The position numbers and the translations under genes are program-made. From the NCBI GenBank assembly GCA_903813345.2, contig CAIIXF020000001.1, positions 26,536,001-26,600,000 on the forward strand: 64,000 nt of DNA. Reading direction: 5' to 3'. The notes below the pieces were generated by a model. It was not told the origin of the DNA. It searched no databases and saw only the letters and a list, made by a program, of their open reading frames with translations. The stretch is from Owenia fusiformis. Taxonomy: Eukaryota. Below are positions 1 to 64,000 of this stretch, one piece after another (position 1 is the first letter of the stretch; every line of letters starts with the position of its first letter).

Positions 1-668
1 CCCACCTACAATATATAAGCAACTGAATGACATATCTCTCTGATATTATCATGTGACCCACCTACAATATATAAGCAACTGAATGACATATCTCTGATAT
101 CATCATGTGACCCACCTACAATATATAAGCAACTGAATGACATCACTCGGATATCATCATGTGACCCACCAACAATATATAAGCAACTGAATAAATGTCT
201 CTCTGATATCATCATGTGACCCACCTATAATATATAAGCAACTGAATGACATATCTCTCTGATATCATCATGTGACCCACCTACAATATATTAGCAACTG
301 AATGACATCTCTCGGATATCATCATTTGACCCACCTACAATATATAAGCAACTGAATAAATGTCTCTCTCAGATATCATCATGTGACCCACCTATAATAT
401 ATAAGCAAATGAATGACATATCTCTCTGATATCATCATGTGACCCACCTTCAATATATAAGCAACTGAATAAATGTCTCTCTCAGATATCATCATGTGAC
501 CCACCTATAATATATAAGCAACTGAATGACATATCTCTCTGATATCATCATGTGACCCACCTACAATATATTAGCAACTGAATGACATCTCTCGGATATC
601 ATCATTTGACCCACCTACAATATATAAGCAACTGAATAAATGTCTCTCTCAGATATCATCATGTGACC
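1..668. repeat. ~55-bp minisatellite, about 12 copies, truncated by the window start; presumably intronic in the CCDC30-like gene
   Basis: Unit CCCACCTACAATATATAAGCAACTGAATGACATATCTCTCTGATATCATCATGTGA recurs at 1, 57, 111, 166, 220, 276, 330, 387 and onward. Confidence 0.97.
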
Positions 669-1035
669 AACAATATACATGATTGACGAAAAAACTGTCT
701 TAACACCTCTGATACCATTATGTGACTCACCTACTATACATTGACAAATGACTGAGCATTCTCCACATTGATCCAGGGGGGAATAACCCCAGAGTTAAAA
801 GTATTGAGATGACATATGTCTCTGATTGGTCAAAATTGACAGAATGGTGGCCTCAAAATTTTTGAAATACACTTCAAACAAAAAGATTCGAACAAACGAA
901 GGTGGTATGCGAGTACATAAATATGTCTGTTATCTCTAAAGCTCTTGGGCTTTCTCTCCTTTTACACTGAACTACACTCAGTATTTGCATTCAATAACCT
1001 TTGTCTAGGGATACATTGAGACTTAATGTACTCAC

Positions 1036-1231
1036 CTCCTGCAAGGTCTGCCTTAAGTAACTGGACCTCTGCCTTTAGTTGATCATTTTCCTCCTCAAAC
1101 TCTGCTGTTAGTGTCTCCCTTTCTTCTGAGAGACTCCTGATATGTTCAACATAGTTTTCCACCTCTTTCATCTCATCAGCCTGCTTCAGTCTCAATATAC
1201 CCATGTTGTCTAAGGCACCTTTAAGGTTGAC
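1036..1231 (-). CDS. CCDC30: CCDC30-like coiled-coil protein, second coding exon (VNLKGALDNMGILRLKQADEMKEVENYVEHIRSLSEERETLTAEFEEENDQLKAEVQLLKADLAG)
   Basis: Acceptor ttctag at 1232-1233 and donor gtgagt at 1030-1035, in frame with the upstream exon. The EMKEVENYVxHIRxL...LTxEFExENxQL motif matches my recollection of the N-terminus of long CCDC30 proteins; not database-verified. Confidence 0.7.
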
Positions 1232-1481
1232 CTAGAATTTAGAAATAGAGGATGCAATTAATGATGGAGTCAGGCTTCAGTCTAAATATAACCGTGTTAT
1301 ATATGTTAAAACCATGGTTATATATAGACTTTAAGGTTGGCCTAGAAATAAAATGGCACCATTTATCATGAAACCTTCAGATTTCAGTATCAATGGACTC
1401 ATATTATCTGAAGCACATTTAAGGTTGGCCTACAGGTTGGTATAGATTATTTCATTTTAATAATTTTTTGATACAACCTAC

Positions 1482-1592
1482 CTCTGACTCTAAGTAAAGA
1501 GACCACACATGCTGGAGCTTCTGTTCTATTGTGCCACTAGAAACCACTCCATGCTCTTTCAGCTTGCGATCAATGTCACGTAGGTCCCCCAT
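1482..1592 (-). CDS. CCDC30: CCDC30-like protein, first coding exon (MGDLRDIDRKLKEHGVVSSGTIEQKLQHVWSLYLESE)
   Basis: Acceptor tttttcag at 1596-1597, ATG at 1592, donor gtaggt at 1476-1481; 37 codons with a phase-0 join to the next exon. Confidence 0.7.
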
Positions 1593-2597
1593 GATCTGAA
1601 AAATACATTGTTTCAATGTAACGTCAACAAAAATGGTAACAGGTAAAATCACTTCAAAATTTTAGAGATTTATTGCCTAAAATAGCCAAATTTTTGCTTT
1701 ATTCGTGCATTGTATCCTTGAGATAAGAGTCTTAGGGGTATTTAGGCAAATCCATTTTGGTAGGAGCACTCTGTTTGAGTTTGAAAACACACCATTTATT
1801 TATTACTGTCCGCACTGTACAGCTTCCGGATTAAGGTTCTCAGGATTGTTACATTGATGACAGATGTGGGATCTGCCCTTGTTAATCAGTTACAATGGGA
1901 CGTCTTCTTTCAAGGGGGGACAGTGTAATGATAGAGCAGTAGCATCACTTCGTGCAGGTCCTGGGTTTGATTCCTGCATATGGGGAATTGAATTTAGCAT
2001 TCTCCCTTTCATCTAATACATGCTTTTTCTTAACACTTTGAGAGTGGGACTCTGATGACGAATTCTGATCAGAAAGACATAAACACATAGACTACAGATC
2101 ATGATGCATGGTCATTTGGTGGCACGAGAGATCATGATGGTGATGGTTTTGGGGATTTTTATTTTTGAAAAAATAAAACCTTCTTACCCTGATTTACTAG
2201 ACAACCGACTTATTTCTGGATTAAAATCTCAGCCAGGCACTAAACACGCATATAATACAAACGCATGCATACTGGTAGTTAATTCGAACATGTCTTCCTA
2301 TGTAGATTTCATCAAAATTAGGAGAGATCTTCTTGGTTAAAATTCAGTTGTTTACAACTTTACTCAGTCGGTGCTTCAGGTTCTGGCGCGTAGTCATATA
2401 ATTCTACAAAATGTTAACTGATTGTGAATCTAGCTAATTCTGTACATAGTCACACCTCTATAAGATACAAAACAACACAATAATTTAATTTCTATACTTT
2501 ACGATTGTGAAAATATGGAAGAAATGTATAAATCATTGTCAGTGTAGTAATTTTAGGGTCAGAAAGTAGTTTTGTATAGAGGGCGCTGTAAATTAAC
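1593..2597. promoter_or_regulatory. Region containing a probable bidirectional promoter shared by the CCDC30-like gene and PSMB6
   Basis: Divergent start codons about 1 kb apart. The CCDC30-like ATG exon has a splice acceptor, implying an upstream exon nearer PSMB6. Confidence 0.5.
1920..2015 (+). mobile_element. Degenerate tRNA-derived SINE-like fragment
   Basis: B-box-like GGGTTTGATTCC followed by AATTTAGCATTCTCCCTTTC; similar to the reverse complement of 45320-45457. Confidence 0.45.
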
Positions 2598-2684
2598 ATG
2601 GCGAAAGTTGCAAGTCAAAATTTCGGACAAACAATGGGTGATTCGACAAGACCCGATTGGCTATCGGCTGAACATCTTACAGGG
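2598..2684 (+). CDS. PSMB6: Proteasome subunit beta type-6 (beta1), exon 1, propeptide MAKVASQNFGQTMGDSTRPDWLSAEHLTG
   Basis: ATG at 2598, donor gtaaat at 2685; ends in ...TG immediately before the catalytic Thr. Confidence 0.9.
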
Positions 2685-3499
2685 GTAAATAATTATATAT
2701 TGTTCTTATAGAAAATAATGACATTCGGTTTCAATAAGCTATACATGCTCTATTATAGCCGAGTATATTTCAGCCAAGTCATTGACAAACATATTATCGC
2801 CCACTTTTTTTTAAAAAATTCATCTAATGGACTAGATTTTGAGCAACACAATTGGTTAACGTTCATGGTAGAATGGGTGACACAGTCATTCTAATACTAC
2901 TGGGCCGAATTACCGTCAAATGTAATTGGTCAATTGTAGCAATTTGATTGGTATTGAATTTGCACCCCCATTTTGACATAACAAATCTACCCCTCAGAAC
3001 ACCATTGTGGGAAGTCCTGCTATAACTAATCATATTTACCAGGTTATGGAAGTGAAATTCCCCTTTCATATCTTTGTGGCTATTGCGCATGCATCACACA
3101 AATTGATTGGTCCAGTCGCAAAATAAAGCGATACACAGATCTAGATCTAGAAACTGAATTTTATGATGGTCTTATTTGTGCAGTATTATCTGCCAGAATA
3201 AAACGTTTGAGGTTTGAATTATTTCTTCCTATATCATTCAGGGTGTTATCTGGGGCTTGTATGACTGCCAAAACTGGTTACTGTAATCATGATAAAGATG
3301 CATATTATTATGAAATTACCCTCATGACCTCTTGATCAGTTCCTCAGAACTTAGTTGTCAAATTGTGAGGTCGAAAACTTATATGAATTGAAGATGAAAA
3401 TCCAAACTATATCAGGAATTTCCTTACCTCTTATGGTCTCAGTAGTCATTAGTATGGATTTTAGAATTTTTTGAACTCTTCAGTCAGTTGTACTACTCC

Positions 3500-3890
3500 C
3501 ATGTATCATTTACATGGCCAGGATCACAATGGTCATGGTCAAAATGACCATTATCATGCTGAAATAGCTAGTTAAAGTTAAACGTTATCATTTTGGAAAG
3601 GTCAGAATATTTTGAATTTTTCAGAAAATGTGCCCAACATATTACTTTAAATGATATGAGCTTTGAAAATTTGAATTCATTTCTAGAAATTAAGAATAAA
3701 TGAAAAAAACTGATTTGAAAAGCTATCTCATATCCTTTTCATGACCACAATTTTTGTGTCAGACAATTTTTCTAATTTTCAAAGCTCCTATCATTTAAAG
3801 CAATACATTGGGCACATTCTCTGAAAAATTCAAAATATTCTTTTCAGTGACCTTCCGGAAATGCTAACTTTTAATTTTTTTCAGTCATAA
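3500..3890. repeat. Interspersed repeat with internal inverted repeat, in PSMB6 intron 1
   Basis: Arms ~3604-3672 and ~3774-3841 are inverted; a second diverged copy lies at ~34660-34960 (TATCATTTACATG.CCAGGATCACA...CATGGTC). Confidence 0.65.
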
Positions 3891-4271
3891 TTTCAGAGGG
3901 CTAAAAAAATTGGTTGGATTTGCGCATATTAACTGAAAACACATGTGCGGTTAACAATTATCAACACAACTTTAACTTAAGATCCTTATGCGAATATTTC
4001 TTCTTATATAAGCTTTGAGTAAATCTATGATGAAAAAAGGAACTATTTTACAAAATTTGGGTTATTTTTTCATCTGCCTACCACTGCATGGGAGTTTGAG
4101 TAGAATTGTTACATCAAATGTTAAAAAATAAGGGGAAATGCAATGAAATGGTATGAAGTGGTGGCCACAACCAAATTTTTGACTCGCAAACTAGTCTAGA
4201 CCTGACTGGCATTTTTGATCTCTATTGTCAGAATTTCAAACAAAATGCTTTGACATTATTTTTTATTTCAG

Positions 4272-4339
4272 ACATCTATCATGGCTGTGGAGTTTGCTGA
4301 TGGTGTTATTATTGGAGCTGACTCCAGGACCACAACAGG
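4272..4339 (+). CDS. PSMB6: PSMB6 exon 2 (TSIMAVEFADGVIIGADSRTTTG), starting with catalytic Thr1
   Basis: tttcag acceptor, gt donor at 4340; beta1 signature GADSRTTTG. Confidence 0.96.
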
Positions 4340-4624
4340 GTAAAAAGTTATTTTTATTTTAAATACCATATGTTTTTTTTAAATAATCTTTTATTTATTT
4401 CAGTTCAACACATATTACAATTGTACAAGTTTGACAATTCTTAAGTCACCAGAAGGCATAATATAAGAATGCAGGGTAGTTAGTGTAACTTACATAACAA
4501 CTAACTTAAGATGAACCTCACTTCATCTTGGGTGCAATGATTGGGGGAAAAACATGTATTTCCACACCCCACTGAATACACTTCATGAATGAAATGTTCA
4601 ATGTCCATTTTTATTCTGTTTTAG

Positions 4625-4756
4625 GTCATATATTGCCAACCGTGTCACAGACAAGCTGACAAAGGTGACAGATACAATCTATTGCTGTAGGTCAGGGTCT
4701 GCTGCAGATACACAAGCCATTGCTGACATTGTTTCATATCATCTAAACTTTCACAA
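4625..4756 (+). CDS. PSMB6: PSMB6 exon 3 ([43 protein letters not shown])
   Basis: ttttag and gtaagg boundaries; conserved NRVTDKL and [10 protein letters not shown] motifs. Confidence 0.97.
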
Positions 4757-5104
4757 GTAAGGTTTATGTCTCAGTCATTTAGACTTGGTGCGAAATGTTT
4801 TTAGCTGTGTGTAAAGTAACTCAGATTCTCAACTGGAGATGACCCTGTGTTAATGTAAAGTATTTTTTGTCCTTCCTGGTGAAAATGATGAAAATACTTG
4901 AATTTCTCCGATGGAAGTTCATCCATTATGTTAGAAAGACATTACGTCTTTATAACCAGGTGGGGACTAGTGAGATCATGAAGTTTATTTTTATTTAATT
5001 GTAACACTTTCTCTCTTGTCACCTCAATTTCAGATTCAAAGAAACATTAGTTCTTGTTTTAAAGAATAACTTATCTCAAACTCAAACATTTTGAAATGTT
5101 GTAG

Positions 5105-5234
5105 AATGGAGCTTGGTGAAGAGCCCCTTGTAAAGACTGCAGCCACTACATTTAAAGAACTCTGCTACAGTTATAGAGACAGTCTCAGTGCAGGTATTAT
5201 ATGTGCTGGCTGGGATAAAAAGCTAGGAGGACAG
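5105..5234 (+). CDS. PSMB6: PSMB6 exon 4 ([43 protein letters not shown])
   Basis: ttgtag and gtgagg boundaries; AGIICAGWD motif. Confidence 0.97.
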
Positions 5235-5897
5235 GTGAGGAAAAGTTATCATATACTCTACTTTAAAAGTAGTATAGTGGAATCTCATTTTCTGTGAAGC
5301 GTAATTTTTAAAATGAAAAAAGTTAAAGAGGGATTTAGTATACCCTTCATCTTTGCATCCATCATGACATATTTCAGATTCATCAACATTGGGTTTAGCG
5401 ATTCATATTTTTTTAGTCATTATTTGATCCTTCACAGTTTTGTTGTTTTCCAGTTGAGTTAAGTGCTGAAATGGAAAGTTAGGATTTATAAAATTCAATG
5501 AATAATGTGATTTTGAACATCAAAGTACTGAAGATATTATTGCATTTGATATAACCCATGAGTTTAATATGCATACAAATATTATATATAATCATTCTAG
5601 CCAGCATTTAATGGGAACTTGCAGACAAATTGAAATGCTTGGGTCAATTGATGATCTTAATGCAGTCATTGCACACTTGGAAGTTCTGAAATACTTCACA
5701 CAGTGCAAAATTTACTTTGCATACCTTTTATCAGAATTCTAAAATACATTAATTATAGCTTGTCCCTATAAAATACATTATTTATAGCTTATCCTTCAAG
5801 AATAGTCTTATCTTTTTGAAGAGTATATCACAGATAGGCGATGAAGATTATGGTGTTCTGTCATGCATTTTAACTGTCCATCAACATTTTTTTGTAG

Positions 5898-6042
5898 GTC
5901 TATTCCATTCCTATTGGCGGTATGTTAGTGCGCCAACCATTCTCCATCGGAGGTTCAGGTAGTACATACGTCTATGGACATGTGGACGCAACATTCAAAG
6001 AGGGCATGACAAGAGACGAATGCATCAAATTTGTATCAAATA
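5898..6042 (+). CDS. PSMB6: PSMB6 exon 5 ([48 protein letters not shown])
   Basis: ttgtag and gtaagt boundaries; GGSGSTY motif. Confidence 0.97.
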
Positions 6043-7062
6043 GTAAGTACAGCAATCCTATATTTAAGTTATGTCAGACTGTCAGTGTATGGATTCTGTT
6101 GACTGGAGTATGCTATACAACTTCTAAATGTTTTGCTCAAAGGTCCGGTACATCAGCATATTCTTTCACTTTCCTTCCCATGCTATTCTGGATCACTGCA
6201 TTTAGAGGATGAACTTTGTATATTGTTCACTTCTTATTGTTGTTGTATTTTATGATATATGTGTTTATATTAATTATTATTACATATTACAATGAAAAGG
6301 ACTGAATGTTCTATACCACTACAATATATGTAATATCTGAGAAACAATATCTTATAAAGCTATGTAAAAATTTAAATCTATTTTGGGTATTATGATATTC
6401 TTGCATCTTTTAGACTAAACCAATATTATATGGTCAACATAACACTGAGATTTTACGAAAATATGTTTTTACTGGAAATTGAAATGCATTTTTGAAGTAT
6501 ACATGAAGAATAACTTGTTTTGCATATGAGGAGTAGTAATGTGCATATTTGAAAACTGCTGTACATGCAAACATATTCATGATTTCATGTCAAATAGATG
6601 TCACCTATTTCCATTTTCTCTATGCAAATATAGTTAGTGCTCTTTAGTGCATTACTTGTTGTTTCTTGAAGTATGGAATTTTCTTATGAATATGATAATT
6701 ACCACTCATTAAGGAAGACATTTGATTAATAATACAGTGTAAGCCCCTCGATAATTACAATTTTTCTCATAAATAAAATATATAGGGACAATGAACTTGG
6801 CATATGGTCCCAGACTGGGAGAATCTCCTCATAGATTGATATATTTAAATATCCTTCAAATATAAACTTTTGAGAAAATAATGTGTTAATTTCAGGTGGT
6901 AAAATTGATGCTATACTTTTCACAATTTTGAGAAATGTTATGAATCCAATTACATTTTATTTTCATTTTGAAAATTAAGTAATGAATATTTAATAGATTG
7001 ACCCCTATCCCCTTTAATGCTAAATATATATATATATATATACTCAAATTGTTGTATTTCAG

Positions 7063-7190
7063 CATTGGCCTTGGCTATGTTCCGTGATGGGAGCAGTGGT
7101 GGCATCATACGATTAGCAATCATCACAAAAGATGGAGTAGAACGTCAAGTTATCCTAGGAAATGAACTACCAAAATTCTTTGAAGGATAA
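7063..7190 (+). CDS. PSMB6: PSMB6 exon 6 ([41 protein letters not shown])
   Basis: tttcag acceptor; RDGSSGG motif; TAA at 7188-7190. The six exons total 690 nt = 229 aa plus stop, all phases consistent. Confidence 0.96.
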
Positions 7191-8789
7191 TAAATAAATG
7201 AGATCTGGACTTAATAGACTATGATTGTTATGGTAGAGTTGTTCTGTTTCAGTGCTGATATATTTATGGCAATCAGCTGGTTAGTAAAAGATATCAATAC
7301 CTGACCAACTGTAACACATCAAAGATACAACAAAACAGAAAATGTGTTTGTCTGTTTTTACAGAAGTAGCTCACATGTAAACATCATTAATAATATAGAC
7401 ATTGCCAATATGTGAACCGTTATTGCAAACTAGCCTCAGTTCATGTTGAGAAAGAGATACAGACACTTACTGCAACATTCTCTTATTGTAGTTTCCAGAT
7501 AAAATGTCCAAGCTGAGTTACATCGCCTTTCCTTGTACATTAATCATATTTATGGAAATTCTTAGATAACGGCAGACACATTGTATTATAGAGATATTAC
7601 TTGAATCAATAAAAAGATAACAATAAAATTGATGTGTTTAATTTCTACAGGATCAGATTTAGAGTTGGGAATATATAATTTCACAGATCTGATTATAAAT
7701 GGACAATTGAATGAATGGAAATCCAGGGACTTAGTTAGATTAAACAGGAGGTTCACTCTCCATGTTTCTAATTTATCAAGCATAATATTAACTGAAAAAT
7801 GTTCCCAATTCACCCCTAGTGCACTCTCGCGGAGTTCATCATCTGTTGTTTAACATTTATTTAAGCATGTATAATCTGTCGTTAATCAAGATGAAACGGT
7901 ACTATTCTTTTGTGTTGAGGAATGAAATGTCATTTGGTAATTAGACGAATCTCTTATGACTGTATGACTGATACTCCAGGTATCACTCAACAATGAAGAA
8001 TTGTAATTCACTTTGAGAGGTTGTGGTTACCGTTTGTTGACCTATCTGTCTGAATATGTTACTGTCAAATACAATTTCCTTCCAAGACATAGATTGTTAT
8101 CTCTACTTCAGGGGTCCCCAGGCCATATATCATGAATGCACAATTGAATCTTCTAATATGTCATGCCCTTTGGAGAGTATGTTAGCACACACTTAGTTAA
8201 CTTAGATGATCTGCTTAATCTAAGGCATTGGAAATAAAAATTACATAAACTGTTATGTACCAGAGAACTTGGCATTGGTTTTATTCAAATGGCTGGAATA
8301 TTGACCAATTATCAGTTTCCTGAGTGTCATATATGATCAATTATCAGTTTGTAAGACTACAATACATGTCAAAATATAATTGGTTGCAATGGTCAATAAC
8401 AATGTTTACTAAATACAAGTTCCTTATTCATATTTAATATCTACATAAATGTGTTAAATAACAGAACCTTTGACATTAACCATAGACATTATTAACAACA
8501 AAAAGTGAATTTCATGTTCTAGTTCATGTTCCATATCAACTTTAATTTCAAACAAAATTGGTGTTCATGGTTTAAAGAATAAAGTGTTCCAATAGCTTCC
8601 CTTATAAAAATTAATAAAGGACCCACGGTCCTGTGCTCACTAGTTTGGAACCTTCAGAGGAATGTATATCCTGACTTTCAAACAAATTTGATTTGGATTT
8701 GTAGTCTCGAACTTTGAGAAATTTAGATAGCACAGTTGTGTGACCTAGTTTGATGACCTTTGACCTAGAACATTTTGCATCCAGTATCC

Positions 8790-9144
8790 AGTATATCAGT
8801 ATCATTTGTTTTAGAAAATGTACATGTTTGCGAAAAAATAGCTCAGAAGACAACAGAATCGTCGAGTTAATTCCTCACTTCAGTTACATTAACGGTTTGG
8901 GTTAAAAGTGCAGATCTTAACTGTTTTTAACCGTTTTTGTAACTTAAGTGAGGAATTAAATCGACGATCCTGTTGTCTTCTGAACTATTTGTTCGCAAAT
9001 ATGTACATTTTCTTAAACATATGACACTGATACACGTGGGAATTCTGCCTACAACATGTGAAATAAGAAAAAAAGAAAAATCGTAGCTTCGATGTCCCGA
9101 CATTTTGTTACCGAAACGGTTCGTAATCGAGTGGATCACCAGTG
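8790..9144. mobile_element. Truncated copy of the Transib-like palindromic MITE
   Basis: Matches 25637-26177 and ends in GATCACCAGTG at 9144; the other terminus is missing. Confidence 0.8.
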
Positions 9145-12100
9145 ATTTATACACGCAGGCTATGTATCAATTGCAAAATAAAAATATTGAATTCTTATTT
9201 GGTATTTGCGGTAGCAGATCTTACAGTCCCTACGGATAATTGCACTTGATGGACATAAAATAAAACATGTTGTTGTACCTTATCAGGCCACTGGATAAAC
9301 CAAACTGCAAAGGAAGAGATTATTAGCTCTTTGAATGTGGTGGAATCTTAGGCCATCTAAAAGGTTAAACGATGATATTTATCATCAACCCATGCTGTAG
9401 CATTTTAAAGCCTTACAATGAATCAGAATTTTATTGTTGTTATGTTGGAAGGCTTGTTGTTGATATTGAGTTATGGCTGTTTTAACTTGTATCTTCAATA
9501 AGTTATAACTTGTATCTTCAATAAGTTATTACGTTTGAACAGTAGCAATATAATATATTTGTTTTTTTTCGTGCATGGATTTCATTCTGAATATCCATCC
9601 ATTATATCATTTGTCATGTTTACATACACTGAATGTAATCAACCAGGAAAGCCTTGTTAGCCTTAAGCTGTTGTACTTGTTGTCCAAAGCAAGTTATGCT
9701 ATGCTAAACGCCATTCTGATTTATCATAGTTATAACGATACAAGACAAGATAGTCACACATAGCTAGGCAAGGCGTGTCTGATTCCAGCCAATCCGAACA
9801 TAGTATTTCATATAACTATAGTGCATTATATAACCAATCACCGCACCCAAGGTCATACATTGAATGGTTGTTAAGGTGACAACTAGACTACAGAATAGAG
9901 ATTGATGCTTTGCCAACTTCAGAATTTCACACTTGGAAAAAGTTTCGTGTCTTTTAGTTGATTTCTTCCTATTTTCTATTATGATAGAAGGGTAAACGAA
10001 ACCAAATTGAAGCAATTCCCTTTCAACTTATCAACATTATTATTTATCTATTATTCTATATCCTTAGTTAACATGGATACACTATGCCTGAAGAAACTGT
10101 TTTTTCACGATCTTCAACTTTTGGCATGAGTCACTGAGCTACATTTACTTATCAGTCCAAAAAGTAATTATAAATAAGTCGAGAAAATGAGATCATTTCG
10201 ATTAACTAGAACTATTTATTAAGTATAATAAGAAAACAAAGCCCCAACACAGTAGCCCAAAAATAGTCTATTACAATCATGGCATACTGGAGTCTCAACT
10301 TATCAATTGTAAATATGAATCCTTGATTATGGTTAACGTCTCCTCCGCACAAAGTTGCAAGGGATATAGTCATGGTGAAGCCCTCCATTCGTCTGCCAGT
10401 CCGTGCCTGTATACAATAACTCATGATCAAATATTCCTGAACACCAGTAATATTGTTTTTATTATATTTTTAAATGAACGCCAGTATGATCAATGTATAC
10501 GTCCCTCCAAAATTAATTCCGATGGACGTATTTACCTCGGAAAATAAGTCCGAGGATTTGTAGCAGGCATGGTAGTCCGTCAGGAAAATACGTCCGTAGT
10601 CCGATCATTTTTCATGTACGCGTATGTTATACTGTCAGGAATACGGACGATGATTCCACTGCCCTTGTTACACCAGTTCAAAATGGGGATTATATTTTGC
10701 TTACTCTCACTCTACCTAAATTTCTTTTATTTTGAAATCTCAAATCGAAGAAAAGATCACTAATATAATCCTTTTGATTCGGTTTAATCTTATTTAGATT
10801 GGTGCCCTTTGATGATCTTAAAAAACGATCCAAATGTGAAATTCTTATGAATTTGGGGATTTTTCCAAAAGTATATCTTCATTATTCAATCGAAAATATT
10901 TCTATCTAAAATATTGGAAATGAAAAATAGCCCTTTAATGGAAACATAGGTTTTCGTTCGGATTTGCTACACCTAGAGGCTAGCGTTTTTCTAATTGCAT
11001 AATTCCTAAAAATTAACAATCAAAGATAAGAAGTATAGGCTTGAATAATACGCCAACCTTTCAGCATATAACATCTGAACACATCACCAAGGTGATCTCT
11101 AACTAACCGGATGTTCCTATGAAGCCAACAACTGATTTACCATCACTCATATCTTTTTGAACCCCTCATTTGGAATACGTATATCAACCCCATAAAGATG
11201 CAGAGTCAATTTAGTCCAAACATCAAACGTAAAAGCCCCGTAAAACCACAAGTATCGTAAACTCGTATTTTAAGTAAAGAGAATATCGATATATTCAAAG
11301 GGTACACAGGTTGATGTTTTATTTGGCGCGTCTTCCTTTCGAGGTCGATTCATGATATTCATCACTTTTGTAAATTAAAATGTCGGATATCTATTCATCT
11401 AGAAATATCAGCAAATTAATTACTTCTTTGGTCCGAGGAACTTCGGTGATCATCTCAAAAGTAAAAACATTTATCCAAGGTTGAAATGGGAATTGTAATA
11501 AGCACGAGCAAAGTGGGACAACGTTTACATCTGGGAGGTAAAGCTACACATTTTAAGATAACTTGTACGTGAACGGTTTTTATGAACCTGGTAAGGAATT
11601 ACTGCCCCTCCATCTCGTAATTGTGTTTTCCAGGGGCCTTATTACAGCCAAAGTATTTTCCTTTAAACTTCCATTATACTCAATCGTGTAAGTAAATACC
11701 AAGGAGGAGAGAACATACCCCAAGAGAATTCTACACGTTCACATAATATTACACATTCACACACAGAGTTCTCCGAAAAACGTGTTGCTAAACCTCCCTA
11801 ATGTGTTTGTCGAGAACACCCGTAGGACATGATGAAATTGTATGTCACTTTAATTTTCGTTGAAAACCGTGGCTGAAATCAATTTAAAAACAATAATGAG
11901 ATTATTTCAGTGTTAATGACGAAGGAAGAATTCTTAAGAAATCGATGCAAATGATAATGGGTAAGAATAAATCCTGAACTAATGGTTCGATCAGTTTGGG
12001 TGACACACAGATTAGAACTGGCATAAACCAGGGCATTATCGCCCATAGGGAAATCACCCTCATGTTTTAGCTATCTCAAAAATAATCCCGCCATTTAGAA

Positions 12101-15100
12101 ATAATCAAGACAAATGAAAAATAAATGACCTCAAATTGGAAACACCTATCGGCGCGCTGTTGTTTGGAATATGGAACTGCAGCTTGACATACTTTCACCG
12201 TCTACGAAAATTATTTCACTGAAATCAAGAGAACTAGTATTAACGGCAAAATAGCTGTAAATCTCATTCCAATCTTAAATTTACACAATTAATATATAGA
12301 TTTGGACATAAAGTGGTTTTTCAGAAAATATCTCAGCTTAAAACAGATCCCAACACGGTAAGCAGTACGACGCGTTTCATTTTGAAAAAAACACTTGCAT
12401 TGTTTTTCAATTTTAAAAGGCAATTATAAAATTCACTTTCAATTCTTTCAATTTAAAATGATTTGAGGAAATAATAATTTAGAATTATTATGTTGAATGT
12501 TTCAAACACAAGCAAGTTTTGTCCTTGTAACACGCGAGTCTCCAGTGGTCAATGTGCAACACATTACCATAGTTCTAGAACAAATCTAATACTCAGTTCT
12601 CAGAACTAATAACTTACGCACAAACACCTGTATCATCAAACTAAGACGAGCCACAAATTAGTTTAGTTTAAAAATGCATCGCTCGTATGAGGAGCCAGTT
12701 TCCCGAATGCATTATTTTATATTGAAGTCCATCCCATACGAGTGCAGTGGGATAACCCCAAAGCGTTCTTAATTCAATTGATAATTAGACCGACTGGACT
12801 TATATGCCACTTTAGTCCATGGTATGAAATTCCGAGGACGCCTATAAAGGAACTGGTAACACAATATACAGCGCATGATATAGCGCAGCAATATTTGACC
12901 TAATATTCACATACCTACACAATGCATGACATGTCCAGTTTTTTTTTATTATATAGCCGTTCAATATTCTTCTCGTGCTTTTGGGCTGAATTATGCGTGT
13001 ACTTGGCAGGGGTCAAAAATATTAGTAAAAAACGAAATCCCTTTTTACATTTGGAGTACAGGCTGATACAGAAAATGATCTGCAATACATTTTGAGTGAA
13101 TGTTTTAGGTTTCTCAACTATAAATTTGACGTTATTTTTTAGAGTGAAAAATGGGTCTTAACACGTTTTGAGATATGGGCTGTCATCGTCAGAATCAGCG
13201 AATTGCCTTTCCTTGACTGACTGTACGTGGCTACGGCAAAATTATTTTGCTTTAAAGTTATTAGATATTGCTCAGTTGTTTATAAAACAACCACCAAGAA
13301 CTAGTCGAATTCATGAAGCTTTGACAAAAAATAAGTTTCACCAAAACTGTGATGATAACCAGCAGTAATGTCTAAGAAGAGTCAAGTGTGTCAAGTTTAA
13401 TCTACCTAAAAATAAAATGCTTTATCCTTGTTCATTCCTAATAAAATTCAGAGTTTAAGCCCGTTTTCGAGAACGTAGTGAGAACTAGTTTGGTGTGATA
13501 GTAGGGTTAAATTTAGTCAATCGGGGAAAAATATTCTGTGTGCACAAAGTCAGTCACTTGCTGTTTGACAATCAGGGCATTTTTCTAGCTTCAATTCTGT
13601 GTTTTTGACTTTGTAACTGGACACATGTCTATAAAATCGCGTAATCACCACGCCAATCTATAGTTCTTCAAAGTGTGGTCACTGTTTGCCTTCTGTTAAC
13701 CGATTCTGGGTCGAAAACCAGGCATATTTTGGAAACGCAGTACAGACACTATGCCAACGCGGGTCCAGACATCATACATATTTGACAAAACTGGCAACGC
13801 GGTCACAGCAACAATGAAGTTGATGTTTTATTATGTACGATACATTTTTGTTTCACAACGGACTTCAGGAAATGGGGTTGTTGGCCTGCTCTCCCTAGTT
13901 GGTGATATGTTTTCTGTTTATTTCCCTCAACATTCATACTAATTGTAGATGTGGTCCCTATTCTTCGTTTCGTTTGGTACAGGGACAGATTGTCATTGCT
14001 TGATCTTCTCTTTCTGAAAAAATGCGTCAGTTGCCTCACGCGTGTGCTTGATTAAATCAAAATCCTCGAGAGAAAAATGAACTACCTCTAATCTTATTTT
14101 AACCTTTATTCTCGATTGTGTTATTTTGGTATTATATTAATAACCAATCTTATAGATGCTAGATGGTTATACGAAATTGATACAATGATAGGTGACCATT
14201 TTGATTTTGTTCACAATTCTCATTTTAAAGTTTCATATCCAGGGTAGGCAAAAATATAATAATCCATGGAAAATATCTTTAATATTTTTGGGCTTAATTC
14301 AATAAGAAGGTTAACTAGGCACAAACAAGGGTTGTAAATTTCTTTCTTCATCATCCTATAGTCTTGTGGTACTTCGAATAGTCAGCCTCTAATAGTTCCA
14401 TTTTGGGAATAACAAAGGCGCGTAGGTTATCGCAAACAATTTCAGACGATTTAGGTAATCAGGCCTAAATGATGTTAAAGGGACAATGGACATACTTTTT
14501 CAAACTTGTTGACCTAATTTTCACCAAAAATGCAACATTTTATTTTATTTTTGAATGCATAATTATAATGTGCTTTGTGACATGTGGATTGCTCCACGGA
14601 CTTTAAAGATACTGAATTTGGATGACCAAAATGAACTGAAACCAATGGATTGCATTACATTTTTCAATGGAGAAATATATGGGGAACACTAATCTTAGAG
14701 CAATTTAGTATTTCTTTCAAGAACAATTTGATACATCAAAATAAAGAATAGTACCATTAAACATTGTAAAATATGATTGCATCTTTGGTGAAAATTAAGT
14801 CATCATTTTGCAAAAGGTGTGTTGATTGCTTGTAAGATATCTCCGAGTCCGTTTGACTATTATTGTATATAATTTTCTTTGAGATAATGAATGGATCTAA
14901 AAGATATACAGTAACTGTCTTCGTGGTCAGAAAATAGTCATAATCCAAGATATAAATGTTTGAAATTATTTGTGATAACCTACCCGAACCTTTCAAAATA
15001 TTGTAAGTAATCTAATTTTCCCATTAAATAGATTATGACACTGTAACCCCCAGTCCATTTAAACCATATCATCATGCCTGTTTGCTGTTTCGAAAACATT

Positions 15101-16870
15101 TGTATAAAATTTTCGAAAACAATGATTTAATAAAAGAAATTATAACAATTGTGCATATTTTTACCAACACTGTGCAATGATTCAGATGGATGGGAAATAA
15201 ATATTTACAGCTACGTACAGTATACTAGGCCTATCGAGGATTTAGTCTTAACTTACACTCCATTTCTACTACAGTACATTAATGAAACCATCAATGCTCC
15301 TTAACTTAAAGAGGGGACGTTTCAGATTAGTTTAAGATCGTAACAGAATAATTCATTTTCATGATTCAATCGCAGTCCGTTTCCATGCTTAAGGCGAATA
15401 AAAAGTTATGATGATCCTATTAAGAGCTTTAAGTTACGTCAATTCAGGGATAAATGAAGATAATTAAAATTCCCAGAGCTCCCATAATTTGTAGCTCATA
15501 AACTGGAATAAAAGTTATAAACCGGGGTTGAATCCCATGATTCTGACAAAAGTAATCCAAAAATCTACATTTATGCATTAAATTGAGTTATAAATAGGTT
15601 ACTGTGAATAAAACTTCTTTAATTTGAACTTTTGACTCATTTTAATTACTTTTATGAAAGTATTTGAAAGTAAATGGTAATCTTGGGCAATATAACACGT
15701 CTTGGAATGTGAATAAATGAAGAGGGGATCGAATAAGCACCAATCGTAAAAAGACCACATCCTCTTGTAGAGAGGAACTCATAGATGAACTTGTGCTGCA
15801 TTCTATTTCATTTTGAAAACAATATCGAGATGGAAAGGTTCTTGTTTTTAATCACGTGCAAATGCTAGAAAGACCTTTCTCTACAAAAATGACAATAGGA
15901 GTGACACCACCAATGTCATCATCCTAGGATCAACTAAATATACTCTACCTGTCACATAATCACTGACGGTGGTTCGGGGAAGCTTAGACACTAGACTATG
16001 TCTCCAAGGTCCTCCAGACCGCTCACCATTTGACACAGATTGCATGACTTGATGCGTGTTCACAACGTGTGATGTCTCAAGACATGGTCTAAGTCACCAC
16101 TCCCAAAACTCTGTTCATTTTAGATACATTTTGAGAATTCTTTATCGAGTCGAAGACGCGCTTAGAATCATTACCAAAGCAGATCAAGAATGGTGAATCT
16201 GATCTTATTATTGGGTAAAGATACTTAAACATGAGTTTACAGTTATAGTTGTAGTTATGTAGAACGAAATAAGTCATATGAGAGATGGATAATCATGAAT
16301 TTGCTTGATCGTCTATTCTTGATGAGATTTGTTCTATTTCTCGTGATCGGACGTGATGGAGAAACAAATAATTTGCGAATCAAAAATCTACAATATTGCA
16401 AGTTCTAAGTACTGATGCAAAATAATGTTAGTATCATATGACTTTATCATATTTTCAAATTTTTCAAACAAAACTGAGTTGAACGTGGCGAGGAATTTAA
16501 AAGGCATACATAGCAACTAGTATACATCGAAATCTGACGAGGAGTTTGCAATTTATTCATTGCACTGGCTACTACATGCGTCATATACATTTGAGACCAT
16601 GTGATTACTCTCAGGGTCGAGAAAGGGGAGTAAATGATTACGTTTACTATACATATTAATTATATTGAACATGGCCAATGCAACGAGGCATGTATACTCA
16701 GTTATTAATTGGTATAGGGTGATCTCTTCAACCATGGGCAATTGAGTAAATGAGCAATAAAAATCCGTAAAAAACTTCAGGATGTATGGTCATATTTTTG
16801 CAATAAAACACCGGTTGCCAATATTCTAATGCTTTAGTCCATGGTTCAGTCTAAATATTCTAATCTGGTA

Positions 16871-16976
16871 CTTAGCCTTGTCTAAGTCGGTGTCATTTTT
16901 ATAAATTTTCTGTTTGCACATATTAAGTGAAAATGAAGATAAATAAAAGATAATTACCGACTTGGGCAAGGCTAAG
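16871..16976. mobile_element. Miniature inverted-repeat element, 106 bp
   Basis: CTTAGCCTTGTCTAAGTCGGT ... ACCGACTTGGGCAAGGCTAAG, 21-bp imperfect TIR; no clear TSD. Confidence 0.55.
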
Positions 16977-17062
16977 ATCTTATGTACATATGAGTATTGT
17001 TACATTTAAAGGGGTATTCCTTGCCAGACCATTTCTCTCCTGATATGGTAGCAATAATCATA

Positions 17063-18207
17063 TATGTACTTTCCATATTTAGCAAAAACATTGGAATATG
17101 TTTTAATATGATCAATATTGATCATTTAAAAATGTAGTGCTCATGTCCAGCATGCTGCCATCTTTTAAGATTTTAGACAGTAAGTGATGTCATCGACACT
17201 GAACTTCTATTACATTGCCTGTAACAATATAGGGAAGAAGCACAAAAGTACTTAGTGGTCTTTATTGTTTGTGCAAAGATATTTTCAGGGCTTGTCAACT
17301 TAGAATTAAAAGATGAGATTTTTAAAAGGATTAAATCGTAAACAAAAATTGAAAAAGAATATTCAGCTGGTTTTGTAATTCTTAATATTTTTTGTCCAAA
17401 CTCAATGATACTATATCTCGAGTTAAATGCCATCTTAACGAGGTCAAAGAAGCATGTATCAGAGTAGATCACGTCGAATGGCACAACAGTCTTTGGGACG
17501 ATAGTCGTAACCCAAATGGCAACAAATTACGGACATATCGACTGTTTAAAACACATTCCATGCAGCCCGCCCATTATACTTGTATCAACATGTCAAGGAG
17601 TGAACGCAGAGCTATTGCCCAACTTAGAAGTGGAACACTCCCATTGAAGATCGAAACTGGACGATATAACAATACCCCACTCCAGGATCGCCGATGTCAC
17701 TGTGATAATTTAACTGTTGAGGACGAGTTTCATTTTCTTTTACAGTGCAATAGTTATGAAGAACTGAGAACTCCATTGTTTTTAGATTGTGTTAAGGAAA
17801 TTCCTGACTTTCATCAGCTTAACCATATTCAACAATTTTGCAATATTATGTCAACACAGAGCCTACAAAGGACACTATCCAAAACACTTATAAAAATGAT
17901 TTTAAAAAGACGTACTCTACTGTGATAATTTAACCTTTTATATAGTCATACTGAATCTAGTCTCTCATAGGTCGACACCGGCCGGGCCAGACGATTTTAA
18001 TATTATTGTTTTATAATTGTATGTATTTTAAATGGCGTGAGACATAAATAAAATATAACATAACATAACATAACATATAAAAAGTTGAGAGTCGATGACC
18101 TAACTAAATATGACAGCCTTCTGGAATTGAGCATTACATCTTTAAGTGATCAATATTGATCATATCAAAACATTATTCCGTATTTTGCTAAACACGGGAA
18201 GTACGTA
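17063..18207. mobile_element. Degenerate inverted-repeat element hosting a LINE fragment
   Basis: Arms ~17063-17210 and ~18075-18207 are diverged inverted copies sharing the ATATGATCAATATTGATCA core. Confidence 0.6.
17392..18075 (+). mobile_element. 5'-truncated non-LTR retrotransposon 3' end, RTE-X-like clade tentative
   Basis: ORF 17392-17925 has NKLRTYRLFK...LRSGTLPLKIETGRY...CHC...VEDEFHFLLQC, a C-terminal zinc-knuckle region typical of invertebrate LINE ORF2; short 3' UTR, AATAAA at 18047 and a (TAACA)4 tail at 18056-18075. Confidence 0.85.
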
Positions 18208-20813
18208 AAACCTGTGTATATTGGACATTAGCCTAAGAGGAAGGGTGTCCACTGGAGACATGTGTTCACTATCTGTGTTCACTAAGACAGGTTTTACTAT
18301 ATTTGCTTTTTTCTAATCATCAGCTATGTGACATTCGTAAAACACATTGCACGAAAAGACGAATGACTGTCTATATCAATTGGCACACATGCGTGAAAAA
18401 TGAGTGGATAAACTGTTCAGAGAAAACGTGTGATATATCGTACAGAACTTGGGTCTTTGCCTTCATAAAACAGAAAATTTCAATGTGTTAAATAAAGCCG
18501 CTTGGTAATAGTTATTTAGAGTTTTTCCTCACAAGCACTAAATTGAGTTACTGGATCAATTACTGGGTAAATAAATGCATCTGCAGCAAAACCTGTGTTT
18601 GTGCAAGGTAAATAGGAAGCGAAATTCTAGGATAAGGCACCCACATCTTACCTGGCTAAAACAATTAAAACGGAAGTTCAAAGATATGATCATGTGAACT
18701 TCTTGTAGTGCTGGATCAGCAGCGCTTTTGCTCCTCCTTTTCATACCTCTTGCTTTGGGTAGCATGGTTATATGTCCCGTATTTTCGTAAATAATAATTG
18801 GTCGAAATTGTTTTTGTTGTTGTGAAATGTTTTTTATTTCTTTATTTAATGGGGAATCTAATGAGCACATTTTAAAATGTTGGGGTATCTAAATATAGTT
18901 GACATGATCATTATTTGCATTTGATATAAAATAAATTACTTAGTAATATGGTGGGATTAAATAAATGACCCAGACAAAAATGGGATATTAGAAGACAAAT
19001 AAGAGAGATGAAGAAAAGCATATTTGATAAGCATCAAGAAAAAGATGATTTGGGAAATTCTGCATATTCAGGGAAGGTTATTCCGATTACTACTAAAAAA
19101 AGATCAGTAAGGTGCTTATAATTAAGGCCACATATTAAATTTTTTTAATGTCCTTTAAACTCAGATTAATACTTTGCTGATCTTTCTGGCCAAAAAGGGA
19201 ACATTATTTATCACCCAGAAATCGGCCCACTAGTTCCGTTTTTCATCATAATTAATTTTGCTAAGTGGGGCAAAATTCAGCTCGGACCCAAGTTTTAAAC
19301 ATTGCAAAAGTCAGTACAAGGGGCATAGGGGCTATTGGAAGAAGGTGTGACAGGTGTGGCATAGACAGTAAAGTGTTCATACTCATACTCTTGCAAGAAT
19401 ACATCCTATACCTCTCCAAATTGCCACCACTTCCTTGCACATAAAGATGCGCTCTGTCCACGTCATGCATGGTTTAGCCCCGAGTCATCTGTGGGTTAAA
19501 GCAGAGAAAAACAGCCCATGGGCAATTCTTTCTCGAGGTTTTGCAATATCTGGTGGAGGAATTGTGAGCACAGATGCTCCTGAGATAGGTCCAAAAGAAA
19601 AAGTTACCTGATTGGTTGTTGAATTTGTTGATCATGAACCTGATTGGCTGCCTGGTTTAAGGCACATGTGGGCATTTGCGTGACTCAACGGGGATTCCCA
19701 TTTCCCCTCGCTAGCCGAGGAATCGATTATGCTTGATTTTGAAAATTTTGAAAAAATCTAAAGTGATCCCCATAAACTTGAATTTTCATCAGTTTTAGTC
19801 ATGGGCTTTCAACAGGGAAGTATTGCCTTGGGTTTTAAAAATTGGAGAAAATGCTTCTTGTACACATTCCAAGAAAAATCTTATTTTGTACTTTTCATGA
19901 ATGATTTAACTCAAAAATAAAAACATGATTATCTCATCTGCATACATGTTGATAATTTAATATAAAATGGAATTCATCACAATTATGGCAATAATAAATG
20001 TGAACATTCTCCCACAAATTATATTTTTACTGGAATGTCTTCTTGAATTATTACCCACAATGCAACATTTGAAGAGATATTATTTACAAGTAATATGTAG
20101 ATTTCAAGTATGATATCACATTGACTGAATTTTGAAAACTTTGAATTGTGTAAATCAAGATTATTTCTAATAACTAGTCCATTGTTATATTGTCATATTG
20201 ATTACAGAAAACATGAGTTTTTCCTATCAAGTTTCTTATAATATAACATTAATATTCATGTATTTTTCTAATTTTTCAGATTTTTTTGTGTTGGCTGAAG
20301 ATTTTCCCTGCCATAGGTGCAAAAATGACTGGCTTCAAAGGTTACTAGATACTTATCAACAATATCAAGCTCAGATTTACAACTTCACATGAATCAATCA
20401 ACAAAAATGAAGGCGTAACGTTACACCATTCACCATCACCTATTAATGGTACAGTTAAATCAACTTTGTCTGATCTGAAAAACTCCGTTCCTGATGAAAC
20501 ACAATGGAGATTATAAGACCAGACCATGTCCATAACAGCAGAGTATTGATAAGGTGAAAACAAAATGATACTGTGCAATGTTAACGAGATGCCAAGAACT
20601 ATATACTCAAAATGATAACAATGAATGATAACACGACTTTGATGTTGACATGAAAATTGAACTATAAAGAGAGTCAGTTAGCAGGGACAATTTGATTCTC
20701 CTGTCTTCCAACTCTTTGAGGTAATGATTTATGATTCAAAATTAGATAAGGATATATTGGAAAATACTAATATTGGAAATATTCTGGAAAATACTATTTG
20801 CTGGAAAGATTTA

Positions 20814-21257
20814 TAGGCTGTCCCAAAAGTATGGGACCTCCATAGGCAGAATGTACCAATGCCCCCATAGTATGTGTCATATGTGATTTTAAAGCTTATC
20901 CAAAGTTACATTGATTTGCAAAGTATCATGTGTCAATTCCCAAATTGGAAAAAGGTTACAGATTTTTCAAAATTTAGTTTCTGGCTACAGTTGAAGTTCA
21001 GTTTTACACTAAATTAGTAGTAGTGTGTCTTTCCTTGGCCATGTTGCATTTTAAATCCTCTTAAAACATTTTTAAGGAAATAAAGAGTTTCCATGGAGTA
21101 TCTACCCTCACCTTGGCCAAACACTATTTGAGAGTTGAATCATGATACTGGACAAGTCAATGTAATTCTTGATAACCTTCAAAATGTTATATAATACATA
21201 CTGTGAAGGCATTGGCATATGTCTGCCTAGGGGGTCCCATACTTTCTGGACACCCTG
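20814..21257. mobile_element. Tc1/mariner-like MITE
   Basis: TA|TAGGCTGTCCCAAAAGTATGGGAC ... GTCCCATACTTTCTGGACACCCTG|TA; long imperfect TIRs with TA flanks. Confidence 0.7.
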
Positions 21258-21946
21258 TACAATGGTACATTGGTAAATAGTTTTTAAAATCTTAGTTTTT
21301 CATTTTAACCAAATTAATGATTATTTCTGCTTATCTAAAATTTTGGTTGTCTATCCATTGAATCTGTGAGTTTTTGGCATGACCCCCCCTCCTCACAGGG
21401 GCTGTGTTGAGAAAAAGGGTTAGAAATATGTCGCTGGAATTATGAAATTATGATTTTTAAAAAAATGTTAACTGTAATTTTTACATGTTTTTATTCTCAT
21501 TTTCTGCTCAATCAGCATGCAACCTGGTGGATGGATGCCACATATATCTTGTCATTAAAATACCAAGAAAACAACCTATCAGTTATTTCACATGGCCTCC
21601 ATTTTGAATTTTTAAATATATTTTGTCATCAAAATGTCTTCCACTCATGGTATTTAATTTGAATTTGTACAACTTTGATGTACAACTTCAAAGTCTATAG
21701 CTGACGAACTTTCGGAACTCTGGAGGATAGAACTTCATACAAATCGACTGGTGCTATGCTCATTGAGAGTGATATTTATTAGTTTTTGTCTTGTCCTATT
21801 ATTTTCTGTTAAAAAGCTAGAACGAGATTCATGAAAACTGAAATTTTGAGAATATCCTCATTCCAAAAACTTGGTCAAATGTATCAAGTTTTAATGTCAT
21901 TTGGTCAATTTTTCAATTACACACTTCCTGTCTGTCTAGATCTACA

Positions 21947-22748
21947 TTTATTATCCCATCGAACGAAGTTCATTTTACGATTTTTGCTGTAACTCAAAAT
22001 ATAGTGGAGCGATTTTGTTCATATTTGGTATGTGAATACTATAAGCATTGCACACTGTCTAAAGACACTTTTGGTAGAAGGCGGCCATTTTGAAAAATGG
22101 CCGCAATTTTAACGTATTTTACTATAACTCGAAAAGTAGTGGAGCGATTTTGTTCATATTTGGTATGTGAAAACTATAAGCATGGCACACTGTCCTATGA
22201 CACTTTTGGTAGAAGGCGGCCATTTTGAAAAATGGCCCCCATTTTAATGTATTTTACTATAACTCGAAAAGTAGTGGAGCAATTTTGTTCATATTTGGTA
22301 TGTGAATATTATAAGCATGGCACACTGTCTATTTCTAATGACACTTTTGGTAGAAGGTGGCCATTTTGAAAAATGGCCGCCATTTTAACGTATTTTACTA
22401 TAACTCGAAAAGTATTGGAGCGATTTTGTTCATATTTGATATGTGAATACTTTAAGCATGGCACATTGTCTAATTAAACTTTGGGGAGTAGTCGGCCATT
22501 TTGAAAAATGGCCACCATTTTTATGTGTGTTATTTTACAAGTATGTGTGCGATTTTTCGAAAATTTTAGAGATGGCTACTTAAAAGCATATTATTTCTCC
22601 TGATGACAACTTGGCTAGTGAGCAACCATTTTGAAAATGGTGGCCTTTCTGGTGTGTTGTTTTATGATATTTGCATTCGTTTGTAAAAATGCCAGCCATT
22701 TCTGTTCGATGGGATTCGCTACGCTTTGGCATTGCCGTTGTTCTGGTT
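21947..22748 (+). mobile_element. Helentron-associated non-autonomous element (HINE/DINE-like) with an internal ~125-bp tandem array
   Basis: Subterminal IR ATCCCATCGAAC (21953-21964) / GTTCGATGGGAT (22704-22715), 3' hairpin GGCATTGCC, T-rich ends, about 4 internal repeats containing GGCCATTTTGAAAAATGGCC. Confidence 0.75.
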
Positions 22749-24805
22749 TCTATCATGTCTATCTGTGTCTGAAATTGGGGCACACTTTAAAATCACTTCC
22801 CTATGAATGATGATGAATTTGTTCCCTTATAGTATGGTTTAGAAGGTATCAATCAAGTTCTGCTATATTGAACACATGCAATATTATATAAATTGTATTG
22901 AATATCATGAAAATAAAGTGAATTATTGATAATATTTAAAATAATTATAACATCTGTCTGTGTCATATTTGTTGTTAGCATAATTTTTACAAAATTTGCA
23001 ATTATATCCCCAGCATGAAAACATTAAATATTGCATTATTAGAGCAAAAGTATGTACCAGGCATAATTCTGTTACAAATGCTAGGTATAACATTTTCAAC
23101 AAATGAGTATTCTCGATTTGAAGAACGAAGTTCATCACTCTAGCGTTACCCTGCTTTGCACAATTCTTTTACATTATTTAGGCTAGATTTGAATGTCTTC
23201 TTTTGAAAAGATTTAATTTGGGTGATATTTCAAATTTTTTCATAAAAAAATAAATTATGAGTGCAGTAAACTGATGAACTTCTTTCTCCAAATCTAGACT
23301 AATTGTATTTTATTGAATCGGTCTACTGCACGTTACCCCTGCTTCGAACAATTGTGATATTTTTACATCTTGCAGAATTAAGTGTGTTCTTTTGAATATT
23401 CAAGATTTAATTTGGGTGATATTTCTAAATTTTTCATTAAAAAATTATGAGCCCAAGAGACTGTTCTCCGTACGGCGACGTCTCCTTTTATTCCAGTCCA
23501 GGCATAAATTCTATGCTAAATTTTATATTCGAACACGAATGTATTCACGCCTTCTATAAAATGTAAACAAAGTCAACATTTCACGCGGGGTGTATTCGAC
23601 AATATTACCCCTGCTTTTCGGTCTATATTTCTTAATTATATTCTCATTCTCAAGCTACTATTTTTACCATTAGCAACCAATTAAAAACTTAGGCCTACAA
23701 TGGAGTGATTGGATCAATTTTATGAATTAGACAATGGTTGCCTCAAGTTAAGCCCCTTCAGTGATAAATGAAGAAATGTAACCTCTTGCAATGATATACA
23801 AATGTCATTCATGTACATTATGAATATACTTTTCCATATATTATTGCCATTCCTTATTTATGCCCCAGCATTGAACATTCTCAGATTCCAATTTCAATAT
23901 AATATTCAGTTGAAAATCAAAATTAACGTTATTATTTTATATTTTCTGAGTTTTCTGATTTAGTTACATTTACCAATAGAATTTATATTTTCTATGGTAA
24001 CCGGGTACTACTAGTAATCGGTTTGTTATAATTTGCCTTTTGGGTCACTGTACTCAGTGACCGGTATCATTGACCTCCTGTGGAATGTATTTGACAAGTA
24101 CATGTAGTTGCTCACTCTAGAATAGACATCAGGAGACGGTAAAGAGCCGATTAAATACAAATAATCGCGCGTGTTATGCAGTTTTAAGGTATGTGCAGTT
24201 CCTATATGATATAGACTTTCTTTTAATCTCGTTGGTCAAGCGATTTACCAAGAACAAATCGGTTGAAGAGCTCACTAAACTCGTCGAATGTCAGAAGGAA
24301 AATCGCCATTCAGCTGATTCCAAATCGAGTCAGCCCCGATAAGGACAGCTCATTTCAACTTAATGTCCAGCGAATCTGTCTAGTATAGATCCAGACACAC
24401 TTATATGAAGGGACATAGACCACTCACGTCATAACTTATAAAGTTACACCTTGAAATCTGAAAATACATGTTACAAGTCGAAAACAACAGTCAAACTGCC
24501 TACCGAACTAGTGGTTTTTATTCGATTGTTTCAAGGGGTCTTCAAAATGCTCGAAATGAAAGTTCAAATTACCCTACTTATATTGAAGTTGCGTGATCGA
24601 AACCTATTTAAATCGTAAAAAGAAACTATACATTATGTCTCTGCCAAGTATAAAGTGTAAATATTCTGTAGTTTTTACAGGATTAGAATATCTATTCGGG
24701 AAGTGGAGATTCTGGACGTATGCCGAGAATTTTTAATCACCGGCGCGTAGTGATAATCGTGACGTCATATTTTGGTTTGGCCGCCCAGCTGCTGGTGGAG
24801 GAATA

Positions 24806-25239
24806 TCCCAGATGCGAGTAGAAATAATCTTGATTTACGTCATTAAAAATTCACAATTTAGTCAAACTGATGTCATATCTTGAATCTACATGTAAAATTA
24901 CATCTAGATATGTGGTTTTGAAAAGAGTTTATCAACTTTGAAAATTTAATTTTCTTTGAAAATGTGACTTCTAGGTCGGGGAGATTCCCCATAGACCCCA
25001 TTTTGTAAAACCACAAAAAGTGAAATATCTTTTCTTTTGTTGGGCAGATAATATTTTCTTTTACTGGACATATTTTAATTTGTATATCTATCACATACAT
25101 ACGGGTAATATGAAAAGTAAACCATTAAAACTGATGAATATTCAGGTTTAGGGAATTTTGTAATACCCTGCCATGTTATTTCCCCCGACTGAATCAGCCA
25201 CCTGGTGGCGAAACTGGTAACTACCTACTCGCATCTGAG
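24806..25239. mobile_element. TIR element with probable TA target, inserted into another repeat
   Basis: CAGATGCGAGTAG ... CTACTCGCATCTG termini. The joined flanks rebuild GGTGGAGGAATTGTGAGCACAGATGCTCC, which is uninterrupted at ~19552-19580. Confidence 0.7.
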
Positions 25240-25636
25240 TAATTGTGAGCACAGATGCTCCTGAGATAGCTCCAAAAGAAAAAGTCACAACAATTCAAGT
25301 CAGGGGAACTTCCATTGGCACTTAGCCCTTGCACTGATTTTTTCAATATCTAAAACTTGTTCCAGAGCCGATTTTAGCCCACTGTGCAAATGGAAGGATT
25401 TCTCACCCAACCATTACCACATGTGAATGAATGACATATATATCATTGCCAAGAGTAGAGACGTGGCTTTATGGTACATTGAATGAAATTGATGTAGTCA
25501 TCACTAGTTTTGTGATTTTACGAGATAACTACTTGTTGCGTTTATTTGATACGCCCTGTACATAACACGTCTCTCTGACTGACTGTGTAACAAGTGTCAA
25601 TCTGGTTCTATTATTTGACGCATAAACAATATCTAT

Positions 25637-26177
25637 CACTGGTGATCCACTCGATTACGCTGGTTACCGAAACGGTTCGTTTTGGTAACAAAATGTCGGA
25701 ACATCGAAGGTACGACTTTTCTTTTTCCTTATTTCACACGTTGTAGGCAGAATTCCCACAACATTTTTAACACAAATGTGTATCAGTATCATATGTTTAA
25801 GAAAATGTACATATTTGCGAACAAATAGTTCAGAAGACGACAGAATCGTCGATTTAATTCCTCACTTAAGTTACATAAACGGTTTTTCGAAAAACAGTTA
25901 AGATCTGCACTTTTAACCCAAACCGTTTATGTAACTTAAGTGAGGAATTAAATCGACGATTCTGTTGTCTTCTGAACTATTTTAATTTTTCGCAAACATG
26001 TACATTTTCTAAAACATATGATACTGATATACGTTTGTGAGAAAAAACGTCGTGGGGATTCTGCAGGTACAAAGTGTGATATAAGGAAAAAAGTAAAATC
26101 GTACCTTCGACGTTCCGACATTTTGTTACCAAAACGAACCGTTTCGGTAACCAGCGTAATCGAGCGGATCACCAGTG
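25637..26177. mobile_element. Transib-like palindromic non-autonomous DNA transposon, 541 bp
   Basis: TIRs begin CACTGGTGATCC; ~250-bp inverted arms; 5-bp TSD TCTAT at 25632-25636 and 26178-26182. Confidence 0.88.
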
Positions 26178-26474
26178 TCTATGTGAAACCGTTTCTTTGA
26201 ATATTATCCTGGCAACTGTATATTTTCAATTAGACCCCTAGTGTCTGTTAACCGCAAAGAGTAATTCTTTATTTCAATTGCATAATTGATTCCTGCATCT
26301 ATTCCTGCATCATTATTGAAACTATTATCGCCAAATAAAGATATGGACGTTTTTTGGCCCACCTTGTAGTTGACCACTCAACCGAGAATATTCCATTGAT
26401 CCATCGGGATATTGGACATGGTCTACCTTCCTGGAAAGGTAAGAGAATTCAATTCGACCCGTCTCTGTCAAAAC

Positions 26475-26631
26475 CACTTGTGATCCACTCGATTACAAGG
26501 TTTCGGTAACAAAATGTCGGAACCTCGAAACTTCAAAAACGATTAAGAGCTGCACTCCTACATATACCCCATTCGGTTTACGTATAAACGAACAGTTTCG
26601 GTAACTAGCGTAATCTAGTGGATCACCGGTG
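26475..26631. mobile_element. Internally deleted copy of the same Transib-like MITE, 157 bp
   Basis: CACTTGTGATCCACTCGATTAC ... GTAATCTAGTGGATCACCGGTG with 5-bp TSD AAAAC at 26470-26474 and 26632-26636. Confidence 0.85.
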
Positions 26632-27384
26632 AAAACCCTTAGTCTAACGGTTTTAAACGTAGACAGATATAGATAGAGAACTACAAAATAAATTTATGGC
26701 AGTTATGGCAAGCTATATCCAGTTTACCCTTTACAAATGAGGAACTACTACAAGGGCTTCAGAAAAAGACATGTTCCGACTTCCACATAAATAAAGGTCA
26801 GGCTATGAAATTGGCTTATGTTTACATCAAATGGACTGCAAATTACTACTGGCAGAGGGTAAGACTTCACAGGTCGACAAGTCAATAATGTTTATTACTT
26901 TATACAAGAATACTGCAATATAAAGTGGATTAAGGCCACAATCTCATAAAGATTGTTTTTGCCTATGTCTACAATAAGTTATATCTTTCATTTGATCCAT
27001 TTCATCAATTCCTTCATAAATCAGAGAGCTGTATGTTGTTATAATCTGAATATATTTTAATACAATAGAATCATTAATCATCACAAAGTATGTCCATATA
27101 TGCAATTCGAACGATTCATTTGATAAATCGTCAGCCAAGATATCCTGGTACATATCAAATATATCACACAATTCATGAACAATATCCATACATTGAACGG
27201 CATAATGCCTCGCCGCATTTTTCCACCATGGTCGCGCCCATACTTCCTTGCTCTAGATCTACCAGAGGGAAGACTCCAAACAACTCCATGGATTGTAAAA
27301 ATGATCATGATCATGCTATCTTCTGTTATTATAGGAAAATACATACATTCCATTTTGATTTTACATGTTTTCATTAATCGTATT

Positions 27385-27864
27385 TCACATAAACTGTTGT
27401 TTGAGCTCTGCATGTCTGACATAATGGGGCTTTTGCTGTACACCATGGTGCACACATGGTACCTTAGTCCTCCCAGCTCGACCACCACGTTCCCGCATTT
27501 CGTTATTCTCAATCTCAGTCTTTAACGAAAGTCCCCTTGTGAGAGACGTTGATTTACTATGGAAAGACATTTGATGCTGAGAAAGTCTAGTGGATCGTAT
27601 TCTCTCGTTTTGGTAGTTCCTCTTGCAGCACGACTTTAATGCCTGTTTGAAGCTCTCTCTAAAGTTCTTGGACATAAATGCGTAAACTATGGGATTGACA
27701 CAGCTATTACAATAAGCCATCAGAGAGAAAGCGAGTCGCATTGGCTTTAACTCAAAATAGTTCAGCTCAAAACGTTTATCGAAGGAGACGAGGACATTGT
27801 CTATTAGGAACGGGCCCCAACAAAGGGCGAAGATAACGATGACCGTCACCAGCATCTTGATCAC
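27385..27864 (-). CDS. Class A neuropeptide-type GPCR, last coding exon (TM6, TM7, helix 8, C-tail)
   Basis: ttttcag acceptor at 27865-27866; VIKMLVTVIVIFALCWGP (CWxP), NSCVNPIVY (NPxxY), FRESF, CC; stop at 27385. Confidence 0.95.
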   Translation of the reverse strand: MIKMLVTVIVIFALCWGPFLIDNVLVSFDKRFELNYFELKPMRLAFSLMAYCNSCVNPIVYAFMSKNFRESFKQALKSCCKRNYQNERIRSTRLSQHQMSFHSKSTSLTRGLSLKTEIENNEMRERGGRAGRTKVPCVHHGVQQKPHYVRHAELKQQFM

Positions 27865-28036
27865 CTGAAAAGCAGAAGGCGTGTAGTTAATTAAACACAT
27901 TCAAAATAAGTCCTTTTCGAGCCATTGAGCAGTTTCATAGATTCTGAGTCAATGTGCGTGGCCATATTCAAGACACTTCCAGTTTTCCGAATAATGAGAG
28001 GGATTGTGTTACACCCCCGCCATCCGAGAACCATCC

Positions 28037-28155
28037 CAGGCCCGTAGCCAGGGTGGGGGGGGGGTGTTCGATGTTCGATGGGTTCGAGCGAACTTTTCAA
28101 AATTGGAATTTTTCAAAAAGTGAACTCCCCTTGGCAAATCCTGGCTACGGGCCTG
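28037..28155. mobile_element. 119-bp MITE with 5-bp TSD, hAT5-like tentative
   Basis: Perfect 15-bp TIR CAGGCCCGTAGCCAG / CTGGCTACGGGCCTG; TSD CATCC at 28032-28036 and 28156-28160. Confidence 0.9.
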
Positions 28156-28401
28156 CATCCTTGGTCCAAGGGTATTTCACTTCTTTCCATGAATTGAGCA
28201 ATAAATGAAGTTCTTTGAATAAAGGATGTCCGAGAACCTGACTACTGTGAGACATTTGAGAGGTTAAGATGCACGTTTTTCAGAAACTTGTACTTGAACG
28301 TGTAGAATTATGGTCATCTGTGAATTAGCTCCCATTTGTGCTGTTTACTTGGCGGATTGAGTATAAAGGAATACGGAAAATAATTGTATTGTAATTGGCA
28401 T

Positions 28402-28560
28402 TGTCCAGTCATGGTGCTGTTGTCTGGTCATTGTGTTACTATCTGGACATGGTGCTATTGTTCTAAAAAATGGCGCTACCTTCGGGACACGGTGCTATCG
28501 TCTAGACATAGTGCTAGTGTCTAGTCATGGTGATAGTGTCGGGAAATTGTGCCTTTGTCC
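28402..28560. repeat. Degenerate ~19-20-bp minisatellite
   Basis: About 8 units resembling GTCTGGACATGGTGCTATT. Confidence 0.65.
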
Positions 28561-29373
28561 GTGTGGACGGACCATTTTTTGACAAGTCTGGTAAACCTGT
28601 AGAAGGTGCACGTTCATGTCCAATAAAGTCCAGTTAGAGGGCACACTGAGGGGTGACAGTTATCAACACGGGCCAGCAAATTAATGACCACAACAGACGT
28701 CATTTGAGATTCAAAAATAGCACATATTTCATTCAAGTTGTGAATTAGAATAAATGTGCTTGATTACTGCATACTGAAATTCGGTTAATCTCCCCAGCTG
28801 AAAGGATTATCTGTGTAGTAATTTCATTTCTGTGCAATCGTCCGGAATTAGCTGTCAGTCAAAAATGATTCAACAGTAAGTACAGGTCTCGGTTGGTCAT
28901 TAATTGAAACCAAAGATTGAAGATGCTACATATTGATCTTATTTAACCTGAAAACACATATTAACCGAAAAGTATATTTTAAAAATATATTTTATTTCTT
29001 AACCTTTTCACTGACTGGACACACCGCCCTTTCCCGTAAAAGCGATCTGGTGGATTCTTTTGAATGTAATGGATAATGAACTTTAAGATCAGATCTTGAT
29101 ACATATTCACTTATCACTTGAACATCTCCCCTTAATTAATTTTTGTGTATTCGAAAGTGTCCTATAGGAGGGGGGATTTTTACAGAGATATGGACTATTT
29201 GGCCAGGAACGCAAGAGAAATGGGAAATTGGAATATTAAGTATAGTGTAAGTTAAGGATAAATTTTGAGTATTGGGTTTTAAGAGGAATAATAGGCCGAG
29301 GGCGGAGGCTATTAATTCTCCAAAGACCTAATACGAATGGTTTATCTTACTTAAACCCCACACAAACTCTTAA

Positions 29374-30206
29374 AGGCCCCATATAAAGTTTAATCCACTT
29401 TGGCTTATATTGTAGTCTTACCCAATGTTATCAAAGTGTGATATGTGAAACTTTTTTTTAAAATTTCAAAAAGTGGTTTTTGATAGACTTTTTGTTCCAA
29501 AATTTGTGAATTTATTTAAAACCAACTTTTAGAGGTCACTCATATCTTCAAATTAGCCACAATTCAAACCAATGCATAGCATACATCCTCCCATGTTTTT
29601 TGCCGAAAGAATTAAGAAAATCGGTTCATAAATAAGCGAGAAATAAACTTATCAGTGCATGAAAATGGTTCTGAGAAAAATGCATTTCAAAATTTTAGTT
29701 CTCATAGAAACCAATGGTACAATGATATCTAAAACACAATTTATTCTTCCTTTTAACCTGGTTAGACAATCAACATTGTTTTTTTATGAAAGTGTAACAT
29801 ATTTAGAAAAGATTGACATCGAAAAAAAAATTTCAATTTTTTTCAAAAAGTTTTTGGTACCTTAGTGACATCACTAATGTTTCAAAATATTTTTGATATG
29901 TTAAAACATTGAAGTGGCCCATTAAATATGGCATTTTATTATTGAAATAGTGTGTCCTTTGTTCAACCTTTGCATTGGTGTTAAAAAGATAATCTTTTTT
30001 GAAATGCGTTAAGAAATATTTGATGATTAAGAAATTTCAACTTTTTTTGAAAAATGGCGGGAAATTTGAATATTTGAGAAATGAAATGCTCACAAATTTT
30101 TTTTCCAAAATTTTTTTTTGTTCAAAAATCTCTAAAATCACTTTTAAAGTCCTGACAAATAGTAAATGAATGATAAAAAAATATTTTCAAACTTTAGACG
30201 GGGACT
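29374..30206. mobile_element. Kolobok-like non-autonomous element with TTAA target
   Basis: TTAA|AGGCCCCATATAAAGTTT ... AAACTTTAGACGGGGACT|TTAA. Confidence 0.7.
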
Positions 30207-32459
30207 TTAAGAAAGGCAAATGGCCCATAATCCAATTTTAGTGAAACTTGTGGTAAGAGTGTTGAGAAATGTACTTTAATTACAATATAGACTGATACAT
30301 TTCAACGTCCTTAGCAGACCATAATTGTGATTCTGTAAGAAATGATGTTGGAAGATTTGATATTGAAGTAGGGAGAAGGAGGATCGAAGACGGGAGAGGT
30401 TTCTATAGATTTACGTTATACTTCATAATTACGTAACAGATGTTGTGCAGATATGAGTTTGAATGTCATTTATTAGCATCATGTATCATTAGTTAGCATC
30501 GCATATCATTATCTGCCTCAGACCAAAGTAATGTATGGTTTAATACTTTAATTATCTGATTTTTAAATGTAACTCTCATCACGATGCTAACGCCCTATTC
30601 TTATACTTATCACGTCTTTCTGCTTTCAAACTACCAATTCTAGATAAAATCAAGATGGTAACCTATATTTATTGATATAATCAAATCTGTTACTTTATCT
30701 CTACATAATGATTTGATGATAACTAACTTTGCATGAGTGAAACCACGGTGAAAATGTATATCACTTTCCTTCAACTGAAAAATACGATAAATGAATCGTA
30801 AAAAGGTTCTGGCACCATCAAATATTACCTTAATATACCTGTCGATCATGCTGATAAATTATAGACATACGTGTAGGTTCATTTTCATACAATGCATATG
30901 GTAATTGATACATATTTTGAAATGATCTCGGATTTAGAATTATTGTTCTCAACGGGAATCATTATATACTCGTGTCTATTGCTACCCTGCGCGCAGAGTC
31001 TAGTTATAAACTACGAAGACGAAACTCTCTTTTAAGAAGTGAAGTCGAACGTATGCGAAGGATAGTCTTTGCCATACTAGGCTGGTAATTTTGATTTCAG
31101 AACAAAGTAGAATTCTTTCTGAAGTAGATGATGAATGTCATGAATGTTTAATTCTGACTTTCTTATCAAACGAGTTTGATCAGAAAACCAACTATAGAAC
31201 TACAGAACTACCAATGGCGTATTACATGCTACACATAAGCTTACTGCGGTGTAGTCTAAACAAACACTGCAGCCAGATTGGCTATTTTTATTCAAAAGTG
31301 AGGAAGCTACATGTATTTGCATAAATTTATGCGTATACGTTGCCGTGCCCTTTCGATTTTATATACTAGCTTAAACTCTCCAGTATCTACCGTTTGCCCT
31401 TTAGTTTATATAATTTTTTTTGAGGAATGCGACGACGTCAAGATACGCGATACTTACATAGGCACGCGTCGTTGAACTGCGTCACTTTTAACCACGTGGT
31501 GATAAAATATTATCCGCAAGTTACTTGATATGCGATGAGATCTAGGCGTGATTAATTGTATGAAATAATACCAAGTATATTTCATCGCCTTGCCAACGAT
31601 TTTAGAAAATATTCTGTTTTCTAATCAGACAGTAGAGATTGAGTTCAAAAGTAGGATTGTATACTATTTCACCTTAATTTGCTTGACTATTTTAAAATAT
31701 GTCAGACACTGACAACCTGTGTAATTTCCTGAACAGATTGTTCTTTTCCCTAGAGAGTGGTTATTAAAACATGGTCATTCAATTGCTTCGTTGCCTCCTC
31801 CAAGGGCAATAGAACAGACACATTCTGCCAATATGGTAATGTCAAATATCCGTTCAATGTTATACACGGAATCAAAATTCGGATACTTTCACTCGCAATT
31901 TTAATCAATTTTCTTATTGTTCGGACAATTTGATTATTGGACCACTGCTAATGTACATTTTATACATTCCCGTATCAACATCAAAACAAAAACAATTTGA
32001 TGACGCTTGTTTACGATAACGTTAGTTTCCGTAACACAAAACGGTTTTGTGGAAACCACGTGTATGTGAAATGTAAATATAATTCATATCTATTGAAAAA
32101 ATAACTATAAGCTAATCAAGCTAATATAATCAGAATACAGAATTTAATTGGATGCGAGCATTATTCAGCGACAGAAATAAACATTGGCTGTCACTGAATT
32201 TCAACAGAGAATACATAATTATAGCAAAATGCATAACAGCAGCAATTAACCAATAAGAATAAAGAGTTGAATCATTTGCATGAAACTTCCCATTTACCAG
32301 AGCATAATGAGGTTGTATGCGAGCATAGAGAACTGATCTACATGCGGGGTATCAAAAGGGGATGTTCCCTTTACAAGTTTTTAGTGCGATAGCAAGGGGG
32401 TGCCCATAGCCAAAGTATGAGGTGCAAGAACAGTTTAAAAGCCTGCCTACTTGTCTTAC

Positions 32460-32613
32460 TTGTCTGCGTTGTCTGATGTCATCCGGGACCCGCTGGTTAC
32501 CCTGGTTGGAAAGGCATGGTGCCCCACTATCACTTCTTCGCACCACGCTTAATTGGTGACGGACCATGAATGGCGTCACTTCCGGTGCTTTCGTGCCACC
32601 ATTCGTATTGGAA
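32460..32613 (-). CDS. GPCR exon encoding intracellular loop 3 (SNTNGGTKAPEVTPFMVRHQLSVVRRSDSGAPCLSNQGNQRVPDDIRQRRQ)
   Basis: ttccag acceptor, gtaaga donor, 154 nt; phases 2 and 0 fit the neighbouring exons and give RRQ|VIKML. Confidence 0.88.
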
Positions 32614-35600
32614 CTGGAATATTAAGAAATAGAAAATTATGAAATTAAAAGGCGTTACTATGTTCATTTTTCGTAACCTAACTTTACTAGTTCTAAGCTG
32701 AAGACAAGAGCGGTCCGTTTTGGTATAGTGGATGCGATATGAGAATCATTGTTTTTAGAAGTGAGAAGTTACGTTTTCAAAACCTTCTTTTAATCTTTCA
32801 TTGAACTTGATAACATACTTGTTGATAAAAGTTGATAAAACTGAAGGACAAAGGTCAAAATCTAGATTTTTGAAAACGAAAACGAGTCTGAAATCCTCAG
32901 TTTCACTGGTACTGGTAGAAATCTCATTACTTTTTGTACGAGATGCATGCTAAATTCACAAAGTTCAAATTAGAATTTCTCGAAACACAGCCCACCGAAT
33001 TTCAAAGTATTTCAGAGAAATATACCACCTTCATGTCAAAAAAATTTCAACAAAAATATCCCACGAAAATCAAAGGTTCTGCTCTCTTTTATAGTTGGAG
33101 TACCAAAACGTCATCATATTTATGTACATTGACCAAGTCACCACTACCAAGCTAATCCATTACTGTATATAAATAATAAGGAAAATAATTGTAATTATGT
33201 CACCATATAAATCAATAGAGAGTAGGACCAAAATTTGATAGGACCGCCTACCCTTTTACACCGGCATTGGAGTCCCCAAACAGGTTTTTAATAGAACTAC
33301 TTTCGTCATACCACGAAATAAACAAACCGAGTAAGGATAGTACACTCACTGCACTCTTCAAACTAGTTACCGAAACGGAAGTTTCGGTAACAAAATGAAA
33401 CTGCGTTTTTTCCTTATTTTACGAGATGTGGGAAGAATCTCCACGCCATTTCTAGTTTTGCAATTAGCAGGGTACTGACGTGGAAAATTAAAAATCAAAA
33501 TTAGAGAAGTTAAAATTCTATCAGTTTTCTAGCTATTTTCACTATATTGAATTTTTCCATTGATACATCATTAAGAGCTTTCTTTGGAATCAAGGCGCCC
33601 TTATTTGTTAAGTTGACAATATATCAATTTCTCAACCATGCGTGTAGACTAAACAGCATTTTTTCAGTCTACTTTTCGGAACACTTTTATTTTGCTCGCA
33701 CCCTGAAGTTTCCCGTTGATTACTCACATTTATTAAGTTAAGATACTTTATTTGAAATATTGGAGTTATCCTGTCACAGACGAGGATGGCTTGTTTTATT
33801 AAGCTTTGATGTTTGCATTAAAAGTCACTTTATTATCATTGTAGCTGCCATCTTATCATGAAGAATGCGACTTAAAATCGTCAAAGTCAGCGATGTGGCA
33901 TAGCTCAATACATTGTTAAAAGCTCTTAGGTGATTAAATAATCTTACTGTTATGTAAGATATAAACTGAGTGCACATTGCAATTTGGATTTTGCGTTTGA
34001 AGACGATTTCTACAGACGGCAGAACCTGAAACATATATTTTCACCAACCAGTATAGCGAATTAAATTTAAAGGATTGGTGTTTTTGGTTTTAGTTTTTTA
34101 AAGGGACGAGTGACCTAGATTTTGACCTTTAACAATGTTGAGTTTACCATGGGCTTTCAAGAGAAAGCCCATGACCTGACCTGTTTATAGGTCCTCTACT
34201 ATCGTTGTAAACTATTTGAAATTCAAAATTGTTTTTCACAACAAATTTAAAAATCTCATAACGCAACTGGGTCAAGATACCCTACAATACCAATGGTGCA
34301 AACCAAAACATAAACAGACTTTTCATGCTATCCAATTGGGAAATCTCCGTTTACCAAACTTTTTGAGGGGCTGTAACTTGATAATTTAGAACATCATTTT
34401 ATATAAGGATTGTACAAATTCACCAATAATTTATTCTTGATTAAAATATCTTGGATAAATTATGGGATTGATAGTAGCCGGGACAAAACTAAGAATCCAC
34501 TGCGTCAGAATTATTTGCCATTAACTCCAGATAATTTTCTCTTTTGACCTTAGGTCTCGTAAATTACAAAACAGGAAGTGACAAAACCATGCTGGATTTC
34601 AAACATTTTTAACTCTGATTAACAGAGTTCTGTTTTGACTTCCAGTCAATTCAACTAGTTCCAAATATCATTTACATGACCAGGATCACACTGTACATGG
34701 TCATAATTTTTTAGAAAATGTGCCAAATATGTTGCTCTAAATGATCCAATCTTTGATATTTTAGAAAATTGTCTGAAACAAAAATGGCGGTCATAAAAAG
34801 GAAAATAGATCGCTTTTCATTTCAGTTTTTTATGTTTTTCTTTTTTTACGAATGATATCAAATTTTCAAAGATTTTATCATTTAGACCAATATATTGGGC
34901 ACATATTCTGAAAAATTAAAAAGATTTTGTTCAGTGCTTGCCACCATCATCTACTAATTTTTGTTTATAATTTTTTTGTCTATCCTTCTACTTTACTAAT
35001 AGCTGATAACTACTTTTTAGAAATGGATGAAATGGTAATCAGTTGAACCGTTTAAGATACAACATAATAACCGTGATCACGAAATTGTAGTAACCACCCC
35101 ACGATTGCATCGGTCAGGTAAGAGAGGGTCTATTACTTGGCTTTAAGTCAGAATATCCTGCAGCTGAAAAGGACGCTAATGATAATGTCCCAGTCGTCAT
35201 TACAGAGACAAAGGCTAGGATAAAGTATAGGATGTATTATATTCTTGAAGAGAACAATAATCTCATTGAATTGAGTTTAATGGGATGAACCATTATCCAA
35301 TTATCAAGGTCCTCAAATGTAGTTGGTCACGTTTGTAAGTTGCCTATTTCCCGGACTATTTTCAAGTTCAACTGATAACAGTTTACTCCCAATTAATTGT
35401 TACCAAAATACTCGCTTGATATGGCCGGAATTGTAGATTCCCGCCCGCCATTTTAAAAATAAGGTGAGAGATCGTCAATGAATTCTGATTTTAACAAGTC
35501 ACTCGTGATGATAACACCGATAAGACTTGACTTCGATCACCCATCACCCTAGATTGTCCTTTAAGACCCATTATACACGAGATAAAATACTTTTACTTAC

Positions 35601-35809
35601 GTCATTGGTGCTCGAATACTAGCTCTTTTTGAGGTCACCCTCCAAAGTTCATGACATATACCAAAGTAGGCGAATGACATGATTCCTAGAGGAATAATGA
35701 ATATCGTGATAAGCATGTAGAGTTCATAGAGCTGACCATATATTGGGGCACTCCATTCTTTCACGCACCAGTAGCCGGTTCGATTTTCTCCAATCATAAT
35801 TTTGTGCAC
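35601..35809 (-). CDS. GPCR exon, ECL2 and TM5 (VHKIMIGENRTGYWCVKEW...YELYMLITIFIIPLGIMSFAYFGICHELW...)
   Basis: Polypyrimidine tract with aag acceptor, gtaagt donor, 209 nt; ECL2 Cys and TM5 FxxP...Y. Confidence 0.93.
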
Positions 35810-38180
35810 CTTAAAACAAAAAGAAAGGCCCATTACCACATTGATCGCTTGAACAAAGTGCTTATAAAATCGTTGGAAGTGCATTTGGAAAACACATTCT
35901 TGGTAATTCCAGGTCGTTATTTTCATCAGAACATCTTGCGGTTTTGAGACCAGACGTGTGACGAGTATGAGAACCTTTGATTAGTAAACTTGTTTATTTT
36001 TATTTTCAGTTTTGCATAAAGAGGACAATATGAGCCAGTTTCAGCAAGATCACCATATTTAATTGTTACCCCGATATTCTAACTGCAACTGACACTTGTC
36101 AATGTCTGCCCTGGGGTATTACATAAGTACATTAGTACGTTATGTTGGAAAGGGTTAACGAGCCTCTAGGAGAATCACCCTCTGTCAAAGGAGTCAATCA
36201 GACATAAAGGTGTAGTGTGAAAATCTGATGAAAACAGATGGGAATTTCCTCAGGAAAACAAGACTGGATATTAATCTGAATTTCTTATTGTTTATTTATT
36301 GACTTTATTATCAGAGCCAAAAGCAGAGGGATTTGGGAATTTCCATTTTATGATTGTCGTCGCTATGACAGCCCTAGTGTCAATTTTAGCCTCTAGGTTC
36401 ACAAAAAAAAGATTTTTTTTCAATTGAATTATGTCATGTTGTTTGGAAATGACTTATCTTTAAAATGACATCTTATACATAACATAGGATCATATAATTT
36501 TCATCTTCAAACTTGTGTATTGTTTTTTGGCTAACCCAGTACACGTTTTCTACATGTGTTAGGCGGCGACAATAACAAGGTTAGGCTAAACGTTTTTAAG
36601 AAAACGTGTACGTAAACATGTACTAGATCATGACCCCCAGAGATTTCTATACACTAGCATTGATTTTTCCAGGGACTTTATCCCTCTTTATACTCAATTG
36701 GGTAAGTAAACACTAGAATGGGGCGAATCTAGGATAAAATTCATCTTCCAGGGTCTGGGAGAACTAATCCCCTGGGGACCATTATTCTACACGTTCATGT
36801 ATTGTACAAGTTCTATTAAAAACGTGTAGCTCAACCTCCTAGTCATCTTTGATAACCAAGGTATGACGTTTTCATTGAAAATCAAGCTGGTAAACGAGTA
36901 TGCTCCCTCGGGTTAAAACTGAAAAAAAGGTATTTGTAATTTATCCCTAACCATCTCCATCGATCTTTAATTCAACACGTAGCTTCATTCGTCATTTTCG
37001 ATTATTATCTATTCTTAATGAGAATCTTTAATCAATTTAATTGACCATCTGACAACAATTATCTATTACCAATGCTTACAGTATGTAGGTCAAGTTTTGC
37101 AAGAACCTTGCAAAAAAGCTTTCCTTTTGTAACACTTCAAATCTTTTGACGTATGCGAAAGAAAATTGAAGCACGAGACTGAACAGATTGTGGGTGATTT
37201 TTGTTCTGTTGTCTCTTATACACGATGAGCCACAAAACGGTCACCAAATTAAATAGTACTTGGTTATCCTTCATTCTACCAAGTTTAATTGGTATTACAA
37301 GTCCAAGCTGAATGACTGAGCTATAAACATGCAATTGTTTGGGTTACCTTTTTGGCCCACCTTGTAATATAATCAATGGTTTTCTATCTAATCCCTTGTG
37401 ATTTCAATTCAAAACGGTCACGACAAGATCCTACAAAAAAAGATAATTATCGGCTCAAGCGAAACACACGAATCGACCGTAAAAAACAACAAATTGTCTA
37501 GACAAATAATTGTTAACTTAATGAAACACAAATAGATGGGTTAACGTTATAAGACAGACTGACCTTATCTCGGATATAACTTATTAGCCTTTTTGTAAAT
37601 GGTTAATAAAGACTAATAGATCAGAGTAAATTCAGTTATTTGTTTTATATAAAATGTCAGTTATTAATTGATGTATTATATTATTTGTCTCTTACGTAAT
37701 GTTTTTTCTTGTAGGAATAAAAATTTCAAAGTTTTTCATGTATTAATTAAAAACCTAAATTAGATCAAATTTTCGATCCAAATTGTGATTAAAAAAGATT
37801 CCAAAAACATTTATTACGTATATTATTACATTTTTAAAACCTCTATACTGTTTCTGTACATTAGATTTTTTGGGATATTGGGGGCTGGTGACTTGTTGTT
37901 TTTCATACTTCTTGTGGTTTCTCTTTACTGTATATGTCTCACACCATCCACCAAGCTTATATATATATATATATCTTTATTTCCCATTTAGCACGGAGTA
38001 CAAACATATTGAACATTTAACACAACAGTGAAAATTAACCAAAAACAACGACACAAAAACACATCTAAAAATTCAAGACAATAATAAAAAACACACAAAA
38101 ACAACAAAAACAATCCATAAATATGGCAACATATCAACAGGCGGAATACCCAAGGGTTCAGAGATGACCTTAAATTTAAT

Positions 38181-38930
38181 CAAGAGGAGGGAAAGCCCAG
38201 AGCTTTAGAAATAACAGGCATAATTACTGTACGTCTCGTGCTTACCACCTTCGTTCGAATTTTCACCGGCTAGTTTCCAAATACTACACTTCGATGTGAT
38301 GTTTTGATTGATGTAGGTATATTCCTTACACCTTTCTTTATCTTGCTGTGAAATAAAAAGCTATGGAACTGGTTAACACGCCATAAATGAATAATTGGAA
38401 GCGTATTCCGAAAACTTTGAGGCCACCATTTTGATTGCCGATTTTTGACATATCAGAAATTGTCATATCAATACAGGTGTACTTTATAAGAACATGTCAT
38501 CTTTGAACTCTCGGGTTATTCCCCTCTGACTTCAATATAACTTGATATAGAGATGACCATCGTTGCTGACGTAAACAAAATGGCGGATTCTAATTTTTGT
38601 AAAAACGCTTTGAATAATAGGATGTTAATTTCTCATGTTTCAGGCATGTTTACAGGTATTGTAGCCATGTCAAGATGATGTAAGGAATACTAGATATAGT
38701 ATGTTTAGATCAATTAATAATCTACCCTTTGCATTCGCTCGACTTCACTTGTTAAAAGAGAGCTTCGTCTTCATAGTAGTTTTTAACTAGACTCTGCGCG
38801 AAGGGTATTAATAATCACATCGACGTGTGATATCCAGAAACTAGATGGTGGAAATTCGGTAAAACGAAGGTGGCAATCAAGAGAGGTAATTTTGAGGTAA
38901 TCTCTGGGCTCTGGGGTTTCCCTCCTCTTA
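38181..38930. mobile_element. Degenerate long-TIR element
   Basis: AAGAGGAGGGAAAGCCCAGAG ... CTCTGGGGTTTCCCTCCTCTT; internal parts resemble ~775-915 and ~30983-31065 in inverted orientation. Confidence 0.6.
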
Positions 38931-41738
38931 GGCTTCGGAAATTATGGAGGGGGGGGGGGGTATGCGACCCCTCATGATCTAAAGCTTAGAACAGTTTATA
39001 AGCTCTTGTGAGATATTAGAAGCACACTGTGAAATACGATTCATTCTTATTTGCTATGGATTATTTCGTATCCCGGGTTCGTATCCTAGTAAGTATCCTC
39101 AAAAGGATGAAGTGCACTCTCCATTATGATTTCCCTATGAAAAAATGATTCATCTGATTTTTCAAAATAAATATACCACTTATTAGGGTCAATATATTTT
39201 ATTGGAAAAATGTATTATCTCGTAAATGTATAATCTTTTAATGACCTGGATCGATTACAAACTTCATATTTGCACATTTGATGAATATATAAGCGCAAAT
39301 GCCAAAGGGAAACATAAGAAAAGTAGACCCTATATATCCCAAAACCATGATCTAACGTGAAAAGAAACAATGTCTAAAATCCCCCTCCCCCTCCATTCGA
39401 GAACCAATATCACAATCCAGGACCAGTACACCAAGGGACATTTCATTCATACTGAAGTCATTACAATACATGTTGAGGAAAAATTGAAAATATTAATAGC
39501 CAATACTCATAACATCAAAAATAGTTGTAGATACTAGTACTCATAAAAGATAGAGTATTCAGTTTCAAATGATGTGGGATAGATAAAATCCAGTCTCGAG
39601 GAGATATACCAATTGTGTCATCTTGTGAAATTATTTAATTTGCAATCGATTTAGGTCATAGTGTATTTTTGGTATATTTGTGATAATTAATGGGAACCAA
39701 TGGCATCTATTGGGATATGATGATACCCTCCATCATGTTAAGTCAATGAAGGACATCCCATGTCAAGTCAATAACCCTTGCTGAACTAATGACCTCAGCC
39801 CATGTGAGTCCAAAAGCTGAAATATTTTCGTAAGTGTTATTTGACTGTATTCCAGGGGACTGTATTCTTCATGTTACACCTAAAAATGATTCATTCTGAC
39901 CATGGGGGTATTTGCCAATAATTGCAAGTTATGTCCTTTCCCTGTTGACTTAGTAAAGTATGTAATATGCGACACGCTAATTAAATAATACATTTTTGTA
40001 ATTAATTTCAAGTTACTTTTTATCACTTTAATCTAAAATCACTATATTTAGCATTGCTCCCCTACTGTGAATAATGATTATGAACCTTACGGATTTTCAT
40101 ACAAGAACATTTTCATACATTTCATACATAAAAACATTTGAATGAAACATTTTCCCCATATGGACTAATATCTCATATTTATTCTTGTATTGCAGTAGTC
40201 TGTAGGTCCATAAAAAAGTTTCTGTCTTATACTGTTAAGTTCGTGTAAAATTTCAGAAAATTATCTTATTTTTGAACAACTTTTATATTTTGTAAAACTT
40301 ATGAAGCCCTCGTGTGGTGTAATGTAATTAGTTTTGTTTCATTTTATCTTCTTTGTTTCTTGTTATTGTATTTCTTGATGTTGACTAGTACTTATTGACG
40401 TCATTCGATGAATAATTCTATTCTCAAGGTTTTTGGATGTATGACATGAGAAATGATAAGCAAATGTTAAGCAACATTATTAAGTCTCTGGTTCTTTTAC
40501 ATTAATAAATGTCCGCAGAATATTACAAGAAATATGAGAAATATGATATAGAATTGAGCAAAGCACCAGTTTCAAGATACGAGGGCAAAATATGTATGTT
40601 GGTATTTGAAATAAATGATCCTGAAATTTCCCTATTAAATCTTGCTGTCGAAGTATAAAAACATACTTTTAAGTTTATTCCAACTTAGCCTATATGGTCA
40701 TGTCACAGTATTGAAATACTTACAAGCGGATTCTTACACACTTTCTAAATTAAAAAGCTTAACAACTATAAATTATTTGATTGAGCCCTGTGTTGTAAAG
40801 GTTGGTTGCTATGGAAATAGAAGATCTTTGCACATTGTTCATTATTCATTCCAATAGTAGTCACATTACAAATTAAATGGGAATATGATTTACCATCCCA
40901 ACTGATGTCTTCAAAATAATTTTTATGTTATACTCAGAATGTCAATTTAATGTTGATATATATCACAGTGACTTGTTAGCACTTGATACTCGGAACTGCC
41001 GCTAAATTAGAACTGTATTTCAAGAAAGTTGCCAAATGTGTTTTTTATTTTTTAATCGAAAGAAATGTCCATGACAGCTTAGTGCCATTTATTCATGGTT
41101 ACAATGCAGATCATTTAAGTCTCGATCAGATTTGCTCTACGGCGGCCGTACGGTAGTCGATGTTGGAAATCTACGATTAAGTTTAAAGGTTTTTTTTATC
41201 ATATTTTTCTCGATTTTGGTAAGCTACGATCTCGACGCGATACGGTTACCGTAGATCAAATGTGACTGAGGCATAACCAGTCATTTACAAATAATTACGT
41301 TTATCAAGAATGCTATCTACGTGCGTAAACGCAAAGCAATAAACAATTTATATGGTTAGGTGTGTGGAGAGAATAATAAAGAATCCAAACTGAAACTCTC
41401 CTCAGTCCATTAACCATGAGAAAAAGATAAATCAGCATCCCAGTCTCAGTAGACTTAACTTATAACTACGATTGCGTCATTATTGCATAACTTTCTTTGC
41501 ATTTTGCCTGAAAGGCCAACTTATTATCCACAATCTACTATAAAATAGGTTTCTTGAATAAACTTATTAAAGCATGCAGAGCTCCGAGTCAATGACACCA
41601 TAGGTGTAGAAGCGTAAAATAAAAAGTTATGGTAATATATCATTTTACAAAGTAATGCCAACGGCGCTATACAAGAAACAATGAGGATCATTCAAATGGG
41701 AATTATTGATAAACAATATATCACAGTCATACCCTTAC

Positions 41739-41862
41739 CCGTCCTATGAGTATGGGGAAGGCGAGGACAAAAGCTAGAAACCAGATCCCTATTATCACTC
41801 TCCTGGACCTTTGCACTGTACACATGTATTTGGCCTTCATCGGATGTCTTATGGCATAGTAC
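41739..41862 (-). CDS. GPCR exon, ICL2 and TM4 (R|YYAIRHPMKAKYMCTVQRSRRVIIGIWFLAFVLAFPILIGR); not in the ORF track
   Basis: tttcag acceptor at 41863-41864, gtaagg donor at 41733-41738, 124 nt; completes the ERY motif in the correct phase; TM4 Trp and Pro present. Confidence 0.95.
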
Positions 41863-42170
41863 CTGAAAGCATCAAATAACTCAATTTGTATTAAATTGTA
41901 TATATCGTATTTGCCTTTCAGCAGATGTCTAATGGCATAGTACCTGAAAGCATCAAATAACTCAATTTGTATTAAATTGTATATATCGTATTTGCCTTTC
42001 AGCAGATGTCTAATGGCATAGTACCTGAAAGCATCAAATAACTCAATTTGTATTAAATTGTATATATCGTATTTGCCTTTCAGCAGATGTCTAATGGCAT
42101 AGTACCTGAAAGCATCAAATAACTTAATTTGTATTAAATTGTATATATCGTATTTGCCCTTCAGCAGATG
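41843..42170. repeat. 81-bp tandem repeat, about 4 copies, spanning the GPCR exon splice acceptor
   Basis: Plus-strand GTAC|CTGAAAG recurs with the acceptor dinucleotide at 41863, 41944, 42025 and 42106; three units are identical. Confidence 0.97.
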
Positions 42171-42380
42171 ATCCTAAAGGCCGTCCCTAAAACTGCATTT
42201 TGCATTTTGATTCCTCCTGAAAAAATTGATGATAAGCTTGAAACGCAGTGTCTAAGAATTCATTTTGTGGTTGCCTATTTGTTGAGCGGCGCTATATCAT
42301 TTCATTAGCGCAATTCCGACAATTCATTTTATGTTCGCACAGCCAAACCCGATGCTCTAGAAATCAACAATATAATGGAA

Positions 42381-42685
42381 CAAGGAGGATTGGCTCCCAG
42401 AGTGCACCACCGATATTCTGTCCCATATATGGGTATGTCGTAATACAAAATTCGAATTCAAACAGCCGCCATTTTGTTCACTTCAACATTTAAATCGTGA
42501 ATTTTGGTCTTATTTCCAAACGAAAAATTCCAAAACTCACAAGAAATGATCGAGATATTGGTTCGAATCTTTTGAACTGTTTATTTTGAATTTATAGTCG
42601 GTTTTAATTTCAGAAAATAACGACATTTCGACGTTTTCATTGTTGGAAAATATCGAGTTTCGATCCTGGGAGCCAATCCTCCTTG
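42381..42685. mobile_element. 305-bp MITE with 9-bp TSD, Mutator/Merlin-like tentative
   Basis: Perfect 20-bp TIR CAAGGAGGATTGGCTCCCAG; TSD ATAATGGAA at 42372-42380 and 42686-42694. Confidence 0.9.
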
Positions 42686-45319
42686 ATAATGGAAAATGTA
42701 TGTTCATTTGTGAGAGTACTCCATTCAACAATCAGACTATATATAACACGAAAGGAAATATTAAGTCAAGATGAAAGAAACCCCAATTAGACACCCATTG
42801 ATAAGGTGTAGTGAGATAGTAGCTATACGAATCGCAAAAATCAATCCAATCGTTATAATTCCTATAGTTTCTATCTCCATTAATCAAGGCATTTCATATG
42901 TTTGAAAGGAATACACTAATGGAACAGCATGATGTTTTGCACATATGAAGAATTGTTATGCACCCCTTGGTTTTATATGTTTGTACAATGCCTTCCTTTT
43001 TTACCTGAAATTAATCAAGCAGTGTAGCCTGTTTGATTAGATATCTTCTTCTTGTTGTTTATTGCAGTCCTCAGAATTAGGAGAACTCATTCACAAGGAC
43101 GGCTACTTATAAACTTAGCAGTATTGAAACGTCCAAACGTTTCAACCTTGAATAGTTCTCATTACGATTTTTAACACAATTCTCAAAATGAAGGGAATCG
43201 TCTCAGCTTTCCAGGAAGGCAGGCTACATGCATCATGATAAATCATGGCCTTCTCTTAGCTTCACTAGAGTATGCATATTTCTAGTTAAAGAAAGATATG
43301 ATGAGTATCAGAATGGGCTACATGTATGTCCCCTAACCCAAAGGATCGTCGAAGAATTCTCAATTTGAGTGATTTTTTAGATTAAAAAAAAAAATTGGGC
43401 ACCTAAAACCAAAAGTTAATTGTTCAGGAAAGAAACAAGTATTTCATTTAGAATTGTTGCAGATGTATTTATTTACCAATGATTGTTAAGGTAACTCAAT
43501 ATGGGGGAAATAACTGTTACCCAGCCGCTTTCATCGCTCAATGCACCTTATGCACCCTTTATCCATGATGGGATCCTTCGTTCAATATGGTGAACACGGG
43601 CACGTGTCTCTAATGTGTTGAAAACCATTACTGTAACCCAAAGTAATGTCTAATACGATTACACAACTCCCCTATACTCACTCTTCTCTAATCAACAAAA
43701 GGCAATGAACAGCAATCGTTATTCCAAAACTGTTACTGTTTATAACGACGTAATTCCGTAAACAAATTGATTGTCATACTTCATTTTTCACCGTAATTGT
43801 AATCATTTATATTCTCTATGGAAATCTTAAAGAAAACGATTATTTAAAGGTACACCAGACTGTGAACAGGAATGAATCATTTAGTTAATCAAGTTCGACT
43901 ATGCCCCTAGCGATACACGTACAACACTTTATTCTATAACCGATCGAACATCTCTTGAACCACGATGAAATCCTGTAGGCATTTACAGTAGGGAAGAGGA
44001 ATTCTGATACGGATTTACGTTCCTGTCCCATTTCATTCATTAGAAAAGGATGTTGGATAATATATTAAGGTTTACTTGAAATACACCTTGGCTTTAATCT
44101 ATGAGGGAACCTATAATTGATAAAGTTGCTATGTGATTCTGAGAATGATCCATGGGACTTTATTCCAAAGCAGAATTCGGGTATGACTAAACCACACCCC
44201 TTCCCTCCACCAATACATCCATTAACAAAGGAAGATGGACAGCACTCACATATTTCAAAAGCTTTTGGCATTTCACATTATAGTAAATAAAATGGATCGC
44301 CAGAAGAAGGCGAACTTATTTTTTGGGCTCAAAAAGACAATTTTTTGTCTCAAATATTCACAAAATCAAATATCGATAAAGTGTCGATTAACACTTCATT
44401 AGCATAGGACCTAATCTAGGGTTAGACGCAAAACAAAAAAGTCCCTCTAGGGTACTCGGGTTGACATCCTTCTGTGGCATGTGAAAAAGTTTCGATGTTT
44501 TCCCCAGATATGTATTCAATTATGTTTCTCCATGTATTGATTAAGTATGAGCAAATGAGATGTTATGTAAGCGAGTAAGTAATCCACTTTGGGCATTGTA
44601 ACATTGATTGCAGGATGTACTTTACGATTCTGGTTTTCTAATGGATAGTAGTTAGTGCTGAAAATACAATTGAAGCCAATGATAGGAAGTGTTCCCTACA
44701 CAATCACTACTGATTTAATTCCTTCATTAGTCATAATATTGTAATGATGAGATTGCTTTTGGTTGTTCAAAACCTTCATTAAATGCTTCTTCAATATTCG
44801 TGGGCCCAATTTGGTAAAGCATCTTCAAATTAAATCTGTGATTATGAATGACTGCATTGAGATTTCTTTAGCCGGATAAGGATACGTCTTCAAAATGTAA
44901 TTTTTCACAACTCCCGAAGGACGATTAGTCCTGGATCGGTGATGATTGCATCGCTGAAGTGGAAAACAAGGACAGACTTGTGTCAGACGCTCATGACGAT
45001 AATGGGGTAATGCATTGGTCAGAAGCCAAATGTGATAGAAATAGCGTGATTAAAATTAGGTGGTCTTGATTTGATGACATTGACATTAAAGAGTTTAAGC
45101 TTGCATATAAAATCGAAACGCCAATCTATTGAAAGCCCATGGTATGACCAATCGCCCATAAATGCATCGATTAAATATTTTCCGTTCGCTGAGAGCACGT
45201 TTCGAAAAAATGTTAGAAGTTGACAATTTTATGTCTTAAGCGTACTCTCATATTTCAATGTCATATCCTCTTTCTAATAAAAGTTCTGGAACGACCTATG
45301 GCCACTCATCCGGGGATCG

Positions 45320-45457
45320 TAGTGTAGCAACTGAGCCAGATACTGGACACGAAAGGGAATGTGCTAAATTTAACGCCCCGTGCGGAAATCATATCCAGGA
45401 CCTTCCGAAGCTCTACCAGAGCTCTACCCCTAATTAAGCAATAAGGGCTAGCCACTC
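45320..45457 (-). mobile_element. Degenerate tRNA-derived SINE-like copy
   Basis: Minus strand GTGGCTAGCCCTT...GGTAGAGC...AGGTCCTGG...; shares its head with 62907-62948 and its body with 1920-2015. Confidence 0.5.
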
Positions 45458-46076
45458 AAGCTGAGACTCATAGCAACTTGTTATCTAGGGTCATTACAGT
45501 AATTACTAGTATTCTATTTCCGGACGATCCTTTAAATTATAAGGTTGCAAAACAGAAAAGGGGGGCTAAGATAAATTTGGACATTTCCGCATCTTATATA
45601 CCCTCTATTCCATTCATTTAATAAGAGACGATAAGTCTTGTCACATACTGTCACTTTCCTTAATAAATCCTGACAAAGATCCACATTTCCTGATGACGAG
45701 TCGGTGGTGTAGTAAACGATGACCAATTTCAGAATTTATTGATCCCATGGTGACTAGGAAGTGGAAATGGGTGTTGAGATTTATGCAAGAGTTAATGTTT
45801 TGAATCATGATCTATCTTCTCGAATCACAGCTCCATTAGTATCCTCTTATCACTAATGCGGCCTGATTGTTCTCCATGGCCAGTTATGAGGACATCGTTT
45901 CTTTTTCTCTGCTGGAAATGGTTAGCGGTTTATTCAGGATGTGACATGATTGTGTACATGTTGATGATCATTGATGATATGTAATTGTCATGATGTAATA
46001 GGTATGAACGCGTAGATGCGAAAAAAGAAAAGGCCAATAGGTATTTCAAAACAGAGTACAGGTTAGGGTAACAGTA

Positions 46077-47127
46077 CAGACCTGCAAACCTCCCGTTTTT
46101 TATGGGAATCTCCCGTAAAATGTTTGTTCTTCCGTAAAAATATATCATCAGCCCTATGACTCAATAATTTTTGTCATATTGTTTTGTTTTCCAATTACAT
46201 TTAAATAAACCATTCTTAATGTTAAAGATTCACGTAAAAATCGGCGACATCGTTCAAAGCGTGGTGAAAATTATAAAAAGTACTTTTTAGAGTCTGATCG
46301 GTGATAGGACGCCTCAAACACATTTTACGTATGTTTAATCGATTTCTTAATAAAACCTGCTCATTTTTTACAAAAACATTGTATACTAAAAAGTATTGAC
46401 ATTCGGAGGTATAAATCATTTCATAATGTGACAAATTACACTTTATCTGTTGAATTGATTATGTGAATCAATTTTTTTGTGGCGGTTCCATAGTACACAC
46501 GGACAATTTGATAGTTCTTACTCAGCAATCATCTTGATTCAGTTTCAGTTGCTTGCTCAGCAATGGCGGGTATAAAAAGATCACCTCGTTTAGTAAGGTA
46601 AGAATCAAAATATTCATCATCAAAACTCAGAAAATACAGTTTTTCACAAATCTACCACTGAACTACTATCTTTTTATAATAAACTCTCGCAAAACTCCCG
46701 TTTTTTCAAAAAGCTCCCGCTAAACTCCAGCTTTTTAAAAAAAATCCCGCAAAAACTAGTTTTTTTCAAAAAGCTCCCGCTAAAACTCCCGCAAAAATTA
46801 CAGTTTTTTCAAAACCTTATAAAATTTACCGGAAAAAACTGTTTCTTTTTCGGACAATTTTTTGGGGAAAAAGAAACTAGACATAATCCGCAAAATCTTC
46901 CATAAAAACTACCGTTTTATTTCAAATCTACCGTAAAAACTCCCGTTCTTTTCAAAATCTATCGTAAAAACTCCAGTTTTCAGAATCTACCGTAAAAACT
47001 ATCGTTTTTTATAAAAGACTAACGCATAAATTACCCATTAAAAAAAAACTCCTGTAAAAACTCCCGAATTTTAGAAAAATCTCCCGTTAAAATACCGCAA
47101 TTTTTTCATTTTAGGTTGGCAAGTCTG
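46077..47127. mobile_element. hAT-like non-autonomous element with internal AAAACTCCCG-type repeats
   Basis: TIR CAGACCTGCAAACCT / AGGTTGGCAAGTCTG; many degenerate ~30-bp internal units at 46620-47100; TSD not clean. Confidence 0.7.
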
Positions 47128-47986
47128 AGAATACATAAAACAATGCAAAATAGATTAACAAGTCATAAGGACAGCAAATCCCCAATACTCTTAACTGTTA
47201 TCTAACGTACAATAAAACTATGTTTTACTCTCCCCCTGAAATAGTCATTCTTTATGGAAAAGCTTACCGTTTTGATGCTTTTATTTGTATACTTTGTTAA
47301 TAAAGCTAGATGGCCTTGGATCGAATGTCGCCTAAAACTATACATCAGTTCAGCAAGTAAGAGATGAAAGTGATAAATGTATCCAATGATTTAGACACAT
47401 CGATTCGGATTAGTTGTGTCAAAATGGGCACTGACATGTTGCAAAGACAGATTTACAAATTCATTGGCGCGGATTAATATTGTCAGCATCTACATTTCTT
47501 TACCCACAGTCCATTTATCAAACCATGAGATTTCAAGGTATCTTGATAGTCCATAATGAATCCGATTGGTCAAACTTTTTAAATTTTAATCAACATTTGA
47601 AAAAGACAAGATTGGCCAAACCTTGTGTGGGACAAAATTCAAAACTTTGTAAGTATTTTTTTTATCATAAAGCTACACACTTTTGCAAACTCATTCTGAT
47701 ACTCATAATACAGTATATTGTCACTGTTTTGCAACTATCAATATTTCTGGAGTGAGAAGAAAGGAGATAAACTCATTTTCTTGTGGATTCATGCATCCTG
47801 AGATATCAGTTCTGTCTTGTTTCAGTTCCTATCTATACAGGATATTGCTAATTTGAAAACAGATGAGTAATGAGCCTATTAATGACCTTATATTCTCAAA
47901 CATTGATTGGATATATAGCGTTTTGCCCATATATATTTGCCTCGGAATAATCTCAATATCCCGAACCTCATATAGGATAATCTATA

Positions 47987-48775
47987 GAGTGCGTCCCAAA
48001 AAAAACGCAACAAACAAAGACATTGTAAAATCACAAAACCAGTGATGATCATATCAATTTGATTTAATTTACCAGGAAGCCATATGTCTCCTCTTTCCAA
48101 TGGTATGTCAGTTATTCATATACCACTGGATTATCATTCCTTTTGCACAACGGGCCAAAATCTGCTCTGCACAAAGTTTTAGACATTGCAACAGTAAAGA
48201 GTCACCAATGAGGTTGCTGCTCTCCGCCAGAACCCCAGATGATTCAAAGAGGTTTGCAACATGGACACACAGGCCAGTCTCAGTGTGTAGAGAAATAGTG
48301 GTCATGTGAAAGGGCATGGAATGTAATCTTTCATGAGTAATCTTTCATAAGATGACAGACAATGACTGTTTATGCCACTTCTTTTTCCATATGTTTCGTT
48401 AACTGAACCATCAACGATACTGATGACCACTTAAAGTTAAATTTTCTTTTCCTTTTTCTTAGTAAATCTAAATCAGAAACTTGTGTTATGTAAATCTTGT
48501 GACAAGAATTTTATCCCCAGTACCAATTACATAATTGTACAATTACCTGATTGCACAATTAAAGGATTAGTTGATTGGCACAAAGGCCTTTTCACCCATG
48601 TGTGAAAAAAACAATAATTTTTCAGTGGTCCATGATCAGATATGAACAAATGACATATCATTAGAACGGGGAGACATGTGGTCCCATGGTAAACTTAATG
48701 AAATTAATGTAATCATGACTGGTTTTGTGATTTTACAATGTTTTTGCTGTTTGTTGCGTTTTTTGGGACGCACTG
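47987..48775. mobile_element. Tc1/mariner-like MITE
   Basis: TA|GAGTGCGTCCCAAAAAA..CGCAACAAAC ... GTTTGTTGCGTTTTTTGGGACGCACTG|TA; TIRs over 100 bp, imperfect. Confidence 0.8.
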
Positions 48776-50499
48776 TATTTATCTATTCTTGCTATCCGTT
48801 TCTGCTCTATTTTTTGCCAATCCTTTGTTTGTTGATTTCATACGTGTAACCATGGGCATTCAACTAAATTGATATGAAAATGATTTGAACTTACGGACTG
48901 ACAAGCCTGGCATATCACAACAAATCAGATCACCGTGTAGTATCAGACATCCTTACTTTGTCATAGGGTATCTTTCTTCTTTCCAGTTGCAGTTAGCCCG
49001 AAGGTGAATGACGATGAGAGCGTTGGTGAATAGTATTTACAAGGCATTTAGGGAAATAAGGTACTAAATTGAAATTGAAAGCTCTCGAGATAATGACATC
49101 AGCGAAGTGGATTTGATGGAAATGTTCAGATCAGTTCAAAATGACTGTGCCATTTTGAGCTTTTGTGGCGTTTTGAGTAGTGTTATCTAAATTAACAGAA
49201 TCTATGATGTGACAAGGATTTCTTACAGACATGCGACCTTTAATTTCCCCCGACGCTAAGATCCATATATTCAACCAGAAACCAGGAGTTTGACTTCGAA
49301 AACAATATAAAACCATTGATCATATTTTATATGAGATGAAGATGTAAATGGCCGTTTGCGGAGGATTCAGTATTTTTATTAATTTTTTGCCCTTAGCCCT
49401 AATCATGATCCTAAGTATTTTCCATGTAAAAACTATAGGTTAGATAACCAAATCAGCCATATTGGTTAAATTCCTTACAATACCTAAATGGCAGGGAAAT
49501 GTTCATTATGAATACTGTTGGTGCCCTACCCCAAATCTTTGGAGACTTACTATATTAATTCTTTTACCACATATTAGAAGATAATTTTTAGAGGATATAT
49601 CATTTCTTATGATATATCTTGCACTTTACACTGCCAATCTCAAACAGCATCAAACAGCGCTGTTTATGAAACAGTGCTGGACAGCGCTGTAAAAACAGTA
49701 CTGTACATCGCTGTGTACTAAGCTATTCAAAACAGGTCAGGGCCGTCAGATGGGGGGGTGCGATGGGTGCGACCGCACCCCCCTTTGTTACCCCCCAAAA
49801 TAAATTTGAAATTTTGAAAAAAAATTTTGACAAATATTTTTTTGTAATTTTTTTTCATTGACTCATACACTTTGAAAGTACCCAGAAAGCACCAAATAGC
49901 ATCTTAAAATTGTAAAATTTTCTAGGGGTATTGGCCACCCCTCACACCCCCACAAAACAATGGAAAAGTTCTAAATTTATTTTAGTGTTTTGTCTCAGAC
50001 ACTTTTAAAGTGCCCAGACATCATCAAATAGCTCCTTGATATAGTTAGTGTTTCTGGGGGACTTGCTCCCCCTCTTGCATCTTGCACTTGCATAACCCCC
50101 CCCCCCCTGGCGCCCCCCTTGACCTCCCCCCTCTGGCGCCCCCCTCTTGACCCCCCCCCAAAAAAAAATTGTGATTTTCTCAAATTCTTTAATTGACTCA
50201 TACAATTTGAAAATGCCCAGAAAGCACCAAATAGCGTCGTAAAATTGTAAAATTTTCTAGGGGGAGTGGGCCACCCCTCACACCCCAAACAAAACAATGG
50301 AAAAGTTCTGAATTTGTTTTATGTATTGTCTCAGACACTTTTAAAATTCCCCAGACATCATCAAATAGCTCCTTGATAAAGTTAATGATTCTAGAAGACT
50401 AACACTTACTCGCCCTCTGGCATCCCCACTCCACCTCCCCCTCTGGCAGCCCCCCCCCTTAACACCCCTCCCCCAAAAAAAATAAAATTGAGATTTTTC

Positions 50500-50533
<34 letters not shown>

Positions 50534-50611
50534 TAATCAAACATAAAATGTATACATATAGGTGAAATATTATACAAGTCACTCCATTACCCATTCATTC
50601 ACATTCTCCAC

Positions 50612-53600
50612 TCATACCATCATACTGTTAAAATCCATTTTCATTTTTAAACAATAATCTAAATATGCCTTAAAGTTGTAATAATTTGGAGGCTCTTGTT
50701 GCATTTTCTTATTATATAAGTAGTACTTTCCTATAATAATTACCATATTTTCAAAATCACTCCATTTTGGGCTACCAAATACTACTGTAAGCAGAGAAAA
50801 ATTTTCGAGATCTTTTAATGTATTATCTATTATTGATTTCCAAAACTGTTTCGTATAATCACAATTAAAGAGGATGTGGTCACAAGTTTCTATGTTCACA
50901 TGGTAAAACTCACACATTGGTGAAGGTGTTATTTTGTATTGAAATAGTTCACTGTTTGTATACAAAATATTGTTTATGAGCTTATATTGAAATGCCTTAT
51001 GTTTTGAATATGTCAGGGTTTTATGAAAGTGTTCATAGTAAAATGACCAATCTTCTTCTTTAATATGATATTTATCTGATAAAGTGTGTTTTGCTGTTGG
51101 ATATTCTGCAATAGCTTCCAGCAATATTTTATAAAATTCTCTAGATGTACATTCTAAAAAGTTGACTTCTGTATCGTTTTTTATTACCATTATATTTTCT
51201 AGAGATACCTGGTCATTCATATTTCCATTCGGTACTCTTAACCAATCTGATGGTATTGCCTGAATGAGGCCAAACCATTTTAGCATATAATTGTGTGAGA
51301 GTCCAGTTTGCATTTTGACCTGATTCCATGATTTAACCATTCCATTAAGCATAACATCTTTGATTCTTAGAAAACCTTTATCATAAAATTCCTTCCAAAA
51401 TATTGATTTATTTCTGATGACAATGTTCTCATTATTCCAAATTATTTCATCCAATGTATTTTTCTTTGGTCTCCTTAAAAGCTTATATGCCTTTAAAATA
51501 TTATGATAAAATCTTGGGCTAATTGCATTTAGTTTATTTATGTCAAAATTGCAGTTTAGTAAAAGTAGAAGCCCGCCATATTTATGGAGATAATGATTTG
51601 GAATAATTGTCCATTGTGATTCCTTTTTAGTATCCTTTAAAAGCTTTTGGGCCCATCTTAATTGAGAGGTTTGAATTTTGGTTTTGAGGTCGCTCATGTT
51701 GAGTCCACCTTTTTTAATTGTTGAAATAAGTGCTTTTCTTTTAATCTTGTCATTTCCGTTCCAAATAAATTTAAAAACAATTCCGTTTATTTCCTTTACA
51801 TAACAATCATCTGTTTCAATAACTGAACTAATAAAGCTAAATTTTGACAGCCCAAAAGTTTTTACGATCTGTATTTTACCTAAAATTGTCAAATTTCTAC
51901 TTTGCCATAGGCTCAATACCTGCTTAAGGTGATTAATTGTCGACCTAAAATTTTTCTCTGCTTTGAGCTTTCTATCATAATTAAAATACACTCCAAGAAT
52001 TCTAATTTCTTGAACTTGTTTCAAATGTTCAATGTCCCAAATTTGATCTTTAAATCTTCCTATTGTAAAGAGTTCAGTTTTGTCTAAGTTTGTTTTAAGG
52101 CCACTGCATTTTTCAAAGCTATCAAGTACTTTCATTGACTGCAGTATGGAGTTTTTATCCCTAACAAACAACGTCATATCATCTGCATATATGCTCAGTT
52201 TTATTTCTTTATTACCAATTTGAATTCCTTTTATTAATACATCATCTCTTATATTTTGGGCTAGAAACTCCACTGCAATGATGAAGAGTACTGGTGATAA
52301 TGGATCACCTTGTTTAATTCCCTTTTCTATTTTAAATTTTTCCCCGCAGAACCCCAAATTCATAACTTGGGCAGTTATATTACAATACAATATTTTAACC
52401 CATGAAATAACATATTCTCCGAAATTTAGTTTTTCTAAAGCTTTTATTAAAAAATCGTGGCTTAGAGAATCAAAGGCCTTGAGAAAGTCAACAGCTACGA
52501 AAGCGCCCCCTATATTCTCATCTTCTGTATAAAACATCATGTCATCTATTAATCTTATAATTTCAGCCATTTGTCTTTCTTTTATGAATGCTGCTTGATC
52601 TGATTTAATTAATTTGCCTAATACAGATTCAATGCGCTTGCACATAACTTTGGAAATAATTTTTGCATCCACATTTATTAATGAAATCGGACGTTGATTT
52701 TTTAAAAACATGACATCTCTTCCTTTTTTCGGAATGAGTTTCATAATGATTTCTCTCTGAGAAACTGACATTTCCTTTTTATTAAATGTGAAACCTATAG
52801 AATTCATAAAAGTTGTTTTTATTTTTTCCCAAAATGTAGAATAAAATTCAATAGTAAGACCATCACTTCCGGGGGACTTATTATTTTTAAAAGTTTGAAG
52901 AATTTTATAACATTCTTGCTCTGTGATTTGGCATTCCATAGACAATTTTTCCTCCTCGGTTAGCTTAGGAATATTTTTATTTTCTAAGAATACATTTGCA
53001 TTTTTATTATATACATTTGCTTTTGATTTTGAATAAAGCTGTTTATAAAATTCCTTGATTTTATTTTGAATTGTTTTAAAATCTTTAGAAATTACTCCAT
53101 TTGCATTTTTTAATTGTGTTATGTTACTTTTTGCAGCATTTTGTTTCTCTAATCGAAGAAAATATTTTGAGCCTTTCTCCCCTTCAACAAAATCTTGAGA
53201 TCTTGATCGAATTTTCTCACCTTGTGTTACATAGTCAATATGAGTCTCAAGCTGTAATTGGCATTCGTAGTATGCATTTTTAATTTCTATGTCATTTGGA
53301 TTTTTATCTAAATTGCTCTGTATCGTATTAAGTTTATTTTCTAGGTCACATTTGTTTTTCTTTCTAGCCTTTGCCCTCTTCTTTGAATAAGCAATGGTAA
53401 AATGTCGTATTTTGTATTTAATAAAATCCCAGACAACTCTTTGGTCTTCAATTTCTGTAACTTCATTTAACCATTTGGGAATATTTTGCTCAAGTTCATG
53501 TTTAAAATCAATGTCATTCGAAAGGCTATTATTATACCGCCAGTGGTTTGGGCCTGGTTTTTTATTTATATTGTTAAAATAAATGACTATAGGAGAATGA

Positions 53601-54295
53601 TCCGACTTAATACCTGTATCTATATCAATCTTCTCAACATTATGTTGGAGGTTATCTGAACACAGCCACAAATCTAACCTACTCATTATTGTAGGATTTT
53701 TCTGACGCCAAGTGTATCTTTTTCTGTTGGGGTTTCTAAGACGCCATAAATCAACCAAGTCTAAATTAAGCATGAATGTGTCAAAAAAATCGATAATCTG
53801 TTTATTAACTTTATGATTTCCACCACTTCTATCAAGATCTGCACTGAATATGATGTTGAAATCGCCGCCTATTATTAAATTAGTGTCATCGTTTGTGAAA
53901 TCTTCTATTTTACGCGCGAATTCTGTCCAAAATGGAAGTTTTTCTTGTTCGATGGTTGGCCCATAAACATTTATCAAAAGAAAGCGTTCATTTTGAATCT
54001 CAGTGTCTAAAATAAGAAACCGCCCATTTTTATCAGAAATTTGTCGTTTGACCTTAATGTCAAGAGAGTCTTTTATTAATATCATTACTCCTCTACTTTT
54101 AGAGGACCCGTGTGAAAAATATATATCACCTTTCCAGTTATTATTATATGTATTTTCGATTTCATGTGTACTGTGGGTTTCTTGTAAAAAGGTAATGTCT
54201 TTGTTTTTACTTTTTACCCAATTCATAACCGTATCCCGTTTATTTTGATTCACCAAGCCCCTAACATTAAAAGATAGCATATTAAAATTCATCAT
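50612..54295 (-). CDS. LINE ORF2: APE endonuclease, reverse transcriptase, C-terminal zinc knuckle (1227 aa)
   Basis: NVRG, LQETH, GGDFN and SDH endonuclease motifs; KSPGSDG, RPISL, DFLKAFD, QGDPLSP and YADD RT motifs; CEFYH...DHILFNC knuckle. Confidence 0.97.
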   Translation of the reverse strand: MMNFNMLSFNVRGLVNQNKRDTVMNWVKSKNKDITFLQETHSTHEIENTYNNNWKGDIYFSHGSSKSRGVMILIKDSLDIKVKRQISDKNGRFLILDTEIQNERFLLINVYGPTIEQEKLPFWTEFARKIEDFTNDDTNLIIGGDFNIIFSADLDRSGGNHKVNKQIIDFFDTFMLNLDLVDLWRLRNPNRKRYTWRQKNPTIMSRLDLWLCSDNLQHNVEKIDIDTGIKSDHSPIVIYFNNINKKPGPNHWRYNNSLSNDIDFKHELEQNIPKWLNEVTEIEDQRVVWDFIKYKIRHFTIAYSKKRAKARKKNKCDLENKLNTIQSNLDKNPNDIEIKNAYYECQLQLETHIDYVTQGEKIRSRSQDFVEGEKGSKYFLRLEKQNAAKSNITQLKNANGVISKDFKTIQNKIKEFYKQLYSKSKANVYNKNANVFLENKNIPKLTEEEKLSMECQITEQECYKILQTFKNNKSPGSDGLTIEFYSTFWEKIKTTFMNSIGFTFNKKEMSVSQREIIMKLIPKKGRDVMFLKNQRPISLINVDAKIISKVMCKRIESVLGKLIKSDQAAFIKERQMAEIIRLIDDMMFYTEDENIGGAFVAVDFLKAFDSLSHDFLIKALEKLNFGEYVISWVKILYCNITAQVMNLGFCGEKFKIEKGIKQGDPLSPVLFIIAVEFLAQNIRDDVLIKGIQIGNKEIKLSIYADDMTLFVRDKNSILQSMKVLDSFEKCSGLKTNLDKTELFTIGRFKDQIWDIEHLKQVQEIRILGVYFNYDRKLKAEKNFRSTINHLKQVLSLWQSRNLTILGKIQIVKTFGLSKFSFISSVIETDDCYVKEINGIVFKFIWNGNDKIKRKALISTIKKGGLNMSDLKTKIQTSQLRWAQKLLKDTKKESQWTIIPNHYLHKYGGLLLLLNCNFDINKLNAISPRFYHNILKAYKLLRRPKKNTLDEIIWNNENIVIRNKSIFWKEFYDKGFLRIKDVMLNGMVKSWNQVKMQTGLSHNYMLKWFGLIQAIPSDWLRVPNGNMNDQVSLENIMVIKNDTEVNFLECTSREFYKILLEAIAEYPTAKHTLSDKYHIKEEDWSFYYEHFHKTLTYSKHKAFQYKLINNILYTNSELFQYKITPSPMCEFYHVNIETCDHILFNCDYTKQFWKSIIDNTLKDLENFSLLTVVFGSPKWSDFENMVIIIGKYYLYNKKMQQEPPNYYNFKAYLDYCLKMKMDFNSMMV

Positions 54296-54578
54296 CGATC
54301 TAGCGCCTGTTCATTTTGTGATTTAAACTATAAAAATATGTAGTATTAAATAATTTATATCCAATATATACTTTTAGGCATATGATTAGTTTACAACAGT
54401 ATCGTATCACAAAAATAACATATTTGTACAACATTACTAAATATTCATTCACTCCTATCAAGTTCAGACATTCCATTCTCACATACACATTCATTATATT
54501 CTTAACAATAGTCCTTCAATAACCAGTTGATGAACTATTTTCCATTTAAGTCTCTGTGGGCTCCTCCATCGAAAGATA

Positions 54579-55047
54579 TTAGTCTTTCCTCAAGGTTATT
54601 GGTATTCTGGATACATCTGTGCTCTTGTATGTTCTATTGTCCAAATGTAGTGTGTCTGCTATCATAAATGCTCGTTTTCCCTGATTCCGCGCTTCTTTCA
54701 TATACGGGTAGAGTGCCTTTCTCCTCATGTTGATCTCTTTACAAAAGCTTTCATCCATTCTGTATGGGGAGTCTTTGCAGTTTCGTCGAGCGTCCCATAC
54801 CAGCTTTTTATCTTTGAACCAATGGAATTTTGCTGTAATTGGTCTGCTTTTATTTGCTGATCTATCATTTTGGTTTCTTTTCCCCAGACGATGGACTCTT
54901 TCGAATTTTATATCTTTCGCATCTATTTTGAGTTGTTCATTAATCATCTTCCTCACTTTTAATTCACAATCTTCATCTTCTGATTCCTCTATATTGTAAA
55001 AGTGAATGCTGTCTCTCCTAGAGTATGTGTCTTGATCAAGAACTTTG
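54579..55047 (-). pseudogene. L1-type ORF1 C-terminal part (RRM and CTD); coiled coil lost by truncation
   Basis: YSRRDSIHFYNIEE...FERVHRLG...RPITAKF...RRKAL...AFMIADTLHLDNRTY motifs typical of L1 ORF1. Confidence 0.85.
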
Positions 55048-58000
55048 TCATATTTTTTTATTGACTCATACATTTTGAAAGTGCCCAGAAAGCACCAAAT
55101 AGCATCTTAAAATTGTAAAATTTTCTTGGGAAATATGCGCTTTTAGGCACAGACACTTTTAAGTGCCCAAACTTCTAATGGAATAGCACCTTGATATTGT
55201 AAGTTTTGATATGGGGGACAAACACTTGCTCCCCCTCTGGCACCCCAGCCCCACCTCTCCCTCTGGCACCCCTCTCCCCCCCCTCTTTGACACCCCCAAA
55301 ATTTGAAAAAAATTGTGATTGTTTTTCAATGTTTTTATTGATTAATACCTTTAAAAGTGCCCAGAAGCACCAAATATCATCTTTCAATTGTAAAATTTTC
55401 TAGGAGAGTTAGCTACCCCTCACATCCCCCTCAAAACAAAATAAATATTCTGAATTTCATGTATTGCCCAGACATCATCAAATAGCACCTTGATATGGTC
55501 AATGTTTCTGGGGGACAACCCCTTGCTCCCCTACTGGCACCCCACCCAACTTCACCCTCTCATCCTCTTTGACACCCCCAAAAGAATTTGAAAAAAATCA
55601 CATTTTTCTTATTAACTCATAACGCACAGGCGTTCCAGATGGTTCCAAATTCGCTCCAAATACAAGCAAATTTCAAAATTTTCCTGGGGGAGAACCCCCA
55701 GACCCCCCTGAATGCTCGGTTTTTATTTATTCACTCAACTCTTTCTTGTGGTGATGGCGTACTACTAACTTAGAAACTTACACTTTGAAAGTGCCAAGAA
55801 AGCACCAAATAGCATCTCAAAACTGTAAAATTTTCTAGGGGGAGTGGACCACTCCTCACACCCCCCACAAAACAATTGGAACGTTTGGAAGTTGCATTTG
55901 TTAATTCCAAACCAATATAGGGAGTAACTGACCCCCACCCCCCCCCCCCCTCTGTCTTACGTGATTTGATTTACGCGGCAAAAAAATTGACAATTTTATG
56001 TTCCCTTTAGTAAGCTAAAAACCGCACCCCCCTTGGAGAAAAGTGTCTTACGGGCATGCAGGTGATGCTAGAATAGCACTGTACATCGCTGTATAACACA
56101 GTACTCAAATGTTCCTAAGTAATATTTTTAAAACTTTTTTTTTAATTAAACAAATCAGAGTCGTGTGAATCAGAAATAACAGAATTATTCAAAAGTATAA
56201 GGACTATTCTGTACTTTTTTCAAAAGTCTATACTTAAATGTTGTGAAAAGTTATAATCGAAAAACCATCTTTCGGAGTAAAGTCCGTCTGCGCCGATTTC
56301 AATAACTTCGTACTTGATCAGAACTGGGTTCCAACAGAATTCCTACAAACTCATGAATGAAATAGCCATTGCATGGAATACTTACTTTTGTCAAAATCAA
56401 AGTAGAACTCTAGTTAAAAAATATATTGTGCTAAATTATTGCCATTTCTTAGTAAAATGTCGTTCTCCGGTACGTTGCCAAAATTATTCGATGGTACCCC
56501 GTGATAATGCACTGTTCAGTACTGTTTACAGCGCTGCAAAATGATGTTGCGGATTTAACCTTGAATTTGAAACAAAAATGCTTTTTATATTCCCCATTTA
56601 TCATGCTAAGTATTAAAATTACTAAAATTATCCACAAATAAAATATATGTGAGGGTCCCATTTTTATGTGCCCACCCTGTCCATGTCCTTATACTTTATT
56701 CTGCATATTCTTTATGATCACAGGAAGTAAAATGTACGTGATCTCATTGGATGGCGAAATATGAAATGGCATCTTATAGACTTGATGTATAAACCTGAAT
56801 AATGTGAATATCATTAACATTTTGATAACTTTGAGATAAGATAATTGTATTACGCACATAACTCAAGATTTCAAGAAATAACATGTCATATAATATCTGT
56901 TTGATCTCCAGGCTATTTCTTTTATTTATGTTTTGTAATTTGCTTTTTTGAATAGGTCGAACTAATTCGCAATCTGCAATCTACTACCCATGTGTTACAG
57001 TTAATCAAGCATTTTACATAAATCAGCCATTTCCATCGGCAGATTAATCCCCAGCAACCTTAGTGGACTTTGGAACGAGAATATGATGTATTTTTTAATG
57101 TTGAAAAATGTATAAGATACAAAGCATCAAATACAGTCAAGGTTGGATTATTAAGGATTTGTTGTCCCTTTTTCGTCGCATTCATTAAGGTATTATTAAT
57201 GATTATCTAATCAACTTACCTTTGAATACTTGCATTATTCATAACTATTTTACCATATAAATTATATTGGAAATCTTTCTCAGTTTCTAAGTTGTGTATG
57301 ACTATGATCGTGTTGAAACATAATTACTGAAATTATTCCTTGGATAGAAATTCTAGTGTAGCAACCTTTAAAAGAGATGAATGTGAAATTTATTCTGTAC
57401 TGCTTCAATCAAATTGATATAAATCGGTGGGAATCACGTTGTTTACCAAACTCTGTGGGCGATTATCTTCAGTTTAAATAAAGAGTCACGAAATAAAGTA
57501 TGTGCGCCTTGGAATGTACAGACAGAGGATACAGAACAATACCCCTCATCTGAGGCCATGAAATCGTACAATCGCAAAATTGATTTTCTTTCTCCGAAAT
57601 GGTGCTTTGTAAAATAAATCCCAACCTCCGAACGCAGGGCTCCAAACATCACCCACGGGAAGAAAACAGAGTGGATGATGGTATAAGATTTTTGTACAAG
57701 TACATCCAAATCCTTACAACAGTGATCCTGGTAATGTCTTCGAATCACTCAGATCCATGCGATCTGTCTACATCGAGTGATATGACAGACATAAAGGAGA
57801 GCACTTCATTAATCAAAGTACATAAATTCCCCTCGTACAGCTAGTCGTTAGAATCAATAAAATTCTTTGTCTGGAGGATGACAATTAAAGGCAATCGTGG
57901 TAGTGGACAGTATAAGTAGGCACACATCTTGACTTTTACTTACTTATCCAATCAAGTAAAGAATATTATTCTCTCCGGATTCACGAAAGACACTACAAGA

Positions 58001-58200
58001 GTTGTATAAGATTTATGTTCACACAATATTGGATGCATGGAATTTTTCAAAGAAAATCGAACCTTAAACATCTACATACATTTTGAGTTTTTGCACATGT
58101 ATTTTGCTGTATTATTCCTCAGCAAAAAAGTGTGTCCAGCATTAAAAGTTGAAGTGTTTTGTGCTTCCATTCCCCCAAAAAGATAGTCACTGAGTAAATA

Positions 58201-58764
58201 CAGGGTGGTCAAAAAAACTGGAAACCCTTACACCATTTTCCTAATATCTTTATTATTTTAAGAAATAACTTTGCACATTTATACATCACTCAATTTCCTA
58301 CCAGCCTACCATATTTCATGACCATCTGATTGATAGTCACAGTGCTACAGCACTTTAAAGAACATCCCCGGTGGCCACTATTGCGCTGAAGGTCAACCTG
58401 GACATGTCATCCAAAATGTCCCTATCTATGGGAAAATGGCAGAGATAAAGTGTATAAGAATGACCTCTGGACAATGGCAGACCTCAAAAGTGAGATCATC
58501 TGCATCATTCAGGCCATACCTGCTGAGGAATGCATTTGGATCATTGACAACTGTGCAGGTTTGCCTACAGCGCCATGATGGCCAAACCTGGAGCATGTTG
58601 TTCAAAGTGCTGTAAAATTGTGACTATCTGTCTGATGGTCATGACATATGGTACGGTAGTAGGAAATTGAATGATTTACAAATGTGTGAAATATCAGGGA
58701 GTAATTTCTTAAAATGACAAAGATATGAGGAAAATGCAGGGTTTCCGTTTTTTTGACCACCCTT
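58201..58764. mobile_element. Tc1/mariner-like MITE
   Basis: TA|CAGGGTGGTCAAAAAAACTGGAAACCCT ... AGGGTTTCCGTTTTTTTGACCACCCT; ~150-bp imperfect arms. Confidence 0.78.
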
Positions 58765-59538
58765 TTTGTATTATACTTGCGCCTATGTGCAAATTCATGT
58801 TTTTCGAAGATTTCACTATTATAAAATAAACAATAACTAAGTGTAATGTGATATTTGGTTTTGCCCAGATGTCTCTTTTCCCACTTTCTCTTGCACCCAT
58901 CATAGTGGTATTTAGTGTTTGATAGGATAGGATCATTTTTATAGGACAGCGGAGGGATTTAAAACGATAAGCTATAGTAGAACATTTCCATTTGTTTTCC
59001 AAATCACGTAAATTAAAGGATATTGTTGTTTTCAAGTTCATCTATCTCAATATTCAGGTGAACATCCCATGGCGATATTGTAAACTAGACTGCTAGACAC
59101 TGGGATATGTTTCACTCAGCCAGATTACCAGAACTTTGTTGAGACTTCGCGTATAGAGAAGCGTATGAAAGAGCGAGTCTGTGGTTTACGAGCTCTAACC
59201 AGGCCGAGAATGAAGAACCTATTTTAAATCATACTTACATTTACAAGTTTTGTCACAAACTAGATAGTAAGACAGACATAAAATATGTTATTTAATTTTA
59301 TCGTCTTTCTATAGCTATCACCGCTGTCTTACAATAATCAGATGTAGATTAAGTACCTTTTCACAAGCACACATTCGAGCGGCCGTCAATAATCAACTAC
59401 TAACTGCTCGTTGACCAATCAAAATCGAGTACAGGGTGTCCCTAAATAAATTGGACCAAGACAAACATGAACTAATTCGGAGCATGATGATGAAGGAGTT
59501 TTCTAATAAAGATCTAAAAATTTCACTTGGTAACTCAC

Positions 59539-59660
59539 CTCTCAACGCTCATGAATGTGAGCGTTAACACTGAGCAAATGACGGAGACATTCTGGAAATA
59601 GTGGACCAGTTTGCACATCACTGCTCCAAAATGCCATACAAATGTCACGTGTTTTGTGAA
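59539..59660 (-). CDS. GPCR exon, ECL1 and TM3 (FTKHVTFVWHFGAVMCKLVHYFQNVSVICSVLTLTFMSVER)
   Basis: ttttcag acceptor, gtgagt donor, 122 nt; WxFG and conserved TM3 Cys. The five exons total 1089 nt and are in frame to the stop. Confidence 0.95.
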
Positions 59661-62600
59661 CTGAAAAACAAAAAACACACAAATAATTGCAACATTTAAT
59701 GCAATAAAATTAACATTCTGGTCGTGACAGTTCGACTGAAATGCTGTTCTGAAAATAATTTTTAATTGCTTTTTAGTTATATTTTCAATCCGAGTTATGG
59801 TGAACAATCTTTCCATCTTGTTTTCCCAAAATGTACATTTAAGGTATCTAAAATTCTCTATTTGTTTAAAGATTGACCGTCTAATGCAAGGCTATCATAA
59901 ATTGATTTAACCATCAGGTTGCACCATGATTCACAAGCTTTCAGTTGCTCCAATTCTTCACAGCCATGGTTATATATTATATTATTGGTTATATCATTGG
60001 TTATATTACCACATTGGAACTGGAAGACGAGGTTGCACACATTATTGAGAAAAATAGAGTTGATGATGATGCAATGCTACGGTAATCCAGAAAACTTTGG
60101 AAACGGCTTCTCAAGTAATCGCCTAACAAAAATGCTACAAGCGTTTATAAGTCCCATAATTCGTTGCCATAGTTACGGATCAGATCACTTTTGTTACATG
60201 TCTTCGAAAATAGCTGATGGGGACATAAAATGTGACAACATTTCTGATGCTATAAAACTGATACTATTGTTATAAAATTCATGAAATAAATGTCATCCAG
60301 CTTGCAATTGTGATGGTTGATTTGCAATTTAAAAATAGTTTCAGCTGAACTTTTAATAACACGAACACGAAACGATTCTCCATTGGAATTGAAGTTATAA
60401 ACTAGCTAGAATGTGTTTAATTATAATTTATTCATTTAGCTGTGATACCATTTATCAAGGTCATCACCAGTGCCTCAAAGCAAATAAAAAATCTCATATC
60501 AAACTTCTCATAATCTGATATAAAAAAGGTATGAAAATATAATTAATCCAACTTTATTTACCATCGCCGTGAAGAATTATTGCGATAATATGCTCATCAA
60601 CTGTGAAATATGGCAATACTTGCTGCTTATAATTCATTTTGGTTTATTATGCTCAACAATGCTTTATGGTTTATCGTTTTTATTTTCAGATTAAGTTTAC
60701 TACAGGTTATAAACATGGTAAATCAACATATAGAGACAAATGCATTGTAGCGTTGAATGTATAATGTGGTTAACCAGGCAGTGTTTTCTCATCTCATAAA
60801 ATAAGTCATTAATCCCATATAAGTATCTATTTCAACTTAATTATATTTAACCAGATAAAGTAATCAGGCTCATGACATGCACCGGGCATTCTTAATCCAA
60901 GGCCATTTCAACTCATTCCTTTGCTGTTCTAGCACCAAAGCCCGATGGTGAAAGATCTGCACTGGGGATTCCTAAATGATCCAAGCGCCATCTTGAAAAA
61001 CTCAAGATTCCTTGTCATGCATAAATCGTAAATCAAACAGGTCCAACAGATCCGACTGTATTTCAGGCTAATCTTTTGAATTTCAATAATCAAGCAACAA
61101 TAATTTTAACAAAGGGGCACCTCTTTTCAATTCTAATGAATTTAGAAATCTCTGTAGTTTACATCTTCAATGACTTTTAGATATTTCAATTCATTTTTCA
61201 AAAACTGAAACAAGTATCCAGAAGCGAAACATTGGCACGCTATAGAAAAGATTGCTTACCAACATTTATCATTCTCTATCTCATCAGCTAACTTAGATGA
61301 ACCGAACGTGGATCCCTCGACTAGATCAACTTCCGAAACTTTAGACAGTCTAATTACCTGAATTAAATGAAACGGTGTCGCATGCGACACATCTGGCACC
61401 GATGGGAACGTTAGAAAACAAATTGATTTATCATTATTTTGAAATTGGTAATCTAAAAAGGCTTTTGGCTAGGTACTTCTACATTAAACGATATACGGGC
61501 TCAAAAGCATATGCAAATATGAATTAATAATGTACTTTTCAAAGAAAGAAATAGTAAAGATGTTATCATAAGACATGTCTGAATGAATTCAACTGACGTA
61601 AGTGATGTTCTATTGCAAAATCTATCTGCACAGATGTATACAAAACAAAGCTATGATCGATGATTAAGCTTGTATTTGCGAGTGCAACTTTCGGCTGTCG
61701 GCCATCGGGTTAACCTAGTATTTTATGGGCAACTCATTTAAATATGAGTAGTACCTACCACTTTTCCATTCACATCTAAGGCTGCGTTTTTGAACTGCCC
61801 GCGGTGCAAGTCAATTGCATAATATTTAATACGATTTCCCCCTAGGTATCACGAAAAAGATAAATAAGCCCATGCGGTGCAAATTACATGGTCATTTATT
61901 TTCAAAGTGTTGCATTCGCGAATACAAGCTTAGATATTGAATTTAAAGGATATAAGCAAACTTCGAACTTTTGTTGTTATATTGATAATTCGAACATGAC
62001 TGTATTCACGCCTTCTATAAATTGTTAACAAACTCAAAATTTCACCCGGGGCAACACAATAATGTGTGACGTCATTACGGTGGGTTGTAGTAATGGCGGA
62101 CCATTGAATGAATAATCGAAAAATGTTGGTGAGTTTTCATGTTCGAATCGTAATATAGACCTCAAGCACGTGTAATATCGTCGAATACATCCCTTACGAC
62201 TAGGCACAAAAGCTTTCGAACCCCTCACTTCTTTCGGTCGTACATAAAACGTTTGTGCCAAGCCATGTGGGGTATATCTGTCGATATAACACCTGCTCTT
62301 CAGTCTATATTTCTTAGTTCTAATATGATATGGGACGTCAACAGTAATGTGTAACGGAGTAAAAAACCTTCACCTAGCTTTGAGTTGAATTTGAGTGAAT
62401 ATGGGTAGACAAGAATAGCTGTATCTAAGAGTGCATGAAAGGATAAAAGGATCTTTATAAATGATAACAGGAATGGCTCCAATCTAACCTGAAAGGGTCA
62501 TTTTCACGTATAACAGTGTCAGTGTATGTTGAATGAGTAATCACGTTGTATACTAAGAAATATGGTAACAGTTGGCCAAATGATAAAGTATGAGATGAAC

Positions 62601-62906
62601 TGATACTGCAGGAAAAGAATGAGAAATATGACATTGATAAATGTATGGACTGGTTGTAGGAGAGATTGTTTTCTTGTCAAGGACGGAAAGATGATATATA
62701 TCAAAATATGAAGACGAAATGAGGGTGGGAGAGGGGGGGGGCATGGACCTCAAGAAAAAGTCCATGGTTGGGAGTAGAATCTAGGATTAAGAAAAAAAAA
62801 ATTCTAAAAACAGAAGATCAGCAATCAGAAATGACATGTGACATAACCTTGACATTCGGAGGTTACTACTGTAATGACCGAAGGGCGCCCCGGGGGAGTG
62901 ACTTAA

Positions 62907-62948
62907 GACTGATGCTCTACCAACTGAGCTAAAGGGCTAAGCCACTAC
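62907..62948 (-). mobile_element. tRNA-like SINE head fragment
   Basis: Minus strand GTAGTGGCTTAGCCCTTTAGCTCAGTTGGTAGAGCATCAGTC contains an A box; no complete cloverleaf. Confidence 0.45.
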
Positions 62949-63181
62949 AGCATAGCAACTTGCTATCCACGGTCGGTACACTACCTCCGCCTATAAGTCT
63001 GAACTTTTCCAACTACTTGGAGAGACATTTGTGCCCTTTTCTTTTCAGTGATCTATTACAGAACAACATCGATAAACTTCCGATAAGTATCTCATACATG
63101 TTGAAGTGAAAGCATAGGTTTGTAAGTAAAAAGTTGTTTTCAAAAGAGATACAACTTTGTATTCCATACCTAATGAGGTTT

Positions 63182-63865
63182 CAGGGACATATCAACCGGG
63201 AATATATTCCATATCCGGGCAAATATTTTTCGTATGTCCCGCTCCAACGGAGCTCCGGGACATATAAATCGTATGTCCCGCTCAAAAAAAATTTTTGAAA
63301 ATTTATTTTTTAAATTTTAAAAATAAATTCGGGAAAAAATGTGAAAATCAAAATTTAAAAAAAAAATTGTGAAAAAAAAATTATGTAAAAAAATTTTGGA
63401 AAAATGTTGAAAATAAATTTTTGAAAAAAAATTTGAAAAGAAATTCTGAAAAAAAATTACTAATATGCAAAAAATGTGAAAAAAATTTGAAAAAAATGTC
63501 GGAATTTTTTTTTTCATTTTTGAAAAAAATTGAAAACAAATTTGGAAAGAATTTTTTTTTGAAAATGATAACATATTTTGCAAGTAAACACACCAGAGCA
63601 TATGGGATACATGCTAGTTATTTCAAACCTCATCAGGTATGGAATACAACAGTTATGCACGGTCGGTTTGGATACAGGAAATATCCCTCGGGATATTCCC
63701 TGTATCCAAAACCTCCCAGTGCATAACCCCTATGTATCTCATACTTGAGTATGTTTGGGGTAGATGTCACCCAGGAATATATATCATATCTGAGGAGCGG
63801 GCAGGATATATTATATATGTCCCGCTCCAGGGCAAATGCGGGCATCCATCCCGCTCCCGGGAATT
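63182..63865. repeat. Probable transposon-derived repeat with TATGTCCCGCTC motifs and an A/T-run low-complexity core
   Basis: TATGTCCCGCTC recurs at ~63233, 63272 and 63816; 63285-63570 is low complexity. Confidence 0.5.
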
Positions 63866-64000
63866 TTTCAAAAGTTTTAAAAATTTAAAAAAAATTAACA
63901 TTTGAAAGTTTAAAATTTGTTAAAAAGTTTAAATGTTACAATTTCATTGTATTGAACTGAAGGAATGTTACGAATTAAATATAAATTGTGCTTTTACAGT

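What the first reader, a model, noticed from the sequence alone, without database searches (positions are those of the whole stretch)
41826..42170. 81-bp tandem amplification of a GPCR splice acceptor gives four in-frame, stop-free alternative 3' splice sites just after the ERY motif
Seen: the acceptor TTATTTGATGCTTTCAG|GTACTATGCC occurs four times at exact 81-nt spacing (41863, 41944, 42025, 42106), each with its own upstream TTTAAT branch-like sequence. Each unit is 27 codons without a stop in the receptor frame (YYAIRHLLKGKYDIYNLIQIELFDAFR). Established: the E/DRY motif and ICL2 govern G-protein coupling in class A GPCRs. Inference: acceptor choice could give receptors with 0, 27, 54 or 81 extra residues at the TM3/ICL2 junction, all escaping NMD, so repeat copy number could tune signalling. 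It may equally be a neutral VNTR tolerated because it preserves frame. Three identical units suggest recent origin.
Basis: partly seen in the sequence, partly recalled or inferred. Interest (0 to 1): 0.8.

Follow-up and report, generated by a model that had tools for sequence, protein, structure and literature searches.

The report
Splice-acceptor minisatellite in an annelid GPCR
A young 81-base tandem repeat has copied the start of one exon, together with its splice signal, of a neuropeptide receptor gene in the worm Owenia fusiformis; the extra copies most likely sit unused in the intron, though no RNA data could be read to check this.

Summary
Window 41826-42170 is an 81-bp tandem array of 4.3 copies, 97% matching. 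It has four exact copies of the 27-base acceptor motif at 81-nt spacing, against 0 in 100 shuffles. The unit is stop-free only in the receptor frame.

The array straddles the intron 2/exon 3 border of a minus-strand class A neuropeptide receptor gene. The exons match Owenia fusiformis protein P0001 at 100%. That public model uses the proximal acceptor at 41862.

Three full units are 81/81 identical. Their exon-like part differs from the true exon at 5 of 37 positions. This points to an old duplication followed by a recent expansion.

All four acceptors carry the same signals, so sequence alone cannot say which is used. No protein in the databases carries the repeat peptide.

The in-frame, stop-free property has roughly 0.08-0.16 probability by chance. 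ICL2 length is invariant in 120 of 120 homologues. That argues against working insertion isoforms.

Best reading: an intronic minisatellite removed with the intron. Isoform tuning is untested and unlikely.

The parts
41826..42170 (-). 81-bp tandem array of 4.3 copies that straddles the intron 2/exon 3 border. Its proximal 37 nt (41862-41826) are the true start of exon 3.
   Evidence: TRF; sequence
42106..42170 (-). Distal partial unit. It holds a 21-nt exon-like tail (42170-42150) and a 44-nt intron-like part that ends in acceptor AG 42107-42106. It has 2 differences from the inner units.
42025..42105 (-). Full unit 1. It begins with the exon-like GTACTATGCC and ends in acceptor AG 42026-42025. 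It is 81/81 identical to units 2 and 3.
41944..42024 (-). Full unit 2, ending in acceptor AG 41945-41944.
41863..41943 (-). Full unit 3, ending in the annotated (proximal) acceptor AG 41864-41863.
41890..41895 (-). Branch-point-like TTTAAT, with a candidate A at -29 of the proximal acceptor. Identical copies lie at 41971-41976, 42052-42057 and 42133-42138.
   Evidence: Read from the sequence. The branch-point role is inferred from the yUnAy consensus, which is recalled.
41739..41862 (-). Exon 3 (124 nt). It encodes P0001 residues 162-202: the Y of ERY, ICL2 and TM4.
   Evidence: tblastn 100% identity; unique exon set; Pfam 7tm_1
59539..59660 (-). Exon 2 (122 nt). It encodes residues 121-161 (TM3) and ends in GAG AG, the first two bases of the Arg codon of ERY. 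The donor GT is at 59538-59537.
41863..59538 (-). Intron 2 (17,676 nt, phase 2). Its last 308 nt are array.
35601..35809 (-). Exon 4.
32460..32613 (-). Exon 5.
27385..27864 (-). Coding part of exon 6, including the stop codon. Exon 1 (residues 1-120) lies beyond the window end.

Best explanation
The array is a young minisatellite. It arose by tandem duplication of an 81-bp piece that spans the 3' end of intron 2 (about 44 nt) and the first 37 nt or so of exon 3. The gene is an Owenia fusiformis neuropeptide receptor of the QRFP/orexin-like group, probably elevenin-type.

An older duplication left an exon-like copy that then drifted. A recent expansion, by unequal exchange or replication slippage, made three identical units and homogenised the intron part up to the true exon. 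The true exon itself was held by selection.

The working mRNA joins exon 2 to the proximal acceptor (41862). The extra units, with their three identical acceptors, are therefore removed as part of the 17.7-kb intron and the protein is unchanged. Any use of an upstream acceptor would be a by-product. It would place 27, 54 or 81 foreign residues in ICL2, most likely giving a poorly functional receptor.

Shown here: the anatomy, the identity of the signals, the gene model, and the ICL2 invariance. Inferred: the order of events and the dominance of the proximal site.
For: - Array and acceptors.
- One exon set only reproduces P0001 residues 121-482, and it uses 41862. P0001 comes from an annotation built from RNA-seq junctions, Trinity/GMAP, Augustus and PASA, which kept 31,903 transcripts for 26,966 genes. 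Isoforms were therefore allowed (passages of PMC9977687).
- The search with the array ORF among proteins of 255-2000 aa gave 2 hits. Only P0001 is related, and it aligns to the exon part alone.
- The search with P0001 residues 121-272 among proteins of 30-264 aa gave 7 hits, and 0 came from this gene.
- Two-phase history: 0 differences among three 81-nt units. Between the proximal acceptor and a copy there are 0 differences in the 60 nt upstream and in the first 12 exon bases, against 5 of 25 at +13..+37. My Fisher test took 44 intron plus 12 exon bases, 0 of 56 against 5 of 25, p = 0.002.
- No coding constraint in the copies. As I read the codons, 3 of the 5 differences change the residue. 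One of these turns the Pro that is invariant in 120 of 120 homologues into Leu.
- ICL2 length: 26 residues between R3.50 and W4.50 in 120 of 120 aligned homologues.
- Chance level of the frame property: 0.248 of 81-nt windows of intron 2 are stop-free in a given frame, and 0.489 of 36-nt windows. Multiply either by about 1/3 for a period divisible by 3.
Against: - The three nearest acceptors are identical from at least -60 to +12, and the distal one differs only at -20 and -54. No sequence signal favours the proximal site.
- Predicted RNA pairing does not mask the upstream sites. Mean paired probability over -20..-1 is 0.65, 0.65 and 0.70 for them, against 0.79 for the proximal site.
- The exon-3 acceptor has the weakest pyrimidine tract of the five in the window: 11 of 18, against 14-15 for the others. 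Competition could therefore be real.
- A gene model that matches homologues could have been chosen by the predictor even if other junctions exist.
- No read-level RNA evidence was obtained. The dominance of the proximal site is an inference.
Confidence: 0.55

Rival explanations
1. Splicing noise at real alternative acceptors. Because the four 3' splice sites are identical, the upstream ones are used at an appreciable level. This would give an 81-nt ladder of in-frame mRNAs that escape NMD. The products would be non-adaptive, either tolerated or mildly harmful, and the expanded allele may be a recent polymorphism of the sequenced male.
For: - The branch-like motif, pyrimidine tract, AG and first 12 exon bases are identical at all four sites.
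- There is no structural masking.
- The units contain no plausible 5' splice site that could remove them afterwards (unit sequence; my reading).
- The frame is open.
- The three identical units imply that selection has had little time to act.
- The assembly comes from one male and was de-haploidised (passages of PMC9977687).
Against: - The public model and protein databases show only the proximal form.
- An older extra copy seems to have persisted long enough to diverge at 5 of 37 positions. That is easier to understand if it is mostly unused.
- ICL2 length is invariant in 120 of 120 homologues.
Confidence: 0.3
2. Adaptive tuning. Acceptor choice or repeat copy number makes receptor isoforms with a lengthened ICL2 that change or dampen G-protein coupling, and this is maintained by selection.
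For: - The period is a multiple of 3 and the unit is open only in the receptor frame.
- The insertion point is at the E/DRY-ICL2 junction, a coupling determinant (established knowledge, recalled).
- Every copy begins with the same YYAIRH as the true exon.
Against: - The frame property has about 0.08-0.16 probability by chance.
- The copies lost the invariant Pro and show mostly residue-changing differences.
- 120 of 120 homologues allow no length change here.
- Perfect identity at every intron position of the units fits homogenisation rather than selection on signals.
- No isoform is on record.
Confidence: 0.05
3. Assembly artefact. The array, or its copy number, is an error of assembly or polishing.
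For: Near-identical tandem units can be miscounted by assemblers. No raw reads were inspected here.
Against: - The array is only 345 bp.
- The assembly rests on 170 Gb of PacBio reads with read N50 above 25 kb from one male, polished with Arrow and with Illumina reads (passages of PMC9977687).
- The distal unit carries its own two variants, and the flanks are unique sequence.
Confidence: 0.03

Closest known systems
Tandem genomic duplication across an AG|GT junction, as in the tandem-duplication model of intron gain and splice-site duplication. Review: Yenerall and Zhou 2012, PMC3443670 (passages read). Its references Hellsten et al. 2011 and Gao and Lynch 2009 were seen only as reference entries. 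The latter is not held, and what I say of its content is recalled.
   Same: A short tandem duplication copies splice signals together with exon sequence. If the outer signal pair is used, the duplicated exon piece is spliced out and the coding sequence stays unchanged. If an inner signal is used, nucleotides are added to the coding sequence.
   Different: No new intron is made here. An existing 3' splice site is copied, so the old intron is simply lengthened. The unit has also been amplified to four acceptors, and the copies have drifted from the exon.
Tandem alternative 3' splice sites: NAGNAG sites and acceptors 3-100 nt apart. Sources: Akerman and Mandel-Gutfreund 2007, PMC2018619 (abstract); PMC2279118, selection against in-frame tandem sites in structured protein regions (start of abstract in the search listing).
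   Same: Closely spaced competing acceptors whose choice changes the protein in frame. Such events are selected against in structured protein regions.
   Different: Each acceptor here has its own branch-like motif and pyrimidine tract, the spacing is 81 nt, and the sites are exact copies made by duplication. Use of more than one site is not shown.
Intronic VNTRs and minisatellites near splice sites that change splicing with repeat length. Review: PMC13196383 (passages).
   Same: A tandem repeat able to vary in copy number lies beside a splice site, with a possible graded effect.
   Different: The unit here contains a complete acceptor and part of the exon. Copy-number variation and any splicing effect are untested.
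Elevenin receptors of protostomes: Platynereis, Ixodes, Aplysia apElevR1-3 and Nilaparvata NlA42. Source: PMC10175484 (passages).
   Same: P0001 matches proteins that sources name elevenin receptor 1 of Aplysia (P0031, 45% identity over 86% of the query) and Neuropeptide GPCR A42 of Nilaparvata (P0048, 47%). The nearest solved structures are the orexin, QRFP and CCK receptors.
   Different: Most hits carry automatic names such as QRFP-like, GPR54-like or allatostatin-A-like. No tree was built and no ligand is known for the Owenia protein. The family name is a lead only.

Membership tests
Class A (rhodopsin-like) GPCR | Match to Pfam 7tm_1 above the curated cut-off | tested here: met
   Exon 2 scores 32.3 bits and exon 3 scores 30.6 bits, against a cut-off of 30.5. 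The full protein P0001 carries PF00001.
Class A (rhodopsin-like) GPCR | E/DRY at the end of TM3 and the conserved Trp of TM4 | tested here: met
   ERY at residues 160-162 and W188. In the alignment E is 120/120, R is 119/120 and W is 120/120.
Elevenin receptor | Orthology to deorphanised elevenin receptors | tested here: inconclusive
   45-47% identity to two named members. Other hits with automatic names show similar identity. No tree was made.
Elevenin receptor | Activation by elevenin peptide | not testable with these tools
   Needs a cell assay such as the IP1 or Ca2+ assay described in PMC10175484.
Minisatellite / VNTR | Head-to-tail units of about 10-100 bp | tested here: met
   Period 81, 4.3 copies, 97% matches.
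Minisatellite / VNTR | Copy number varies among individuals | not testable with these tools
   Only one assembly is available and no reads were laid.
Alternative tandem 3' splice sites (a real splicing event) | Two or more acceptors competent by sequence | tested here: met
   Four exact copies of the acceptor 27-mer, each with a TTTAAT branch-like motif.
Alternative tandem 3' splice sites (a real splicing event) | Transcripts that use more than one acceptor | not testable with these tools
   The read-laying tool gave nothing. Protein databases show only the proximal form.
Recursive splice site (ratchet point) | A 3' splice site directly followed by a strong 5' splice site consensus (GTAAGT-like) | tested here: not met
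   The bases after each AG are GTACTA, which miss the consensus at +4, +5 and +6. The real donors of the gene are GTGAGT, GTAAGG, GTAAGT and GTAAGA. The consensus itself is recalled.

The most novel reading that the evidence does not exclude
The array is a heritable tuning knob. Repeat number and acceptor choice would produce an 81-nt ladder of in-frame isoforms of an elevenin-type receptor, with ICL2 lengthened by 27, 54 or 81 residues. These isoforms would alter or dampen G-protein coupling, for instance as dominant-negative partners, and would be kept by selection.
Probability: 0.05. Interest if true: 0.7.

Novelty: new member of a known kind. Interest (0 to 1): 0.3.

Why it matters
If only the proximal site is used, this is an ordinary intronic minisatellite. 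It would also be a tidy example of how a duplication across a splice site can be neutral, because the copy is spliced out with the intron.

It still has some value as a natural experiment. Four acceptors with identical branch-like motif, pyrimidine tract, AG and first 12 exon bases compete for one donor 17.7 kb away. Junction counts would therefore show how position and downstream exon context alone decide 3' splice-site choice in a spiralian.

It is also a caution for annotation. Short reads with fewer than 13 nt past the junction cannot tell the true acceptor from the copies. The three upstream sites cannot be told apart from each other without reads that cross whole units.

Tried and rejected
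- **RNA evidence.** The run search with the last exon (window 26870-27867) listed 24 runs. Twenty hold the stretch or part of it, from 6 studies. No RNA holder is listed. Three raw RNA runs of 2026 were added by species label only. Acceptor use therefore stays open.
- **Own genome.** It is not held.
- **RNA structure as a mask for the upstream acceptors.** Each acceptor's CTTTCAG is complementary to CTGAAAG in the exon-like part. However, the partition-function fold of 42330-41680 pairs all four sites alike, 0.65-0.79. Rejected as a discriminator.
- **Recursive splicing.** Rejected, because the regenerated donor GTACTA is poor.
- **Cassette use of single units.** Rejected, because I see no plausible donor inside the unit.
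- **Pfam Pombe_5TM hit on the array ORF** (E 4.8e-8). Rejected as a repeat-driven false positive on intron sequence.
- **Literature on multi-copy or duplicated acceptors** (after two mis-formatted tries). This returned only NAGNAG and tandem-site papers, one VNTR review and unrelated work. The ABCA4 paper PMC10534262 (passages) has no relevant case. I make no claim that the arrangement is absent from print.
- **Gao and Lynch 2009.** Could not be read.

Full report
**Observation.**
Tandem Repeats Finder reports one array at 41826-42170 with period 81, 4.3 copies, 97% matches and no indels. It occurred 0 times in 100 dinucleotide-preserving shuffles. The G of each AG is at 41863, 41944, 42025 and 42106, and each acceptor has TTTAAT at -33..-28. 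The unit is 27 codons. It is open in the receptor frame and closed in the other two, which have 3 and 2 stops. A 148-codon stop-to-stop frame runs through the array into the exon.

**The gene.**
Both flanking exons score above the Pfam 7tm_1 cut-off: 32.3 and 30.6 bits against 30.5. A search with the array-plus-exon ORF found the 482-residue Owenia fusiformis protein P0001. tblastn of P0001 on the window gives 100% identity over all matched exon parts.

A script that tried all AG/GT-GC borders near the matches found one exon set that reproduces residues 121-482:
- exon 2, 59660-59539
- exon 3, 41862-41739
- exon 4, 35809-35601
- exon 5, 32613-32460
- exon 6, 27864-27385

Exon 1 lies beyond the window. 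Intron 2 is 17,676 nt and phase 2. It splits the Arg codon of E-R-Y, so the junction is inside the motif rather than after it.

The nearest solved structures are the orexin-1, QRFP and CCK-A receptors, with E about 1e-47 to 1e-45. Among 273 homologues (120 listed), most carry automatic names such as QRFP-like or GPR54-like. Two carry names of tested receptors: elevenin receptor 1 of Aplysia at 45% identity and Nilaparvata GPCR A42 at 47% (passages of PMC10175484). An elevenin-type receptor is therefore a lead, not a result.

Two short ORFs from unnamed contigs of other taxa end exactly at the same ...SVER. This suggests the intron position is old.

**Anatomy and history of the array.**
Read on the minus strand, each unit is an exon-like piece followed by about 44 nt of intron end. 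The exon-like piece covers the first 37 nt of exon 3, possibly 45 with one indel. The intron end carries the branch-like motif, the pyrimidine tract and the AG.
- Three full units (42105-42025, 42024-41944, 41943-41863) are 81/81 identical.
- A distal partial unit (42170-42106) has two differences. It starts with only the last 21 nt of the exon-like piece, so there are exactly four acceptors.
- Between the proximal acceptor and a copy there is no difference in the 60 nt upstream or in the first 12 exon bases.
- There are 5 differences at +13..+37, at positions 13, 21, 23, 28 and 30. My test took 44 intron plus 12 exon bases: 0 of 56 against 5 of 25, Fisher p = 0.002.

As I read the codons, three of the five differences change the residue (Pro to Leu, Met to Leu, Ala to Gly) and two are silent.

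I infer two phases. An older duplication left an exon-like copy that drifted without coding constraint. A recent expansion with homogenisation then made the inner units identical and overwrote the intron part right up to the true exon. The exon itself was protected by selection.

**Are the upstream acceptors competent, and which is used?**
By sequence all four are equal. The three nearest are identical from at least -60 to +12, and the distal one differs only at -20 and -54.
- A partition-function fold of 42330-41680 pairs the -20..-1 stretch to a similar degree at all four sites: 0.65, 0.65, 0.70, and 0.79 for the proximal one. Structure gives no preference.
- The bases after each AG (GTACTA) are a poor donor, and I see no plausible donor inside the unit. 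Recursive or cassette removal is therefore unlikely.
- The exon-3 acceptor has the weakest pyrimidine tract of the five in the window, 11 of 18 against 14-15.

Sequence alone thus cannot decide, and this is the main point against my preferred reading.

**Evidence on use.**
The public protein uses the proximal site. According to passages of PMC9977687, the annotation combined RNA-seq junctions, Trinity/GMAP, Mikado, Augustus with hints, and PASA. It kept 31,903 transcripts for 26,966 genes, so isoforms were not excluded by design.
- The search with the array ORF among proteins of 255-2000 residues gave 2 hits. Only P0001 is related, and it aligns over the exon part only.
- The search with P0001 residues 121-272 among proteins of 30-264 residues gave 7 hits, none from this gene.
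- The P0001 cluster has one member.

No database protein therefore carries the repeat peptide. This is annotation-level evidence only.

**Is the open frame meaningful?**
In intron 2, 0.248 of all 81-nt windows and 0.489 of all 36-nt windows are stop-free in a given frame. The exon-derived part was open to begin with. With about 1/3 for a period divisible by 3, the joint chance is roughly 0.08-0.16.

Tandem arrays are also common here. By my sum of the rows, 17 distinct arrays cover about 2.5 kb of the 64 kb. An array touching one of the nine splice junctions in the window is therefore not a rare event, roughly 0.3 if placement were random.

**Protein-level plausibility.**
In a MAFFT alignment of P0001 with the 119 other proteins listed, all 120 have exactly 26 residues between R3.50 and W4.50. 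E3.49 is 120/120, the Pro of the HP motif is 120/120 and W4.50 is 120/120. An insertion of 27-81 residues at this point has no precedent in the family, and the first copy would put Leu where the invariant Pro stands.

Two caveats apply. Many of these proteins are homology-guided predictions. Only the best 120 of 273 were aligned.

**Verdict.**
| Reading | Probability |
|---|---|
| Young intronic minisatellite that copied the acceptor; the working mRNA uses the proximal site and the extra units leave with the intron | 0.55 |
| Upstream sites used at an appreciable level as non-adaptive noise, perhaps on a recent allele | 0.3 |
| Adaptive tuning of signalling by isoform or copy number | 0.05 |
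| Assembly artefact (the array is 345 bp, the assembly rests on 170 Gb of long PacBio reads) | 0.03 |

**Comparison with what is known.**
The arrangement is a variant of the tandem-duplication route by which splice signals and exon pieces are copied and the copy is spliced out (review PMC3443670, passages). It differs in that an existing acceptor, not a proto-splice site, was copied and then amplified. It resembles tandem alternative acceptors (PMC2018619, abstract; PMC2279118, listing) and splice-site-adjacent VNTRs (PMC13196383, passages). Use of more than one site and copy-number variation are both unshown.

I file it as a new member of a known kind, of modest interest. Its main value is as a natural test of 3' splice-site choice among identical sites, and as a warning about ambiguous junction mapping.

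Noticed in passing
window 41739-42173 (minus strand translation): The translation of the intronic array plus exon 3 hits Pfam PF09437 (Pombe_5TM) at E 4.8e-8, with 33.4 bits against a cut-off of 27. It is a repeat-driven false positive on non-coding sequence.
   Followed up: partly
proteins P0008 and P0009 (unnamed ENA/Logan contigs of other taxa), compared with window 59539-59660: Both short ORFs end exactly at ...SVER, where exon 2 ends here. The phase-2 intron inside the ERY motif therefore seems conserved in relatives.
   Followed up: no
window 41863-41882, compared with the acceptors at 59661, 35810, 32614 and 27865: The exon-3 acceptor has the poorest pyrimidine tract of the five acceptors of the gene in the window: 11 of 18 pyrimidines at -20..-3, against 14, 15, 14 and 14.
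   Followed up: no
window 1-668, 21971-22526, 46671-47104, 63312-63499: Other tandem arrays lie in the window: a nested 54/167/280-bp array at the window start, a 135-bp x4 array, a cluster of 28-32-bp arrays inside intron 2, and A/T-rich short-period arrays near the end. In all, 17 distinct arrays cover about 4% of the window.
   Followed up: no
window 41826-42170 (minus strand): The last 7 bases of each acceptor (CTTTCAG) are exactly complementary to CTGAAAG in the exon-like part of each unit. Four of the five differences between copy and true exon fall in this complementary stretch. Folding did not separate the four sites, so the meaning, if any, is open.
   Followed up: partly
window 26888-26893 (minus strand): An AATAAA lies about 490 nt downstream of the stop codon and is a candidate poly(A) signal for the receptor gene. 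The 3' UTR end was not verified.
   Followed up: no
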